From Geosiphon pyriformis uo1 (taxonomy: Eukaryota > Fungi > Glomeromycota): a stretch of 64,000 bases of DNA. Where the stretch lies: contig JAAOMT010000134.1 in NCBI GenBank assembly GCA_016748015.1, positions 3,429 to 67,428 of the forward strand. The letters are read 5' to 3'. The position numbers were made by a program, and so were the translations under genes. The number at the start of each line of letters is the position of its first letter. Position 1 is the first letter of the stretch. The notes beneath the pieces are model-generated. The model saw only the letters and a list, made by a program, of their open reading frames with translations. It had not been told where the DNA came from and did not search any database. Positions 1-64,000 of the stretch are shown in pieces.

Positions 1-843
1 AACTATTTATTTACTTGTTAGTAATAAACTTGATATTTAATTTTTTAGCTCTTAGTAATTTGGCAAGCTTAAAAGCATAATAGAATTTTCTTGTACTAGA
101 TAGAACAAACTTTACACAATTAAAATTAATACCAATTTTTAATAAAATTTAAAAACTTAAAGCCTTATCATTATTCAAAACCATCCAGTAGCTTATCAAA
201 AAAACTAACTTATTACTGGTTTTTATATATAAAGTCTTGACTATTTTTAACATTAAAACTTCTAACTTTTGAAATCTAAAAGATTTTTTAATATAAATAT
301 TATTAAAATTTTTGAATTATTTTTTTTTGAATGTTTTATTGGCCAATAAACTTATTATATTACAAATAACAACTTATATTATATTTATATCTAAGAAACT
401 TTTAGATATAACAAACTTATCAAAAAAAATTGCAGTATTAATTATCATAATATTCTTAAATCTGTCTTATTTTGTATTATTAGCACTTTTAAAATCAAAC
501 TTTCAACAGTTTTTGTTTGTTTGCTTACAAAAAAAGTTCAATTACACATCTAGCAAATCATCCAAACTCATAAAAACAGAAATGTTTAATAATTAGTGTT
601 AAAGTGCTCCTCAAAATCCAAAACATTATAATCTATTATTACATTAATTAAATTTGAGAAAAAAAATATAAATCAATTGTTTTTTTGGCACTTCTAGAAT
701 TTTTTTATGTTAAGAATTTTGCAACTAAGCTTCTCATTAAAGAATTAACCAGCCTTAAATCAAAGCATTTTTTAAAACTAACACACTTGTAAGAACTATT
801 TTTATTGAAATTACCATCCAAAATTACAAATAAAATTTTATTT
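1..843 (-). pseudogene. Old LINE L1a, ORF2 fragment (end of AP endonuclease and linker); continues at 30690
   Basis: Removing A1 at its ACAG TSD rejoins the minus frame as AEEINLLIAKTVNKILFVILDGNFNK, collinear with L2 ORF2 near 36300-36450; many stops. Confidence 0.75.
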
Positions 844-847
844 ACAG

Positions 848-1837
848 TGTTACCAGTAGAATTTTAGCTATTAATTAGCACGAAATTACTCTTATAATTC
901 CTATTATCAATTAGCATATAGTATCATTATTTCGATTATCACTTATTATTTAATCAAATTATCAAATATTATTACTCAATTAATAATCCAATTTGTACTC
1001 TAGAAATTAAGATGATCAAATTACACAATACTCTGAACTATTTAATATAGTTAAAATTCGCCGAAATTAATGAAAATTTGCCGAAATTAATGAAAATTGG
1101 CCAAAATAATCAAATAGTTCAGTAAAATAACTTGTAGTTTGCTGAAATGTATCTTTAATTCACCCAAATTGTAGCAAAAAGAAAAATACAAGTTCAAAGA
1201 CTAGTACTACAACAAGTTGTATAAAAGAAGAGCTTCTCTTTTCAAAAAAATGTATCTTTTTATAGTATCTTACTATAACATCCTACCTTAGATATCTTAA
1301 TTGAAACAAATCACCTTTTATACATTCAAATAAAAATTAAATATTTGAAAAACAAATCCTTAAAATTATTACACTTGAAATTCTCTCAACACAACTAACG
1401 TTTTGAAATTGATTAGCTACCAATTTCAATAAACTGTTAGTGACTCCAGGCCTGAATAGAAAACATTTCTCTTAATAAAATTCTATTTCTTTTATATTTT
1501 TTTTATTTTTTTTTTATTTTTTTATTATAATTATTAGGGTAGCCTACAGACGAGATTCCTGTAGAAGAGTTGACTTTTACAGCAAAGTAACTACACATTT
1601 TTAGTAAGCTTTCAGATGAGCAATTCTTGGAAAAGAATTAATGTTTACTACAATGTAACTATATAAAGTAACTGGCAAGGAATTGGCCATTCCATTTATA
1701 AGCCCAGCAGTTCAAATTATAGGAGATAATTTGAAGATAAAAGTTATTGGAGGTCCAACTACTTTCTGAAAATGTGAATTTACAGCAAATCAACATTAAT
1801 AACATTTAAGAAAAGAAACCAAAAACCTCTGGTAACA
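848..1837 (+). repeat. A1 5' LTR
   Basis: TGTTACCAG...CTGGTAACA termini; near-identical to 29727-30685; PBS follows. Confidence 0.95.
1055..1226 (+). promoter_or_regulatory. Family A U3 promoter: ~20-bp tandem repeats with TTCGCCGAAAT-like core, then TATAAAA (1220-1226)
   Basis: Repeated aaattcgccgaaattaatg / tttgccgaaat / ttggccaaaat; same layout in the other A LTRs (e.g. 56560-56735). Confidence 0.55.
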
Positions 1838-1839
1838 TT

Positions 1840-1850
1840 TGGTGCTCTCT
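1840..1850 (+). promoter_or_regulatory. A1 primer binding site TGGTGCTCTCT
   Basis: 2 nt after the LTR end; complementary to a tRNA 3' end AGAGAGCACCA. Confidence 0.85.
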
Positions 1851-1882
1851 CATGGAAATAACACAACAACAACAAATTCAAA

Positions 1883-2671
1883 GTGGTGATTACACCAGAC
1901 ACAACAACTCTAGAGTATTATCAGTCAATCTATACATACTGCAAGCAAAGATTTAACATCTAAGACGAAATTGAAATTTTCAAGAAATCACTATACTAAT
2001 ACATTGAAAATTGCATCAACAACTATCTTTTTGGAAACTACAATATTTCAGAAGTCAGAAACAACCTCTACAATAATTTAGTACACTATTCACAATTGGA
2101 AACAGAAGATTTAAACAGTGAAACACTTGCTACCTACTTCCAAGAACTTAATTTTAACATTATTGAGTATTGTGAAAAAAAATACCCAGTACAGCCCAAA
2201 TACTCTCTTGACTTTGAATCAAAAACAGAAACAAGCAACAAAGACAAACAAAAAGTAAAACAATATTTAAGAACGATTCCAAATACTCCAATACTACCAA
2301 AAACAACTGCCAAACACTTGCAAACACCTGAACAAGGAACCAGTATCAAAATACTACTTTCTATTATACCATTTCTAATTTCACTTATTCGACCATAAAC
2401 ACCAAATTCACCACTCAACCATTTCTCCAGACCAAAAGATTTTCAGTCACCTAAAAATCCTATTCAATAGCAGGAACCAATATCAACCAGCACCAATATT
2501 ATTGATTACCTACAAGAAAACAAAAGTAATTATTCAGAGAACTTGGAAAGTGAAGAAACTGAGTCAGAACAAAAAAAAACTACAGAAAATGAAGAAAAAA
2601 TGGCAACTGCTTACATTGCGAAGATACTAGAATTCACTAGTAAAGACAATGATACCAGTCCTCAAGAATGG
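1883..2671 (+). pseudogene. gag: A1 ORF1, 5' part (GTG start, Gag N-domain to start of capsid-like region)
   Basis: ORFs 2096 and 2543 share a frame; joins across the ATGG TSD as SPQEW|LDKVQKAGDAN at 22614. Confidence 0.85.
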
Positions 2672-3632
2672 TGTTACCAGAAGTTTTTGGTCTCTTCTTG
2701 TATGTTTGTTGTAATGCTGTTAATTCACAGCTATGGGAAGTGTTTGAACCTCTGATACTGAATTTTATCTTCAAATTATCTCCTATAATTTGAACCGCTG
2801 GGCTTATAAGTGGAATGGCCAATTCTGTGCCAGTTACTTGTGTAGTTACATTATAGTAAACATCAACTTTTTCCCAGGAATTGCTCGTCTGGAAGCTCAC
2901 TAAAAATGTGTAGTTACTTTGCTGTGAAAGTCAACTCTTCTACAGGAATCTTGTCTATAGACTACCCTAATGATTGTAAAAAGAAAAGAAAAGAAAAATA
3001 AAAAAAATATAAAAGAAATAGGATTTTATTAAGGGAAACGTTTTCTATCTAGGCCTGGAATCACTAACAGTTTACTGAAATTGGTAGCTAATCAATTTTG
3101 AAATGTTAGTTGGGTTTTGGAGATTTTTCAAGTACAATAATTAAAAAAATTTGGTTTTTCGAATTATTTGATATTTTTTTTTTTGTGTGTATAGGAATGG
3201 TTTTAAGAGATAAATCTAAAGTAAGATACATTTTCTCAAAGAGAGAAGCTCTTCTTTTATACAACTTGTTGTAACACTATTCTATAAACTTGAACTTTGC
3301 TATTTTCTATAATTTTGCTGAACTAAAGATACATTTTGGTAAACTACAAGTTATTTCTGTGAGCTATTAGATATTTTGGTAAACTATCAATTATTTCGGC
3401 AAATTCCTACAAATTTTGGCAAACTTTTTGAATGTTACATAGTTTGGGGTATTGTATGATTGATCATTGTAATTAGGTTATATTTGTGTTATGTACAAAT
3501 TGAGTTATTAATTAAATGATAATTTTGGATATTTTGCTAATGTAATAAGTGATAATTTGAAATGCAAATTAATAATAAAAATTATAAAGGTAATTTCATG
3601 CTAAGCAATATCTCTAATTTTGTCTGGTAACA
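2672..3632 (-). repeat. A2 3' LTR, preceded by PPT AAGGAGGAGGTTA (3633-3645)
   Basis: TG...CA termini; matches the split 5' LTR. Confidence 0.95.
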
Positions 3633-4320
3633 TAACCTCCTCCTTAAGACTGAGCTCCATTAAAGTCCAAGTACTGTCTGTAATTTCCAGATAGTAATCC
3701 AAGATTATTGAAGAAATTTGGTCTGAAAATTTTTGAAATTCCAGTTCTGTAAGCTTTCTAATATATTGAATCTTCAAGGATTGTAAAATTGGGTTTTGTA
3801 GGATGTTTTCACAGGTATGAAATAGGTCATAAAGTCTAAGAGCAGCTCTTAGTTTATAATAACTGTTTGTAGGTTCAGCTGTTGTCTTGAATTTGTTATA
3901 GAGTTGTTTCCAAATAGCTTCTTTTGTGAGATTTGCTGCTGTAAGCTCCCATTTTTGTTCGTGAAGTGTTTTTCCAATGTAGAAATATCTATATATTGGA
4001 GTATAGTCATAGTTTTCTTCATTAAAACACAGTTGAAGTTTTTGTTGAATAGTAGCATTTGGTGGAATACTAATAGGAGTGAGCATTAAGTTTTCTCTTA
4101 AAGCAAGCTTTAAAAGTTTTGGCAGGTGAATTCCAGAATAACTTCTTGTATTCTTCTTATATGAGTGATATTTTCATGAATTTGGGACTAAATTTGTAAT
4201 TACTTCTGTTTGGGTATAATTAATGTGGTTTCCAGTAACAGTAATAGATAATTCGGGTATTGTTTTTAAAGCTAACATTAGTTTTTGGGATAATTGTTGA
4301 ATGTTTTAAGGAATAGTCAT
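3601..4320 (-). pseudogene. A2 ORF3, unknown ~240 aa helical protein in env position, ending inside the 3' LTR
   Basis: ATG at 4320 (MTIP*NIQQLSQKLMLALKT) in frame with ORF 3601..4086 (YRYFYIGKTL, LRAALRLYDLF); homologous to A1 and B ORF3. Confidence 0.8.
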
Positions 4321-4440
4321 TATAAGAGATTTGAAAATAAAAGAAAATTATTTTTTGGTGTATGGGTTTTTATATTATTTTTGCTTTGTTTTTGTGAGAT
4401 TGTTTCTAAATTATAAGGAGATAATTATAATAAATTTAAG

Positions 4441-5823
4441 TTAAGTGTTCAAGTTGGGAGGTTGTTTAATAACAATGATTGGTTTTAAATTTCGAAGAAT
4501 ATTTTTGGGATTGATTAAAGAAGAATGACCAATTTGTAAAATTAATGGTTCAGAATTGTTTTTGGAATTATAGTGTTTCAAACAATCTCCATGTGCAACT
4601 TTTGCTAGGATTTTGTCATCAAGTCTTAGCTTGTATGATCCATTGCCTAGAACTTTATGAATAAAGAATGGTCCATCCCATTTATTTTCAAATTTCCCAC
4701 TCCATTGTTTTTTAGCTTTAGTTCTGTGTAAGAGAACTTTGTTTCCAATTTTAAATTTATTGGTGACTGGTGGCAATTTGTTGTCATGCCATTCTTTTTG
4801 TTAAGCTTGGAAGTATTCAATATGGGTGGCTGCTATTCATCATTTTCCTTCTAGTGTGCTAAGCAGAGTGTAGGCTCTTCATTGAAATGTTTTCTGGAAA
4901 TTGTTTTTATTGATTGGTTGTGCTGGGTATGTTTCTACTGTGAAATTAATTGATAATGTTGCTGTCCTTCTGTAAGTTAAATCAAATGGTGTGTGTTTTG
5001 TGGTATCTTGTTTTAGTGTCCTATATGCTAGTAACACTGATGGAATAAAAATATCTCATTCTTGCTCAAAATCAGTTGAGACTTTGGCTAATAATTCACA
5101 CAGTGTCCTATTAAAACGTTTCACAAGCCCATTTGTTTATGGATGGTAGGGCGAAGATAATAGTCTCTTAACATTAAATCATTCACAAATTTCCTGGATT
5201 AAATTGTTCACAAAATGTGTTCCTTGATCAGATAAAAGTTCTATTGAGCATCCATGTCTACAAATGATGTTTTCGTAGATAAAGTTTGCTACTAATTTTG
5301 CATCTGCTCGTTGAATGGCTTTGGCTTTAGACCATTTGGTGAGATAGTCTACAGCTACTGCAATATAATGGTTTCCTTGATTTGTGATAGGTAGTGGTCC
5401 AACTAAATTGATACCAACTTGGTCAAAAGGCTGTCCAACTTTGATTGGATTTAAAGATTCTGTAGGGCGTGTTCCTCCTCTTCTTTGACAACTATCACAA
5501 GAGTCAACATATTAATGTATGTCTCTTCTTATTTGGGGCCAAAAGTAGTGTTTTAATGTTCTTTGGGTGGTATTATCTTTTTCTAAATGTGCTGATGAAG
5601 GATCTGAGTGCATGTTGTATAAGATAGTTTCTTTTTCATGTTCTTGTATTAATTAGAGTGATTTGTTTGGATTTCTGGAGTTTTGATAATAAATGATGTT
5701 GTTGTGTAGGAAGTATTGTTTGGCTTGTTGTTGTAACCAATGTTTTTCATTTGGGGACCAATCTGTTGGGATTGTTAATGTCTCCAAATATTGTTTAAGA
5801 TTGTTGTAGTTTTCGGGGTTCAT
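4441..5823 (-). pseudogene. A2 ORF2, stand-alone integrase (HHCC, DDE core, GPF/SH3 C-terminus, no chromodomain)
   Basis: Starts MNPENYNNLKQYL; ends KWDGPFFIHKVLGNGSYKL...PNLNT*. Confidence 0.85.
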
Positions 5824-5872
5824 TGTTTGTCGTTTTGTTGCTGTTATTTCAAATGGGTGTTGGTTTTGTGTT

Positions 5873-8800
5873 CTAATCTTGTCTCATTCTTGAGAGACAA
5901 TCAATGTTGGTGTGGAGTTTTCCTGGTTTATGGTGTACAATATATCAGTAGTTGGCTAAAAATCCTGTCCATTGGGTTTGTTTGATGTTCAGCTGAGTGT
6001 TTTTGTTCTGAAGCCATTTGAGTCCAATATTATCAGTGATAATATTAAATTCCTTTGGCCAGAGATAAAGATTGAAATGATGTAGGGCCCAAATTACAGC
6101 TGCTGTTTCCAATTCAGTGGCAGGGTAATTTTTTTCAGCTGGTTTTAATGTTCTGCTGGCATAAGCAATTACTCACTCATTTCCTTGGTTATTTAATTGT
6201 GACAAAATGGCACCAAAAGCAGTATAAGAAGCATTAGTGGCTAGTCAAAACCGGTTATTGAAGTCTGGGTAGGCAAGAATTGGAGCTGTTGTCAGCTTTT
6301 CTTTGAGAATTTTAAAAGCTTTTTGGTGTTCGGTAGTCCATTTGTATTCAACATTTTTGGTGGTGAGCTGGTTGAAGGGTTTTGCAATTTTCGAGAATCC
6401 TTTAATAAACTTCCGATAGTAGAATGCTAATCCGATAAATCCTCTTAGTTCTGTGGTATTTCGAGGAGTTTTGAAATTTTTGACAGTGCTGATTTTTCTG
6501 GGATCAGGTTTAATTCTATCTTTGCTAACAATGTGACCAAAAAAAGCCAAACTTGTTTTTCCGAAGTAGCATTTTTTGATGTTCAGTTTCAATCCTGCTT
6601 TCCGTAATCATTGAAAAACTTCTCGCAGGTGTTTTAAGTGTAGTTTAAAAGATGGTGAATAAACATCAGTATCATTGAGATAGACAACTACTGATTTCCA
6701 AAGAAGGCCTTTGTAAACAACATCCATGAGTCTTTGGTGTATTGCATAATCTGAAAGGCATTATGTTGAACTCATAGTTTTTTTTTTGAATGGTAAATGC
6801 TGTTTTGGGGTGATCTTTGGGATCTATGACAACTTGCCAGTATTCACTCTCTAAATCTAATGTCAAGAAGTATTTGGACTTCCCAAGGGCATCTAACATG
6901 TTATTGATTCAGAAAAGAGAGTAGGCATCTCTAATGGTGATGCTGTTAAGTTGTCGATAATCAACACAAAATCGTATTTTTCCATTTTTCTTTTTAACTA
7001 GGACCACAGGTGAAGCCCATGGACTCATTGATGGTTGAATAAGCCCATTGTTAAGCATTCATTGCACTTCTTCTTGGATAAATTAATGACTTTCTGGAGC
7101 AACTCAGTAGGCTTGTTGTCGCCTTGGTTTGGCATCTCCTGTGTAGATTTGGTGTTGAACCAAATTGGTTCTTCTTAAGTCATTGTTGTTTTCAGCAAAA
7201 ATATCGGCAAATTCTGCAATTAGTTCTTTGAGCTGGTTCTGTTGTTGTGGTTCAAGTTGTTCTATGTTAATTCAAGATAGTTTTTCTATGACAACATGGT
7301 AGTTTTCAGAGCTGGGGTTTGGGTTGATTTTTGGTAGTGAATGTCCAATAATTTCAGAGAAATCGGAAACTGTTTGGGGTAATTCTGATTAAAAGATATT
7401 ACTGTAAATAACTCCAATTTCTAAGTTATTTAATAAAACTATAGGGAAATTGTTGGGATTGTAAAAATTAACTCAGATTTTCTTTGTTTTTTTTGGAATA
7501 TAAATGTTTGGAATCGAGATATTATGTTCCAAGCAGATTTGTTCATTGGACTCAAAAATTTGTTGTGTGGTTGTTGGCTTTTCACAAGTGTAAATTTCAG
7601 GGTGTTCTCCAAAGAGTGAAATGGTAATTGGTTGTGGAAGTCATAAAATCTGGTGAGATTTTTTCTGTTTGTTGAGAGCTATGTTTACTGAAACTGTGAA
7701 TCGTTCAGTTAAACCAAAACTTTGGGTTCCTCTTTTGCTTTTTTCCAATAGTTCTCTTTGATTGACTAATTGTAAACCTGAAATGTTGATTAAGAGTAAA
7801 TAAATGGCTTGGGCAATTTTCTCGGCATGTTCAATCTTAAATGGCTTGTTAATTTCATTTTGGAGTATTACTGTTATGTCACCAGTATATCCAGCATCGA
7901 TTATTCCTCCTCTGACATTGATTCCTTTGCTTGCCAGAGAGAACCGGGAGGCAATTTGAATCATTGCTCTTGGTGGAATTTCGAGAGCAATTTTGAGGTT
8001 GATTTTTGTAAAAGATTTGGATTTGAGAACAAGAGTATCCTTGTCTGGATATCTTAGGTCATATCCAGCATCAATTTCGTGTGCTTTTTCAGGTTTTATT
8101 TCTTGTCTGTTGTTGTTGAAGTATTTGAGTTGTAAGACAGACTGATTTTTGATAAGATAGATGGGTGTTGTTTCAATTTCTTCTGTTGCTTCCAGTTCTC
8201 CAAATTCAATTTTGTTCTCATCACTTTCACTGGGCAAGAGGATACTAAGAGCATAGCATTCAGGACACCACTGTTCATCACAAGGCATAATGCATTCTTC
8301 ACATAGCCTAATGTTCATTTGCTCTAATCATTGAATTTAAGCTTCTTGGATTGGGTAGATGTGACTTGCAATTTGGTGGTAGACTTCTACTTTATCTTTA
8401 TAATCAAATCCAGCTAATTCCATGGTGTATTCAATGTATTCTGCTTCCTTTATTTGATGGACATCTTCTTTGGTAGCTCCATTAATTAATGCCATTGCTA
8501 GGTCAAAAATCATCTCAGCATCATGGAAGTAGTGATAAAGTTTGTTGAGAGCACTGTTGTATGCCGCATTAAAGGGTGTTTCTCTTTTTACTTTTTCTGA
8601 AATTAATAAAGCATATTGGCAGGTCTGATTGCAGACTCCTCCTCTTATTGCTATGTTAATTCAATTGCATTCTTCCGGTAGCATATCTCCACAAGTCAAA
8701 CAAGAGGTGTTGTCCCATTTTCCGCTTCTTTTTATTAGATGACCCCATTGTTCTTTGTGGCAAGCCTTGCAGTAATAACAAGTATGATTTTCATATTCTT

Positions 8801-11491
8801 CTTTAGGTGAAATGCAGGCTCCCATTGATGAGAGTTTCTTGTGGCAATCTTTGCATTTGAGTGGAATGTAAGGGCATTGTTTTCATGGTTCTGGTTTTGA
8901 ATAAGAAATATTCCATCCAGTTGTCACTGGTTTTTTTGTTTCAAAAGAATCATTTGTTGAAAAGTATTGTTGTTCAGTTTCATCAGCCCAATTGGAGATT
9001 GATCCAAGTGCCATAAATGTTTCAATGATGGGTTTTTCTTCTGGTTCGAATTCAAAAGCTGGGGCTTTTCCAGAGCATTTGTTGAATGTACCACAAGTAG
9101 CAGGTACTTGGGCATGTTGTTCTTGATAGGAGAGTTGTAATTCTTGGGTTTTCCAGTCTAATTTTGCATTGGCTTTTTGAAACCAATCATTTCCGATAAG
9201 GGCTTGATACTGGGATGCGTCCATTACAAGAACTTTAACTAGAATAGTAATTTCATTTAGAGTAAATGGAAAATTGTCAATTTCTCCTACTGGAGTCTTT
9301 TTCATGCCATCAGCAGTAACGATTACTGTCTGAGCTGGTCGATCAACATTTCTCTTTAACTGTTGCATCAATTGGTAGGTAATGATGCTTCCGGCAGATC
9401 CACTGTTTAGGATCAAGTGAATTGTCTTTCCTTCAACTTCTGCTTCAGTGTACATAGCAGTGATTGCTTTTTGTTTATTGGCGGCTGCATTGATAAGCAG
9501 GAATGATGACTTATTTGCTTTGAACTCAAAAGGGAATATATCTGAAAGGTTGGCATTTTTAGCAATTCTGGCTGGTGGGATTGTGGTAGGAGTATAAGAA
9601 GAGTTTTGTTGTCATGCTGCAGCTCTACCTTCCGAAAGTGCAGTATAGTGAAAATCTTGTTTTTCAGGTATTATAAGATAGCTAGATTGAGTATGATAAT
9701 GAGAAGGTTTTGGTTGAGCTGGATTTCAGAGAACTAATTGGTTATTTGGGTTGATTCTGTTGTTGTTTATTGCAAATCAGTTTTATGGTGCAAATTGGTA
9801 TTGTTGAACCAATCTTCAAGCAGGTACTTGGTAATAGTGAATGGATTGTCGATACTGTTGTTGCATTGGTTGTAGAGCAGGTTGATAGTAGTCAGTTTAA
9901 TATTGTGGTCTTGGTGGATAGTAAGCTGGTAGTAGTGGTGGTTGGTAATAAGATTGTTGTGGCAAAGAGTAATGTTGATTACTCTTGTTTTGTTGGTCTC
10001 ATTGTAGCTTTTTGCAATCTCTTTTCCAGTGGCCAGGGATTCCACAGTAATGGCAATTCTGAGGCTGGTTATTAGAGGATGATATGAAGTTGTTTTGATT
10101 CCATCTTTGGGGTAGTTAATATCTTTGGGGTTGCTGTTGTTGTTGGTTGGTAAAATAGTTTTTGACTTTTTTTGTGAGTTGGTCAATTTTCTCTTCAGCT
10201 GCTGAGCTGGTCTTTCCAATGGCTAAGTTCATGAGTTTTGTACAATTGGCTTCTTCCATAGCCATTTCATATCTTTTTGCTTGCTAAATAACAGAGTTTA
10301 AATCTTCTGGGACATGTGAGCAAATCTTTTTAATCAGTTTATCCTTTAAACCAGTGATAAATTGATTTAAGATTTGAGCATCGGAATAATAATCATTAGT
10401 TTTAAGTTGGTGAATTTGTCTGAAAAGTTTGTTGAATTTCCCAATATAAGTTATAACAGATTCGGAAGGTTCTTGTTTGATATTGTGAAAATGATTTCGA
10501 AGTGTGATTGAAGTGTTGTTATCGGTAAATTGTTCTAAGAAGGCAGTTTTGAAAGCTGTCTAGTTATTAAAAGGGGTGGTCAAGTTTTCGAACCATTCGC
10601 CTGCTGTTCCTTTAAGAAAGTAAAAAATTGTTCTTAACATTCTGGCAGCATTCCATCCATTTGCATCTCCAGCTTTAATAACTTGGTTAAGCCATTCTTG
10701 GGGACTGGTCTCAATGTCTTCTCCATTAAATTCAGGGATTTTTGCAATATATGCTATCATTTTGTCTTCTTTGTTTTTACTGTCTATTGATTCTTCTTCA
10801 GATATTTCAGAGTCATTTTCTTTGTTCACTGCTGTCTCAGAGTGTTCACTTCAATTTTTAGCTAGAAAGTCAAGGAGATTGAAACTAGTTTGAAGGGGTT
10901 CTTGTTGTCTGGTAGAACTTTTGGGTAATGTAAAATCTTCTAGTCTTGCAAATCGATTTAAGAGTGAATTAGGTGTTTGTGCTTGTACAAGTGAAGCTAA
11001 AAAAGGTGTGATAGTAAGTGGAAGTTTTGAACTGGTTCCTTGTTCAGGTGTTTGTAAGTGTTTGACAGTTGTTTTTGGTAGTATTGAAATATTTAGGGTG
11101 GTTTTTGAGTATTGCTTCAATTTTTGTTTGCCTTTGTTGCTTGTTTCTGCCTCTGATTCAAAATCAATAGAGTATTGAGACTGCACTGGATATGTTTCTT
11201 TATAGTACTTGATAATATTAAAATTAAGTTCTTGAAAGTAAGTGGCAAGTGTTTTACTGTTAAGATCTTTGGTTCCCAACTGTGAATAGTGTACTAAATT
11301 ATTGTAAAGATTGCTTCTAACTTCTGAGATATTGTAATTTCCAAAAAATAATTGTTGATGTGGTTTTTAATGTATTGGTATACTGATTTTTTGACAACTT
11401 CAATTCTATCTGGAATGTTGAATCTTTGCTTACAGTGGGTGTAAATTGACTGGTAATACTCTAGAGTTGTTGTGTCTGGTGTGGTCGCCAC
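5873..11491 (-). pseudogene. A2 ORF1: Gag-protease-Cys-rich domain-dUTPase-RT-RNase H
   Basis: CCHC knuckle CHYCGIPGHWKRDC (~10020-10065), LNSGSAGS protease, DAGYDL and IIDAGYTG dUTPase, RT and RH motifs; ends SRMRQD*. Confidence 0.9.
7705..8085 (-). pseudogene. dut: dUTPase domain within A2 ORF1
   Basis: Motifs DAGYDL, ASRFSLASKG, GGIIDAGYTG, EKIAQ, KRGTQSFGLT. Confidence 0.9.
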
Positions 11492-11536
11492 TTTGAAGTT
11501 GTTTTTGCTGTGTTGTTTCTGTGGGAAAGCACCAAA

Positions 11537-11728
11537 TGTTACCAGAGGTTTTTGGTCTTTTCTTGTATGTTTGTTGTAATGCTGTTAATTCATGGCTATG
11601 AGAAGTGTTTAAACCTCTGATACTGAATTTTATTTTCAAATTATCTCCTATAATTTGAACTGCTGAACTTATAAGTGGAATGGCCAATTCTGTGCCAGTT
11701 ATTTGTGTAGTTACATTGTAGTAAACGT
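11537..11728 (-). repeat. A2 5' LTR, U5 part; PBS TGGTGCTTTC at 11525-11534
   Basis: Matches 2672-2863 with 13 differences, all transitions. Confidence 0.9.
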
Positions 11729-12599
11729 TGTTACAGATGATTATTTCTGCTGTTGAATTAAATAACAACCTGTAACTTGGTGCTTAAAAGCTACTTCCAT
11801 GGATGAGGTTTTGCAAAATGTTGTATCTGAAGGTTTTTATAAAATTCTTTGTATAATGGACAGAGATTTAATAGTGTTAATAGTAGGTGTATCTTTCTAA
11901 GAATTTTCCCAATTTCTTTCTTAGCATGGTGGCCAGATTTAATCTGGCAGTTGTGCTCTTCTGGTAAGCTATCCAATAATATATATAAAATCCTACCCTT
12001 ATTTCTGGGTCTTTTACCAGGCTATCCTTGATGTCAATAACTCAGTGCTTAATCCTTTTTTCAATTAGTATACACAATAATTAAATCAAATAAAATAAAG
12101 AAAAGAAATAAAAGAAAATAAAAAAAGAAAATAAATAAGTCCGGGCAGTTTGGCAGATTAGTATTCCGTTAATAGCTGTGATCAAGAGCTATTGTTCTAG
12201 TATAGTTAAGTATTAATTACAATCAACATGAAGTGTTAATAGTGGAGAGTGGATTGAGATGTGGAATAATTATTTATTTGATGATTTTGTTTTTTGGCTA
12301 AGTATTCTGTGGTATCAATTCTGTCTTTTCTATTTCTAACACTACCGCTATATATACATAATTGGGATTCCTTAATTCCTTGATTCTTCATGACAGGAAT
12401 CCTGGAATTCCTGGAATCTTGCGATTCCTTTAAGAGGAATTCTGGAATTTTGGAATCTTGCAATTCCTTGTCAGAGAATCCTGAAATTTCTGGAATCCTG
12501 CAATTTCTGAGAGGAATCCTGGAATTCCACATTTACTATGCTTACTTCTGATTGGCTAATAAGTATGCTAATATATTTCTTATATTTCTATAAGTAACA
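11729..12599 (-). repeat. B 3' LTR (871 bp)
   Basis: TG...CA termini; longer GGAATTCC/GGAATCCT array than the 5' LTR. Confidence 0.95.
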
Positions 12600-12612
12600 T
12601 TATTCCCTCTTT

Positions 12613-13272
12613 TTAATATTGAGTTCCATCAAAATCCAACTCATGTAATTCCCCCTCTTGAAGTATTTCCTGGATTTTGTTTTTGAGAATTACTTGTGTT
12701 ATTTGGGTCTGTAATTCTTCAAATTGAGCATTGGTGATTTTTTCCAATTGATTACTGGTAACCATATCTATTGCTTTGTTGAGCAATATTTCTGGTTTAT
12801 CCTGAAATGCTGTGTGTATTCGGTATATGGCTCGAGCTTGTGTGGATAAGTTGTTCTTTCCCACAAAATGTTCTAATTGTTGTAGTATTCTTTTGTCAAA
12901 TAATCGCTTTGTTTTATCCATATATAGATTCTGGATATTTACGTGTTGTCCCAAGTAAAAATAACAATAGTTTTGTGGAAATTGTTGTATCCACTAATTC
13001 CAAGTTTCTTTAGTCAATTCTTGATATAATGACTCTTTTGTCAATTCTTTTATTGCTAATTTTATTTTCACCATGATTTTGTCCACCATATTTTTAGTTT
13101 TCTTCAGTGTTCTGAGTTGTAATGTCTTTCTAGTATCTTGATATTAAATGGTTTGTTAATTGATTGTAATTTCTATTTTCTGGTGTTGGATTAATTAAAA
13201 GAGTTGTTGTGCTAGTGTGTGAATGTTGTCTGTAATTTCCATTTTTCTGATATTTCCTGTCGCGTCTACCAT
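12613..13272 (-). pseudogene. B ORF3, unknown ~220 aa protein homologous to family A ORF3
   Basis: One frame with point stops: MEITDNIHTLAQQLF...NYCYFYLGQHV...QARAIYRIHTAF...LEKITNAQFEEL. Confidence 0.75.
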
Positions 13273-13296
13273 GTCTTTATATATTTTTTTGATTGA

Positions 13297-14679
13297 TCAA
13301 TTTAATATGTTGTTGTTAATAAGAACAATTGGTTCCAGATCTTGTGGAATCTCCTCTGGTCGGACTAGTATTCTCTGTACTCCTAATTGTGGAATATTAC
13401 TGGTAAATGGTAGTATAATATCACGATATGGCTTCAGTCAATCTCTATGCACTGCTTTGGTTAAAATTTTGTTATCCAATCTTAATTTGTAAGCTTCATT
13501 TTCTAGAATTTCTTCTATGTGAAATGGTCCGTCCCATTTGGGGTCAAATTTTCCACTCCACTGTTTTTCTACTTTGGTACGATGTAGTAATACTTTGTCT
13601 CCAATCTTGAATTCAACTGGTTTGTCTAGTAGTTGACTATTATGTCTTTTTTTCTGTTTTTTTTGTGACTTTTGAATATTATTAGCTGCTTTTTTTCGTT
13701 TGTTTTCCAATGTTTTTATTAAGTCATATGTTCTTCTTAGCAATGTTTCTTGAAAATTTTCTTCTGTTATTGGTTCAGCTGGATATGTATTAATTTTTCT
13801 CTCTACTGGTAACATTGCTGTTCTCCTATATACTAATTCAAATGGTGTTGTTTGTGTAGTATCTTGTTTCATTGTCCGATAAGCAAATAGTACTGATGAT
13901 ATGAACAAATCCCAATTGTTCTGGTTTTTTTGGCTGAGCTTAGCTATTGCTTCACACAGTATTCTATTGAATCTTTCTACTAATCCGTTGGTTTGTGGAT
14001 GGTATGGTAATGATAATGATCTCTTGATTCCAAATCTTTGGCTCAATTCTGTTAATGTTCTGTTCACAAAATGAGTTCTTTGGTCTGATAATAATTTTTT
14101 TGGACATCCATGTCAACAAATCAAATCCTGATGAACAAATTTGGCAACGGATTCTGCATCTGCTCTTTGAATTGCTTTTGCCTCTGGCCATTTAGTGAGA
14201 TAGTCCATGGCTACTACTATGTATCTGTTTCCTCTGCTGGTAATTGTTAATGGTCTGACTAAATCAATTCCAATACGGTCAAATGGTTGTCCCACTTTGA
14301 TTGGTCTTAATGGTTTACTGGGTCTTGTTCCTCCTTTTTGCTGACAAGCATCACAATTTTGAACATATTGAATGATGTCTGGGTACATTGATGGCCAATA
14401 GTATCTCTTTCTGGTTCTTTCCATGGTTGCTTCTTTGTGAAAATGTCCTGCTGTTGGATTTGAATGCATGTTGAATAATATTGTCTCTTTTTCTGGCTCC
14501 GTAATTACTCTGGTTGGTTGATCTGGATCCTTTCTATTTTTTTGATAAAGTATATTTTGGTGAGTGATAAAATATTTTGATTGTTGTTTGATACTTTTTT
14601 GTTTTGTTTGAGATAAATTCTCCTTGAACTGTTGAGTGTTTATATAATGTTGCAATTGTTGATATTTTTGTATGTTCAT
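13297..14679 (-). pseudogene. B ORF2, stand-alone integrase
   Basis: MNIQKYQQLQHY; HSNPTAGH...CDAC; IGIDLV; YHPQTNGLVERFNR; KWDGPFHI. Confidence 0.9.
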
Positions 14680-14740
14680 CTTTTGTTGTATTTTTCATTG
14701 CTATTGTTCTGGTTTTGTTATATTTTGGGTTGAAATGTTC

Positions 14741-17700
14741 TTAGATTTGTCTCATTCATGATAAACCGTCCATATTTCCATTGTCTTTTCCTTTTTTATA
14801 ATATATAGTATACTTATATGGTGCGAGTGCCATTTTCCATCTTAACTGTCTTCCATCTCCAAATTTTTGTTTTTAAAGTGATGTTAATCCTTTGTTATCT
14901 GTGTACACTTCAAACTTCTGGCTCAAATATTCTTTCCATTTCATAACTGACTAGTATATTGCTAAGTGTTCTTTTTCCAGTGTTCCATAGTTCTTTTTGG
15001 CTGGTATTAAATCTCTGCTGGCATATGCCACTGGATGTTCTTTGCTATCTGATTCTCTCTAAGATAGTACTGCTTCTAATGCCTGGCCTGATGCATCCAT
15101 GGTAATGATGAATGGTTTGCTGTAATCTGAATAGATCAGTACTGGAGCTTGTATAAGCTTTCTTTTTAGAATATCAAAAGCTTCTTGTTGACTTTCAGTC
15201 CATTCATATTTTGTATCTTTGTTTTGCAGTTGGTTAAGTGGCTGTGCTATCTTGGAAAAGTTCTTAATAAAACATTGATAGTAGCTGGCAAATCCCAAGA
15301 ATGATTTCAGTTCTGTTATATTGGTCAGCACTGGAAAGTTTTTTACTATCTCTATTTTCTCTGGATCCGTTTTGATGCCATCTTTGCTGACTATGTGTCC
15401 CAAGAATTTTAGTTCTATCTTGCCGAAGAAGCACTTTGTTGCATTTAACTTTAGTCCTGTTCTTCTTAGTCTTTTGAACACTTGTTGAAGATGATGAAGA
15501 TGATCATCAAACATTTTTGAGAATACATTGGTGTTGTCTAAGTATACAATTACTGATTTCCACAATAAACCAGTATAAACAATTTTCATTAGCCGCTGGA
15601 AAGTTGCTGGGGCATTGGTTAAGCCAAATAGCATTACTTCAAATTCGAAATTCCCTTCTCTAGTAGTAAATGCCATCTTCTCTTTGTCAGCTGAATTCAT
15701 GGTTACTTGCCAGTAACCACAGTCCAAATCTAATGTTAAGAACTATTTGTTCCCACCGAAAGCATCAAATAATTCCTGTATTCGTGGAGTTGGATAACTG
15801 TCTCCTCAAGTTATACCATTGAGTTTCCTGTAGTCTACACAAAACCGGATTTTTCCATTCTTCTTATGGACGAGTACCACTGGTGATGACCATAGGCTCA
15901 TTGATGATTGAATTAGCCCATTGTTAAACATTCTGTTTATCTCTTGATGAATGATCTCATGGCTGGCTGGCGGCATTCTATATGCTCTTTGTTTGATTGG
16001 CATTGCATCTCCAGTCTTGATCTGATGCTGGATGATGTCAGTTCAGCCAAACTCATTTTCGCTGGCAAAGATATTGTTGAAATTGTTGAGTAATATCTTA
16101 AGCTGCATATATTGGAGTGGATCTAAGTTTCCCATGTTCATTTGTTCCAATTGTTCTGGTTGGAGCAAATAACATTCGTCTCGTCCATAGATTGGTTGTA
16201 ATGTAATGTCAACATATTCACAAAGTTGTGAAAAGTCTGGAATGGGGTTGGGTGGTTGGTCTTCTATTTCTGTGGTTAAATATCCGATGGTGGTTTCTTC
16301 TGGTATGTTAATGACATTGCCAGTGTTGTTGTAGATGGAAATTTTTATGCTGCTATAGCTTTTGGCTTGTATGTGGAGATTGATCAACCCAATTTCTCCT
16401 GATTCACAAAGGTTTGCTTTAGCTTCAAAAATTTGTCCTTGCTCCTTTTCTTTCTTTCCTATTGCTAACATGTACTGGCTATATGGTAGAATAGAAATAG
16501 CTTGACCAGTTGAGATAATTTCTTCTTGGCCAACAATTTCTTCCTCTGCCATATTGACTGGTACATCTATTCTACTCGTTAATCCAAATCTTTGTATTCC
16601 TCTCACTGTTATTCCTAATTCCTCCCTCTTTCCCACTGACATTAACTGAGCTACTCTAACCAGAGGCAGGAATATTGCCTGTGCTATCTTTTTGTTGGGC
16701 TCTATTATATAGGCCTTTTCGGAGTCATTTTGTAGCATGACAATGATATTTCCCATGTATCTCGCGTCTATTATTCCTCTTTTTATATTGATCCTTTTTT
16801 TTGCTAAACTACTTCTAGATGCTAATTGAACCATTGTTGTTGCTGGAATTTCTAGTGCTATTTTCAGATCAATGCAGGTGCGTGAATGTGGTTCCAATTT
16901 GATGGCCTCTTTTTCTGGATATCTCAGATCAAACTCTGCATCCGTATTATGCACACATTCTGGCATAATACCTTCCCCATTGTTACTATATCATTTCAAC
17001 TCTTGTTCCTTGGAAAGATCTAGTAATGCAATGTATTGTTCATAGTTTAAATTGGAGTTTGAATCTGAGTTGGAATCAATATTGTTGTTGTCGCCATATT
17101 GAACGGAGCTGGGACTGGTGTTTTCATTGTCATCATTGTCAGAGTTTGAATTGGGATTGAAAATTGATTCCGATTCTAATGCATATCTGCTGATTGGTTT
17201 TTCCTTTTCAAGGATTGTATAGATCATGCATAGTGGTGGATTGTAAATGAGGTCACACTTATCACAATACTGAAAGTCACAGGAAATTAGGCAGTGTTGA
17301 CATAGTTGAGCATTTAACTGCTCTAACCATTGTTCTTGTTCTTCTCTTGTGGGTGCTAATTTTTGGTAGTGTTCGTAGAATTGTTCCGGATCCAGGAGAT
17401 TTATGATGAGTTCTGCATCCCAGTCAAGTTCTAAAGATTCTGGGGGGTTGTCTTTGATTGTTTTTATTTCCTCAGGTGATGCCTCTTCAATTTTGGCAAG
17501 TGCCATTCGCCAAATCTTGTTGTTGTCATGGGGACAACTGTCCAGTCGCTGTACAGCTCTTCTCTAGGCTGCTTTTATTGGGGTTCCTTTCCTTACCCAG
17601 TTGCTTATTAGAATCGTGTATTGACATGATACGTCGTATGTTCTTCTATGTTCTAGGATGTTGTTCCACATCTTTTCATCCAGAAGAGTTTCTCTACAGG

Positions 17701-20700
17701 CTATACATGGCATATTATCCCATTTTTCCATTCATTTTGGTCTTTCAAAACATTTGATATGACATGCGCAGCAATAGAACTTGGTTGCCATCTGATATTT
17801 TTCATCGTCACCACAGCATGCACCCATTGATGACAATTTCTTGCCGCAATCAATGCATATCAGTTTGGGTCAGCAATAGGTTGATGGTTGTTGTTGACTG
17901 TAGGTGTATGGGATATAAACATTGTTGGCTTGAGTGTTTTTTTCCTCTCTCTCTTTCCCTTTTTCTTTTTTTTCTTTGTTTTCTTCCCATTTCCAGCTTA
18001 AAGTTGGTTCGCTCTCATCGTTGTTGGTCCAGGTCAAGTCATCAGTTTCCCAGGTAAGTTCTTCCTTTTGTTTCTCTTTTTCATTGTCATTGTCATTCCA
18101 GGGGAGTATTGGTGGCAGTTTGTTGTGCTCTTCATTAGTCCACGACACTTGGTAGGCTTCCCAGGTAGGTTTTTCTTTCTCCTCCTCTAGTTCAATTAAT
18201 AGTTTCTCTCTTGGAGGAGTCTTGAAGTGGCCACACGTGGCTGGTACACGTATGTGTTGGCCTTAATGTGTTAGTTGAAGTTCCTGAGTGTTCCAGTCTA
18301 ACATCGTGTTGACTTTGAATAGCCAGTCATTACCAACAAGAGCTTGGTATTGAGTGGCTTCCATTACTAGAACTTTAATGGGAGTCACGATGTCATTGAT
18401 TTTGAAAGGAAAGTCATCGATTTCACTGATTGGAGTTTTGGTCACTCCATCAGCTGTGATGATTTTGGCACTGGCAGTTTAATCAACTCGGCAACCTAAT
18501 TGGTCCATGAGTTGCCATGTGATAATACTGCCTACTGAACCACTGTCAAGAATAAATTTGATGGATTGTCCCTCGACTTTGGCATCAGTGTACATTGTGG
18601 TAATTGGTTTGGCTTCAAGAGCGGCTTCACTAAATAATAGCATTGCAGCTGTTTCCTTGAATTCAAATGAGAAGATAGCAGCCAAGGACTTGTTTTCGGT
18701 GATAATAGCAGGTGGAATATTACTGGTGAGTGGTTGTTTTTGGGTAAATGCCAAGTTATTGGTTGAGGCGTCTTCTGGGGTGACCAAGAGACTTAAATAG
18801 TTCTGGGAATTCGGGCTCTGGGTTTGACCAGTACCCGAATTCCACTGGCGTAATCCAGATGATTGCTGTGAAAAACTGGAGATTAGTTGATGGACTATTA
18901 TTGCCAATCTCCAGCTCTGTTGAGTCATTCTCGGTCTTTGGGTTCTATTGGATGGTAAGCTTTGGGGTGGTGTTTGGATTTGGGGTTGATAGATTATTTG
19001 TGGCTGCAGTTGTAGATAAATCACTTGTGGCTGTGGTTGATAGATTAAAGCTTGGTATACCAGAGACTAATAGATGGATGACTGCATCACTGGTAGATAA
19101 GTGGATTGGTTTTGATTTGGGTACTGATTTGGAGTTTAGAACAGACAATTGGGGTTTTGATATTGATTTCTTGATCATTGGTTATTTAAACGCTGATGAC
19201 AGTCAATTTGGATGTGTTTTTGTTTACCACAATAGTAGCAGATACACATTTCTTGTTGCCACCATTAATTGGTTGATAAAGATGGCCGTGGCTAATTTTG
19301 GGCATGATTAAAGTTTCCTTGATTATTGCGTCATTGTGGAGGCTGATAAATGGCATGATTGTCAGCTAAGTATCTTTCCAATCTCTTATTAATTGATTCA
19401 CTGAATTTCTCCAATTTGGAATCCAATTCAGATGATCCGTTTATTATTAGATTAACAGCTTGGGTGTGGTTAGCCTCTGACTCAGCGGATTCAAAATCTC
19501 TGGCATGTGTAACTGCATTTTGAAGGGTACCTAGATGCAACGGACGTACATGTTGCAAGATGCTGCTGTGCAGGCCACAGATAAACTGATTGAGTATCTG
19601 TGGTGCTGTGAAATAGTTGGCATCAATTGCTTGAATTTGGTGTAGGTTTCAATGGAAGCGTCCCAGGTAAGTAGTAACTGCTTCAGTTTCTCCTTGTTTC
19701 ATGGTGGTGAATGCATTGACTAGGCAATTGATGCTGTTATTGTTGCTGAAGTATCTTAGGAATTTCGCTTTGAAGTCATTAAAATCTTGTGGTTTATTAA
19801 TCAAGCTCTGGTACCATAAATTGGCAGTGTCCTTGAGAAAGTAGGGAATGGCTTACATTGCTCAAGCATCATTTCATCTGTTGGCTGCGATGGCCTTTTC
19901 TATATCATTCAACCATACTTGAGCATTATCCTCTTTGCCAGTAAAGTTGTCAAGTTTTGCGATTGGTGCGTAGGCCATTGGATTTAAGTTAGGTGGTTGT
20001 GGTGGCTGTTGAAGCAGTTGTTGTTGTACTGGTTGTTGGGGTGGTAGTTGAAGTGGCTGCTGTATGAGTTCGGCTATGAAATTAATTGGTGGTTGACTGA
20101 TGACAATTACTGGAGGTAAGTTTTGTTGATTAATTAATTCAGAGTTTGGATTGTTTTGCCTTTGATGATTCGGAGTTTTGATTTCTGAATTTTCTAGATC
20201 TGGATTTTGCTGAGTTTGAAAATTCAGGGTTTCAACTTCCCAGTTTTCAGTGATCGGGCACTGGTAAGTGAATTCTTGATCTTCTGATTCTTTTTCCTCT
20301 TTTTCTGATTCTGCTGCTTCCCACGGATCAGAGATTCCAAAATCTGGTGGAAGCAGTGGTAATCAAAGTCCTGATGGAGTTGATGATCGCGAATTAAATC
20401 CCTCAAAGTATTCGCCATATGGTCCTAACAATTCTGTTTTTCTTTGTCTACTTTGGAATGGGAATCATCCAAATGCTAATGTCACAGTTGATAAGAATGC
20501 ATCTGTTGATAATATGTTGATGGTGCTTCTAGGTGTATAGTAGTAGAATGGGTTGCCTGGGGATTCAACTCTGTTTTTCTTCCAAGCAGGTGGCTGTATT
20601 TTTCTGGGTGTTACTGCTGGTGTTTGTAATTTTCTCTTGCCTTTACTAGTGTATGTAATTGGATATCTTTGTTGAGTGTGATGTTCAATTTCTTTGTTGA

Positions 20701-20959
20701 TCTTAATGATGATAGATACAAAATTATGATTTGTTAGTAGATTGGTGTTTTGAATTAATTTTTTATAGAAAGTTTCTCTTGCTGATTCAGTATTCACTGG
20801 TGTTCCTAATAAAGAGAAAATCTTTTCATTGACATAGAAATTAAAGGCTGATTTGGCAGATATATAATTGTAGTTTAATTCCAAGTATTGACAATAGTGT
20901 TGAAATAAGAATTTTGCGAATCCTAAATAGTTTGCTCTTATATTTTCTGATTCTGCCAC
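14741..20959 (-). pseudogene. B ORF1: single-frame Gag-PR-Cys-rich-dUTPase-RT-RNase H (~2070 codons)
   Basis: ORF pieces starting at 20959, 19558, 19024, 18445, 18148, 17506, 16966, 16003 and 15727 share one frame; ILDSGS, RFCVDYRKLN, VYLDNT, TMDASG; ends MRQI*. Confidence 0.9.
16570..16966 (-). pseudogene. dut: dUTPase domain within B ORF1
   Basis: DAEFDLRY, ASRSSLAKK, GIIDARYMG, KIAQAIF, VRGIQRFGLT. Confidence 0.9.
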
Positions 20960-21002
20960 TTTTGGTTTGGTGTTGTCGGTGCTGGTTCTCTGTAAGATTA
21001 TA

Positions 21003-21019
21003 TCTCACAGAGAGCACCA
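21003..21019 (-). promoter_or_regulatory. B PBS TGGTGCTCTCTGTGAGA, probably for elongator tRNA-Met
   Basis: Adjacent to the 5' LTR; complement ...CTCACAGAGAGCACCA. Confidence 0.8.
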
Positions 21020-21021
21020 AA

Positions 21022-21836
21022 TGTTACAGGTGATTATTTTTGCTGTTGAATTAAATAACAACCCATAACTTGGTGCTCAAAAGCTACTTCCATGGATGAG
21101 GTTCTGCAAAATGTTGTATCTGAAGGTTTTTATAGAGTCCTTTGTATAATGGACAGAGATTCAATAGTGTCAATAGTAAGTGTATCTTTCCAAAAGTTTT
21201 CCCAATTTCTTTCTCAGCATGGTGGCCGGATTTAGTCTGACAGTCGTGCCCTTCTGGTAAGCTATTCAATAATATATATAAAATCCTACCCTTATTTCTG
21301 GGTCTTTTACCAGACTATCCTTGATGTTAATAATTCAGTGCTTAATCCTTTTTTTAATTAGTATACACAACAATCAAATCAAATAAAATAAAGAAAAGAA
21401 ATAAAAAAAAATAAAGAAAGAAAATAAATAAGCCTGGGCAGTTCGGCAGATTAGTATTCTGTTAATAGCCGTGATTAAGAGCTATTGTTCCAGTGTGGTT
21501 AAGTATTAATTACTATCAACATGAAGTGTTGATAGTGGAGAGTGGATTGAGATGTGGAATAATTATTTATTTAATGATTTTGTTTCTTGGCTAAGTATTC
21601 TGTGATATTGATTCTGTCTTTTCTGTTTCTAACACTACTACTATATATACATAATTGAGATTCCTCAATTCCTTGATTTTTCACAACAGGAATCCTGCAA
21701 TTTCTTGTCAAAGAATCCTGAAATTCCTGGAATCCTGCAATTCCTGAGAGGAATCCTGGAATTCCACATTTACTATGCTTACTTCTGATTGACTAATAAG
21801 TATGCTAATATATTTCCTATATTTCTATGAATAACA
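21022..21836 (-). repeat. B 5' LTR (815 bp)
   Basis: Matches 11729-12599. Confidence 0.95.
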
Positions 21837-21840
21837 ATGT

Positions 21841-22609
21841 CAACTCTTTCCCAGGAATTGCTCGTTTGGAAGCTCACTAAAAATGTGTAGTTACTTTGCT
21901 GTGAAAGTCAACTTTTCTATAGGAATCTCGTCTGTAGGCTACCCTAATGATTGTAAAAAAAAATAAAATAAAATAAAAGAAATGTAAAAGAAATAGGATT
22001 TTATTAAGGAAAACATTTTCTATCCAGGCCTGGAGTCACTAACAGTTTACTGAAATTGATAGCTAATTAATTTCGAAATGTTAGTTGGGTTTTGGAGATT
22101 TTTCAAGTACAATAATTAAAAAAATTTGGTTTTTCGAATTATTTGATATTTATTTCTTTTTGTGTGTATAGGAACAGTTTTAAGAGATAAATCTAAAGTA
22201 AAATACATTTTCTCAAAGAGAGAAGCTCTTCTTTTATACAACTTGTTGTAACACTATTCTATGAACTTGAACTTTGCTATTTTCTATAATTTTGCTAAAC
22301 TAAAAATACATTTTGGCGAACTACAAGTTATTTCTGCAAGCTATTAGATATTTTGGTAAACTATTAATTATTTTGGCAAATTCCTACAAATTTTGGTGAA
22401 CTTTTTGAATGTTACATAGTTCGGAGTATTGCATGATTAATCATCACAATTAGGTTATATTTGTGTTATGTACAAATTGGGTTATTAATTAAATGATAAT
22501 TTCGGATATTTTGCTAATGTAATAAGTAATAATTTGAAATGCTAATTAATAATAAAAATTATAAAGATAATTTCATGCTAAGCAATATCTCTAATTTTGT
22601 CTGGTAACA
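21841..22609 (-). repeat. A2 5' LTR, U3/R part
   Basis: Matches 2864-3632; ends CTGGTAACA. Confidence 0.9.
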
Positions 22610-22613
22610 ATGG

Positions 22614-25600
22614 CTTGATAAAGTACAGAAAGCAGGAGATGCAAATGATTAGAATGCAGCAAGAATGCTCAAAGCAATTCCATATTTTCTCCAAGACACT
22701 GCAAAAGAATGGTTTGAAAACTTAGAAGAATCATTTGAAAACTGGTAAGCATTCAAAGATGCTTTCTTACAACAATTTACTAACAACAATATCTTTATCA
22801 CTCTCTGCAATCACTTTCACAATATTAAACAAGAGACATCTGAAACTGTTATAACCTATCTTAAAAAATTTAATAAACTTCTTCAATGAATTCAACAATT
22901 GGAAACCAATGATTACTATTCCAATGCTCAGATTCTGGATCAGTTTATAGCAGGATTAAAAGACAAATTGATAAAAAAAGTTTATCCACATGTACCAGCA
23001 GACTTAACAACTGCCATTAGACATGCAAAAAACTATGAAATAACAATGGAAGAAGCAAACCACATCAAACTTGTCAACCTGGCTATTGGAAAAACCAGCT
23101 CAGCAGCTGAAAAAAAGATAGACCAACTCACAAAAAAGGTTGAAAGCTACTTTACAAATCAACAACAACAGCAGCAACCACCACAAAGATATCAACCTCC
23201 ACAACAATGCAATCAAAATGGCTTTGGATTACTATCTAACAACCAATCTCAAAATTGTTATTATTGTGGAATTCCAAGACACTGGAAACAAGATTGCAGA
23301 AAATTGCAAAGAGACCAACAAAACAGGAGTAATCAATATTACCCTTTACTACAACAATCTTATTACCAACTTCTACCACCAACTCATTATTCACCAAGAC
23401 CACAAAATTAAAACAATTACTATCAGCCAGCTCCACAACTAATGCAGCAACAATATCAGCAATCTTTATCAATTTAGCAATATCAACCACTTACTCCACA
23501 ATATCAAGTACCAGCCAGAAGACTGGTATAACAAAACTAATTCACACCACAAAACCGTTTTTTAACAAACAACAACAGAATCAATTTAAATAACCAGTTG
23601 GTTCTCCAGAATTCTGGTCAGCAAAGACCCAATCACTATTACACTCAGCCCAGTTATTTAACAATGCAAAAAGAATCGGATTTTCAACAACCTGCACTTT
23701 CTGAAAGTGAAGTTATAGCACCAAGATCAGACCCTTCCAACAACACCATTTCACCAGCCCAAATTGCCCAAAATGTTAACCTTTCAGATATATTCCCATT
23801 CGAATTTGAAGCAAATAAATCACCATTCTTGCTTAGTAATGCAGCAGCTATGAACAAAAAGCTATTACTGTCATGTACATTGAAGCCACAGTAAAGAGAA
23901 AACTTATTCGATTAATTCTAGACAGTGGATTAACTAGAAGTATCATCACATACCAATTAATGCAACAACTTGATTGAAATGTTGACAGACCAGCCCAAAC
24001 AGTAATTGTGACAGCAGATAATATAAAAAAGACACCAGTAGAAAAAATTAACAACTTCCCATTCACCATTGATGAAATCACCATTCCAGTTAAAGTTTTA
24101 GTTATGGATACACCCTAATACTAAGTTCTTGTTGAAAATGATTGGCTTCTTAAGGCCAATATAAACTTAGACTGGGAAACTCAGGAATTAAAAATCTCAT
24201 ACCAAAGACAATACACTATAATACCTGCTACTTGTAAAACTTTCAACAAATAATCAGAAAAAGCCTCAGTGTTTGAATTTGAAGAGGAAAAAAAAATGCC
24301 ATTCACTAAAACCTACATGGCTTTTGGATTAACATCCAATTGAGCTAAGAAAACAGAACAAGAGATTTTTAAAGAATCAAGAAGATAGAAAAAAGTTAGA
24401 TATTTTACACCTGAACCATGAAAAAAACCACAATACATTTCACTAAAATACAAAGATTGCAAAAAGAAGCTTTTATCTATGGGAGCCTGTATTTCTCCAG
24501 AAGAGGAATACAAAACTTGCACTTGCTACTTCTGCAAAACATGCCATAGAGAATGATTTGGATCCTCAAAAAAAAGTAGAAAATGGGACAACACACCTTG
24601 TTTTACATGTGGAGATATGCTATCAGAAGAATGCAATTGGATTGATATTGCAATGAGAGGAGGGGTATGTGATCAAACCTGTCAATATGTCCTATCAATT
24701 TCGGAAAAAGTCAGAAGAGAAACACTATTTGATGCAACATACAACAATGCTCTCAATAAACTCTACTACTATCCTTATGATGCTAAAATAATTTTTGATT
24801 TGGCAATGACATTAATCAATAGAGCCACCCAAAAAGATGTCTGCCAAATAAAAGAAGCTGAATATATTGAGTATACAATAAAATTAGCTGGATTCAACTA
24901 TGAAGATAAAGTGGAAACATACCACCAAATTACAAGCTACACTTATCCAATCCAAGAAGCTCAAATTTAATGATTAGAGCAAATGAATATTCAATTGTGT
25001 AAAAAATGCATCATGTCTTGTAATAACAAATAGTGTTCAGAATGCTATGTTCTTAGCATTCCTCTGCTCAGTGAAAATAACCAGGAAGAAATCGAATTTG
25101 GGAAACCAGAAACAAAGAATAAAACCACAACAACACCAATCTATTTTACTGAAAACCAGCCTATTATACAACTCAAATACTTTGACAACAATGGGCAAGG
25201 AATAAAACCAGAAAAAGCTCACGAAATTGATGCAGAATATGACTTCAGATATCTTGACAAAGATACTTTAGTTCTTCAACCAAAGTTCTTAACAAAAATC
25301 GACCTCAAAATTGCCCTTGAAATTTCATCTGGAACAATAGTTCAAATTGCATCCAGATTATCATTGGCAAGCAAAGGAATTAACATTAAAGAAGGAGTTA
25401 TAGATGCAGGATATACTGAAGACATTACTATCATGTTGCAGAATGAAACAGACAAACTATTCAGGATTGAACATGTTGAAAAAATTGTCCAAGCAATTTA
25501 CCTACTCTTAATCAACATTTCAGGTTTACAATCAGTTAACAACAGAAAACAATTGGGAAAAAGTGAAAGAAAAATGCAAGGTTTTGGTTCAACTGGATGA

Positions 25601-27445
25601 TTTACAGTCCCAGTAAACATAGCTCTTAATACACAGAATAAATCTTACCAGATTTTTCAACTTTTCCAACCAATTACCATTTCACTTTTTGGTAAACATT
25701 ACGAAATTTACACTTGTTCAAAACCCATCACTACCCAACAAATCTTTAAATCCAATAAACAAATCTGTTTAAAGCATGAAATCTTAATCCCAAACATTTA
25801 TATTCCCAAAGGAATGAAAAAATTTCAAGTTATATTCTACAACCCCAATAATTATCCTATTGTCTTATTGAACAAATTGGAGATTGGAATTATACACAGT
25901 AATATCTTTCAAAATGAAAACTTTTAAATTGTCTTTGATTTCATCGAAATTATAAGATATACACTACTTCCAAATCCAAACATCATTCTTACTACTAAAA
26001 ACTACCATCTTTTGGAAGAAAAACTCTCTAGAATCAACATGAGTCTCTTAAAACCCCAACAACAAAGACAATTAAAACAGCTAATAGCTGAATTTGCAGA
26101 TATTTTTGCAAAAAACAACAATGATCTTGAAAAAACTAATATTGTTCAACATCAAATCCACACAGGAGATGCTCTGCCAAAATGACAACAAGCCTATCGA
26201 GTTCCACCTGCTAGCCACCAGTTTATCAGAGAAGAGGTTCAAAGAATGCTCAATAACAAATTGATTTAACCATCAAGAAGTCCTTGGGTCTCATCAATAA
26301 TACTTATTAAAAAGAAAAACAGAAAAATCAGATTCTGTGTAAATTACTATCAGCTCAACAGCATAACAATTGAAGATGCCTATTTTCTTCCAAGAATTGA
26401 TAATATGTTGGATGCCTTAGGAAAAGCCAAGTTCTTCTCAACTTTGGACTTGGAAAGTAGATACTGACAAGTTGAAATGGACCCAAAAGATCGACCCAAA
26501 ACAGCATTCACCACTCAAGGAGGGAATTATGAGTTCAATGTTATGCTTTTTAAACTTTGCAATACACCAGCAACATTCCAACAACTCATAGATGTTGTAT
26601 ATAAAGGACTCTTATGGCAATCAGTAGTTGTTTATCTTAATAACACTAATGTATACTTACCAAGCTTTAAAGCCTATCTTATCTACCTGCAAGAAGTTTT
26701 TCAATGATTATGAAAAGCAGGATTGAAGTTGAACATTAAGAAATATTACTTTGAAAAAACAAGCTTAATTTTTCTTGAACACATTATCAGCAAAGATGGA
26801 GTCAAACCAAATTCTAGAACAATCAGTGCTGTCAAAAACTTCCAAACACCCAAAAATACCACAGAGCTGTGAGGATTTGTAGGATTAGCCTCATATTATC
26901 AGAAATTTATTAAAGGATTTTTAGAAATTGCTAAACCACTCAATTATCTCATCAACAAAAATGTGTCATACAAATGGACTGAAAAACAACAGAAAGCTTT
27001 TGAAATTCTTAAAACAAAACTAACAACAGCTTTAGTTCTTGCTTACCCAGACTTTAACAAATGATTTCAACTAATCACTAATGCTTCACACATAGCATTT
27101 GGTGCTATTCTATCACAATTAGATGAAAATGGCTAGAAACAAGTCATTGTCTATGCTAATAAAATACTCAAATCAACAAAACTCAAATATGGTTCAACTG
27201 AATTAGAAGCTGCTGCAGTCATTTGGGCTTTTAAACATTTTCAACAATATCTGAAGAATGGAAAAGAATTTGACATTATAACTAACAATATTGGCCTTAA
27301 ATAGCTCAATAAAAAGAAAACTGAACAAAGTACCAAACAGTCTCGATGGAATAACTTCCTAGCAGATTACAAATATATTGTATACTACAAACCAGGAAAA
27401 TTACACACAAATGTTAATAGTCTCTTCAGAATGAGACAAGATTAA
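22614..27445 (+). pseudogene. A1 ORF1, 3' part: capsid, CCHC, protease, Cys-rich domain, dUTPase (~25215-25597), RT, RNase H
   Basis: CYYCGIPRHWKQDC; ILDSG; GVIDAGYT...QGFGSTG; KTAFTTQGGNYEFNVM; ends RMRQD*. Confidence 0.9.
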
Positions 27446-27501
27446 TAACACCAACAAATCGACTATAACTTACCAACCTACCAACAAATAATAAAGCAAC
27501 A

Positions 27502-28887
27502 ATAAATTCCAGAAATTACAACAATTTTAAAAACTATTTGGAGACTCTTATCATACCAGAAAATTAGTTCCCAAGTAAAAAACATCGATTACAACACCAA
27601 TCCAAACAATATTTTATACACCACAACAAAATCTATTACAAAAATCACAGAAATCCAAACCAACTACTCAGATTAATACAAGAGAATGAAAAAGAAACAA
27701 TTCTATACAACATACACACAGATCTTTCTTCAGCACATTTGGGAAGAGATGGAACAATTCAAAGAACTCTTAAACATTATTTTTGGCCTTACATGCAAAA
27801 AGACATTCAACAATATGTAGAATCTTGTGATAGTTGTCAAAAAAGAGAAGGAACTCATCCCACAGAATCTTTAAATCCAATCAAAGTTGGACAATCTTTT
27901 GACAGAGTTGAAATTGATTTAGTCAGACCATTATCTATCACAACCCAAGGAAATCATTATATTGCAGTTGCAGTAGATTATCTTATCAAATGGCCTAAAG
28001 CTAGAGCCATCCAAAAAGCAGATGCAAAATTAGTAGCAAATTTCATCTATGAAAACATTATTTGTAGATATAGATGCCCAATTGAACTTTTATCTGATTA
28101 AGGAACACATTTTGTAAACAACTTAATACAAGAAATTTGTGAATGATTCAATGTCAAAAGACTTTTATCATCATCTTATTACCCTCAAACAAATAGACTT
28201 GTAGAACATTTCAACAGAACATTGTGTGAATCTTTAGCCAAAGTTTCAACAGATTTTAAACAAGAATGGGATATCTTTATTTCATTAGTGTTATTAGTAT
28301 ACAAAACACTAAAACAAGTTACTATAAAACACACACTATTTGATCTTACTTATGGAAGGACAGCAATATTACCAATTAATTTCACAGTAGAAACATACCC
28401 AGTACAACCAATTAATAAAGAAAACTTTCAAGAAACACTCCAAAGAAGAGCCTACACTCTCCTTAGTACATTGGAAGGAAAAAGACACATAGCAGCCTCT
28501 CATATTGAATACTTTCAAGCCTTACAAAAAGAAAAGCATGACAACAAACTGTTACTAATTACTAACGAATTTAAGATTGGAAATAAAGTTTTCTTACACA
28601 GAACTAAGGCTAAAAAACAATGGAGTGGAAAATTTGAACATAAATAGGATGGACCATTTTATATTCACAAAATTTTAGGCAATGGATTATACAAGTTAAG
28701 ACTTGATAACAAAGTACTAGCAAAAGTTGCACATGGAAATAGATTAAAACACTATCATTCCAGAAACAATCCTAAACCATTAATTCCACAAATTGGTAAA
28801 TATTCTTCTTTAGTTAATCCTAAAAATATTCCCCGAAATTTAGAACCAATAATTATAATTGAACAACAACCAAACTTGAACACTTAA
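27502..28887 (+). pseudogene. A1 ORF2, stand-alone integrase (start ATG decayed to ATA)
   Basis: ORFs 27739 and 28222 share a frame; HHCC, EIDLV, GPF. Confidence 0.85.
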
Positions 28888-29038
28888 TTTAACATAATTT
28901 TACAATAGTTCTTTTAATAATACACAAAAACAAAAATAATAAATAATACAAAAACACCCAAACCCAAAAACAAATAAAAATCCCATATTCAAAAATAATT
29001 TTCTTTATTCTTCTTTCTATTAGTTAACCATTTTTATT

Positions 29039-29746
29039 ATAATTATTTCCCAAAATATTCAACAAATATCCCAAAAATTAATGTTAGCCTTAAAAACACT
29101 TCCTGACTTATCCATAACGATTAATGGAAGTCAAATTAATTACATTCAGAAAGAAAACACAGCTCCAATAGTAAATAATTCTCAAAACTATCATTCCTAT
29201 AGAAAAAAAGCAAAAGGTCACTTTGAAAATAGGTTACCAGAACTTTTGAAGCAAGCACTAAAAGAAAACCTTTTAATTGCTTCTATTGACATTCCACCAA
29301 ATGCCACAATACAACAAAAACTTCTACTATTTCTTAATAAACAGAACAATAAACATACTCTTATATATAGATATTTTCATATTGGAAAAACACTTTATGA
29401 ACGAAAACTGGAATTTAAAGCAACCAATATCACTTCTGAGGCTATATGAAAACGAATTCACAATGAATTCAAGACAGCAGCTAGACCAACAAACACTTGT
29501 TACAAACTTAGAGCAGCATTTAGACTTTATAATTTATTCAATACTTGTAAAAACGTCTTACAAAATTCAATACTCCATTCAATGAAGATTCAATATATTG
29601 AAAAGCTTACAAAACTGAAATTTCAACAATTTTCAGACCAGATTACTTCAATTATCTTGGACCATTATCTTAACATCACAGATAGTGCTTGAACTTCGAC
29701 AGAGCTCAGTCTTGAGGAGGAAATTATGTTACCAGTAGAATTTTAG
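29039..29746 (+). pseudogene. A1 ORF3, unknown protein overlapping the PPT and 3' LTR
   Basis: One frame: NIQQISQKLMLALKT...YRYFHIGKTL...LRAAFRLYNLF...EEEIMLPVEF*. Confidence 0.8.
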
Positions 29747-30685
29747 CTATTAATTAGCACAAAATTACCCTTATAATTCCTATTATCAATTAGCATATAG
29801 TATCATTATTTCGATTATCACTTATTATTTAATCAAATTATCAAATATCATTACTTAATCAATAATCTGATTTGTACTTTAGAAATTAAGATGATCAAAT
29901 TACACAATACCCTAAACTATTTAATATAGTCAAAATTTGCCGAAATTAATGAAAATTGGCCGAAATAATCAAATAGTTCAGTAAAATAACTTGTAGTTTG
30001 CTGAAATGTATCTTTAGTTCACCCAAATTATAGCAAAGAGAAAAGTGCAAGTTCAAAGACTAGTACTACAACAAGTTGTATAAAAGAAAAGCTTCTCTTT
30101 TCAAAAAAATGTATCTTTTCATAGTATCTTACCATAGCATTCTACCTTAGATATCTTAATTGAAACAAATCACTTTTTATACATTCAAATAAAAATTAAA
30201 TATTTGAAAAACAAATCCTTAAAATTATTACACTTGAAATTCCCTCAACACAACTAACGTTTTGAAATTGATTAGCTACCAATTTCAATAAATTGTTAAT
30301 GACTCCAGGCCTGGATAGAAAACGTTTTTCTTGATAAAATTCTATTTCTTTTATTTTTCTTTTATTTTGTTATCATAATTATTAGGGTAGTCTACAGATG
30401 AGATTCCTGTAGAAGAGTTGACTTTTACAGCAAAGTAACTATACATTTTTAGTGAACTTCCAGATGAGCAATTCCTGGGAAAAAGTTGATATTTACTATA
30501 ACATAACTACATAAAGTAATTGGCAAGAAATTGGCCATTCCACTCATAAGCCCAGTAGTTTAAATTATAGGAAATAATTTGAAAATAAAAGTTATTGGAG
30601 ATCTAACTACTTCTTGAAAACGTGAATTTACAGCAAATCAACATTAATAACATTCAAAAAAAGAAACCAAAAACCTCCAGTAACA
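29727..30685 (+). repeat. A1 3' LTR, preceded by PPT GAGGAGGAAATTA
   Basis: Matches 848-1837; followed by TSD ACAG. Confidence 0.95.
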
Positions 30686-30689
30686 ACAG

Positions 30690-32009
30690 TCTTTGCAATT
30701 AGCAAATTAATTTCTTCAGCTTAAACCAAACATATTATTAAAGCAGTTTTAGTATATAGCTCCAATATTAAAACAGAGAGTTTATTTTTAAAAGGCAGTT
30801 TTATAGACAAAAGCTTACTAGTAATCTCTAAAACTTTGTATATGTGTTTAATTAAACCAATATTTATAATAATTACAACACCAAAACCCAAATAATCATG
30901 TTCTAAATTAAAGATAAACACTTAAATATTCTTAAATTTGTTAACAATTTATGAATGAACTTTTCTCTTTAATTTTGTTTCAATAATAATAAAAATCAAA
31001 TTGTTCATTTCTTTTTATGCCAACAAATAATATCCTCTTGTTTAACAGAGTTTTTCATATTTTTAACATTGTATTTAGCAATTTTCCAAATCAAATTGGT
31101 TATTGTTAGATAAAAGTGTTCAAATTTAAACTTTTATTGTCTATTTTGGCCAGCAGACTTATAACTATAATTGATAAATTGTTTATTTTATTTTCAAACC
31201 TCTTAATAATTGACTAATCCAAAATTTTTGCTTTTGTAATAGTCTTACTACTAGTGACTGCACCTAAATTTTCACTTATTACTATATTTGCTTTTTGATT
31301 TTGTAATAAAAAAATTACCAATAACTGATATTTAAGACTAAGTTGAAAAATTATTAATCTAAATACATCCAACTTCTTAGCTAGCTTACTTACTTGTTCT
31401 GTAAAACTAGTAAGATTACATTTAAGAACAGTAAACTTATTATTTATTTCTTTAAATATGAGTGGAAGAGACTTTACTTTCAATAAAGAGCCATAATTTA
31501 CTCAACTATTTTGCACAAAAAGAAGAAAAAATAAGAATTTACCAACAATTTTAGCCTAAAAAATATTACCAAAAAAAACAGAATACATAATAAATACCAA
31601 ATATTTGGCATAAAAGATGGCCAGTTTGTTTTTATCTTTTTCTAAAAAAACTTTATAAGATAAACTACCAAAAAAAACTTTCCTATTTACAGCACAATTT
31701 AATAATATATGATTCAAATTCTCACACTTTGCACACTTGGTAAAACCCAAACAAGACCAGTACAAATTGGCTCCTCATAACACAAATGTAGTTCTCATAA
31801 TAGTATCTAATAACTCAACAAAGTTAAAACAAACTACAATACATCTGGTCCAGACATATATAATTGGATAATAATTTATTGTACATATTTTTTTACTCAC
31901 AGATTTAATAAAATTCCAAATATTATAAACATTTGTTTTTATTAACAGTATATAAAGCAGTACTCTATTATAATTTCTTGTATTCTATGTTTTTTGTTTA
32001 TATCAGTTC
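30690..32009 (-). pseudogene. LINE L1a: ORF2 start (APE) and ORF1 C-terminal half
   Basis: NLIWKIAKYN (APE start); CAKCENLNHILLNC knuckle; collinear with L2. Confidence 0.75.
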
Positions 32010-32148
32010 TAATAATTTTTTTTTTATTACATTTAATGAGTGAAGTCCAAACATGGCCTAGTATCATACATTATATAAATGATCTAAACTAGGTGCAAAT
32101 CATGCATTATCAACATGTAACCAGCCACTTAGGCCAATCAAAACAACA

Positions 32149-35100
32149 CTATACACCTATATTAACAAAGATCAAATTCTCGATACTCAAAAAAAACAAA
32201 CAAGATTTACAAAACCCAAAACCAACACCCAAAGCATCTGCAATTTCTAACAACCTAATCACACCAGCCGAAAACACTGAAGAAAGGCCAGCAACTAAAA
32301 CAGGAATGGAACCATCATGTAGAATCAAATTGTTCTTCTCCATGAAAGCCCAGTGTTTGACATGAACTAACCAAATATCCTCCCAGAAAACAAGACAAAG
32401 CTCACACACAAAATTCACAATATTGAGACTTGTAATTTTTGAGTCCTTGAAAACAGCAACAGATTCACATTACCATTTATTGAGAACAAAACTCTTACAC
32501 AGAGCAGAGCCAACCTTCATGTCAGCAGCACAAGTGGCCAACAACTGCACAATGCATAAAAAAGAACAAAACAAACCAGAACGCACCAACCAAGCAAAAG
32601 CATGAGCATCCAACAGCTGAATGTGTGCAGCAGCATTGAAAGAACAAGAAAAGATGTGGTCTGAGACTTCAATATCACCACAGAACAAACATACTACACT
32701 GGGATAACACTTATCATAGAGTCTTTTGCATACAGCAACAGGAAGCTGACAATGTAGGACCTTTATAAAATACATCTGGAAGTCAGCAGTCTGCATGCTA
32801 GTAAAACTAGCAGCTAAGTGAGAATCCAGGTGCCAAACCAAAAATGATTTATACCAATCAATATCAGCACACAAGCTGCCCACCATGACCCAGAAACCAG
32901 AACCAACTTCATAACATGCTCAATAAACAGACCTAAAAACATCATGAATGAAATGTCTAGAGTTATCAGAAACTGCAGTACCACCCACCTTTAGAAAACA
33001 CTCACCAATCAAATGAGGCAGAAACCAATCCAAAAACACAGCATTCTTAGCCAGTTTATTAGCATGCTCATTGCCCAAGACACTTGAGTGATCTTTAACT
33101 TTGACCCAATTAACAACTAAATTCTTACAATGGATAACATTCAAGATGTGGTAACGTTTGATCCAACACCAATTTCTAAAATCTGAACAAACCAACAAAG
33201 ATTCTGTCTTGCATGCATCCAAAGCAGCTTGACTATCTGAGAACAAATCCCCATAATGAAAAAGAAGAACACACTCAAAAGCCAAAGCAATAGTCTGCAA
33301 TTCTATCATGATAGAAGAAACCAAACCAAACACCCCTACACTCAAACCTAAACTCACATCCTCGAAAAAAACAGCAGCACTAGCCTTCATACCTAAAGTC
33401 TCCAACTCATTAAGAGACCCATCCATATACACAAACAGACAACCAGCATCAACACTCAAGAGACTATTACTAATAATACCAAATCCATCAGACTGAAAAA
33501 TGTTAGAAGAGAAGCAGTCATCCAAAAGCAGAGGGTAGACAGATAAAAAATCCACCCCAACAAAAAAACAAACCAAAAACTCAAACCACAAGGAAACTGG
33601 GCCACAAAGATTTAACCACTTCCAATACTTGAATATTTTCTAATCAAAAACAACACTGTTCTGGTCATGCAACTGCTCCATAAAAACAATTCCATAATGC
33701 TAAAGGAAAATGACATATTTACAATAAACAGGCTCACTAAGAACAAAAAACAAAGAAATTCTATCATGGAGATGAAAAGCACTAACCAGAGAGCCACCCA
33801 GAAACAAATTACACCCAGAAAAAATACAGACCACACCAGCCAAAAAATTGTTCAAAAAATTTACTCTAACACAAGCCGGAAACTATAAAGAGTGACGAGG
33901 GTTCCAGCTAAAAACTTGAAGATCATGAGATTTGTGAGAGAACAACTGGCCCAAAATTCCAGCTGAATTTGCAAAAGAAACTGTAGAAGCAGATTTGCTC
34001 TCAGCCTGAATTTGCTCAAAAGATTTCAAATTGTATAAAAACAAATGATGAAGTGCATCACTGGGGAAATCATAAAAGAGATCAGATTTAGACTTCAAAC
34101 ATTTGCAGATCAGAGTGTCCCACTTATTACACACACTGAGATAAACATAACTAAACTGAATCCTATAGCCAATAATTGAAAACAGGACTGCTGACACCAA
34201 ATAAGCAAACTGCTTATCTAAGATTGTCTTTCTCAGAATAAAATTAACAAAAAAATGCACATCCAAATAAGCTTTAGCCAAACTAGACTTCAACAAACTC
34301 TTAGTTGATAAAAAAATATCCAGATAATAGTGAGGTTTATCTTTCTTTACGATAAAAATTGGTACACCACTAATAGTCAGATGTGGAGATGCTACCTGAC
34401 AATTAATGGGAATGGTCACAGTTTTGTTATTGTTTATAGAAATGTCATTAAATCTAAAAAATTCACCAGCAATGTTGAGAATGTGTTGTATAGCAGCCTG
34501 GCTATTACCAACTCAAATAGTATTATCAACAAAAACATCTGCAGTGAAAAATGACATCAATTTAGCTTGAGACTCTGCCCTGCCATTTTTGAAAACAAAA
34601 TGAGAATTCAACCTGTATCTACACATACTCTCTTGTCTCTTGACCTTACACAAAAGTGAATCATAGAAAATGTGCCAGAGAAAAAGTGAGAAAACCTCCC
34701 TCTGATCTAAATCATTATGAACATGATACCTATCAGTTAAACCAAAGTCTGTCATCACTCTGTTAACATAACCATTGTGAATCTCACCAAAAAATCTAAT
34801 GAACCTGTTACACATCTTAATCTTAACTAAGCTTCTTTTGAGATAAATTCATCCAACAGAATCATAGATCTTACACATGTCTTGTAACACCAGCCACAGC
34901 TTCCAGTTCTTTTCTAAAGCATCCTCAATCACAGAACCAATGGCAAAAATGGGAGATTGTGTTGATGTACTTTTCAAGACAGAGAAGTTGTCTTTATGAA
35001 GAATATCAAAAGTGCTGCAAGCTGAAGAAATTCTGTTTGAGAGAATCTTAGAAAGAATTTTGTGGGCTGTTTTTATCAATGCAATGGGATGGGTGTTCAT

Positions 35101-36826
35101 AAAAACACTCTTCCACTCATATGGTTTAGGAATCATCGAGACCCAGGCTTTCTTTCAAGGACCAGTAACAGCCTCGTAAACCAAACAACAATTCAAGAAC
35201 ACCAAAAGCATATCTAAAACTGATTTGTCACAGCACTTTCATAATTCATTCAAGATGCCAAAAAGACCAGCTGCTTTCCCATCTGGCAGATTTAATACTA
35301 CAACAAACATCTCATTAAAATCAATCGAGCTCATAACATTAGAAAAAGCACCATCAAAGACATAATCCAAGGGCTGATATTGATGAGTCCAATCTTCTGA
35401 GATATTAGTCACCACCTTACACTTCCTAGTCCATTCCTCTATTATCACATCTACCTTAGACTTGACCAACTCAGGCTTCAAGACTAGCTCATTGTCTACA
35501 ACTAAATGGTCCAATATCACTTTGCAAAAAGAATGCTCCAACACACTTCTGATGGTATGGTCTTTATTCAACTCGAAACTCTCCATTCTTTTATTAATAG
35601 CCTGCTTGATAGAGGACTCCTCAGCACATCTGGATTCTAGCAATTTGAAAGAGCAGTATAACTTTCTTGCCTTGGCCAGTATAGAACAAATAAGACCAAA
35701 ATTAAAATTTAAGAGAAAAAGAGATCTTACTGCTGATGCATTAGTAGAATCAAGCCTATTTTATACCTCCAGCAAAGAAGCAAAATCATCACTAAAGACT
35801 GAATGCAAAGTCTTAACCAATTTAGAAACTAGCAATTCCAGCTTATAAAATCTGGAAAACATCTTGGTAAAAACACCTTCAAAACTCTTGAACCACTTTT
35901 TTCTGAATGTTCCATTTGCTGAAAAAATTATGATCTTGTGAATAATGTCTCACATAGCATCCAAATCTGAAAACCTACTGACCGAAGAGAAATCATCCAA
36001 AAACATGATAGCATTGGCTGCCATAGATGCATTAAACTCACACTTTTTAGCATCATTCATATTTTTAACATTAAATTTTCAACAGTTCTTATTCACTTGT
36101 TTGAACAGCAAATTCAGTCAAACATCAAGCAAACCACCCAAACCCACAGAGACAGAAACAGCCATGTGATCAGTATCAAAATGGTTTATGACATCAGCCA
36201 CACTACAATTCACAATAGCATTAACCAAATTCGAGGAGACAAACACATAATCAATCATTTTTGAAACACCACAAGAATTGCATCAAGTGAGCACTTTCCC
36301 CATTTAAAAAATTCATCAAGCCCAAAATAAAACATTTTTTAAAACTAACACACTTTTGAGACCCATCCTTATTAAAATCACCACCGAGAACAATAAAAGA
36401 AGACTCATTAATGGCTTTTGCAATGAGAGAGTTGATTTCACTGGCTTAAGAGAACCAAACCAATGCAGAGACACCAGCATAAAGACCCAAAATTGACACA
36501 GAAAGTTTATTTTTGAACAACAGCTTAATAGACAGGAGCTGACCAGACACCTCAGAAACTTTATAAACATGTTTTGTTAAAGAATTGTTCATAGCAATAG
36601 CAATCTCAGAACCCATGTGACCAGAATCCAGGCCAGATGTGAACATCCAAACTCTATTGAATTTGTTAACTATTCACAGGTGAATCTTACTTTTAAGTTT
36701 TGTCTCAGTGAAAATTGAAACCAGATTGTTTATATCTTTGTGCTATCAAATAATATTAGCTTGTTTGGCTGGGTTATTTAAGCTCCTTATATTACACGTT
36801 GCAATTTTCCAGACAAGATTACTTAT
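32149..36826 (-). pseudogene. L2 ORF2: AP endonuclease, RT, RNase H, C-terminal Cys/His zinc finger
   Basis: WKIATCN, PDGKAAG, THPIALI, LQDMCKIYDSV, ADVFVDNT, YMDGS...SDSQAAL...GNEHANKLA, CLFCGDIEVSDHIFSC. Confidence 0.88.
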
Positions 36827-38781
36827 TGAGAAGAAAACAAAGCCGACAAACCCAAACCTGAGCACAAACAGTCCAGTTTTTTCAAAACAGACTCAACTGA
36901 AACTTCTAAAGCCACTATTTTGGATTCCAAATCACCTACTTTGGACGTCAAAACTTTAGAACTACTCAGACCAAGGTCAGAAACAGGGTCAGTAACAATC
37001 AACAGAGATGGAAAGAAAGACACTGGTGTAACATCCAGAGCCATATCTGAGTCCAAATTGGGTGCAACAGATGTGAGAACAACCAGAGGAGGGATAAGAA
37101 GTTTGGACACCAGAGGCACCAATTCCATGAAACTCAATTTTTTCATAATACCAGAAATCTGATCTGTTAAAAGCTCCAAAAAGCATTTCAGAGAAGCCAA
37201 CCAATCAACCAAATAAGAATTACTAAAAAAATTAGAGTCTATTGGCACAGACTTTGTGCCTAAAAATAAACTAGATTCTAAAGAACCCGACAAAACTACA
37301 CAAGAGAAAGAACTACCAGCAACCTGAGTCCAAGTTTTTTTACCAAAAAAAACTGGACAAATAATTAGCATCTGCTTCTTTTTATATATGTTGGCCAAAC
37401 AAATCTGATCCTGAAGAGTGACCACCCACTTACCATGAACACCAGAATTCCCATCCAATAAACACACAGTAGAGATATGACCCAATTGTTTATACTTAGT
37501 GCAACAAGCCAGAGAAAGACCAGCCCAGCACAAATTCACATTTTTATAAACTGGAATAGACCCAATAGCAGCCAATTTGGATGCTTTATTCTCAAAACAG
37601 ACTACTGCACATCTGTCACATACATAAAAACCAAAATTACAACCAATAAAACAAGTTCTCCCATCATATGATTCAAGTAAACCAGACAAATTGTGAGCAG
37701 TAGTACCAACTGGTAAAGTATAGAGCAAAGCCCTATACTGATTCCTAAATATCCAAGATTGTTTATCCTCAATTGCCAAAGCAACTCATACAGAATCCTT
37801 TCCCATAAAAACTGACTACTTGGAAGCAACTGAACTAGCTACTTCAGATGATTCATATTTAACCAAAGCTTTTTGCCACAGGCCAATCAATTGTATCTTG
37901 ATTGACACAATCTTTTCAAACTTAGAAAACACAGATTTTACAGCTGATCTAGAAAGATCGATTGGGATTTCCTTAACAACAATTATCTGATCCGAATGTT
38001 TGTTTACCTGTCTAACATCATCATTTATCACAATTTTTTTATGAATTGCTAATTTTCTAGCCTTTTTCAGACTCAATTCAGATGTAAAGAAGGATCTGAT
38101 GATTCCAGAAAATTTTGAGAGAGTTGATGCTCCTCCAAAACCATCAATTCAATAAAAGATTTTTTTTACTGTTATTAATTTATCACCATTTGTCTTTCCA
38201 GACACAGCAGCCAAATTCACATTCAAAGTGAACAATCTAACTGGCTCAAAGCTACGACTTTTCAAAACTTGTGATTTGGCTGATGGCAACCGATTGGACC
38301 CAGCAAACTTAGACTCAGGAAGCACCAACTTAGCATCATCATTACTCAAGTTTCTGAAAGAAGGTGTTTTTGGTGGTGGTTCCAAAATGTAGGTCTTTGT
38401 TCATGTTTTTCTAGGCATTGCATCGTCCTCCATATCATCAGTTTCAGAAGTGTTGGAATCCATATAACTAGTTTTTTTAGCCACCATGTTGCCCATGTTT
38501 TTAACATCAAACACCTCACCAACGCTGCTATCTTCACTCTCAATCTCGCTGCCCCAAGACACTTTGTGTTCACCACAGCCTGTTTGTAATATATTTCCAG
38601 GGATAAGTCCAGCTGATGAGTCCACCACAACTCCAGTAGTAACAGGTTTTTTTGATTTTTTGTATAAAAGATCCCAAGCATAAATACTTTCAACTCACAC
38701 TTTTTTCTTAGTCCTAGACTGGGATCTCAACCCAGCCAAACCAGTACCAGAACCACCAGCAGAAGAGCCTACTGGTTTCAT
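36823..38781 (-). pseudogene. L2 ORF1: RRM-like domains, CCHC knuckle, coiled-coil C-terminus
   Basis: Starts MKPVGSSAGG; VVKEIPIDL...VFSKFEKIVSIK; CTKYKQLGHISTVC; KVGDLESKIVALE. Confidence 0.8.
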
Positions 38782-38886
38782 TACAACAAAATAGGGTATG
38801 TTAGAAGAAATAACTAAAGATAATAAGGAGGAAGGGGAAAAGAAAAAGCTAAATTTTTGGCAATACAAATGCTCTCTTTTAATAAT

Positions 38887-40760
38887 ATGTATAACATTTT
38901 TTTCAATTAGAATAAGTTACTTTGCTACAACCAAATCAGTATGATTTAATTAATCAAATTCAATTACAGTCTTTTGTTACAATTCTATCAATTGTATTTT
39001 AATTGATTTAATAATGCCAAACTCAGAAAACACAACATTTATAATCTCAGTTAATATCCTAATCAAAAATTTTTTTACTATTACAGCCTAATCTAAATGC
39101 ACTGCTAATTTTTTGAGATCAGTATTTATCAAGATTTTTGCATTCCTAGCCTTTTCAAACATCTGTGCCAAGCTTAATTCAAAAGTAAAAGTTGCTTTGA
39201 TAATTCCAGCAAATTTTAAAAGAGTAGATGTTTTTCCAAAATCATTGATTTTTGAAAACAATTTTTTGACTATGATAAATTTATTTTAAGAAAACTTTTT
39301 AATATTATTATTCAAGCTAATATTTAGAGCAATAACTTTTTAACAAAAACATTAACCAGATTTTTTAGAAAAAAAAAAAAGCTGACAGAACATTTAATAA
39401 GACATCATTATTATTATTACTCAAGAAATTAATTTTCTCCAAAAATATTCTCAGTGCTTTCTTGGTCTTTATTCATGAATTTTTTGGTGTTTAATTGGAA
39501 TTGTCCTTATTAAAAGCATTTTTTTTACCATTGTTACAGATAATTATTTGGGGTCTCAAATCAAATAACAAACTCATAACTTGGTGCTTGATTGATAATG
39601 TTGTTGGTAATATCTGAAGATATTGTTTATCTGAAGATTTTGTTGTGGAGTCTTTTGTATAATGGGCAGAGTTTTAATGGTTGTCTTTCCAGTAGCCTCC
39701 CAGAATTACAATTCCATCAAATTTTTTTCTCAGTATGATGGCCGGTAATCTTGGCAAAAATGCCCTTCTGGTAAGCTATCCTTAAATTCTCAATTCCTAT
39801 ACTCTTCCTTTGGGGTCTTTTACCAGGCTATCTGTAACATCAATAATTCAGCACTTAATCTTCAAGTAATTAGTAAAACAAAAGAAATAACAGAAATAAA
39901 AAAAATTTAAAAGAAATAAGCCAAGGCAATGAATATTAGTATCCCATCAATAGCTGTGATTAAGAGCTATTGTTTTAATGTAGTTAAGTATCAATTACTA
40001 TCAACATGAAGTGTTGATAGTGGAGAGTAGATTTGAAATTGTGAGAATAATTATTTATTAATATTTGTGAATTGGAAAGTTGCTTAGATTAAATCTAAAC
40101 CGAGAAATCTCTAACTAAAAAGATTCTGTCCCTTTCTGCTTTTAATATTACTGCTATATATACATAATTAAGATTCCTCAATTTCTCAATTCTTTATACC
40201 AGAAATCCTGGAATTTCTGGAATTCTGCAATTTTTTTTAAGAGAAATTCTGGAATTCTGAAATCCTGTAATTCCTTGTACGAGAATTCTGAAATTTCTAA
40301 AATCTTGCGATTTCTCTTAAAAGGAATTCTGGAATTTCATATTTACTATAGTTACTTTTGATTGACTAATTCATATGCTAATATACTTCCTATATTCTAT
40401 GAGTAACACCATAATTAACATTGATTTCTTTTACTAAACACTTTTTTTTTATGTTAATACTATTAAATTTAGTAATATTACCAGTTTTAAAGTCTTAAAA
40501 ATAACTACTCAAAGTTTTAACAGAAATTATCTTGTCACTAATACTGTTTTTCAAAGTACCACTTTTTTTTTTTAAAAAAAAAACTTGTTTGTTATTACTG
40601 CCAAAACCAAAATTCTTAATAAATTTCTTTATAATAACAACATTAGAACCAATAATAGTCTTATAATTAAGCAAAAAAAGTTTGAATTTATTATACTGAA
40701 TAATTAAAAACTTTTTTTCAATAAATATATTCTTTGGTAGGTTTTTGGATATAAGAGAAA
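38887..40760 (-). pseudogene. LINE L1a ORF1 N-terminal half, interrupted by the solo LTR
   Basis: Degenerate but collinear with L2 ORF1 (FGKTSTLLKFAGIIKATF). Confidence 0.65.
39532..40408 (-). mobile_element. Solo LTR, family B-like
   Basis: TGTTACAG...GAGTAACA; TSD CCAT at 39528-39531 and 40409-40412. Confidence 0.9.
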
Positions 40761-40769
40761 AAAAGTGTA

Positions 40770-41350
40770 TTTTTAATAATTTTATAATATTAATTAATTA
40801 TAATACTTAATTTTGTATTTTAAAAACATTATTGGTTTTGGTAATATTTAAAATTATTAAAAAATTTTGTTTTTTTAATAATATTTATATTGTTAAAAAT
40901 AATTTAAAATTTAATATTTATATATAATTTTAAAATTTTGACCTAATTTTATTATTGTAATATATTTTTAATGTTTTAAAAAATGCTGTAAATTTATATT
41001 TAAATTTAAATATTTTAATTCTTAATTTTTAATAAATATTAAAGTGTTTTTATTTTTAAATTTTTAAAAAATTCATTTTTTTAAATAATTACAATATTAC
41101 TTATTTTGAATTATAATAATATATTTATAATAAGTAATTAAGTAACTGTAAACAAATTAATTTAAACAAAAATATTATTTTGTTAATAGTATTTGATTAA
41201 AAAATTTATTTTTTTAAATTAAATTTATTTAAATATATAAAATTATATATAAAATTATAATTTTTTTATATATATATTTATAATTACAATTAAAACAATT
41301 GATAATATTTTTATTAATAAAATATTTACAATTATAAAAACTACTTAATA
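40770..41350. other. Extremely AT-rich low-complexity tract
   Basis: Nearly free of G/C; 41221-41280 has none. Confidence 0.8.
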
Positions 41351-44300
41351 ATATTTTATTATTTTTTATTATTATGTGATTTACAAATGAAGTCTAATTG
41401 TTATTTAGTACATAAAACCAAACTAAATAGAACACACTAAATACAGCTTATGCATTTATTATATGTGGTCAGTCATTTAGGCCAAACAAAGCAATACTAT
41501 GTACTTATACTAATAAAAGTATTATCATTTAAACCAGAAAAAAAATGACATATTCTGCATCTACCAAAATTAACAACAAAAGATTCCAAGATACCAAGCA
41601 TATGAATCATTCTATCTGAAAATATAGATACCAAACATTGAAACAAATCTAAAACCACACCATTATTTTTGATCAAACCAGCTTTTTCTATATATGTTTT
41701 GTGCTTGGATCTAATAAGCCATATCTTAGTGCAAAACAATTTGACCACAAACCTAACATAATTAACAAGAACCAAAGCAGCCCTTTCTTTTCTCTCAAAA
41801 ACCAAAGTAGTTTCAGCATATCAATTCTTTAACACAAAACTCTTACAGATAGCAATATACAGATCTATATTTAAAAAACACATTAAAAATAAATGCAAAA
41901 TAACTGATACAGGTGAACAAAAAAAACTCACCAATGACACTCATTTTTTAGCAGCTTTAGCCAAAATGTTTTTACAGAGCCCAATGTCACCAGAACAAAC
42001 AAAAACATGATCAGACAACTCCATCTTATCATACAGCAAGCATAGCACCCCAAGATAATTCTTGTTATACAATTTTTTCCTAACTGCTACTGGCAACTGT
42101 TTATGTACTGCTTTCATCAAATAAGTGTGTATATTGGCTGAGCTTTTGCTAGTAAATTCAGAGAGCATGTGTAAATTAAGATGTCACAACTTAACAGTAG
42201 TAGTTCAATCTATCTTCTTAATTATGGCACCTAAAACAACATCATAACCAGAACCAGCTTTCCAATAAGCATGGCAAACTGACTAATACAGATTATGAAC
42301 AAAATAATAAATATTATCAGATATGGCAGTATTTTCAGCAACCAAAAATTGTTCTCAAATCTCAACTGGTAAAGAAAGTAAGAAGAAGACAGCTTTTTTC
42401 ATCAGCTTATCAGTTTTAATATTGCCTGAAATCTCTGAATGTCTCTTAACCTTTATTTATTTAACCAAAATGTCTTTATTCCTAATAAGATCAACAATAT
42501 GTGATCTTTTGATCCAGCATTGATTGTGGAAGTCAAACACAATAAATGAAGTTTCTGACATACAAACACCAATAGCAAATTGACTGTTTGAATACAAAAC
42601 CACAGCACAAGAAGACAAAACACATTCTAAAGCCAAAACAATAGCTTGTAATTCAGTCAAAATAGAAAACAGAAGCCCATATACTCTAACTCTAACACTC
42701 ATGTTAATAGCTAGAAAATAAGCAGCCATATTATTTACAACCTTAGCAGAACCAGCACTTTTTAAGGACCCATTTGTGTAAACCTTAATACTATTAGACC
42801 AAACCTCTATCAGACTATCACGAATACCAGAGAATATTTCAGAATCCAAAACACTCAACACTGGCAGCCTAAGAGAATCAGCAGACTTGATTCTCAAAGA
42901 AACTTGCTTGTTCATAAACTCAGCTGCCAGAGTAAATCAGTAAGGTATAAGATCTCTCGGATCTAACTTCTTCTATCATTGAAACATTTTCCAGTCTATT
43001 ATCTTTCCCTTTTTGCTCAAAAGCCTATCACCAAAAGCAATACCAAATTGTTTCAAAAAAAAAACAAAATCATAATACAAGAAATGTTTTAAGATATCAG
43101 ACATTAAAAATTTGCCAGACCCATAAAAAGTACTGGACAAATTATTCATCAAAAACAGCTTATTCTCAAAAATATTTTCATCACACCAGCCAAAAAATTA
43201 TTCACTGGACTAATTTGCAACTTGACAGAATGCTGTAAAAGATTCAAAAGAGACCACTCCAAAACTTGTAAATCCAAAAATTTATGTTTAAATAAATGTC
43301 CAAAAATGCTGTTGTTATGAGCAAACTTGGTAGTATATAGTAATAATGTTTGGCACTCAAAATTTGGGTTTCTAGAGAGCTTTTAAGAGTTTTTTTTTGG
43401 TAGGCTGGTTTGTTGTGTCAGTGTTATCAATCTCTGAAGATTTTTTGAATTGTTATGAATTTACTTATGAAGTTCTTTAGTTATAAAGCACAGAGATTTG
43501 GCTTTTGCTAATTACAACTTTTTATAAATGTGAACTATCTTTTCTAAGCTAACAAGTGCAGTCATTAGGGTCTGATATTGTCTTTTTGCCTTTCTGGTAA
43601 GCTACTAAAATAATGTTAATATCCAAAACTTAGGAGAAGCTTTTTTTTTTTACCAGGCTATTACCAAGTTTATTTTCAAACAGTCAATTTTATTATGTTG
43701 CTACTTCACAAGAGAAAATAAAAAAAATAAAAGAAAATAAAGAAATAAAGAATATAAAAATAAGAAATAAGTGTTTTGTTAATAGCCATAATTAAAAACT
43801 ATTGTGCCAACAGGTTAAGTAGTAAATAATAACATAGATTTAAAGAATTAAAAAGATATTTTATTGATATAATTCTATTTCAGTTAATAGCAACTATTCT
43901 TGAAAGGAAAAGTATTTAATAATTATGACCTGTGAGTTTAATTAACTTTAAAAGTCTAATTTTTTTGGATGTTTTTCTAACTTCTATAGCTACTTGTTTT
44001 TATACATTCTTTTGGTTTTATAGAATTGCTTTCTAACTGTTTCATTATTGTTAACTATTGCTTTACCATTTCTGTAATTGCTTCATTTTTCTATATTATT
44101 ACTAGTTATTTTATGTTATAATATATTATCTGGTATAATTACATGTTATTACATATTATTCTGTATTATTTTATATTATAATGTATTATTCTATGTTATC
44201 CTAATTTATAATATGTTATTTAACACTATTGCATGTTATTCTGTGTTATGTCACATTTTTTCATAACTTTGGATTGGTTTTTCTACTCAGGTAATATTAT

Positions 44301-44399
44301 CCCTCTCTTTTAGAATTGAACTCTTGCAAAATCATAAATTTTTTTTTGTATCAATGTTGTTGCTGTAATTTCTATTGTTATTTTTAAATCTAATTTTAT

Positions 44400-44707
44400 A
44401 CATGACTGAAATTTTTTAACTATAGTGGTCTGTTCAGAATATTCAAGTTTAAATCTTGCATCTGTATGTTCTCATTATTATCATTAAATTAAGTTAATTT
44501 CTGCTCTATTGTAAGATTTAGAAGCATAATATATTGTTTGGTGTTTGAAACAGAGTTTGAATTGTTGTTAGTAGAATTTAAATTGTCATCATCATTAACA
44601 GAGTTTGAATTATTGTTATCATTAGTGGAGTTTAAATCAGGATTAAGTTCCAATTCCAATTCCCATTTGTTTTTACTAATTGGCTCTTCTTTGAATATAT
44701 AACACAT
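44400..44707 (-). pseudogene. Relic of pol spacer and dUTPase N-terminus in C
   Basis: EEPIS...NSNS...KQYIMLLNLTIEQKL matches B EKPIS...EQYIALLDLSKEQEL; HTDARFKLEYSE resembles NTDAEFDLRYPE. Confidence 0.65.
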
Positions 44708-44789
44708 GAAAGTGAATTGTGACTACATCTCAATATTCTGACTCAAAGCTGTTAGATGAGTTTTGCTGATTTATTGGTACTGTGAGAAT

Positions 44790-45700
44790 TAGGTTTTATT
44801 GGTAAATTTTCTTGTATGATAGCAGGATTTGGAATTTATTAGACTTTGAATGTTTGGGTTTTTGAATAATTTCTGGAGTTTAAATTGCTAAAGGTTAATA
44901 AGTTTTATTGATGGTAAGTTTTTTTGTATGATAGTGAGGTTGGAATTATCAGGTTTCAAATGTTTGGGTTTTTGAACAATTGAGTCTTGAATAATTGAAG
45001 TTTTAATGAGTTTTAATGAATTTATCAAAGGTAAGTTTCGAATATTTAGAGTTTTAATAATTGGGTTTTAAATGATCAGAGTTTTAATTTAATAAGTTTT
45101 AATGAGTTTATTAATAGTAATTTTTGAATATTTGGGGTTTTAATAATCAGATCGGAGTTTAATGAGTTTTTGACAAATTTATTAAAGGTAAGTTTTAAAT
45201 GTTTAGGGTTTTAATGATCAGGTTTTGAATAATTGGAGTTTTTAATTTAACAAGTTTTAACGAATTTATTAATGATAATTTTTGAATGTTTGGAGTTTTA
45301 ATGATTGGGTTTTGAATAATTAAAGTTTTAATTTAATAAATTTTTAACAAATTTATCAAAGGTAAGTTTTGAATATTCAGAGTTTTAATGATCAAATTTT
45401 GAATAATCAGAGTTTTTAATTTAATAAGTTTTAACAAATTTATCAACAGTAATTTTTGAATGTTCAGAGTTTTAATGATCAGGTCTTGAATAATCGAAGT
45501 TTTAATTTAATGAGTTTTTAACAAATTTATTAAAAGTAAGTTTCAAATGTTTGGAGTTTTAATGATCAGATTTTGAATAATTGGAGTTTTTAATTTAACA
45601 AGTTTTAATGAATTTATCAATAGTAATTTTCGAATGTTTGGGGTTTTAATAATTAGGTTTTGAATAATCAGTATTTTAATTTAACAAGTTTTTCAAAGGA
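44790..45700. repeat. 87-bp tandem repeat (~10 copies) with 174-bp higher-order dimer
   Basis: Unit starts at 45187, 45274, 45361, 45448, 45535 and 45622; alternating aaaggtaag / aayagtaat variants. Confidence 0.85.
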
Positions 45701-48700
45701 AATGCTAAAATAAAGATTTTGTGAATTCTAAGTGATTTTTCTCTTGTTTTCTCTTGGTCTGTCTCTTTTGTGAATTTCTGGAGTGCTCTGTCTCTGTGGA
45801 TTTTATAACCTCACAGAGAGCACCAAATATTATGGATAAACTTGGTGGTATATGATGGTAATATTTGGTGCTCAAAATTTGGATTTCTAGTAAGCTTTTG
45901 AGAGTTTTTTTCAGTAAACTGGTTCATTGTGTCAGTGTTATTAGTCTCTAAAGGTTTTTTGGATTGTTATGAATTTACTTGTGGAGTTTTTTGGTTATAA
46001 AATACAGAGGTTTGGTTTTTACTAATTGCAACTTTTTATAAATGTGAGCTATCTTTTCTGAGCTAATGAGCACAGTTATTAGGGTCTGATATTGTTTTTT
46101 TGCTCTTCTGGTAAACTATTAAAATAATGTTAATATTCAAAACTTAGGAGGAGCTTTCCTCTTTTACCAGGCTATTACGAAGTCTATTCTCAGATAGTCA
46201 ATTTTATTATGTTGTCATTCTACAAGAAAAAATAAAGAAAATAAAAGAAAATAAAAGAAAATAAAGAAATAAAGAAAATAAAAATAAGAAATAAGTGTTT
46301 TGTCAATAGCTGTGATTAAGAGCTATTGTGTTAGCAGATTAAATAATAGATAATAACATGGATTTAAAAAATTGAAGAGATATTTTATTGATATAATTTT
46401 ATTTGAAAAGAAGAGTATTTAATAATTATGATTTGTAAGTCTAATTAACTTTGAAAGTCTAATTTTTTCTGGATGTCTTTCTAATTTCTATAGCTACTTG
46501 TTTTTATACATTTTTTTGGTTTTACAAGATTGCTTTCTGACTATTCTGTTATTGCTAACTATTGCTTTGCTATTTCTGTAATTGCTTTATTTTTCTATAT
46601 TATTACTAATTATCCTATGTTATAATATGTTATCTGGTATTATAACATGTTATTTTGTGTTATTTTATATTATAACACGTTATTCTGCATTATCCTAAAT
46701 TATAATGTGTTATTTAATATTATTGCACATTATTCTGTGTTATGTCACATTTTGGTCACGTTTTTTTATAACTTTGAATTGGTTTTTTTTACTCAGATAA
46801 CACCATAAGCATTGAAGAAAGAAACCAGTAAAGCTAACTTCCTTTTAGATTGCATTTGCTTGAAAGATTTCAAACCATACAAAAAAGAGTAATGTAAAGT
46901 CTTATTGGGAAAATTATGTGGCAAATTAGTCTTAAATCTAAGACTTTTTCTGATTATAACATTCCACTTGCAATATAAATTTGATGAAATAAAACCAAAT
47001 TGCATCTGATAACTAACTATGGGCTGGAAAACTGCTGAGATCAAATAAGAAAATTGTTTATTTGTAATAGTTTTTTTAAGCACCACATTTGAGAAAAACC
47101 TAACATCTGCATAAATCTGGACCAAACTAGGCTTAGAGAAACTCTCTGTAGACAAAAAGCTGTCTAAGTATCTGTGTAATTTACTCTATTTAACAATCAA
47201 AATCAGTAAACTATTAAGCAAAAATAAGACAGTTTTAACTCCTTGATTAATCGGAATAGCCACTGTTTTATTATTATTGATAGAAATATTATTGATAACA
47301 AAAAACTCATTAATAATATTTAAAATATATTGTGTAGAAGTCTGATAGCATCTGACCCAAATAGTATTATCAACAAAGGCATCAGCAGCCAAAAAAAAAT
47401 TCTTCCCCCTAACAGTCTTAACTCTGCCAGTTTTTGCCACAAATTTTGTATTAATATGGTAGCCATACAAATATTCATGTCTCTTAACTTTACACAAAAG
47501 TGGATCATAGAATATCTATCAAAGAAATGGGAAAAAAACTTTATCTTAATCCAAACTATTATAGATCCTATAACTATTTAAGAGGCCAAAATCTGTTATT
47601 ATTCTGTTGATTCGATTTTTATGAATGCTGCCAAAAAACTTGATAAATTGACTGCACATTTTAATGTGATATAAACTAGTCTTTAAATGATGCCAGTTTA
47701 CTGAATCATAAGCTTTATACATGTTTTGCAACACCAACCAAAGTTCTTTATTCTTTTTCAAAGTGTTTTCAACAATTGAACCAACAGCAAAAATAAGAGA
47801 CTGAGTTAAGGTACTCTTTAATACCAAAAAATTATTACTGCAAAAAACATTAAATTTGCTGTAGGCTAACAATATCTAATTAGAAAAGATCTTAGACAAG
47901 ATTTTCTAGGCAGTCTCAATTAATGCAATAAGTCTAGTATTGGTTAAAACACCATTTTATTCATAGAGTTTTGGAATCATTAAAACCCATGCTCTCTTTT
48001 AAGGAATTGAAACTGCACTCAAAGACAAGCATAAATTCAATACCTTTAAGAAACAAGCCAACACCTTATTACTGCAGTGCTTCCAAAATTCATTAGATAT
48101 CTCTGATAATCCAGCAGCCTTATTATTTGACAAATTATCAACAACCAAAGACAGTTCTTTTATATTAATCTCTTTTATTACATTAAAAGAAGCATTATTA
48201 TTAACATAATTCAGAGACATATATTGACAAGACCAAAGATTGGGCATTTTTGGAAGCATTGTCTGTTTTTTTGTCCACTCTTTCATAATTTCATCTATCT
48301 TAAACTTTATCTTATTAGGCTCAACCACCAACTCATCTTCAATTACCAAGTAATCTAAAACAATCTTGCAAAATGAATATTTAAGAATAGTTTTAATTAT
48401 CTGCCTCTTGTCAGAACAGAAATTTTCCATGCATCAGTCAATTATCTTCCTAATAGCTGTGTTCTCAGATGTTTTTGACTCAAGATACTTAGATTTTTAA
48501 TACTTTTTTTTAATTATTGACAAATATTTGACCAGATTTATCAAGCTTATACCAATTAGAACTATATTAGCAACCTTAGATACTTTAACTTTATTAATAT
48601 TCAATCAAACTCCAATGAGACAGTCAAAATCCAGAAGATTCTTAAAATTCCAAATTTTCACAATCCTTGCAACAAGCAACTCTAATTTAAAAAATTTCAA

Positions 48701-49069
48701 AGATTGTTTGTTTCTTAAACAATTATATTCACTATATCAATGTTTAGAAAACATTATATTAGCAGTTTATATCATGATATCTTTTAGCATCATCTACATC
48801 ACATCCAAATTATCATCATTTTTTGTATCCTTAAACATGTTTGATTTTATTAACAACTCAGCAGAAAATTACTCCTTAAAACACAATCAATAAACTTTAT
48901 CTGTGTATTCTAACCTAAACTTTCACCAATCCTAATTGGCTTGTTTGTGAGCACTGTTAAGACAAGTATCCAGAAGTTCTCCTAAACTAATCACAACCAA
49001 AACTGCTTTATGATTTGTATCAAAAAACTTTAATACACTATTAATTTTATGTGATGCAATAATATTTTA

Positions 49070-49600
49070 TAGAAGTATTTTTTTAAATAAAATAGTTAAA
49101 AACCAGCTTTTTACTAAATTCAAAACACTTTTTTCAACTTTAAATAAAAAAACTTTTATTTAAAGTTTTTTTAAGTAATAATCTTAATATAATTGTTATT
49201 ATTATAAAAAGTTTTAAAATTTTTAATAGTAAATTAATAATTAAATTATTTTTTTATATTAACTTAAATAACTAAAAAAACAATTTTTTTTTATAATTGC
49301 TAATTTTTTAAGATATTTAAAAAAGTTTTTTTTCTTAGTATTTTCTAAAACATTATTTAAATTCTAAAATTTATCTTTTATATTAATCTTATTATAACTG
49401 TATTAAATAATATTTAATCTAAATTTGGTTATAAATAATAGTTTTTTTTAAATAATAATAATAATAGTAATATATTTGTTAAAATTTAATTAATTATTAA
49501 TTATATTATTTATTATATTAATTTTTAATTAATTTTTATTGATTAAAAATTAAAAAATTTATGTTTTTATATATGTTTATATCTAATTAAACAAATATTT
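49070..49600. other. Extremely AT-rich tract between L3 and L4
   Basis: Near-absence of G/C. Confidence 0.75.
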
Positions 49601-49619
49601 CTCTTGTTAATTCCCTGAC

Positions 49620-51427
49620 CATAATGAAAACAAAAGATTTTTTGGAAAAATTGCTTTTTTTTTTTCTTTGTTTTCTCAAGTCATTTTTTCTAACACACCT
49701 TTTTTTGTCATGATAAAACCAGTGGGTTTATCTGCTAATGGTTCTGGTTCAGTTTTGGCTGGGTTGGAGATCCAGTCTGATAATAAAAAAAAGCATATGT
49801 TGAGAGTATCTACTCTTATGATCTCTTATTCAAAAAAACAAAAAAACCTGAAATTTCTGATATCATAATAGATTTGTTGGCTGGTCTTTTGTCTGTTAAC
49901 ATGTTGTAAGTTACTGGTAATAATCATACTAAATCTTGGGATAGTAAAATAGACAGTAAAGAAAACAGTATTAGTAAAGTGTCGAATATAGAAAACATAA
50001 AAAACACAGTTATTGAAGAAATGAGCTATATTAATTTCAATGCTTCTGAGACAAATAACATGATAGATAACATTACTCCAAAAAAAATATGTACAAGAAC
50101 ATATATCTTGAGACAACCACTAAATCTGTTTTCTTTTGATAATTTGAGTAACAATAGTGCTGAATTAGTGCTTCCAGTACTTAAATTTGTGGGATTCAGA
50201 AAATTGTTATTGATTGAATTGCATATTAGGAATATCTGAAATTTTGACTTAAAAAAGTTTTTTGCATTAGATGTTAAACTTTCTACTGTATTTGGCAAAA
50301 CTTTTAGTAATGAGTTGTTGTTTATTAAAAAAGTTTTTTATTAAATTGATGGTTTTAGAGGAGCTTCCACTTGCTCAAAATTTCTGGAAATTATTAAATC
50401 ATTTTTTACATCAGAATTTAGTTTAAATAAGGCAAAAGAATTGGCAATCTGTAAAAAAATTCTTGTTAATAACAATCTCAAAAAGGTAAACAGTTATTCA
50501 GATCAGAAATTAACAATTAAAGAGATTCCAGTTGATCTTCTAAAGTCAACTGTAGAGTCAGTCTTTTCTAAATTTGGTAAAATTGTATCAATCAAGATGC
50601 AATTGATTGGTCTTTGGCAAAAAACCCTGGTAAAATATGAATCATCTAAGATAGCTGATTTGGTTACAGCTAGATAGTTTGTGTTCATGAAAAAGAATTC
50701 TGTTTGTGTGGCAAAAGTGATTAATAATAAACAAATGTAAGTGTTTAAAGATCAATATTGGGCTTTATTGTATACTTTATCTGTTGGTATTACTGTTCAT
50801 GATTTTACTGGTCTATTAGAATCTTATGATAGAAAAACCTGTTTTATTGGCTGCAATCTAAGTTTATATGTGCATAATAAATGTGCAATGATTTGTTTTT
50901 CTGATAAAACATTCAAGTTGACTGCTATTGGTTTTGTTTCAATTTTTAAGGATGTGAATTTGCATTGGACTGGTCTTTTTTTGGCTTACTGTGCTCAATA
51001 CAAACAATTTGGTCATGTTTATAATATTTGTTCTGTGAGTGAGAATTCTGGTATTTATGGTAAGCATGTGGTAACTATTTAAGATCAGATTTGTTTAGCC
51101 AGTATATATAAAAAAAAGCAGGCACCAATTGCTTATCTAGTGTCTTTTGGTGGTAAAACTTGGGCCCAGATTGTTGGTAGTTCTATTTTTCATATGGTGT
51201 CTTTGGTCTCTTCTAGTGTTGGTTTGTCTTTAGACATTCTATCTTTTTTGCTGGTTTCTGTGGAAATAAATAATAGGTTTGCTACTTTTAAGTACAGTCT
51301 TGTTAGTTTTGCAAAGAAAGTGAATAAGCTGGCTAAGAAGTTGGATACACTTAAACCAATGGTTTCTTAGCTTAGCTCTGGATGTCTGCCATTGGTGACT
51401 TCTTTATTACAGAATTAAGGAGCAAAT
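49620..51427 (+). mobile_element. LINE L4 5' UTR and ORF1 (ATG 49710), interrupted by D
   Basis: MIKPVGLSANGSGS; IKEIPVDL...FSKFGKIVSIKMQLIGLWQK; CAQYKQFGHVYNIC; homologous to L2 ORF1. Confidence 0.8.
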
Positions 51428-51477
51428 ACAGTATTACTCATAGAATTATAGGGAATATATATTAGCATAGTTATTAA

Positions 51478-51683
51478 CCAATCAGAAGTAAACATAGTAA
51501 ATATGGAATTTCAGGATTCTTCTTAGGAATTACAGGATTCTAGGAATTACAGGATTCTCATGAGGAATCACAGGATTCCAGAATTCCAGGATTCTTTTTA
51601 AAGGAATTGCAGGATTCCAAGAATACCAGGATTCTTGTTGTGAAGAATTGAGGAATTGAGAAATCTCAATTATGTATATATAA
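51478..51683 (+). promoter_or_regulatory. Family B U3 promoter: CCAAT, GGAATT/GGATTC tandem array, TATATATAA
   Basis: CCAAT 51478-51482; array ~51505-51665; TATA 51675-51683; same layout in the other B-type LTRs. Confidence 0.6.
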
Positions 51684-52338
51684 CAGTAGTATGAGAAGCT
51701 GAAAAAACAGATCTTCCAGTTTAGATTTCATCTAGACAACCTTCTAAACACAATAAATAACTATTTGGTATCTCAAACCTAATTCCATTATCAACACTTT
51801 ATGTTAATAGTAATTGATACTTAAACACACTGGAACAATAGCTCTTGATCATGGCTATTAATGGGATACTAACTTGTAAAACCGCCTTGGCTTATTCATT
51901 ATTTTTTTTTATTTCTTTTTTTTATTTTTATTTTTTATTTTATTGTTATGCACTAATTGGTTGAATAAAGCACTAGATTACTGACATCAAAAATTGCCTG
52001 GTAAAAAACCCCTGCGAGAGGGTAGAACACGTACAAAAGATACAGAATACTTACTAAAAGATTGCTGGCTATTATGCCAAGAGAAGAATTGACAGAATTG
52101 CAATTCTGAGAAGCTATGGATAAAACAACTATTGAATCTCTGTCTATTATACAAAAAACTCAAACCAAAACTTTCAGATACAAAACCTTCAGATTATTAA
52201 CATCAACACGAATAACTTTTAGCACCAAGTTATAGATTTGTTATTTGATTAGAGACCCCAAATAATTACCTGTAATATTTGGTGCTCTTTGTGAAGTATA
52301 ATCTTACAGAGAACCAGCACCAACAACCCCATCCAAAA

Positions 52339-55300
52339 GTGGCAGAATCAGAAAACATCAGAGCAAACCATCTAGGATTTGTGAAATCCTTATTTCAACA
52401 TTACTATTAATATTTAGAATTAACCCATAATCACATATCAGCAGAATCAGCTTTCAATTTCTATGTCAACAAAAGGATTGCCTATCTGTTGGGAACATCC
52501 ATGAATATTGAATCAGCGAGAGAAACTTTTTATAATGAATTAATTCAAAACACCAGCCTACTTACAAATCATAATTTCGCATTCATCATCACTGAGATCA
52601 ACAAAGAAATTAAACACCACACACAGTAAAGATACCTAATTACTTACACAAGTAAAGGCAAAAAAAAACTACAAACACCAGCAGTAATACCTCAAAAGAT
52701 ACAACCACCCACTTAGAAGAAAACTAGAGTTAAGTCCCCAAACAACCCATCTTACCACTATACTCTTAGAAGTGCCATCAATATATCATCAACAGACATG
52801 TCCACATCAAATGCAACATCAGCATTTGGACGTTTCCCATTCCAAAGTAAACAAAAGAAAAAGGATCTACTAGAACTATACAGCGAGTATTTTGAAAAAT
52901 TTATATCTCAATCACTAATGCCATCAAGATTTCGATTACCACCACCTTAACCAAATTTCAGAATTGTGAGTTCTTGGGAAATTACTGAATTGGAAGAAGA
53001 ACAAGAAATAGAAGAGGAAGAAGAATCTGAGGATCAAGAATTTACTTACCAAAACCTGATTCTAGAAAACCCGGAAATTGAAACTCTGAACTTTCAGACC
53101 CAGCCAAATTTGGACAATCAGGAAAATGATACTCTGAATATTCAAACCCCACCAAATCAGAACAATCTAAACCCTGAAGTAATTAATCAACACTTACCTC
53201 CAGTTATCGTCATTGATTAACTATTCATTGAACCAATTGGCCAGTCTATTCAACCACTGAACCAACAAAATCAACAACTACCATCAGTATTGCCTCAACA
53301 ACAACAACAACTTCTACTACCACAGCAACAACAAATGGCTTATGCACCCATCACGAAACTTGACAAATTCAATGATGAAGAAGATAATGTCCAAGTCTGG
53401 TTAAATGACATAGTCAAAGCCATCACAGCCAATAATTGGGATAATACTAGAGCAATACAAGTGATTTCTTATTTTCTCCAGGATACTGCTGATGCATGGT
53501 ATCAAAGCCTTGCTGTCAAACCCCAAAATTTTAATGGATTCAAAACTGAATTCTTGTGGTACTTTAGCAACAATAATAGTATTAACAAATTAACTAACAT
53601 CTTTACAACTATCAGACAAGGAGACACTGAAGCAGTCACTACCTACTTGGGATGCTTCCATAGAAATCTATGCCAAATACAAGCCATCCAAGCCAACTAT
53701 TTCACAGTGCCACAGATTTTAAATCAATTTATTAGAGGATTGTGCAGTAGCATCCTATAATGAGTACGTCTAATACATTCAGTGGACCTTCCAACCATAG
53801 TCACTTATGCCAGAGATTTTGAAGCAGCTGAACTAGAAGCTAATCACACTTAAGCTGTAAATCTAGCAATGAATGGATCATCTGAATTGTAATTCAATTA
53901 ATCAGAAATTAGAGGGATACTTAGCTAACAATCACACGATTTATCAACCTCCTCAATGGCATAACAATCAGAGAAATGCAAATCATTTCCAAAATCAGTC
54001 ACGTCTATTATTATCATCCAATCAGTCATGGCAGCCAGAGATGTGCATCTGTCACAACTGTGGTAAACAAGAGCACATCAAAGCCAACTGCCATACTTAT
54101 AGTAATTCATGACCAGAAAATCAATATAAAAACTCTGATCACCAATTCCAGACTCTGAACCATCAACTGAATCAAGACCAATACCAACCTAATTATCTGC
54201 CTATAATGCACCAACCAATTTATCAACCACCAGTTTATCAAACTCCAGTTTATCAACCACAGTTACAAGCAATTTATCAGGCACAACCATAAGTAATATA
54301 TCAACTGCAGCCACCAGCAATCTATCAAACACCCACCATTCAAACACCACCAGCAAACCCAGCTCAAATGACATCAGAGAACCCAAGATCGAGGATCACC
54401 CAAAACTGGAGATCAGCAATGGTTGTACATCAACCAATCCCCAGCTCTTCCCACCAACAGTCAAAATCTTGTCAGTGGAATTCGGGCATCAGTCCCACCC
54501 AAAACCCGAATTCCCAATACTATTTAAGCCTTCTGATAACTCCAGAAGATGCCGCATCCAGCAATCAGGGAATCGAACAACAACAACTACCTACCAATAA
54601 TATCCCATCTGCTATAATCACCAAAAATAAATCTTTGGATGCCATCTTTCCATTCGAACTTAAAGAACCATTAGATATGTCATTATTCAGTAGAGCAGCA
54701 CTTGAAGAGAAACCAATCACTGCCATATATCTGATGCCAAGATTGATGACCACTCCATCAAATTAATCCTTAATAGTGGTTCAGTAGGCAGCATCATCAC
54801 ATGACAACTCATGAATCAATTAGGTTGCCAAGTTGATTGTACTGTCAGCACCAGAATTATTACCACAGATGGAGCCACCAAAATTCCAATTGGCGAAATT
54901 GATAACTTCTCAATTGAAGTTAATGGCATCATAGTATCTATCAAAGTTCTGGTGATGAAAACCACCTAATACCAAGCTTTAGTTGGTAATAACTGGCTAT
55001 CCAAAACCAATGCCATGCTCGATTGGATGATTTAAGAACTAGTACTCAGCCAGAATGGTCAACACACACAAGTACCAGCAATGTGTGGTTATTTTAAAGC
55101 TACCAACACCACAGCACCACTAATTGACTTTGAAGAAGAAAAACCAAAACCTACCTGGGAAGTGTATTAAGTCTTATAGGCTGATGAAAAACACAACGAG
55201 CTGCTGCCAATACTCTTATGGGATGACAACAGCAAAGAAAAACAGAAGGGAACAGAACTTACCTGAAATGCTGACCAAGCCTAGAATACCAACCACGACT

Positions 55301-55584
55301 TAGAAGAATTACCAAGTTGGGAATGAGATAAGAGAGAAAAAGGGAAAAGAAAAGCGAAGGAAGAGGAGCCACTACCAACTGTCAGTTACACTTCTTATAC
55401 AGATATACCACCACAATTATTGAGCTATTGTAAACCAAAGCTCATATGCATCGATTGTGACAAAAAATTGTTGTCAATAGGTGCATGCTGTAGTAATGAC
55501 AAGGAATACCAGATGGCAACTAAGTTTTATTGCCATGCATGTCTCGTTGAATGCTTTCAAAGACCAAAACGAGTGAGAAAATGG
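52339..55584 (+). pseudogene. gag: D ORF1 (GTG start): Gag, CCHC, protease, start of Cys-rich domain
   Basis: MAYAPITKLDKF; CHNCGKQEHIKANC; ILNSGSVGS; CIDCDKKL. Confidence 0.85.
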
Positions 55585-56347
55585 TGTTATAGTTAATTAT
55601 TTGGGGTCTCAAGTCAAATAACAAATCCGTAACTTGGTGCTCAAAAGCTATTTCTGTTGATAATGTTCTGAAAGTATTATATCTGAAGATTTTGATGGAG
55701 TTTTTTGTATAATGGACAGAGATTCAATAGTGATGATGTTCACATGTTCAGCTGTTTTCCAATTTCTTTCTCAGCATGGTGGCCAGATTTATTCTGGCAG
55801 TTATGCCCTTCTGGTAAGCTAATTGATAATATATATAAATCTACTCTTATTTCTGGGTTTTTTACCAGGCTATCTGTGACATCAATAACTCAGCACTTTA
55901 ATCCTTAATCAATTAGTATACAACAATGAAATCAAAGAAAAGAAAGAAAATAAAATAAAGAAAATAAAAGAAGTTAAAAAAGTAAGCCAAGGTGATTTGC
56001 AAGTTAGTATCCCATCAATAGCTGTAATCAAGAGCTATTGTTCTAGTGTGGTTAAGTATCAATTTCTATTAACATAAAGTGTTGATAGTGGAAAAAGAAT
56101 TGTAGTAACAAATAATTATTTATTAGATGATTTGGAATTGGAAAGTTGTTTTGATTAAATCTAAATTGAGAGGTCTGTCCTTTTAGCTTCTAATACTACT
56201 GCTATATATACATAATTGAGATTCCTCAATTCCTCGATTCTTTATGACAAGAATCCTGGAATTCCTGGAATTTTGCAATTTCTTTGAGAGGAATCCTGGA
56301 ATTCTGGAATCCTGCAATTTCTTGTGTGAGAATTCTGTAATTCCTGG
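55585..56347 (-). repeat. Family B-like LTR E (3' LTR or solo LTR), interrupted by A3
   Basis: Starts TGTTATAG; collinear with B LTRs; left flank ATGG. Confidence 0.85.
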
Positions 56348-57373
56348 TGTTACCAGACGAAATTAGAGATATTATTTAGCATGAAATTATCTTATAAATC
56401 CTATCATTAATTAGCATATATTATCATTTCAAATTATCACTTATTACATTAGCAAAATGTCTGAAATTATCATTTAATTAATAACCCAATTTGTACACAA
56501 CACAAATGTAACCTAATTGCGATGATCAAATCATGCAATACCCCGAACTATGTAACATTCAAAAGTTTGCCGAAATTTGTAGAAATTCACCAAAATAATT
56601 GATAGTTCACCGAAATATCTAATAGTTTGCAAAAATAACTTGTAGTTTGCCAAAATGCATCTTTAGTTCAGCAAAATTGTAGAAAATAGCAAAGTTCAAG
56701 TTCATAGAATAGTGTTATGACAAGTTGTATAAAAGAAGAACATCTCTCTTCAAAAAAATGTATCTTACTTTAGATTTATCACTTAGAACTATTCCTACAC
56801 ACACAAAAAGAAATAAATATCAAATAATTTGAAAAACCAAATTTTTTAAATTATTGCATTTGGAAAATCCTCAAAACCCAACTAACGTTTTGAAATTGAT
56901 TAGCTACCAATTTCAGTAAACTGTTAGTGACTCCAGGCCTGAATAGAAAACGTTTTTCTTGACAAAATTCTATTTCTTTTACATTTCTTTTATTTTTTTA
57001 TTTTTTTTTATTACAATTATTAAGGTAGCCTACAGACAAGATTCCTGTAGAAGAGTTGACTTTCACAGCAAAGTAACTACACATTTTTAGTGAGCTTCGA
57101 GATGAGCAATTTCTGGGAAAGAGTTGACATTTACTACAATGTAACTACATAAAGCAACTGGCATGGAATTGGCTATTCCATTCATAAGCCCAACAAGTTC
57201 AAATTATAGAAGATAATTTGAAGATAAATTCAGTTACTGGAGGTCCAACTACTTCCTGGAAACGTGAATTCACAGCAAACAGGCATCAACAACATTCAAA
57301 AAAGGAGACCAAAAACCTTCAGTAACATTTGGTGCTCTCTTATGGAAATAACACAACAACAACAAAATTCAAA

Positions 57374-60300
57374 GTGGCGACCACACCAGACACAACAACT
57401 CTAGAGTATTACCAATCAATTTACATCCACTGCAAGCAAAGATTCAACATTTCAGACGGAATTGAAGTTGTCAAGAAATCAGTATACCAATACATTGAAA
57501 ACCACATCAACAATTATCTTTTTGGAAATTACAATATCTCAGAAGTTAGAAGCAACCTTTACAATAATTTAGCACACTATTCACAGTTGAGAACTGAAGA
57601 TCTTAACAGCAAAACACTTGCCACTTACTTTCATGAACTTAATTTTAACATTATCAAATACTGTGAAGAAACATACCCAGTGCAATCTCAATATTCTATT
57701 GATTTTGAATCGAAAACAGAAACAAGCAACAAAGGCAAAAACAAATTAAAGCAATACTCAAAAACCACCCCAAATACTCCAACACTACCAAAAACCACTG
57801 CCAAACATTTACAAACACCTGAACAAGGAACTAGTTCAAAACTTTCACTTACAATCACACCTTTTCCAGCTTTACTTGCACAAGCACAAATGCCTAATTC
57901 ACTCTTAAATCAATTTGCAAGACCAGAAGATTTTACATCACTCAGAAGTCCCATCAGACAACAAGAACCCCTTCAAACTAGTTCCAATCTCCTTGACTTT
58001 CTAGCTAAAAATCAAAGTGAACACTCTGAGACAGCAGTGAACAAAGAAAACGAACCTGAAATATCTGAAGAAAAATCAATAGACTGTGAAAACAAAGAAG
58101 ACAGAATGACAACATACATCACAAAAATCCCTGAATTTAATGGAGAAGACATTAAGACCAGTTCCCAAGAATGGCTCAACCAAGTTACTAAAGCTGGAGA
58201 TGCAAATGGATGGAATGCTGCCAGAATGTTAAGAACAATTCCCTACTTTCTCAAAAGAACAGCAGGAGAATAATTTGAAAACTTGGCCACCCCATTCAAT
58301 GATTGGAACGCTTTCAAAGCAGCCTTCCTTGAACAGTTTACTGACAATAATACCTCCATCACCTTTCGCAATCATTTTCGAAATATCAAACAAGAACCCT
58401 CCGAATCTGTCATAACTTATATTGGGAAATTTAACAAACTTCTTAGACAAATTCGCCAACTCGAAACAAACAATTATTATTCCAATGCTCAAATCTTGGA
58501 TCAATTTATCGCTGGTTTAAAAGATAAACTAATTAAAAAAGTTTGCCCACATACACCAGAAGATTTAAACTCTGTCATACAGCATGCGAAAAGATATAAA
58601 ATGGTCATGGAAGAGGCCAATTGCACAAAACTTGTAAATTTGGCAATTGGAGAAACCAGCTCAGCAGCTAAGGAAAAAATTAACCAACTCACAAAGAAGG
58701 TTGAAAACTATTTTACCAATCAACAACAACAGCAACCCCAAAAATATCAACCACTCCAAAGACGAAATCAAAATAACTTTGCACCACTTTCCAATAACCA
58801 GCCTCAGAATTGCCATTACTGTGAAATCTTTGGCCACTGGAAAAGAGATTGCAGAAAGCTACAATGAGACCAACAAAATAGGAGTAATCAACGTTACCCT
58901 CCACCACAGCAATCTTATTATCAACCACCACCACCAGCTTANNNNNNNNNNNNNNNNNNNNTCAGTTTAAACAACCAATTAGTTCCCCGAAATTTCACTC
59001 AACCAAGACCCAACCACTACCACACTCAACCCAGTTATTTAACAATGCCAGAAGAACAGGATTTTCACCATACTGCACCCTCAGAAGGTAGAGCTGCAGC
59101 ACAACAACAAAACCCTTCCTATACTGTCACCACAATTCCACCAGCCAGAATTGCTGAAAATGCTAATCTTTCAGATATATTCTTTTTTGAGTTCGAAGCA
59201 AATGAGTCACTATTCCTGCTTAGCAATGCAGCCACCAATGAACAAAAAGCAATCACGGCTATGTACACTGAAGCAGAAGTCAAAGGAAAGACAATTTGCT
59301 TGATCCTAAACAGTGGATCTGCCAGAAGCATTATCACCTACCAGCTAATACAACAGTTGAAGAGAAATGTTGACCAACCAGCTCAAACAGTAATCGTCAC
59401 TACTGATGGCATGAAAAAAACCCCAGTAGGAGAAATTGACAATTTTCCATTTACTCTTGATGGAATCACCATTCCAGTCAAAGTTCTTGTAATGGACACA
59501 CCCCAGTACTAAGCTCTTGTCAGAAATGATTGGCTTCAAAAAGCCAATGCTAATCTGAATTGGGAAACACAAGAGTTAACAATTTCCTACTAAGGACAAC
59601 ACGTCTGGGTACCTGTCACTTGTGGTACATTCAACAAATGCTCTGAAAAAGCCCCGGCTTTTGAATTCAAACTGGAAGAAGAAAAACCCCTCATTAAAAC
59701 ATTCATGGCTCTTGGATCAATGTCCAACTGGGCCGATGAAACAGAACAAGAACATTTTACCCCACACTTTGAACCCAAAACCTCTGAATAGAATATCCCT
59801 TACTCAAAACTCGAACCAAGAAAACAATGCCTCTATATTCTCCTTAAATGTAAAGACTGCCACAAAAAACTATTGTCAATGGGAGCCTGCATTTCACCTG
59901 AAGAAAAATATGAAAATTATACTTGTTATTACTGCAAGGCTTGCCACAGAGAACGATGGGGCCATCTAATAAAAAGGAGCGAAAAATAAGACAACACCCC
60001 TTGTTTGACTTGTGGAAATATGCTACTGGAAGAATGCAATTGGATTGATATAGCCATGAGAGAAGGAGTCTGCAATCAGACCTGCCAATATGTTTTATCA
60101 ATTTCAGAAAAAGTAAAAAGAGGAACACTCTTTAATGCAGCATACAACAGTGCTCTTAACAAACTTTATTACTACCCCCATGATGCCGAGATGATTTTTG
60201 ACCTAGCAATGGCATTAATTAATAGAGCTACCAAAGAAGATGTTTGTCAAATGAAGGAAGCAGAATACATTGAATACACCATGGAATTAGCTGAATTTGA

Positions 60301-62842
60301 TTACAAAGACAAAGTAGAAGTCTACCACCAAATTGTAAGTCATACCTACCCAACCCAAGAAGCTCAAATTCAATGATTAGAGCAAATGAACATTAGACTA
60401 TGTGAAGAATGCATTATGTTTTGTAATGAACAGTGGTGTCCTGAATGCTACGCTTTTAGCATCCCCTTGCCCAGCAAAAATAATGAGAATGAAATTGAAT
60501 TTGGAGAACCTGAAACAATGGAAGAAATTGAAACAACACTCATCTACCTTATCAAAAATCAGCTTGCCTTACAACTTAAATACTTCAACAACAATGGACA
60601 AGGAATAAAACCCGAAAAAGCACACAAAATTGATGCTGGATATGACCTAAGATATCCAGACAAGGATACTCTTGTTCTCAAACTCAAATCTCTCACAAAA
60701 ATTAATCTCAAAATTGCACTTGAAATCCTGCCAGAAGCAATGATTTAAATCACCTCCTGGTCTTCTCTGGCAAGCAAAAGAATCAATGTCAGAGGAGAAA
60801 TAATCGATGCTGGATATACTGAAGACATTACAGTGATGCTTCAAAATGAAACTAACAAACCATTCAGAATTGAACATGCTGAAAAAATTGCCCAAGCTAT
60901 TTACCTATCCCTAATCAACATTTTGGGTTTGCAACTAGTCAATTAAAGAGAACAATTAGGAAAAAGCGATAGAGAAACCCAAGGTTTTGGTTCAACTGGA
61001 TGATTCACAGTTCCAGTTTATATAGTTCTTAATACATAGAACAAATCCCACCAGATTCTCAGACTTCTATAACCAATTACCATCTCACTCTTTGGAGAAC
61101 ATCTGGAAATCTACATCTGTCCAAAGCCAACAACCACACAACAAATTTTTGAGTCCAATGAACAAGTCTGCTTGGAACATAATATTTTGATCCCAAACGT
61201 TTATATTCCAGAAAAAACAAAGAAAGTCCGAGTTACTTTTTACAACTCCAATAATTACCCCATAATTTTATTAAATAATTTAGAAATTGGAATTATTCAC
61301 AGTAATATATTTTAACAAGAATTATCCCAAACAGTTCCTGATTTCTCTGAAATTATTGGACATTCACTACCAAAAATCAACCCAAACCCCAGCTCCGAAA
61401 ATTACCATGTTGTCATGGAAAAACTATCTCGAATCAACATGGGACAACTTGAACCACAACAACAGACCCAGCTCAAAGAGCTAATTGCAGAATTTGCCGA
61501 TATCTTCACTGAAAACAACAATGACTTAGGAAGAACTGATTTGGTCCAACACCAAATTTATACAGGAGATGCCAAACCAAGAAGACAACAAGCATATTGA
61601 GTTGCTCTAGAAAGCCACCAATTCATCCGAGAAGAAATACAACGAATGCTTAACAATGAGCTCATCCAACCCTCTATGAGTCCTTGGGCTTTACCTGTAA
61701 TGTTAGTTAAAAAGAAAAATGGAAAGATCCGATTTTGTGTTGACTATCAACAACTCAACAGTGTTACAATTGGAGATGCCTACCCTCTTTCCCAGATTGA
61801 TAACATGTTAGATGCCCTTAAAAAATCCAAATACTTTTCAACACTAGATTTAGAAAACGGTTACTGGCAAGTTGCTATGGATCCCAAAGATCACCCCAAG
61901 ACAGCATTCACCACCCAAGACAGAAATTACAAGTTCAATGTAATGCTTTTTGGATTATACAATGCACCAGCAACATTTCAGAAATTAATGGATGTTGTGT
62001 ACCAAGGACTTCTTTGGAAGTCAGTAGTCATTTATCTTGATGATACTGATGTTTATTTTCCATCGTTCGAATTACACTTAAAACACCTGTGAGAAGTTTT
62101 TCAACGATTACAAAAAACAGGATTAAAACTCAACATCAAAAAATGCTACTTTGGAAAAACAAGCTTGGCCTTTCTTGGGCATATCATTAGTAAAGATAGA
62201 ATCAAACCGAACTCTGGAAAAATCAGTGTTGTCAAAAACTTCAAAACTCCTTAAAACACTACAGAACTAAGAGGATTCATAGGATTAGCATCTTACTATC
62301 AGAAGTTTATTAAAGGATTCTCAGAAATTGCAAAACCCCTTAACCAGCTCATCACCAAAAACGTTGAATACAAATGGACTACCAAACACCAAAAAGCTTT
62401 TGAAATTCTCAAGGAAAAACAGACAACAGCTCCAATCCTCATCTACCCGGATTTCAGCAACCAATTCCGATTAGCAACAGATGCCTTTTATACTGCCTTT
62501 GGTGCTATTCTATCACAATTGGATAACAATGGAAATGAGCGAGTAATCGCCTATGCCAGCAGAACATTAAAACCAGCTGAGAAAAATTATCCTGCCACAG
62601 AACTAGAAACAGCAGCCATAATTTGGGCCTTACACCATTTCAACCTTTATCTCAGGCCTAAAGAATTCGATATTATCACTAATAATATTGGACTCAAATA
62701 GCTTCAGAACAAAAATACTCAGCTGAATGCAAAACAAACCTGATGGACAGGATTTCTAGCAAACTATTGATACATAATACATCACAAACCAGGAAAACTC
62801 CACACCAATGTTAACTGTCTCTCCAGAATGAAACAAAATTAG
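57374..62842 (+). pseudogene. A3 ORF1: Gag-PR-Cys-rich-dUTPase (~60620-61000)-RT-RNase H
   Basis: All homologous ORF pieces from 57329 to 62519 share one frame (the N gap makes phase across it uncertain); intact YLDD at 62033-62044; ends SRMKQN*. Confidence 0.9.
58942..58961. other. Assembly gap (20 N) in the Q/P-rich gag region
   Basis: N run; the homologous stretch in A2 is longer than 20 bp. Confidence 0.95.
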
Positions 62843-62894
62843 AAAACACAAAAACCAACACTCAACTTAACCAACCAAAAGAACCAACAAAACA

Positions 62895-64000
62895 ATGAAT
62901 TCAGAAAATTACAACAATCTCAAACAATATTTGAAAACATTAACAATCCCAACAAATTGGTCTCCAGATGAAAAACATCAACTACAACAACAAGTCAAAC
63001 AATATTTTCTACACAACAACATTATTTATCATCAAAATTTCAAAAACCCAAACAAATCACTCAGATTAATACAAGAACAAAAAAAAGACACCATATTATA
63101 CAACATGCACTCAGATCCTTCATCAGCACACTTCAGAAAAGATAGCACCACCCAAAAAACACTAGAATACTACTTTTGGCCTCGAATGAGGAAAAACATT
63201 CACAAATATGTCGAATCTTGTGATAATTGTCAAAGAAGAGGAGGAACACACCTTACTGAACCATTAAATCCAATCAAAGTTGGACAACCTTTTGACTGAG
63301 TTGGTATTGATTTAGTCAGACCACTATCTATCACCACTCAAGGAAACCGTTATATTGCAGTAGCTATAGACTATCTTACTAAATGGCCCGAAGCCAGAGC
63401 CATTCAATGAGCAGATGCGAAATCAGTAGCAAATTTCATCTATGAAGACATCATTTGTAGACACAGATGTCCAATTGAACTTTTATCCAATCAGGGGACA
63501 CACTTTGTGAACAACCTGATACAAGAAATTTGCAAACAATTCAATGTTAAAAGACCTCTGTCTTCGCTCTACCATCCACAAACAAACAGACTTGTGGAAT
63601 GTTTTAACAGAACATTGTGTGAGTCATTAGCCAAAGTCTTAACCGATTTTGAGCAAGAGTGGGATATCTTTATTCCATCAGTGTTGTTAGCATACAGAAC
63701 ACTAAAACAAGATACCACAAAACACACACCATTTGATTTAACTTATGGAAGAACAGCAACATTACCAATTAGTTTCACAGTGGAAACATACCCAGCACAA
63801 CCAATCGATGAAAACAATTTCCAAGAAATGCTTCAGTGAAGAGCCTACACTCTGCTTAGCACATTGGAAGGAAAATGATGAATAGCAGCCACCCATATTG
63901 AACACTCCCAAGCTCAACAAAAAAAATGGCATGATGACAAATTGCCTCCAATCACCAATGAATTTAAAATCGGAAACAAAGTTCTCTTATACAGAACTAA
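62895..64000 (+). pseudogene. A3 ORF2, stand-alone integrase (partial)
   Basis: MNSENYNNLKQYL; HSDPSSAH...CDNC; YHPQTNRLVECFNR; frame differs from ORF1. Confidence 0.88.

What the first reader, a model, noticed from the sequence alone, without database searches (positions are those of the whole stretch)
11729..21836. Three-ORF Ty3/Gypsy architecture shared by two divergent families
Seen: B, A1 and A2 show the layout ORF1 (GUG-started N-domain-Gag-CCHC-PR-Cys-rich-dUTPase-RT-RH, no gag/pol frameshift), ORF2 (integrase) and ORF3 (unknown). A3 shows ORF1 and ORF2 before the window ends. In B nine ORF fragments over 6.2 kb share a frame, so the layout is not a decay artefact. Families A and B have unalignable LTRs and divergent Gag yet keep it. 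Known: Metaviridae normally encode PR-RT-RH-IN as one polyprotein. Inference: a distinct, possibly undescribed lineage with retrovirus-like complexity.
Basis: partly seen in the sequence, partly recalled or inferred. Interest (0 to 1): 0.9.

Follow-up and report, generated by a model that had tools for sequence, protein, structure and literature searches.

The report
Fungal retrotransposons with free-standing integrase gene
These nested, decayed jumping genes, likely from a fungus, belong to a Ty3/Gypsy-type lineage whose integrase is a separate reading frame with its own start codon instead of the tail of the Pol polyprotein, followed by a third small gene; the integrase is likely made by ribosomes restarting after the first gene's stop, which would be an unusual way to make and package this essential enzyme.

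Summary
Confirmed. Element B (11729-21836, minus strand) sits inside A1, which sits inside A2. In B, Gag-protease-Cys-rich-dUTPase-RT-RNase H lie in one 2,072-codon frame that stops four codons after the RNase H end, as in A1, A2 and A3. Integrase starts 49-61 nt later, in the +1 or -1 frame. This is not decay. All 9 metagenome loci with an integrase at least 39% identical and RNase H upstream are split the same way (all three frames, spacers -8 to 727 nt), and 100 of 120 stand-alone homologues begin at the same Met. Fourteen split elements form one clade (100/99) that also holds one natural fusion. ORF3 relatives form a 461-cluster helical family with no Pfam or fold match and no envelope features; the window's ORF3s link to it only weakly. 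Closest ORF1 homologues are all Geosiphon pyriformis. How integrase is translated is untested; restart after the ORF1 stop is my best guess. The GUG start is inferred. No description turned up in ten literature searches. This scan noted the same layout twice before, in other genomes.

The parts
21022..21836 (-). B 5' LTR (TGTTA...GTAACA)
   Evidence: self-alignment and termini
21004..21019 (-). B primer-binding site beginning TGG, 2 nt after the LTR; which tRNA is untested
   Evidence: same start in A1, A2, A3, B2
14741..20959 (-). B ORF1, 2,072 codons in one frame: N-domain, Gag, CCHC, protease, Cys-rich, dUTPase, RT, RNase H; 25 internal decay stops; inferred GUG start
19466..19978 (-). Gag capsid region; opens with an in-frame ATG (19978) that has a counterpart in family A
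17252..17866 (-). Cys-rich domain of unknown family, shared by A and B (77/200 identical), under coding constraint
16556..16990 (-). dUTPase domain between protease and RT
   Evidence: Pfam PF00692 E 3e-18
14680..14740 (-). 61-nt A/C-rich unstructured spacer between the ORF1 stop and the integrase ATG
13297..14679 (-). B ORF2, integrase, 460 codons: N-terminal extension, H2C2 finger, DDE core, SH3-like end; no chromodomain; 2 internal stops
12613..13272 (-). B ORF3, about 219 codons, 4 internal stops, unknown function
12600..12614 (-). polypurine tract
11729..12599 (-). B 3' LTR
2672..11728 (-). A1 body and 3' LTR: GTG 11491, ORF1 stop ends 5873, integrase 5823-4441, ORF3 about 4320-3601; 5' LTR interrupted by B and continued at 21837-22609; TSD ATGG
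848..2671 (+). A2 5' LTR and start of ORF1 (GTG 1883), interrupted by A1
22610..30685 (+). rest of A2: ORF1 stop ends 27445, integrase 27502-28887, ORF3 from about 29081, 3' LTR 29727-30685; TSD ACAG
56348..64000 (+). A3: 5' LTR, ORF1 57374-62842 in one frame (19 internal stops, 20-N gap), integrase from ATG 62895 to the window end
51431..55584 (+). B2, a truncated B-family copy (LTR, N-domain, Gag, protease, start of Cys-rich region)

Best explanation
These are decayed copies of a Ty3/Gypsy-type LTR retrotransposon lineage in which ORF1 ends at RNase H and integrase is a separate ORF with its own AUG, likely translated by ribosomes that restart on the genomic RNA after the ORF1 stop and likely packaged through contacts with RNA or RT. 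Shown: the layout, its conservation in intact relatives, the clade and coding constraint on every part. Inferred: (1) ORF1 starts at a weak GUG, with leaky scanning to the AUG at the Gag capsid start giving a shorter form; (2) after the ORF1 stop some ribosomes cross the short A/C-rich spacer and restart at the integrase AUG, and again at ORF3; (3) free integrase enters the particle non-covalently, as foamy virus Pol does; (4) ORF3 is a soluble helical accessory protein acting with integrase. My odds: layout real 0.95, integrase made as a free protein 0.9, restart as the route 0.5.
For: Shared stop after the RNase H end in 4 of 4 window copies, while only 1 of B's 25 internal stops is shared with A3. 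Spacers of 49, 52, 56 and 61 nt put integrase in +1 or -1. In 979 contigs of run X1 no variant is listed at the stop, at the ATG or at an in-frame TAG 24 nt upstream of the ATG, while a 1-nt insertion in the spacer holds 219,594 of 316,670 depth. 9 of 9 loci with integrase identity of 39% or more and RNase H upstream are split, plus L037; frames 0, +1 and +2, spacers -8 to 727 nt, no stops inside RNase H. 100 of 120 near-length homologues start in the column of the window's Met. Clade of 14 split rows, 2 gene models and 1 fusion at 100/99. For restart: the window spacers fold to nothing (0 kcal/mol) and are 69-92% A+C; 3 of 4 lack ATG and B's one ATG is a minority letter in X1. 6 of 9 locus spacers lack ATG, L019's ATG overlaps the stop, and in L001 the start follows the ORF1 stop although ORF1 runs about 310 aa past RNase H. 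For GUG and leaky scanning: AAAGTGG in 5 of 5 copies, with frame not kept upstream of it; third-position excess in the N-domain; ATG depleted between GUG and the Gag AUG in B, A3 and A2 (P 0.010, 0.003, <0.001) but not in Gag or RT controls. ORF3 follows integrase in 11 loci and is fused to its C-terminus in P0126.
Against: No expression data were seen, so the route of translation is untested. Restart after a 2,000-codon ORF across a 50-60 nt gap is inefficient in eukaryotes without a helper signal (established knowledge), and no calicivirus-type UGGGA motif lies in the 100 nt before the stop in the 4 copies. L002 and L015 have 365- and 727-nt spacers with 7 and 12 ATGs, which scanning could not cross. 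Only 1 of 10 split loci and 0 of 4 window copies have an overlapping stop and start. P0126 is a natural RT-RH-IN-ORF3 fusion inside the clade, and gene model P0127 keeps the RNase H end before an integrase. The near-length search is limited to 253-805 aa, so those hits are stand-alone by selection. ATG depletion is not significant in B2 (P 0.079) and A3 has one in-frame ATG in its N-domain. The window's ORF3s match the ORF3 family weakly: A1 at E 9e-4 by HMM and probability 34-56% by hhalign, B not at all directly. Run X1 may be the window's own source and is not independent.
Confidence: 0.55

Rival explanations
1. Same layout, but integrase (and ORF3) are translated from a subgenomic RNA made from an internal promoter or by splicing from the 5' LTR, as for foamy virus pol or retroelement ORF3s.
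For: Long ATG-rich spacers in L002 and L015. An ATG-free, unstructured, A-rich spacer is also what a short 5' leader looks like. ORF3s of LTR elements are typically expressed from spliced messages (PMC5408684, passage); foamy virus Pol comes from a spliced mRNA (PMC3705302, abstract).
Against: The window spacers have no pyrimidine tract and 3 of 4 do not end in AG. The integrase start stays close to the ORF1 stop (110 nt or less in 7 of 10 loci) even when ORF1 is extended.
Confidence: 0.3
2. Integrase is translated by internal ribosome entry on the genomic RNA, helped by the A/C-rich spacer or, in one subclade, by a conserved RNA structure.
For: A covarying stem-loop lies within about 20 nt upstream of the integrase AUG in 8 aligned loci (94% of cells paired, 6 of 11 pairs with changes on both sides). 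The window spacers are CAA-rich and G-poor like plant-virus enhancer leaders (recalled).
Against: The structure is absent from the window, I drew it from the same sequences on which it was scored, and it could equally be a packaging or processing signal.
Confidence: 0.08
3. A fused Pol-integrase is still made, by frameshifting, readthrough or a small intron across the junction.
For: Four long gene models at 41-52% identity join upstream domains to integrase. Relatives use recoding elsewhere: UGA-CUA between protease and RT in 3 loci.
Against: The junction occurs in all three frames with lengths from -8 to 727 nt. In family B an in-frame TAG closes the integrase frame 24 nt before the ATG. P0124 and P0125 drop the conserved RNase H end and P0128 lacks RT altogether, which looks like gene-finder introns (inference). 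A conserved Met at the integrase start would not be needed in a fusion.
Confidence: 0.05
4. The split is an artefact of decay or assembly.
For: All window copies are riddled with C>T and G>A stops, CpG observed/expected is 0.21, and A1 and A2 have frameshifts.
Against: The same stop occurs in two families about 55% identical in protein and in intact loci such as L001 (open 1,479-, 418- and 147-codon frames).
Confidence: 0.02

Closest known systems
Ty3/Gypsy LTR retrotransposons (Metaviridae), e.g. yeast Ty3
   Same: LTRs with TG...CA ends, primer site, polypurine tract, short TSD, Gag with CCHC, order PR-RT-RH-IN; best solved relative of the integrase profile is Ty3 Gag-Pol (7q5b, E 2e-49).
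   Different: Integrase is not part of Pol (pol is described as a PR-RT-RH-INT polyprotein in PMC3248453, passage). Third ORF of no known family. No chromodomain.
dUTPase-bearing fungal Gypsy elements (Postia PosPlaTy3-5, Phanerochaete elements, Tuber Tmt1) and bdelloid Juno/Vesta/TelKA
   Same: dUTPase between protease and RT, as in PosPlaTy3-5 (PMC2864245, passage); extra ORF3 as in bdelloid elements (PMC5408684, passages).
   Different: The passages read describe one or two ORFs with integrase in Pol. Bdelloid ORF3s are env-like, GDSL or DEDDy; here ORF3 matches no Pfam family. These elements were not available for the tree.
YPYY-type integrases: Athila/Tat, Cer1, Gypsy-1-I_RO, DGLT-A1 and Ginger1 DNA transposons
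   Same: An N-terminal extension before the H2C2 finger and a GPY/F end; Ginger1 encodes such an integrase alone and makes 4-bp TSDs (PMC2836005, passages). Loci that I recognise from memory as plant Athila/Tat-like (L034, L045) fall next to the clade (95/97).
   Different: Here the free integrase lies inside an LTR element with Gag, protease and RT; direct, not inverted, repeats; no OTU or Ulp1 domain.
Foamy viruses (works-like comparison only)
   Same: An essential enzyme is made apart from Gag and must be packaged non-covalently (PMC3705302, abstract).
   Different: Foamy viruses separate the whole Pol, integrase included, by splicing. Here Gag-PR-RT-RH stay together and integrase alone is separate. 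No env.

Membership tests
Ty3/Gypsy (Metaviridae) | Direct LTRs with TG...CA ends, primer site, polypurine tract, target-site duplication | tested here: met
   4-bp TSD in A1, A2 and (one mismatch) B
Ty3/Gypsy (Metaviridae) | Gag and domain order PR-RT-RH-IN | tested here: met
   Pfam
Ty3/Gypsy (Metaviridae) | RT/integrase sequence groups with Ty3/Gypsy reference clades | tested here: inconclusive
   Best PDB hit is Ty3 and all tree neighbours are Gypsy-type polyproteins, but no GyDB/REXdb references or outgroup were available
Ty3/Gypsy (Metaviridae) | Integrase encoded within the Pol polyprotein | tested here: not met
   Stop after RNase H and separate Met in 4 of 4 window copies and 10 loci. 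It works like a Gypsy element but is not filed as a canonical member.
Chromoviruses | Chromodomain at the integrase C-terminus | tested here: not met
   No chromodomain in P0001 or in the Pfam lists of the 120 near-length hits; chromodomain-bearing rows P0143 and P0163 fall outside the clade
env-bearing elements (errantivirus-like) | ORF3 with signal peptide, transmembrane helix and env homology | tested here: not met
   Highest 19-residue hydropathy 0.42-0.91 in 5 ORF3s; no Pfam family shared by the members; soluble all-helical model
Ginger1 DNA transposons | Terminal inverted repeats, no RT, C-terminal OTU or Ulp1 domain | tested here: not met
   Direct LTRs and RT present; no such domain
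Ginger1 / Athila-Tat type integrases | YPYY motif upstream of the zinc finger | tested here: inconclusive
   A conserved 60-70 aa extension with similar aromatic spacing is present, judged by eye; no reference alignment
dUTPase-bearing fungal Gypsy elements | dUTPase between protease and RT | tested here: met
   common descent with those elements not tested
Foamy-virus-like expression | Enzyme made from a spliced subgenomic mRNA | not testable with these tools
   No RNA run was available to lay

The most novel reading that the evidence does not exclude
A whole, still intact and widespread clade of fungal LTR retrotransposons has freed integrase from Pol and runs a polycistronic genomic RNA (GUG/AUG Gag-Pol, then integrase, then ORF3) by ribosome restart, with ORF3 a new-fold partner that loads or targets the free integrase. 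Such elements would be a ready source of, or a parallel to, Ginger-type integrase-only DNA transposons.
Probability: 0.35. Interest if true: 0.85.

Novelty: new variant of a known kind. Interest (0 to 1): 0.7.

Why it matters
In retroviruses and LTR retrotransposons integrase is normally cut out of a Pol precursor, which is how it gets into the particle in the right amount (established knowledge). A clade that encodes it separately must solve translation and packaging another way, and intact members (L001, L005) make that testable. It also explains why integrases of arbuscular mycorrhizal fungi are annotated as lone 'DDE transposases' or joined to RT by doubtful introns, and it bears on how integrase moved between LTR elements and Ginger-type DNA transposons. 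LTR elements cover 41.2% of the G. pyriformis genome (PMC11952901, passage), and 110,030 contigs of run X1 lay on this region, so these families were very successful.

Tried and rejected
No whole genome is held for the window, so copy-wide analysis rests on 5 window copies and contigs of run X1. No RNA holder was listed; this says nothing on expression. Runs X2 and X3 hold next to nothing of the stretch. Viral contigs gave 3 weak, unrelated integrase matches. The ORF3 model (L005, pLDDT 92.4) had no Foldseek match at E<=0.001 in PDB or BFVD and a best Z of 5.1 (rmsd 3.3, 69 aligned) in the wide search; this does not show a new fold. The single-sequence model of A1 ORF3 was unusable (pLDDT 41.9). 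Atlas hits for ORF3 (closterovirus coat, 0.94, 150 shared features) were treated as chance, and the Cys-rich region gave no usable hit. Rfam found nothing in 9 loci; ARAGORN found no tRNA in the window. The AU test of a split-only clade did not finish. A programmed readthrough inside the window's ORF1 was rejected: the one internal stop shared by B and A3 is Gln in 9 Geosiphon models and in A1 and A2. Of 41 loci with both an RNase H end and an integrase, 22 were fused; 9 more were called split by the script, but I set them aside as decay because they are 35% identical or less and continue the ordinary fused linker. Literature searches that returned no description of this layout; one search was for the foamy virus precedent.
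Full report
Setting. The window is AT-rich, CpG-depleted (observed/expected 0.21) and almost wholly made of retroelements. All 24 proteins returned for the Cys-rich plus dUTPase region, among candidates of 1,139-3,625 aa, are Geosiphon pyriformis gene models. The host is therefore likely that glomeromycotan fungus or a close relative. No whole genome was held.

Anatomy. Self-alignment and target duplications show three nested elements. A2 (848-30685, plus strand, TSD ACAG) is interrupted in gag by A1 (2672-22609, minus strand, TSD ATGG), whose 5' LTR is interrupted by B (11729-21836, minus strand, TSD ACGT/ATGT). A3 starts at 56348 and runs off the window, and B2 is a truncated B-type copy. 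Contigs of run X1 join 11726 to about 21840, the A LTR without B. A and B LTRs do not align (best match 11 bp, E 0.33). Their proteins are 39% (Gag), 59% (RT), 40% (RNase H) and 53% (integrase) identical.

ORF1. In B one frame runs 2,072 codons from GTG 20959 to TAA 14743-14741, with 25 internal stops against 134 and 136 in the other frames. A3 likewise holds one frame of 1,823 codons with 19 internal stops. Pfam places Gag, protease, dUTPase, RT and RNase H in order. At 19 of B's 25 stops the commonest aligned residue in Geosiphon models or A3 is Arg, Gln or Trp, at 4 it ties, and 2 have only distant data. This fits C>T and G>A decay, and only one internal stop is shared by B and A3. Third codon positions differ about twice as often as first and second in the N-domain (24/28/45 and 55/45/93), Cys-rich domain (34/22/81), dUTPase (28/17/52), integrase (80/48/118) and ORF3 (59/32/80), but hardly in a linker (27/25/32). 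All of these parts were therefore coding.

The start. AAAGTGG lies 30-45 nt after the primer site in 5 of 5 copies, and the frame is not kept upstream of it. Both families have an in-frame ATG at the start of the capsid region (B 19978, A3 58106). Between GTG and that ATG, ATGs are depleted in B (5 against 12.4 expected), A3 (2 against 8.2) and A2 (1 against 8.2), not significantly in B2 (7 against 12.1), and not in Gag or RT controls. I infer a weak GUG start with leaky scanning to the Gag AUG. This is untested.

The RNase H / integrase junction. All four copies end ORF1 four codons after the conserved RNase H end. They begin integrase after A/C-rich spacers of 61 (B), 49 (A1), 52 (A3) and 56 nt (A2, where the start reads ATA), that is in the +1, +1, +1 and -1 frames. 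The spacers have no predicted structure. Among 979 contigs of run X1 laid on B's junction, no variant of 3% or more is listed at the stop, at the ATG or at an in-frame TAG 24 nt before the ATG. A 1-nt insertion in the spacer carries 219,594 of 316,670 depth. The tool warns that a missing row does not prove identity, and X1 may be the window's own source.

Relatives. The 120 best near-length homologues of B's integrase (44-50% identical; the named ones are Rhizophagus irregularis and R. clarus) are stand-alone by the search's length limit. Still, 100 start in exactly the column of the window's Met, 18 start further in and 2 upstream. Among the 120 best long proteins only 4 reach 41% or more. 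All are eukaryotic gene models: P0124 and P0125 lack the RNase H end, P0128 lacks RT, and P0127 keeps the RNase H end and is unresolved. At the DNA level, 41 of 83 loci held both an RNase H end and an integrase. All 9 at 39% identity or more are split, as is L037 (31%), in frames 0, +1 and +2, with spacers of -8, 30, 62, 63, 74, 89, 110, 163, 365 and 727 nt and no stops inside RNase H. Of the other 31, 22 are fused and 9 are distant decayed copies that I set aside. L001 has open frames of 1,479, 418 and 147 codons, and L015 has all frames between 435-bp terminal repeats. A concatenated RT-RH-IN tree (53 rows, P rows thinned by identity, 760 columns, midpoint root, bootstrap not fully settled) puts the 14 split rows, 2 gene models and the natural fusion P0126 in one clade at 100/99, with the four window copies together at 100/100. 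ORF1 varies within the clade: no dUTPase or Cys-rich match in any locus, UGA-CUA before RT in three loci, and a Gag/Pol overlap in L018. The free integrase is the nearly constant trait.

ORF3. A profile from 9 locus ORF3s finds 461 clusters at 50% identity; 140 of the best 150 are 200 aa or shorter. A deeper profile finds ORF3 after integrase in 11 loci and at the C-terminus of P0126 and P0124. IN-to-ORF3 spacers in 9 loci are 32-150 nt in all frames. The L005 protein folds confidently as an all-helical domain (pLDDT 92.4), has no shared Pfam family, and has no transmembrane segment. The window's ORF3s are divergent. A1 matches the family weakly (E 9e-4; hhalign probability 34-56%), B matches A1 at 24% over 98 aa (E 4e-6) and the family not directly. 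Position and shared motif make homology likely but not proven. In B a single in-frame TGA separates integrase from ORF3, so B could have been an IN-ORF3 fusion. The stop lies six codons after the motif with which many relatives end, which favours a native stop.

Mechanism. Frameshifting and readthrough are unlikely because frame and length vary freely and a stop closes the integrase frame in family B. That leaves restart, a subgenomic RNA or internal entry. I favour restart (about 0.5). The spacers are short, unstructured and mostly ATG-free, one relative has an overlapping stop and start, and the start tracks the ORF1 stop even when ORF1 is extended. Two earlier unchecked notes of this scan (e1-7557141, e1-7415671) report the same layout in other genomes with mostly overlapping or near stop-start pairs, and they raised my weight on restart. 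My own set differs: 1 overlap in 10 loci and none in the window. L002 and L015 have long ATG-rich spacers that need another route, so the clade may use more than one. Free integrase must then be packaged non-covalently; foamy virus Pol is the precedent (PMC3705302, abstract). The fusion in P0126 suggests that ORF3 acts with integrase; binding was not tested.

Literature. I read passages of PMC11952901, PMC2864245, PMC3248453, bioRxiv 10.1101/2021.03.30.436303 (74), PMC2836005, PMC5408684, PMC13468544, PMC5009743 (79, first 300,000 characters held) and PMC10508981, and the abstract of PMC3705302. I read no supplements, and these may list element structures. dUTPase between protease and RT, single-frame Gag-Pol and extra ORF3s are all known. 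None of the passages or listings describes an LTR element with a separate integrase ORF. The library lacks most subscription papers, including the Geosiphon genome paper, and Repbase, GyDB and REXdb could not be searched.

Verdict. This is a new variant of a known kind: it works like a Ty3/Gypsy element but fails the integrase-in-Pol feature. Interest 0.7.

Noticed in passing
L001:4466-4502, L003, L006, L007, L008, L014, L021, L025, L026, just upstream of the integrase start: A conserved covarying RNA stem-loop (outer 3-bp stem, purine-rich internal loop, 6-bp stem, bulged A, small hairpin). 94% of cells paired, 6 of 11 pairs with changes on both sides in 8 aligned loci. No Rfam match; absent from the window. 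Could be a translation or packaging signal.
   Followed up: partly
L002:870, L015:3358, L019:1585: A single in-frame UGA followed by CUA between protease and RT in 3 relatives, a known leaky-stop context (recalled). L019 has another UGA after Gag, and L018 has Gag and Pol overlapping in different frames.
   Followed up: partly
L001:3503-4438, L015:4945-6702: ORF1 runs about 310 and 590 aa past RNase H with an acidic, Cys/His-rich domain of no Pfam family; a similar tail precedes integrase in L006, L007 and L025.
   Followed up: no
window 11729-21836, 2672-22609, 848-30685: LTR divergence does not follow the nesting order. The innermost (youngest) element B has 64 mismatches in about 815 bp, A1 57 in about 958 and A2 66 in about 959, so LTR dating is unreliable here.
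   Followed up: no
window about 31000-39000, minus strand: A decayed non-LTR (LINE-type) element with endonuclease-, RT- and RNase H-like frames, read by eye; related fragments at 231-816, 47246-48005 and 49646-51184.
   Followed up: no
window 39531-40408 and 55576-56347: Further B-like LTRs (68-78% identical to B's) without an adjacent B body.
   Followed up: no
window 43315-46800: A 1-kb direct repeat (43315-44294 and 45830-46800, 82%) around a tandem array at 44790-45693.
   Followed up: no
window 58942-58961: A run of 20 N inside A3's ORF1; the frame is the same on both sides.
   Followed up: yes
P0126: A natural RT-RH-integrase-ORF3 fusion from a 3.6-kb metagenome contig, nested among split elements; likely a secondary re-fusion.
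   Followed up: partly

Follow-up and report, generated by a model that had tools for sequence, protein, structure and literature searches.

ORF3, a conserved non-Env accessory gene adjoining the integrase of Ty3/Gypsy elements in Geosiphon pyriformis, and its possible role

Our analysis indicates that ORF3, which occupies the env position of LTR retrotransposons of Geosiphon pyriformis, is a real, conserved, non-Env accessory gene tied to the Gypsy integrase, and one that is apparently undescribed. The work started from a window of 64,000 nucleotides (the whole stretch of DNA analysed here) and was extended to protein and metagenome databases. In a literature search that left most subscription papers outside its range, no description of an ORF3 of this fungal Gypsy group was found. 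The first-pass annotation of the window had offered a transactivator, a silencing suppressor or a targeting factor as possible roles for the product; among these, the evidence leans weakly towards a regulator that binds the LTR.

Carrier elements and genomic position of ORF3

The DNA of the window is AT-rich and depleted in CpG (0.21 of expectation), and self-comparison together with junction reading revealed a nest of LTR elements, with B inside A2 and A2 inside A1 (Table 1). LTR elements make up 41.2% of the Geosiphon genome, according to the available text of PMC11952901. B is a Ty3/Gypsy element, with paired TG...CA LTRs, a target duplication, a PBS-like site, a PPT and the Pfam domain order of Gypsy (protease, dUTPase, RT, RNase H and integrase), and the A pieces scanned with Pfam yielded gag, protease, dUTPase and the tail of integrase. 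A chromovirus class was not supported for B and A2, as no Chromo match was found with Pfam within the integrase pieces scanned (B 13441-14694 and A2 4444-4800, the last 46 B pol codons lying outside the scan). Upstream of the dUTPase, B pol also contains a Cys-rich stretch with several CxxC pairs (~17250-17320, minus strand) that has no Pfam match. The two B LTRs are 92.4% identical to each other, with transitions accounting for 61 of the 62 differences, and the LTR pairs of all ORF3-bearing window copies share 92-94% identity, the differences again being nearly all transitions—which marks A1, A2 and B as old, decaying copies.

Several other repeats were observed in the window. These include a solitary B-type LTR (39532-40408), a truncated B-type element broken up by a second B-type LTR (51434-56347) and element A3 (56348-64000), which is inserted in that second LTR, contains a 20-N run in its gag (58942-58961) and would have its ORF3 position past the window end. 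Decayed non-LTR-like elements at 32149-38726 (-), 46793-48433 (-), 49910-51082 (+) and 42457-42936 (-) gave weak RT (E 6e-5) and RNase H (E 2e-5) matches; pieces of such elements constitute 15 of the 60 C-terminal extensions of ORF3 in database gene models. A degenerate tandem array of ~87-bp units spans 44790-45693, flanked by a 1-kb direct repeat (43315-44294 and 45830-46800).

Table 1. Coordinates of ORF3, its carrier elements and associated features in the window
Feature	Position	Strand	Remarks
Element A1	848..30685	+	4-bp TSD ACAG; split by A2
Element A2	2672..22609	-	4-bp TSD CCAT; inserted in A1; carries B
Element B	11729-21836	-	TSD ACAT/ACGT; site is the 5' LTR of A2
B 5' LTR	21022..21836	-	followed by PBS-like TTTGGTGCT; 4-bp target duplication ACAT/ACGT flanks B
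B gag-pol, broken	13297..21021	-	protease (weak), dUTPase, RT, RNase H, integrase (H2C2, rve, SH3_Tf2-1)
B pol stop and spacer	13299-13297 (stop); 13273..13299 (whole)	-	24-nt spacer with TATATAAA, 41 nt before the conserved Met
ORF3 of B	12613..13272	-	219 codons, single frame, 4 in-frame stops
B polypurine tract (PPT)	12600..12615	-	purine run 12603-12614; overlaps ORF3 stop codon
B 3' LTR	11729..12599	-	ends TGTTA...TAACA
B U3 repeat array, candidate binding site	12350..12540	-	CAGGATTC / GGAATTCC units
ORF3 of A2	3601..4320	-	2 internal stops; crosses PPT, ~30 nt into 3' LTR
ORF3 of A1	29039..29746	+	2 internal stops; lacks first Met; crosses PPT, 19 nt into 3' LTR
A-family U3 array, A1 5' LTR	1054..1155	+	five units, 20-21 bp period
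A-family U3 array, A2 3' LTR	about 3326-3426	-	same array as in A1
A-family U3 array, A3 5' LTR	about 56563-56663	+	same array as in A1

The coordinates first given for B ORF3 proved right: its 219 codons run in one frame from 13272 to 12616 on the minus strand without a frameshift and are followed by TAA at 12615-12613. The internal stops are TAA at codons 26, 39 and 43 and TAG at codon 93. In the alignment, the A proteins begin opposite codon 11 of B, which is its second Met. The stop codon of B ORF3 abuts the PPT, unlike the A ORF3s, which (as the first reading of the sequence had it) continue through the PPT and end inside the 3' LTR, by ~30 nt in A2 and 19 nt in A1. A DNA motif located just 5' of the PPT is kept in all lineages (12615-12630, 3640-3660 and 29700-29725 in the window, and 3088-3116 in metagenome contig L001). 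This motif is common to A, B and the metagenome element, and A and B read through it in different frames, so the last 10-20 codons of ORF3 are shaped by a cis signal; the motif itself is a candidate signal for plus-strand priming or integration.

ORF3 follows integrase wherever the sequence allowed this to be seen, namely in three of three elements of the window and in the two metagenome contigs with sequence upstream of it, and it is sense-oriented in each of the five elements read. Its distance from pol is 24-316 nt. Database gene models point the same way, since 39 of 335 ORF3-bearing proteins have more than 30 extra N-terminal residues through gene-model fusion; 32 of these 39 extensions match window elements—all of them gag or pol, with 28 nearest to integrase—and seven are unmatched. 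The adjacency of homologues to Gypsy integrase is borne out in all three sources (3/3 window elements, both metagenome contigs and 28/32 fused gene models), and no free-standing ORF3 was seen outside an element among the five copies for which genomic context was read. ORF3 shares the frame of pol in B and A2 and is out of frame in A1 and L001, and the A2 spacer contains four stops; because the frames differ between elements, conserved read-through from pol was rejected. The stop of B pol appears to be common to its copies: in contigs of sequencing run X1, TGA to TAA was the sole variant among those listed, whereas the reads of runs X2 and X3 give no coverage of ORF3. By-eye inspection supported no conserved splice acceptor for ORF3.

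Homology, selection and range

The A and B proteins are homologous, as the first-pass annotation had proposed from four pairs of short motifs, all of which are aligned in the BLASTP comparison of B with A2 (48 of 207 positions identical, 23%; E 3e-6). BLASTP also aligned B with A1 (25/98 identical, E 2e-7), and a profile-profile comparison of the two families covered 185 columns with a probability of 93% and an E value of 3.2e-7. The A1 and A2 proteins are 66% identical.

Family A ORF3 is under purifying selection, like gag and pol. The estimate comes from the A1/A2 pair (the window holds a single B ORF3), for which dN/dS is 0.28 (0.19-0.40; 231 codons)—a value that falls inside the range of 0.17-0.31 obtained when five gag and pol pieces were compared between the two elements. 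Transitions bias the method low: non-coding controls, treated as if they were codons, yielded 0.39-0.76, and the ratio alone therefore overstates selection on ORF3. We conclude that selection is purifying because the differences between the A1 and A2 genes follow codon position (0.27/0.14/0.35), as do their transversions (18/14/39), and because each of the five other frames contains 19-35 stops; in the non-coding controls, the distribution over codon positions is flat (0.17/0.20/0.17 for the A1-A2 LTR pair). The early suggestion of a protein under selection thus stands, with a ratio that is not near 1 and a codon-position pattern unlike that of the controls. Since the window copies are old and broken, this selection acted on their ancestors.

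Every named relative of ORF3 is a hypothetical protein of Geosiphon pyriformis, where five families occur. This applies to all 120 relatives listed for A2 ORF3, out of 177, and to all 106 relatives of B ORF3. When 1.84 billion representatives were searched with a profile, 113 proteins were recovered, 87 of them new; 23 of the new ones share less than 50% identity with the reference proteins of A and B. The ten proteins that were looked up comprised seven from Geosiphon, two full-length metagenome relatives (P0259 and P0262) and one unrelated repeat. A third search yielded 32 proteins, namely 31 from Geosiphon and P0262, and no ORF3 relatives were found in IMG/VR. Together with two metagenome lineages, the Geosiphon families make seven, with 23-43% identity between families. 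Our phylogenetic tree, built on 22 chosen rows, separates two groups, subject to a warning from the tool that long branches meet: one unites A and the two metagenome proteins, the other B and three more Geosiphon families.

Among 523 candidate stretches from metagenomes, three could be confirmed. One of them, L001, contains integrase, a 316-nt spacer, an intact ORF3, a PPT and the start of an LTR, the whole of which is present in a second, L003. The third, L002, contains an integrase tail and ORF3, with an extra ORF of 128 aa between them (425-811), such that two ORFs occupy the env position in this case; compared with the ORF3 profile, the extra ORF is not ORF3-like (E 0.53).

Protein character, predicted fold and remote resemblances

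The ORF3 proteins are about 209-240 aa long and basic (pI 8.8-9.6), with 0-2 Cys residues. No hydrophobic helix was detected in any of the seven proteins examined, in which the best 19-residue Kyte-Doolittle mean ranged from 0.27 to 1.28. This agrees with the original remark that the protein has no obvious transmembrane helix or hydrophobic signal and is not a classical Env. The product is instead predicted to be soluble and helical. An AlphaFold model of the metagenome relative P0262, based on 71 sequences, had a mean pLDDT of 81, with 82-96 in the core blocks. Its N-terminal part consists of a helix, a two-strand hairpin and another helix (pLDDT ~60-75), followed by a compact helical core at residues ~80-200 with a pLDDT of about 90. 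Modeling of the B protein itself (P0124) with 23 sequences reached a pLDDT of 51 and was set aside, so the good model is that of P0262, not B. Within the core, a helix-turn-helix-like pair is predicted, the second helix of which starts at an invariant Asn (N145). In this putative recognition helix, the first two turns after the Asn vary by family and are followed by Arg/Lys columns; conserved basic columns around N145 are K131, R151, R155 and K182.

Searches for a known relative of this fold gave no solved match. Foldseek returned no match at E <= 0.001 against PDB and BFVD, a sequence search of PDB found nothing under E 0.05, and the best Z score of VIA-align among 48,161 chains was 5.5, which is under the usual background of the tool, with the N-terminal 48 residues barely covered. 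Likewise, no significant family shared by the ORF3 proteins emerged from Pfam, PHROGs or NCBIfam, and the Pfam result agrees with the initial view that the protein matches no known TE domain. Matches to Glypican (4/71 members, best E 3e-5, B family only), FtsQ (19/71 members, A family only, at 14-16 bits vs. a cut-off of 366) and phrog_23683 (13/71 members) were taken as chance because each is limited to one close family. In the ESM Atlas, P0004 fell nearest to an archaeal cluster (0.91) and P0262 to a 190-aa Mucoromycota cluster of 98 members (0.94; 176/256 features), both under the recognition threshold; the latter cluster may represent a wider fungal family. Other Glomeromycota may contain expanded helical families with a similar pattern.

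DUF1016_N (PF17761) and DUF3102 (PF11300), bacterial domains with a putative DNA-binding role, provided a weak lead that is below significance and does not amount to an assignment. In Pfam, DUF1016_N matched four of the 71 members at E 0.015-0.05 and 14-16 bits, missing the gathering score of 32.8. Profile-profile comparison placed ORF3 against DUF1016_N (E 0.037) and Firmicute DUF3102 (E 0.034) in the same register, with an hhalign probability of 1.4-1.9%; one of 100 block-shuffled controls reached the score for DUF1016_N and none of 100 that for DUF3102, and reversed ORF3 was negative. The comparison sets comprised 90 YhcG N-terminal domains and 31 DUF3102 domains, leaving out one YhcG-like sequence with a stop (L016) from the alignment and two short rows of the 71 from the core profile; against each other, the two sets gave E 1.3e-4. 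Two other ORF3 alignments did not reproduce the resemblance (E 0.23 and 0.3), cyanobacterial DUF3102 aligned in another register (E 0.11), and the score of a merged profile was reached by 24 of 100 shuffles. Matches just as weak also went to families without any relation, FtsQ and phrog_23683 among them. Both domains share with ORF3, in the same order and register, an aromatic-x-I-G helix, a second helix, a turn and an Arg/aromatic helix. Unlike ORF3, however, they are usually fused to nucleases or long tails, whereas ORF3 has an N-terminal helix-hairpin of its own. The YhcG N-terminal domain is described as helical and unassigned (PMC1189080), and no function is given for the lead domains in the available text of PMC1189080 and PMC4738411.

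Possible roles and comparison with known systems

Drawing on the predicted fold and on repeats in the LTRs, we propose tentatively that ORF3 may act as a sequence-specific LTR-binding activator or anti-silencer. The soluble, helical protein would bind short repeats in the LTR of its own element, with the second helix of the helix-turn-helix-like pair reading the DNA and the U3 array being its putative target. ORF3 might be expressed from an mRNA of its own, through a promoter in the pol-ORF3 spacer, and its binding would then increase transcription or hold off host silencing, as with plant VANC. CG methylation and small RNAs at TEs are reported for the related R. irregularis in the available text of 10.1101/2021.03.30.436303, and this, together with CpG at 0.21 in the window, points to silencing to evade. 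A more elaborate version, in which a Gypsy-encoded transcription factor with a domain akin to DUF3102/DUF1016_N drives its own promoter and its recognition helix has co-diverged with phased LTR repeats, is rather unlikely.

The candidate binding sites were read in three lineages, and the U3 arrays differ among them, the motifs having been chosen after inspection. Four units of the A-family array fit a strict pattern that is missing from the A2 interior and from B. In B-type LTRs, CAGGATTC occurs 4-7 times, against control maxima of 3-4, and TTGCCCT is present three times in the U3 of the metagenome LTR. The period of the A-family array corresponds to two helical turns, several of its units carry a CpG in the core, and the array is kept between subfamilies with 81%-identical LTRs. 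Upstream of ORF3, the U3 motif is clear in one of four elements: in the L001 spacer, TTGCCCT appears twice, 21 bp apart and ~50 nt before a TATA-like box, and is absent from L001 pol. Their own motifs were matched twice in B (16 of 90 control tiles score as high), once in A1 (within conserved integrase codons) and not at all in A2. TATA-like boxes are present in four of the five pol-ORF3 spacers, but a significant TATA box was not supported, as each is within chance (P 0.06-0.45). Repeat arrays are also frequent in the U3 of elements that lack ORF3, and host factors may bind them.

Parallels to an LTR-binding regulator come from plants. VANC of the Arabidopsis VANDAL elements combines, as the working model would have it for ORF3, an element-encoded protein with family-specific tandem motifs, the two diverging together; VANDALs, however, are DNA transposons, and the activity of VANC is experimental whereas the role of ORF3 is a proposal from sequence, and no homology was found (available text of PMC5735166). 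TRP28 of Retand also lies between pol and the 3' LTR, near repeat arrays; it is a conserved accessory ORF without an assigned function, for which a part as DNA-binding regulator of its element has been proposed. As far as the available portion of PMC11963269 describes it, TRP28 is antisense within a region of 3-6.5 kb, whereas ORF3 is in sense orientation 24-316 nt after pol; this description sets the two apart, and no sequence link was found. Among animals, the bdelloid rotifer elements Juno, Vesta and TelKA also have a sense third ORF in the env position, a dUTPase between protease and RT, TG...CA LTRs and no chromodomain. In these rotifers, ORF3 encodes an Env-like protein, a GDSL esterase or a DEDDy exonuclease (available text of PMC5408684), and the fungal ORF3 matches none of those Pfam families. 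A dUTPase is present in fungal Gypsy elements as well (PMC2864245, in part).

A doubtful but serious alternative is that the ORF3 product binds the genomic RNA of its own element and serves in its export, stabilisation or packaging, in the manner of CERV or retroviral Rev, or shields it from small-RNA silencing. A small, basic, soluble and element-specific protein would suit this function, the U3/R repeats occur in RNA too, and CERV of C. elegans Cer1 sets a precedent, being an accessory Gypsy protein other than Env that is confined to its lineage, with demonstrated function and no homolog beyond its clade (available text of PMC10309623). Nevertheless, ORF3 contains no Arg-rich or other known RNA-binding motif and has no Pfam match; moreover, CERV, as that source describes it, is a spliced, RNA-exporting protein of 517 aa that shares gag exons and has a Cys-rich ring domain, whereas ORF3 stands by itself downstream of pol and encodes 210-240 aa. 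By these features ORF3 is not of the CERV type, being a separate 209-239-aa ORF with 0-2 Cys.

It is less probable still that ORF3 acts as an integrase partner steering insertion to chosen chromatin, in place of the absent chromodomain. The constant adjacency to integrase, the lack of a chromodomain match in the integrase pieces scanned and the ORF3 frame shared with pol in B and A2 are in line with such a function, and so is the insertion of B in an LTR of A2, of A2 within A1 and of A3 in a B-type LTR. Nesting of this kind is nonetheless expected where LTR elements occupy 41% of the genome (available text of PMC11952901), and the shared pol stop and differing frames argue against a conserved read-through fusion. 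An unconventional envelope or movement protein, carrying particles between cells or hosts, is very improbable: although ORF3 lies in the env position and related lineages occur in different organisms, the protein has no hydrophobic helix, few Cys and an all-helical core, no fusion-protein match was found in BFVD or PDB, and the hyphae of the host group are multinucleate and lack regular cross-walls, which lessens the need for such a protein. Finally, the notion of a passenger, in which a frame captured or arisen by chance persists solely through its overlap with 3'-end cis signals, fits the shaping of the last 10-20 codons by the pre-PPT motif and the broken state of all three window copies, but is already largely refuted, and hardly credible, given the codon-position and transversion pattern over 231 codons, conservation between families at 23-43% identity, an intact copy in a separate lineage (L001) and a confident fold obtained from covariation.

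These findings have implications for both the elements and their host. Gypsy elements of plants and animals are known to carry additional ORFs downstream of pol, few of them with a function, and to these ORF3 adds a new protein family whose fold, predicted with confidence, matches no solved structure. Several hundred 'hypothetical proteins' of Geosiphon are also reassigned by the analysis to retrotransposons. As the candidate binding sites differ by family, specificity can be tested by cross-family binding. Should ORF3 prove to activate the LTR or to counter silencing, VANC would have an equivalent in a fungal retrotransposon, and there would be a lead to follow on the burst of LTR elements in Archaeosporales; were the self-driven transcription factor to prove true, the resulting positive-feedback anti-silencing loop would help explain why LTR elements make up some 40% of the Geosiphon genome.
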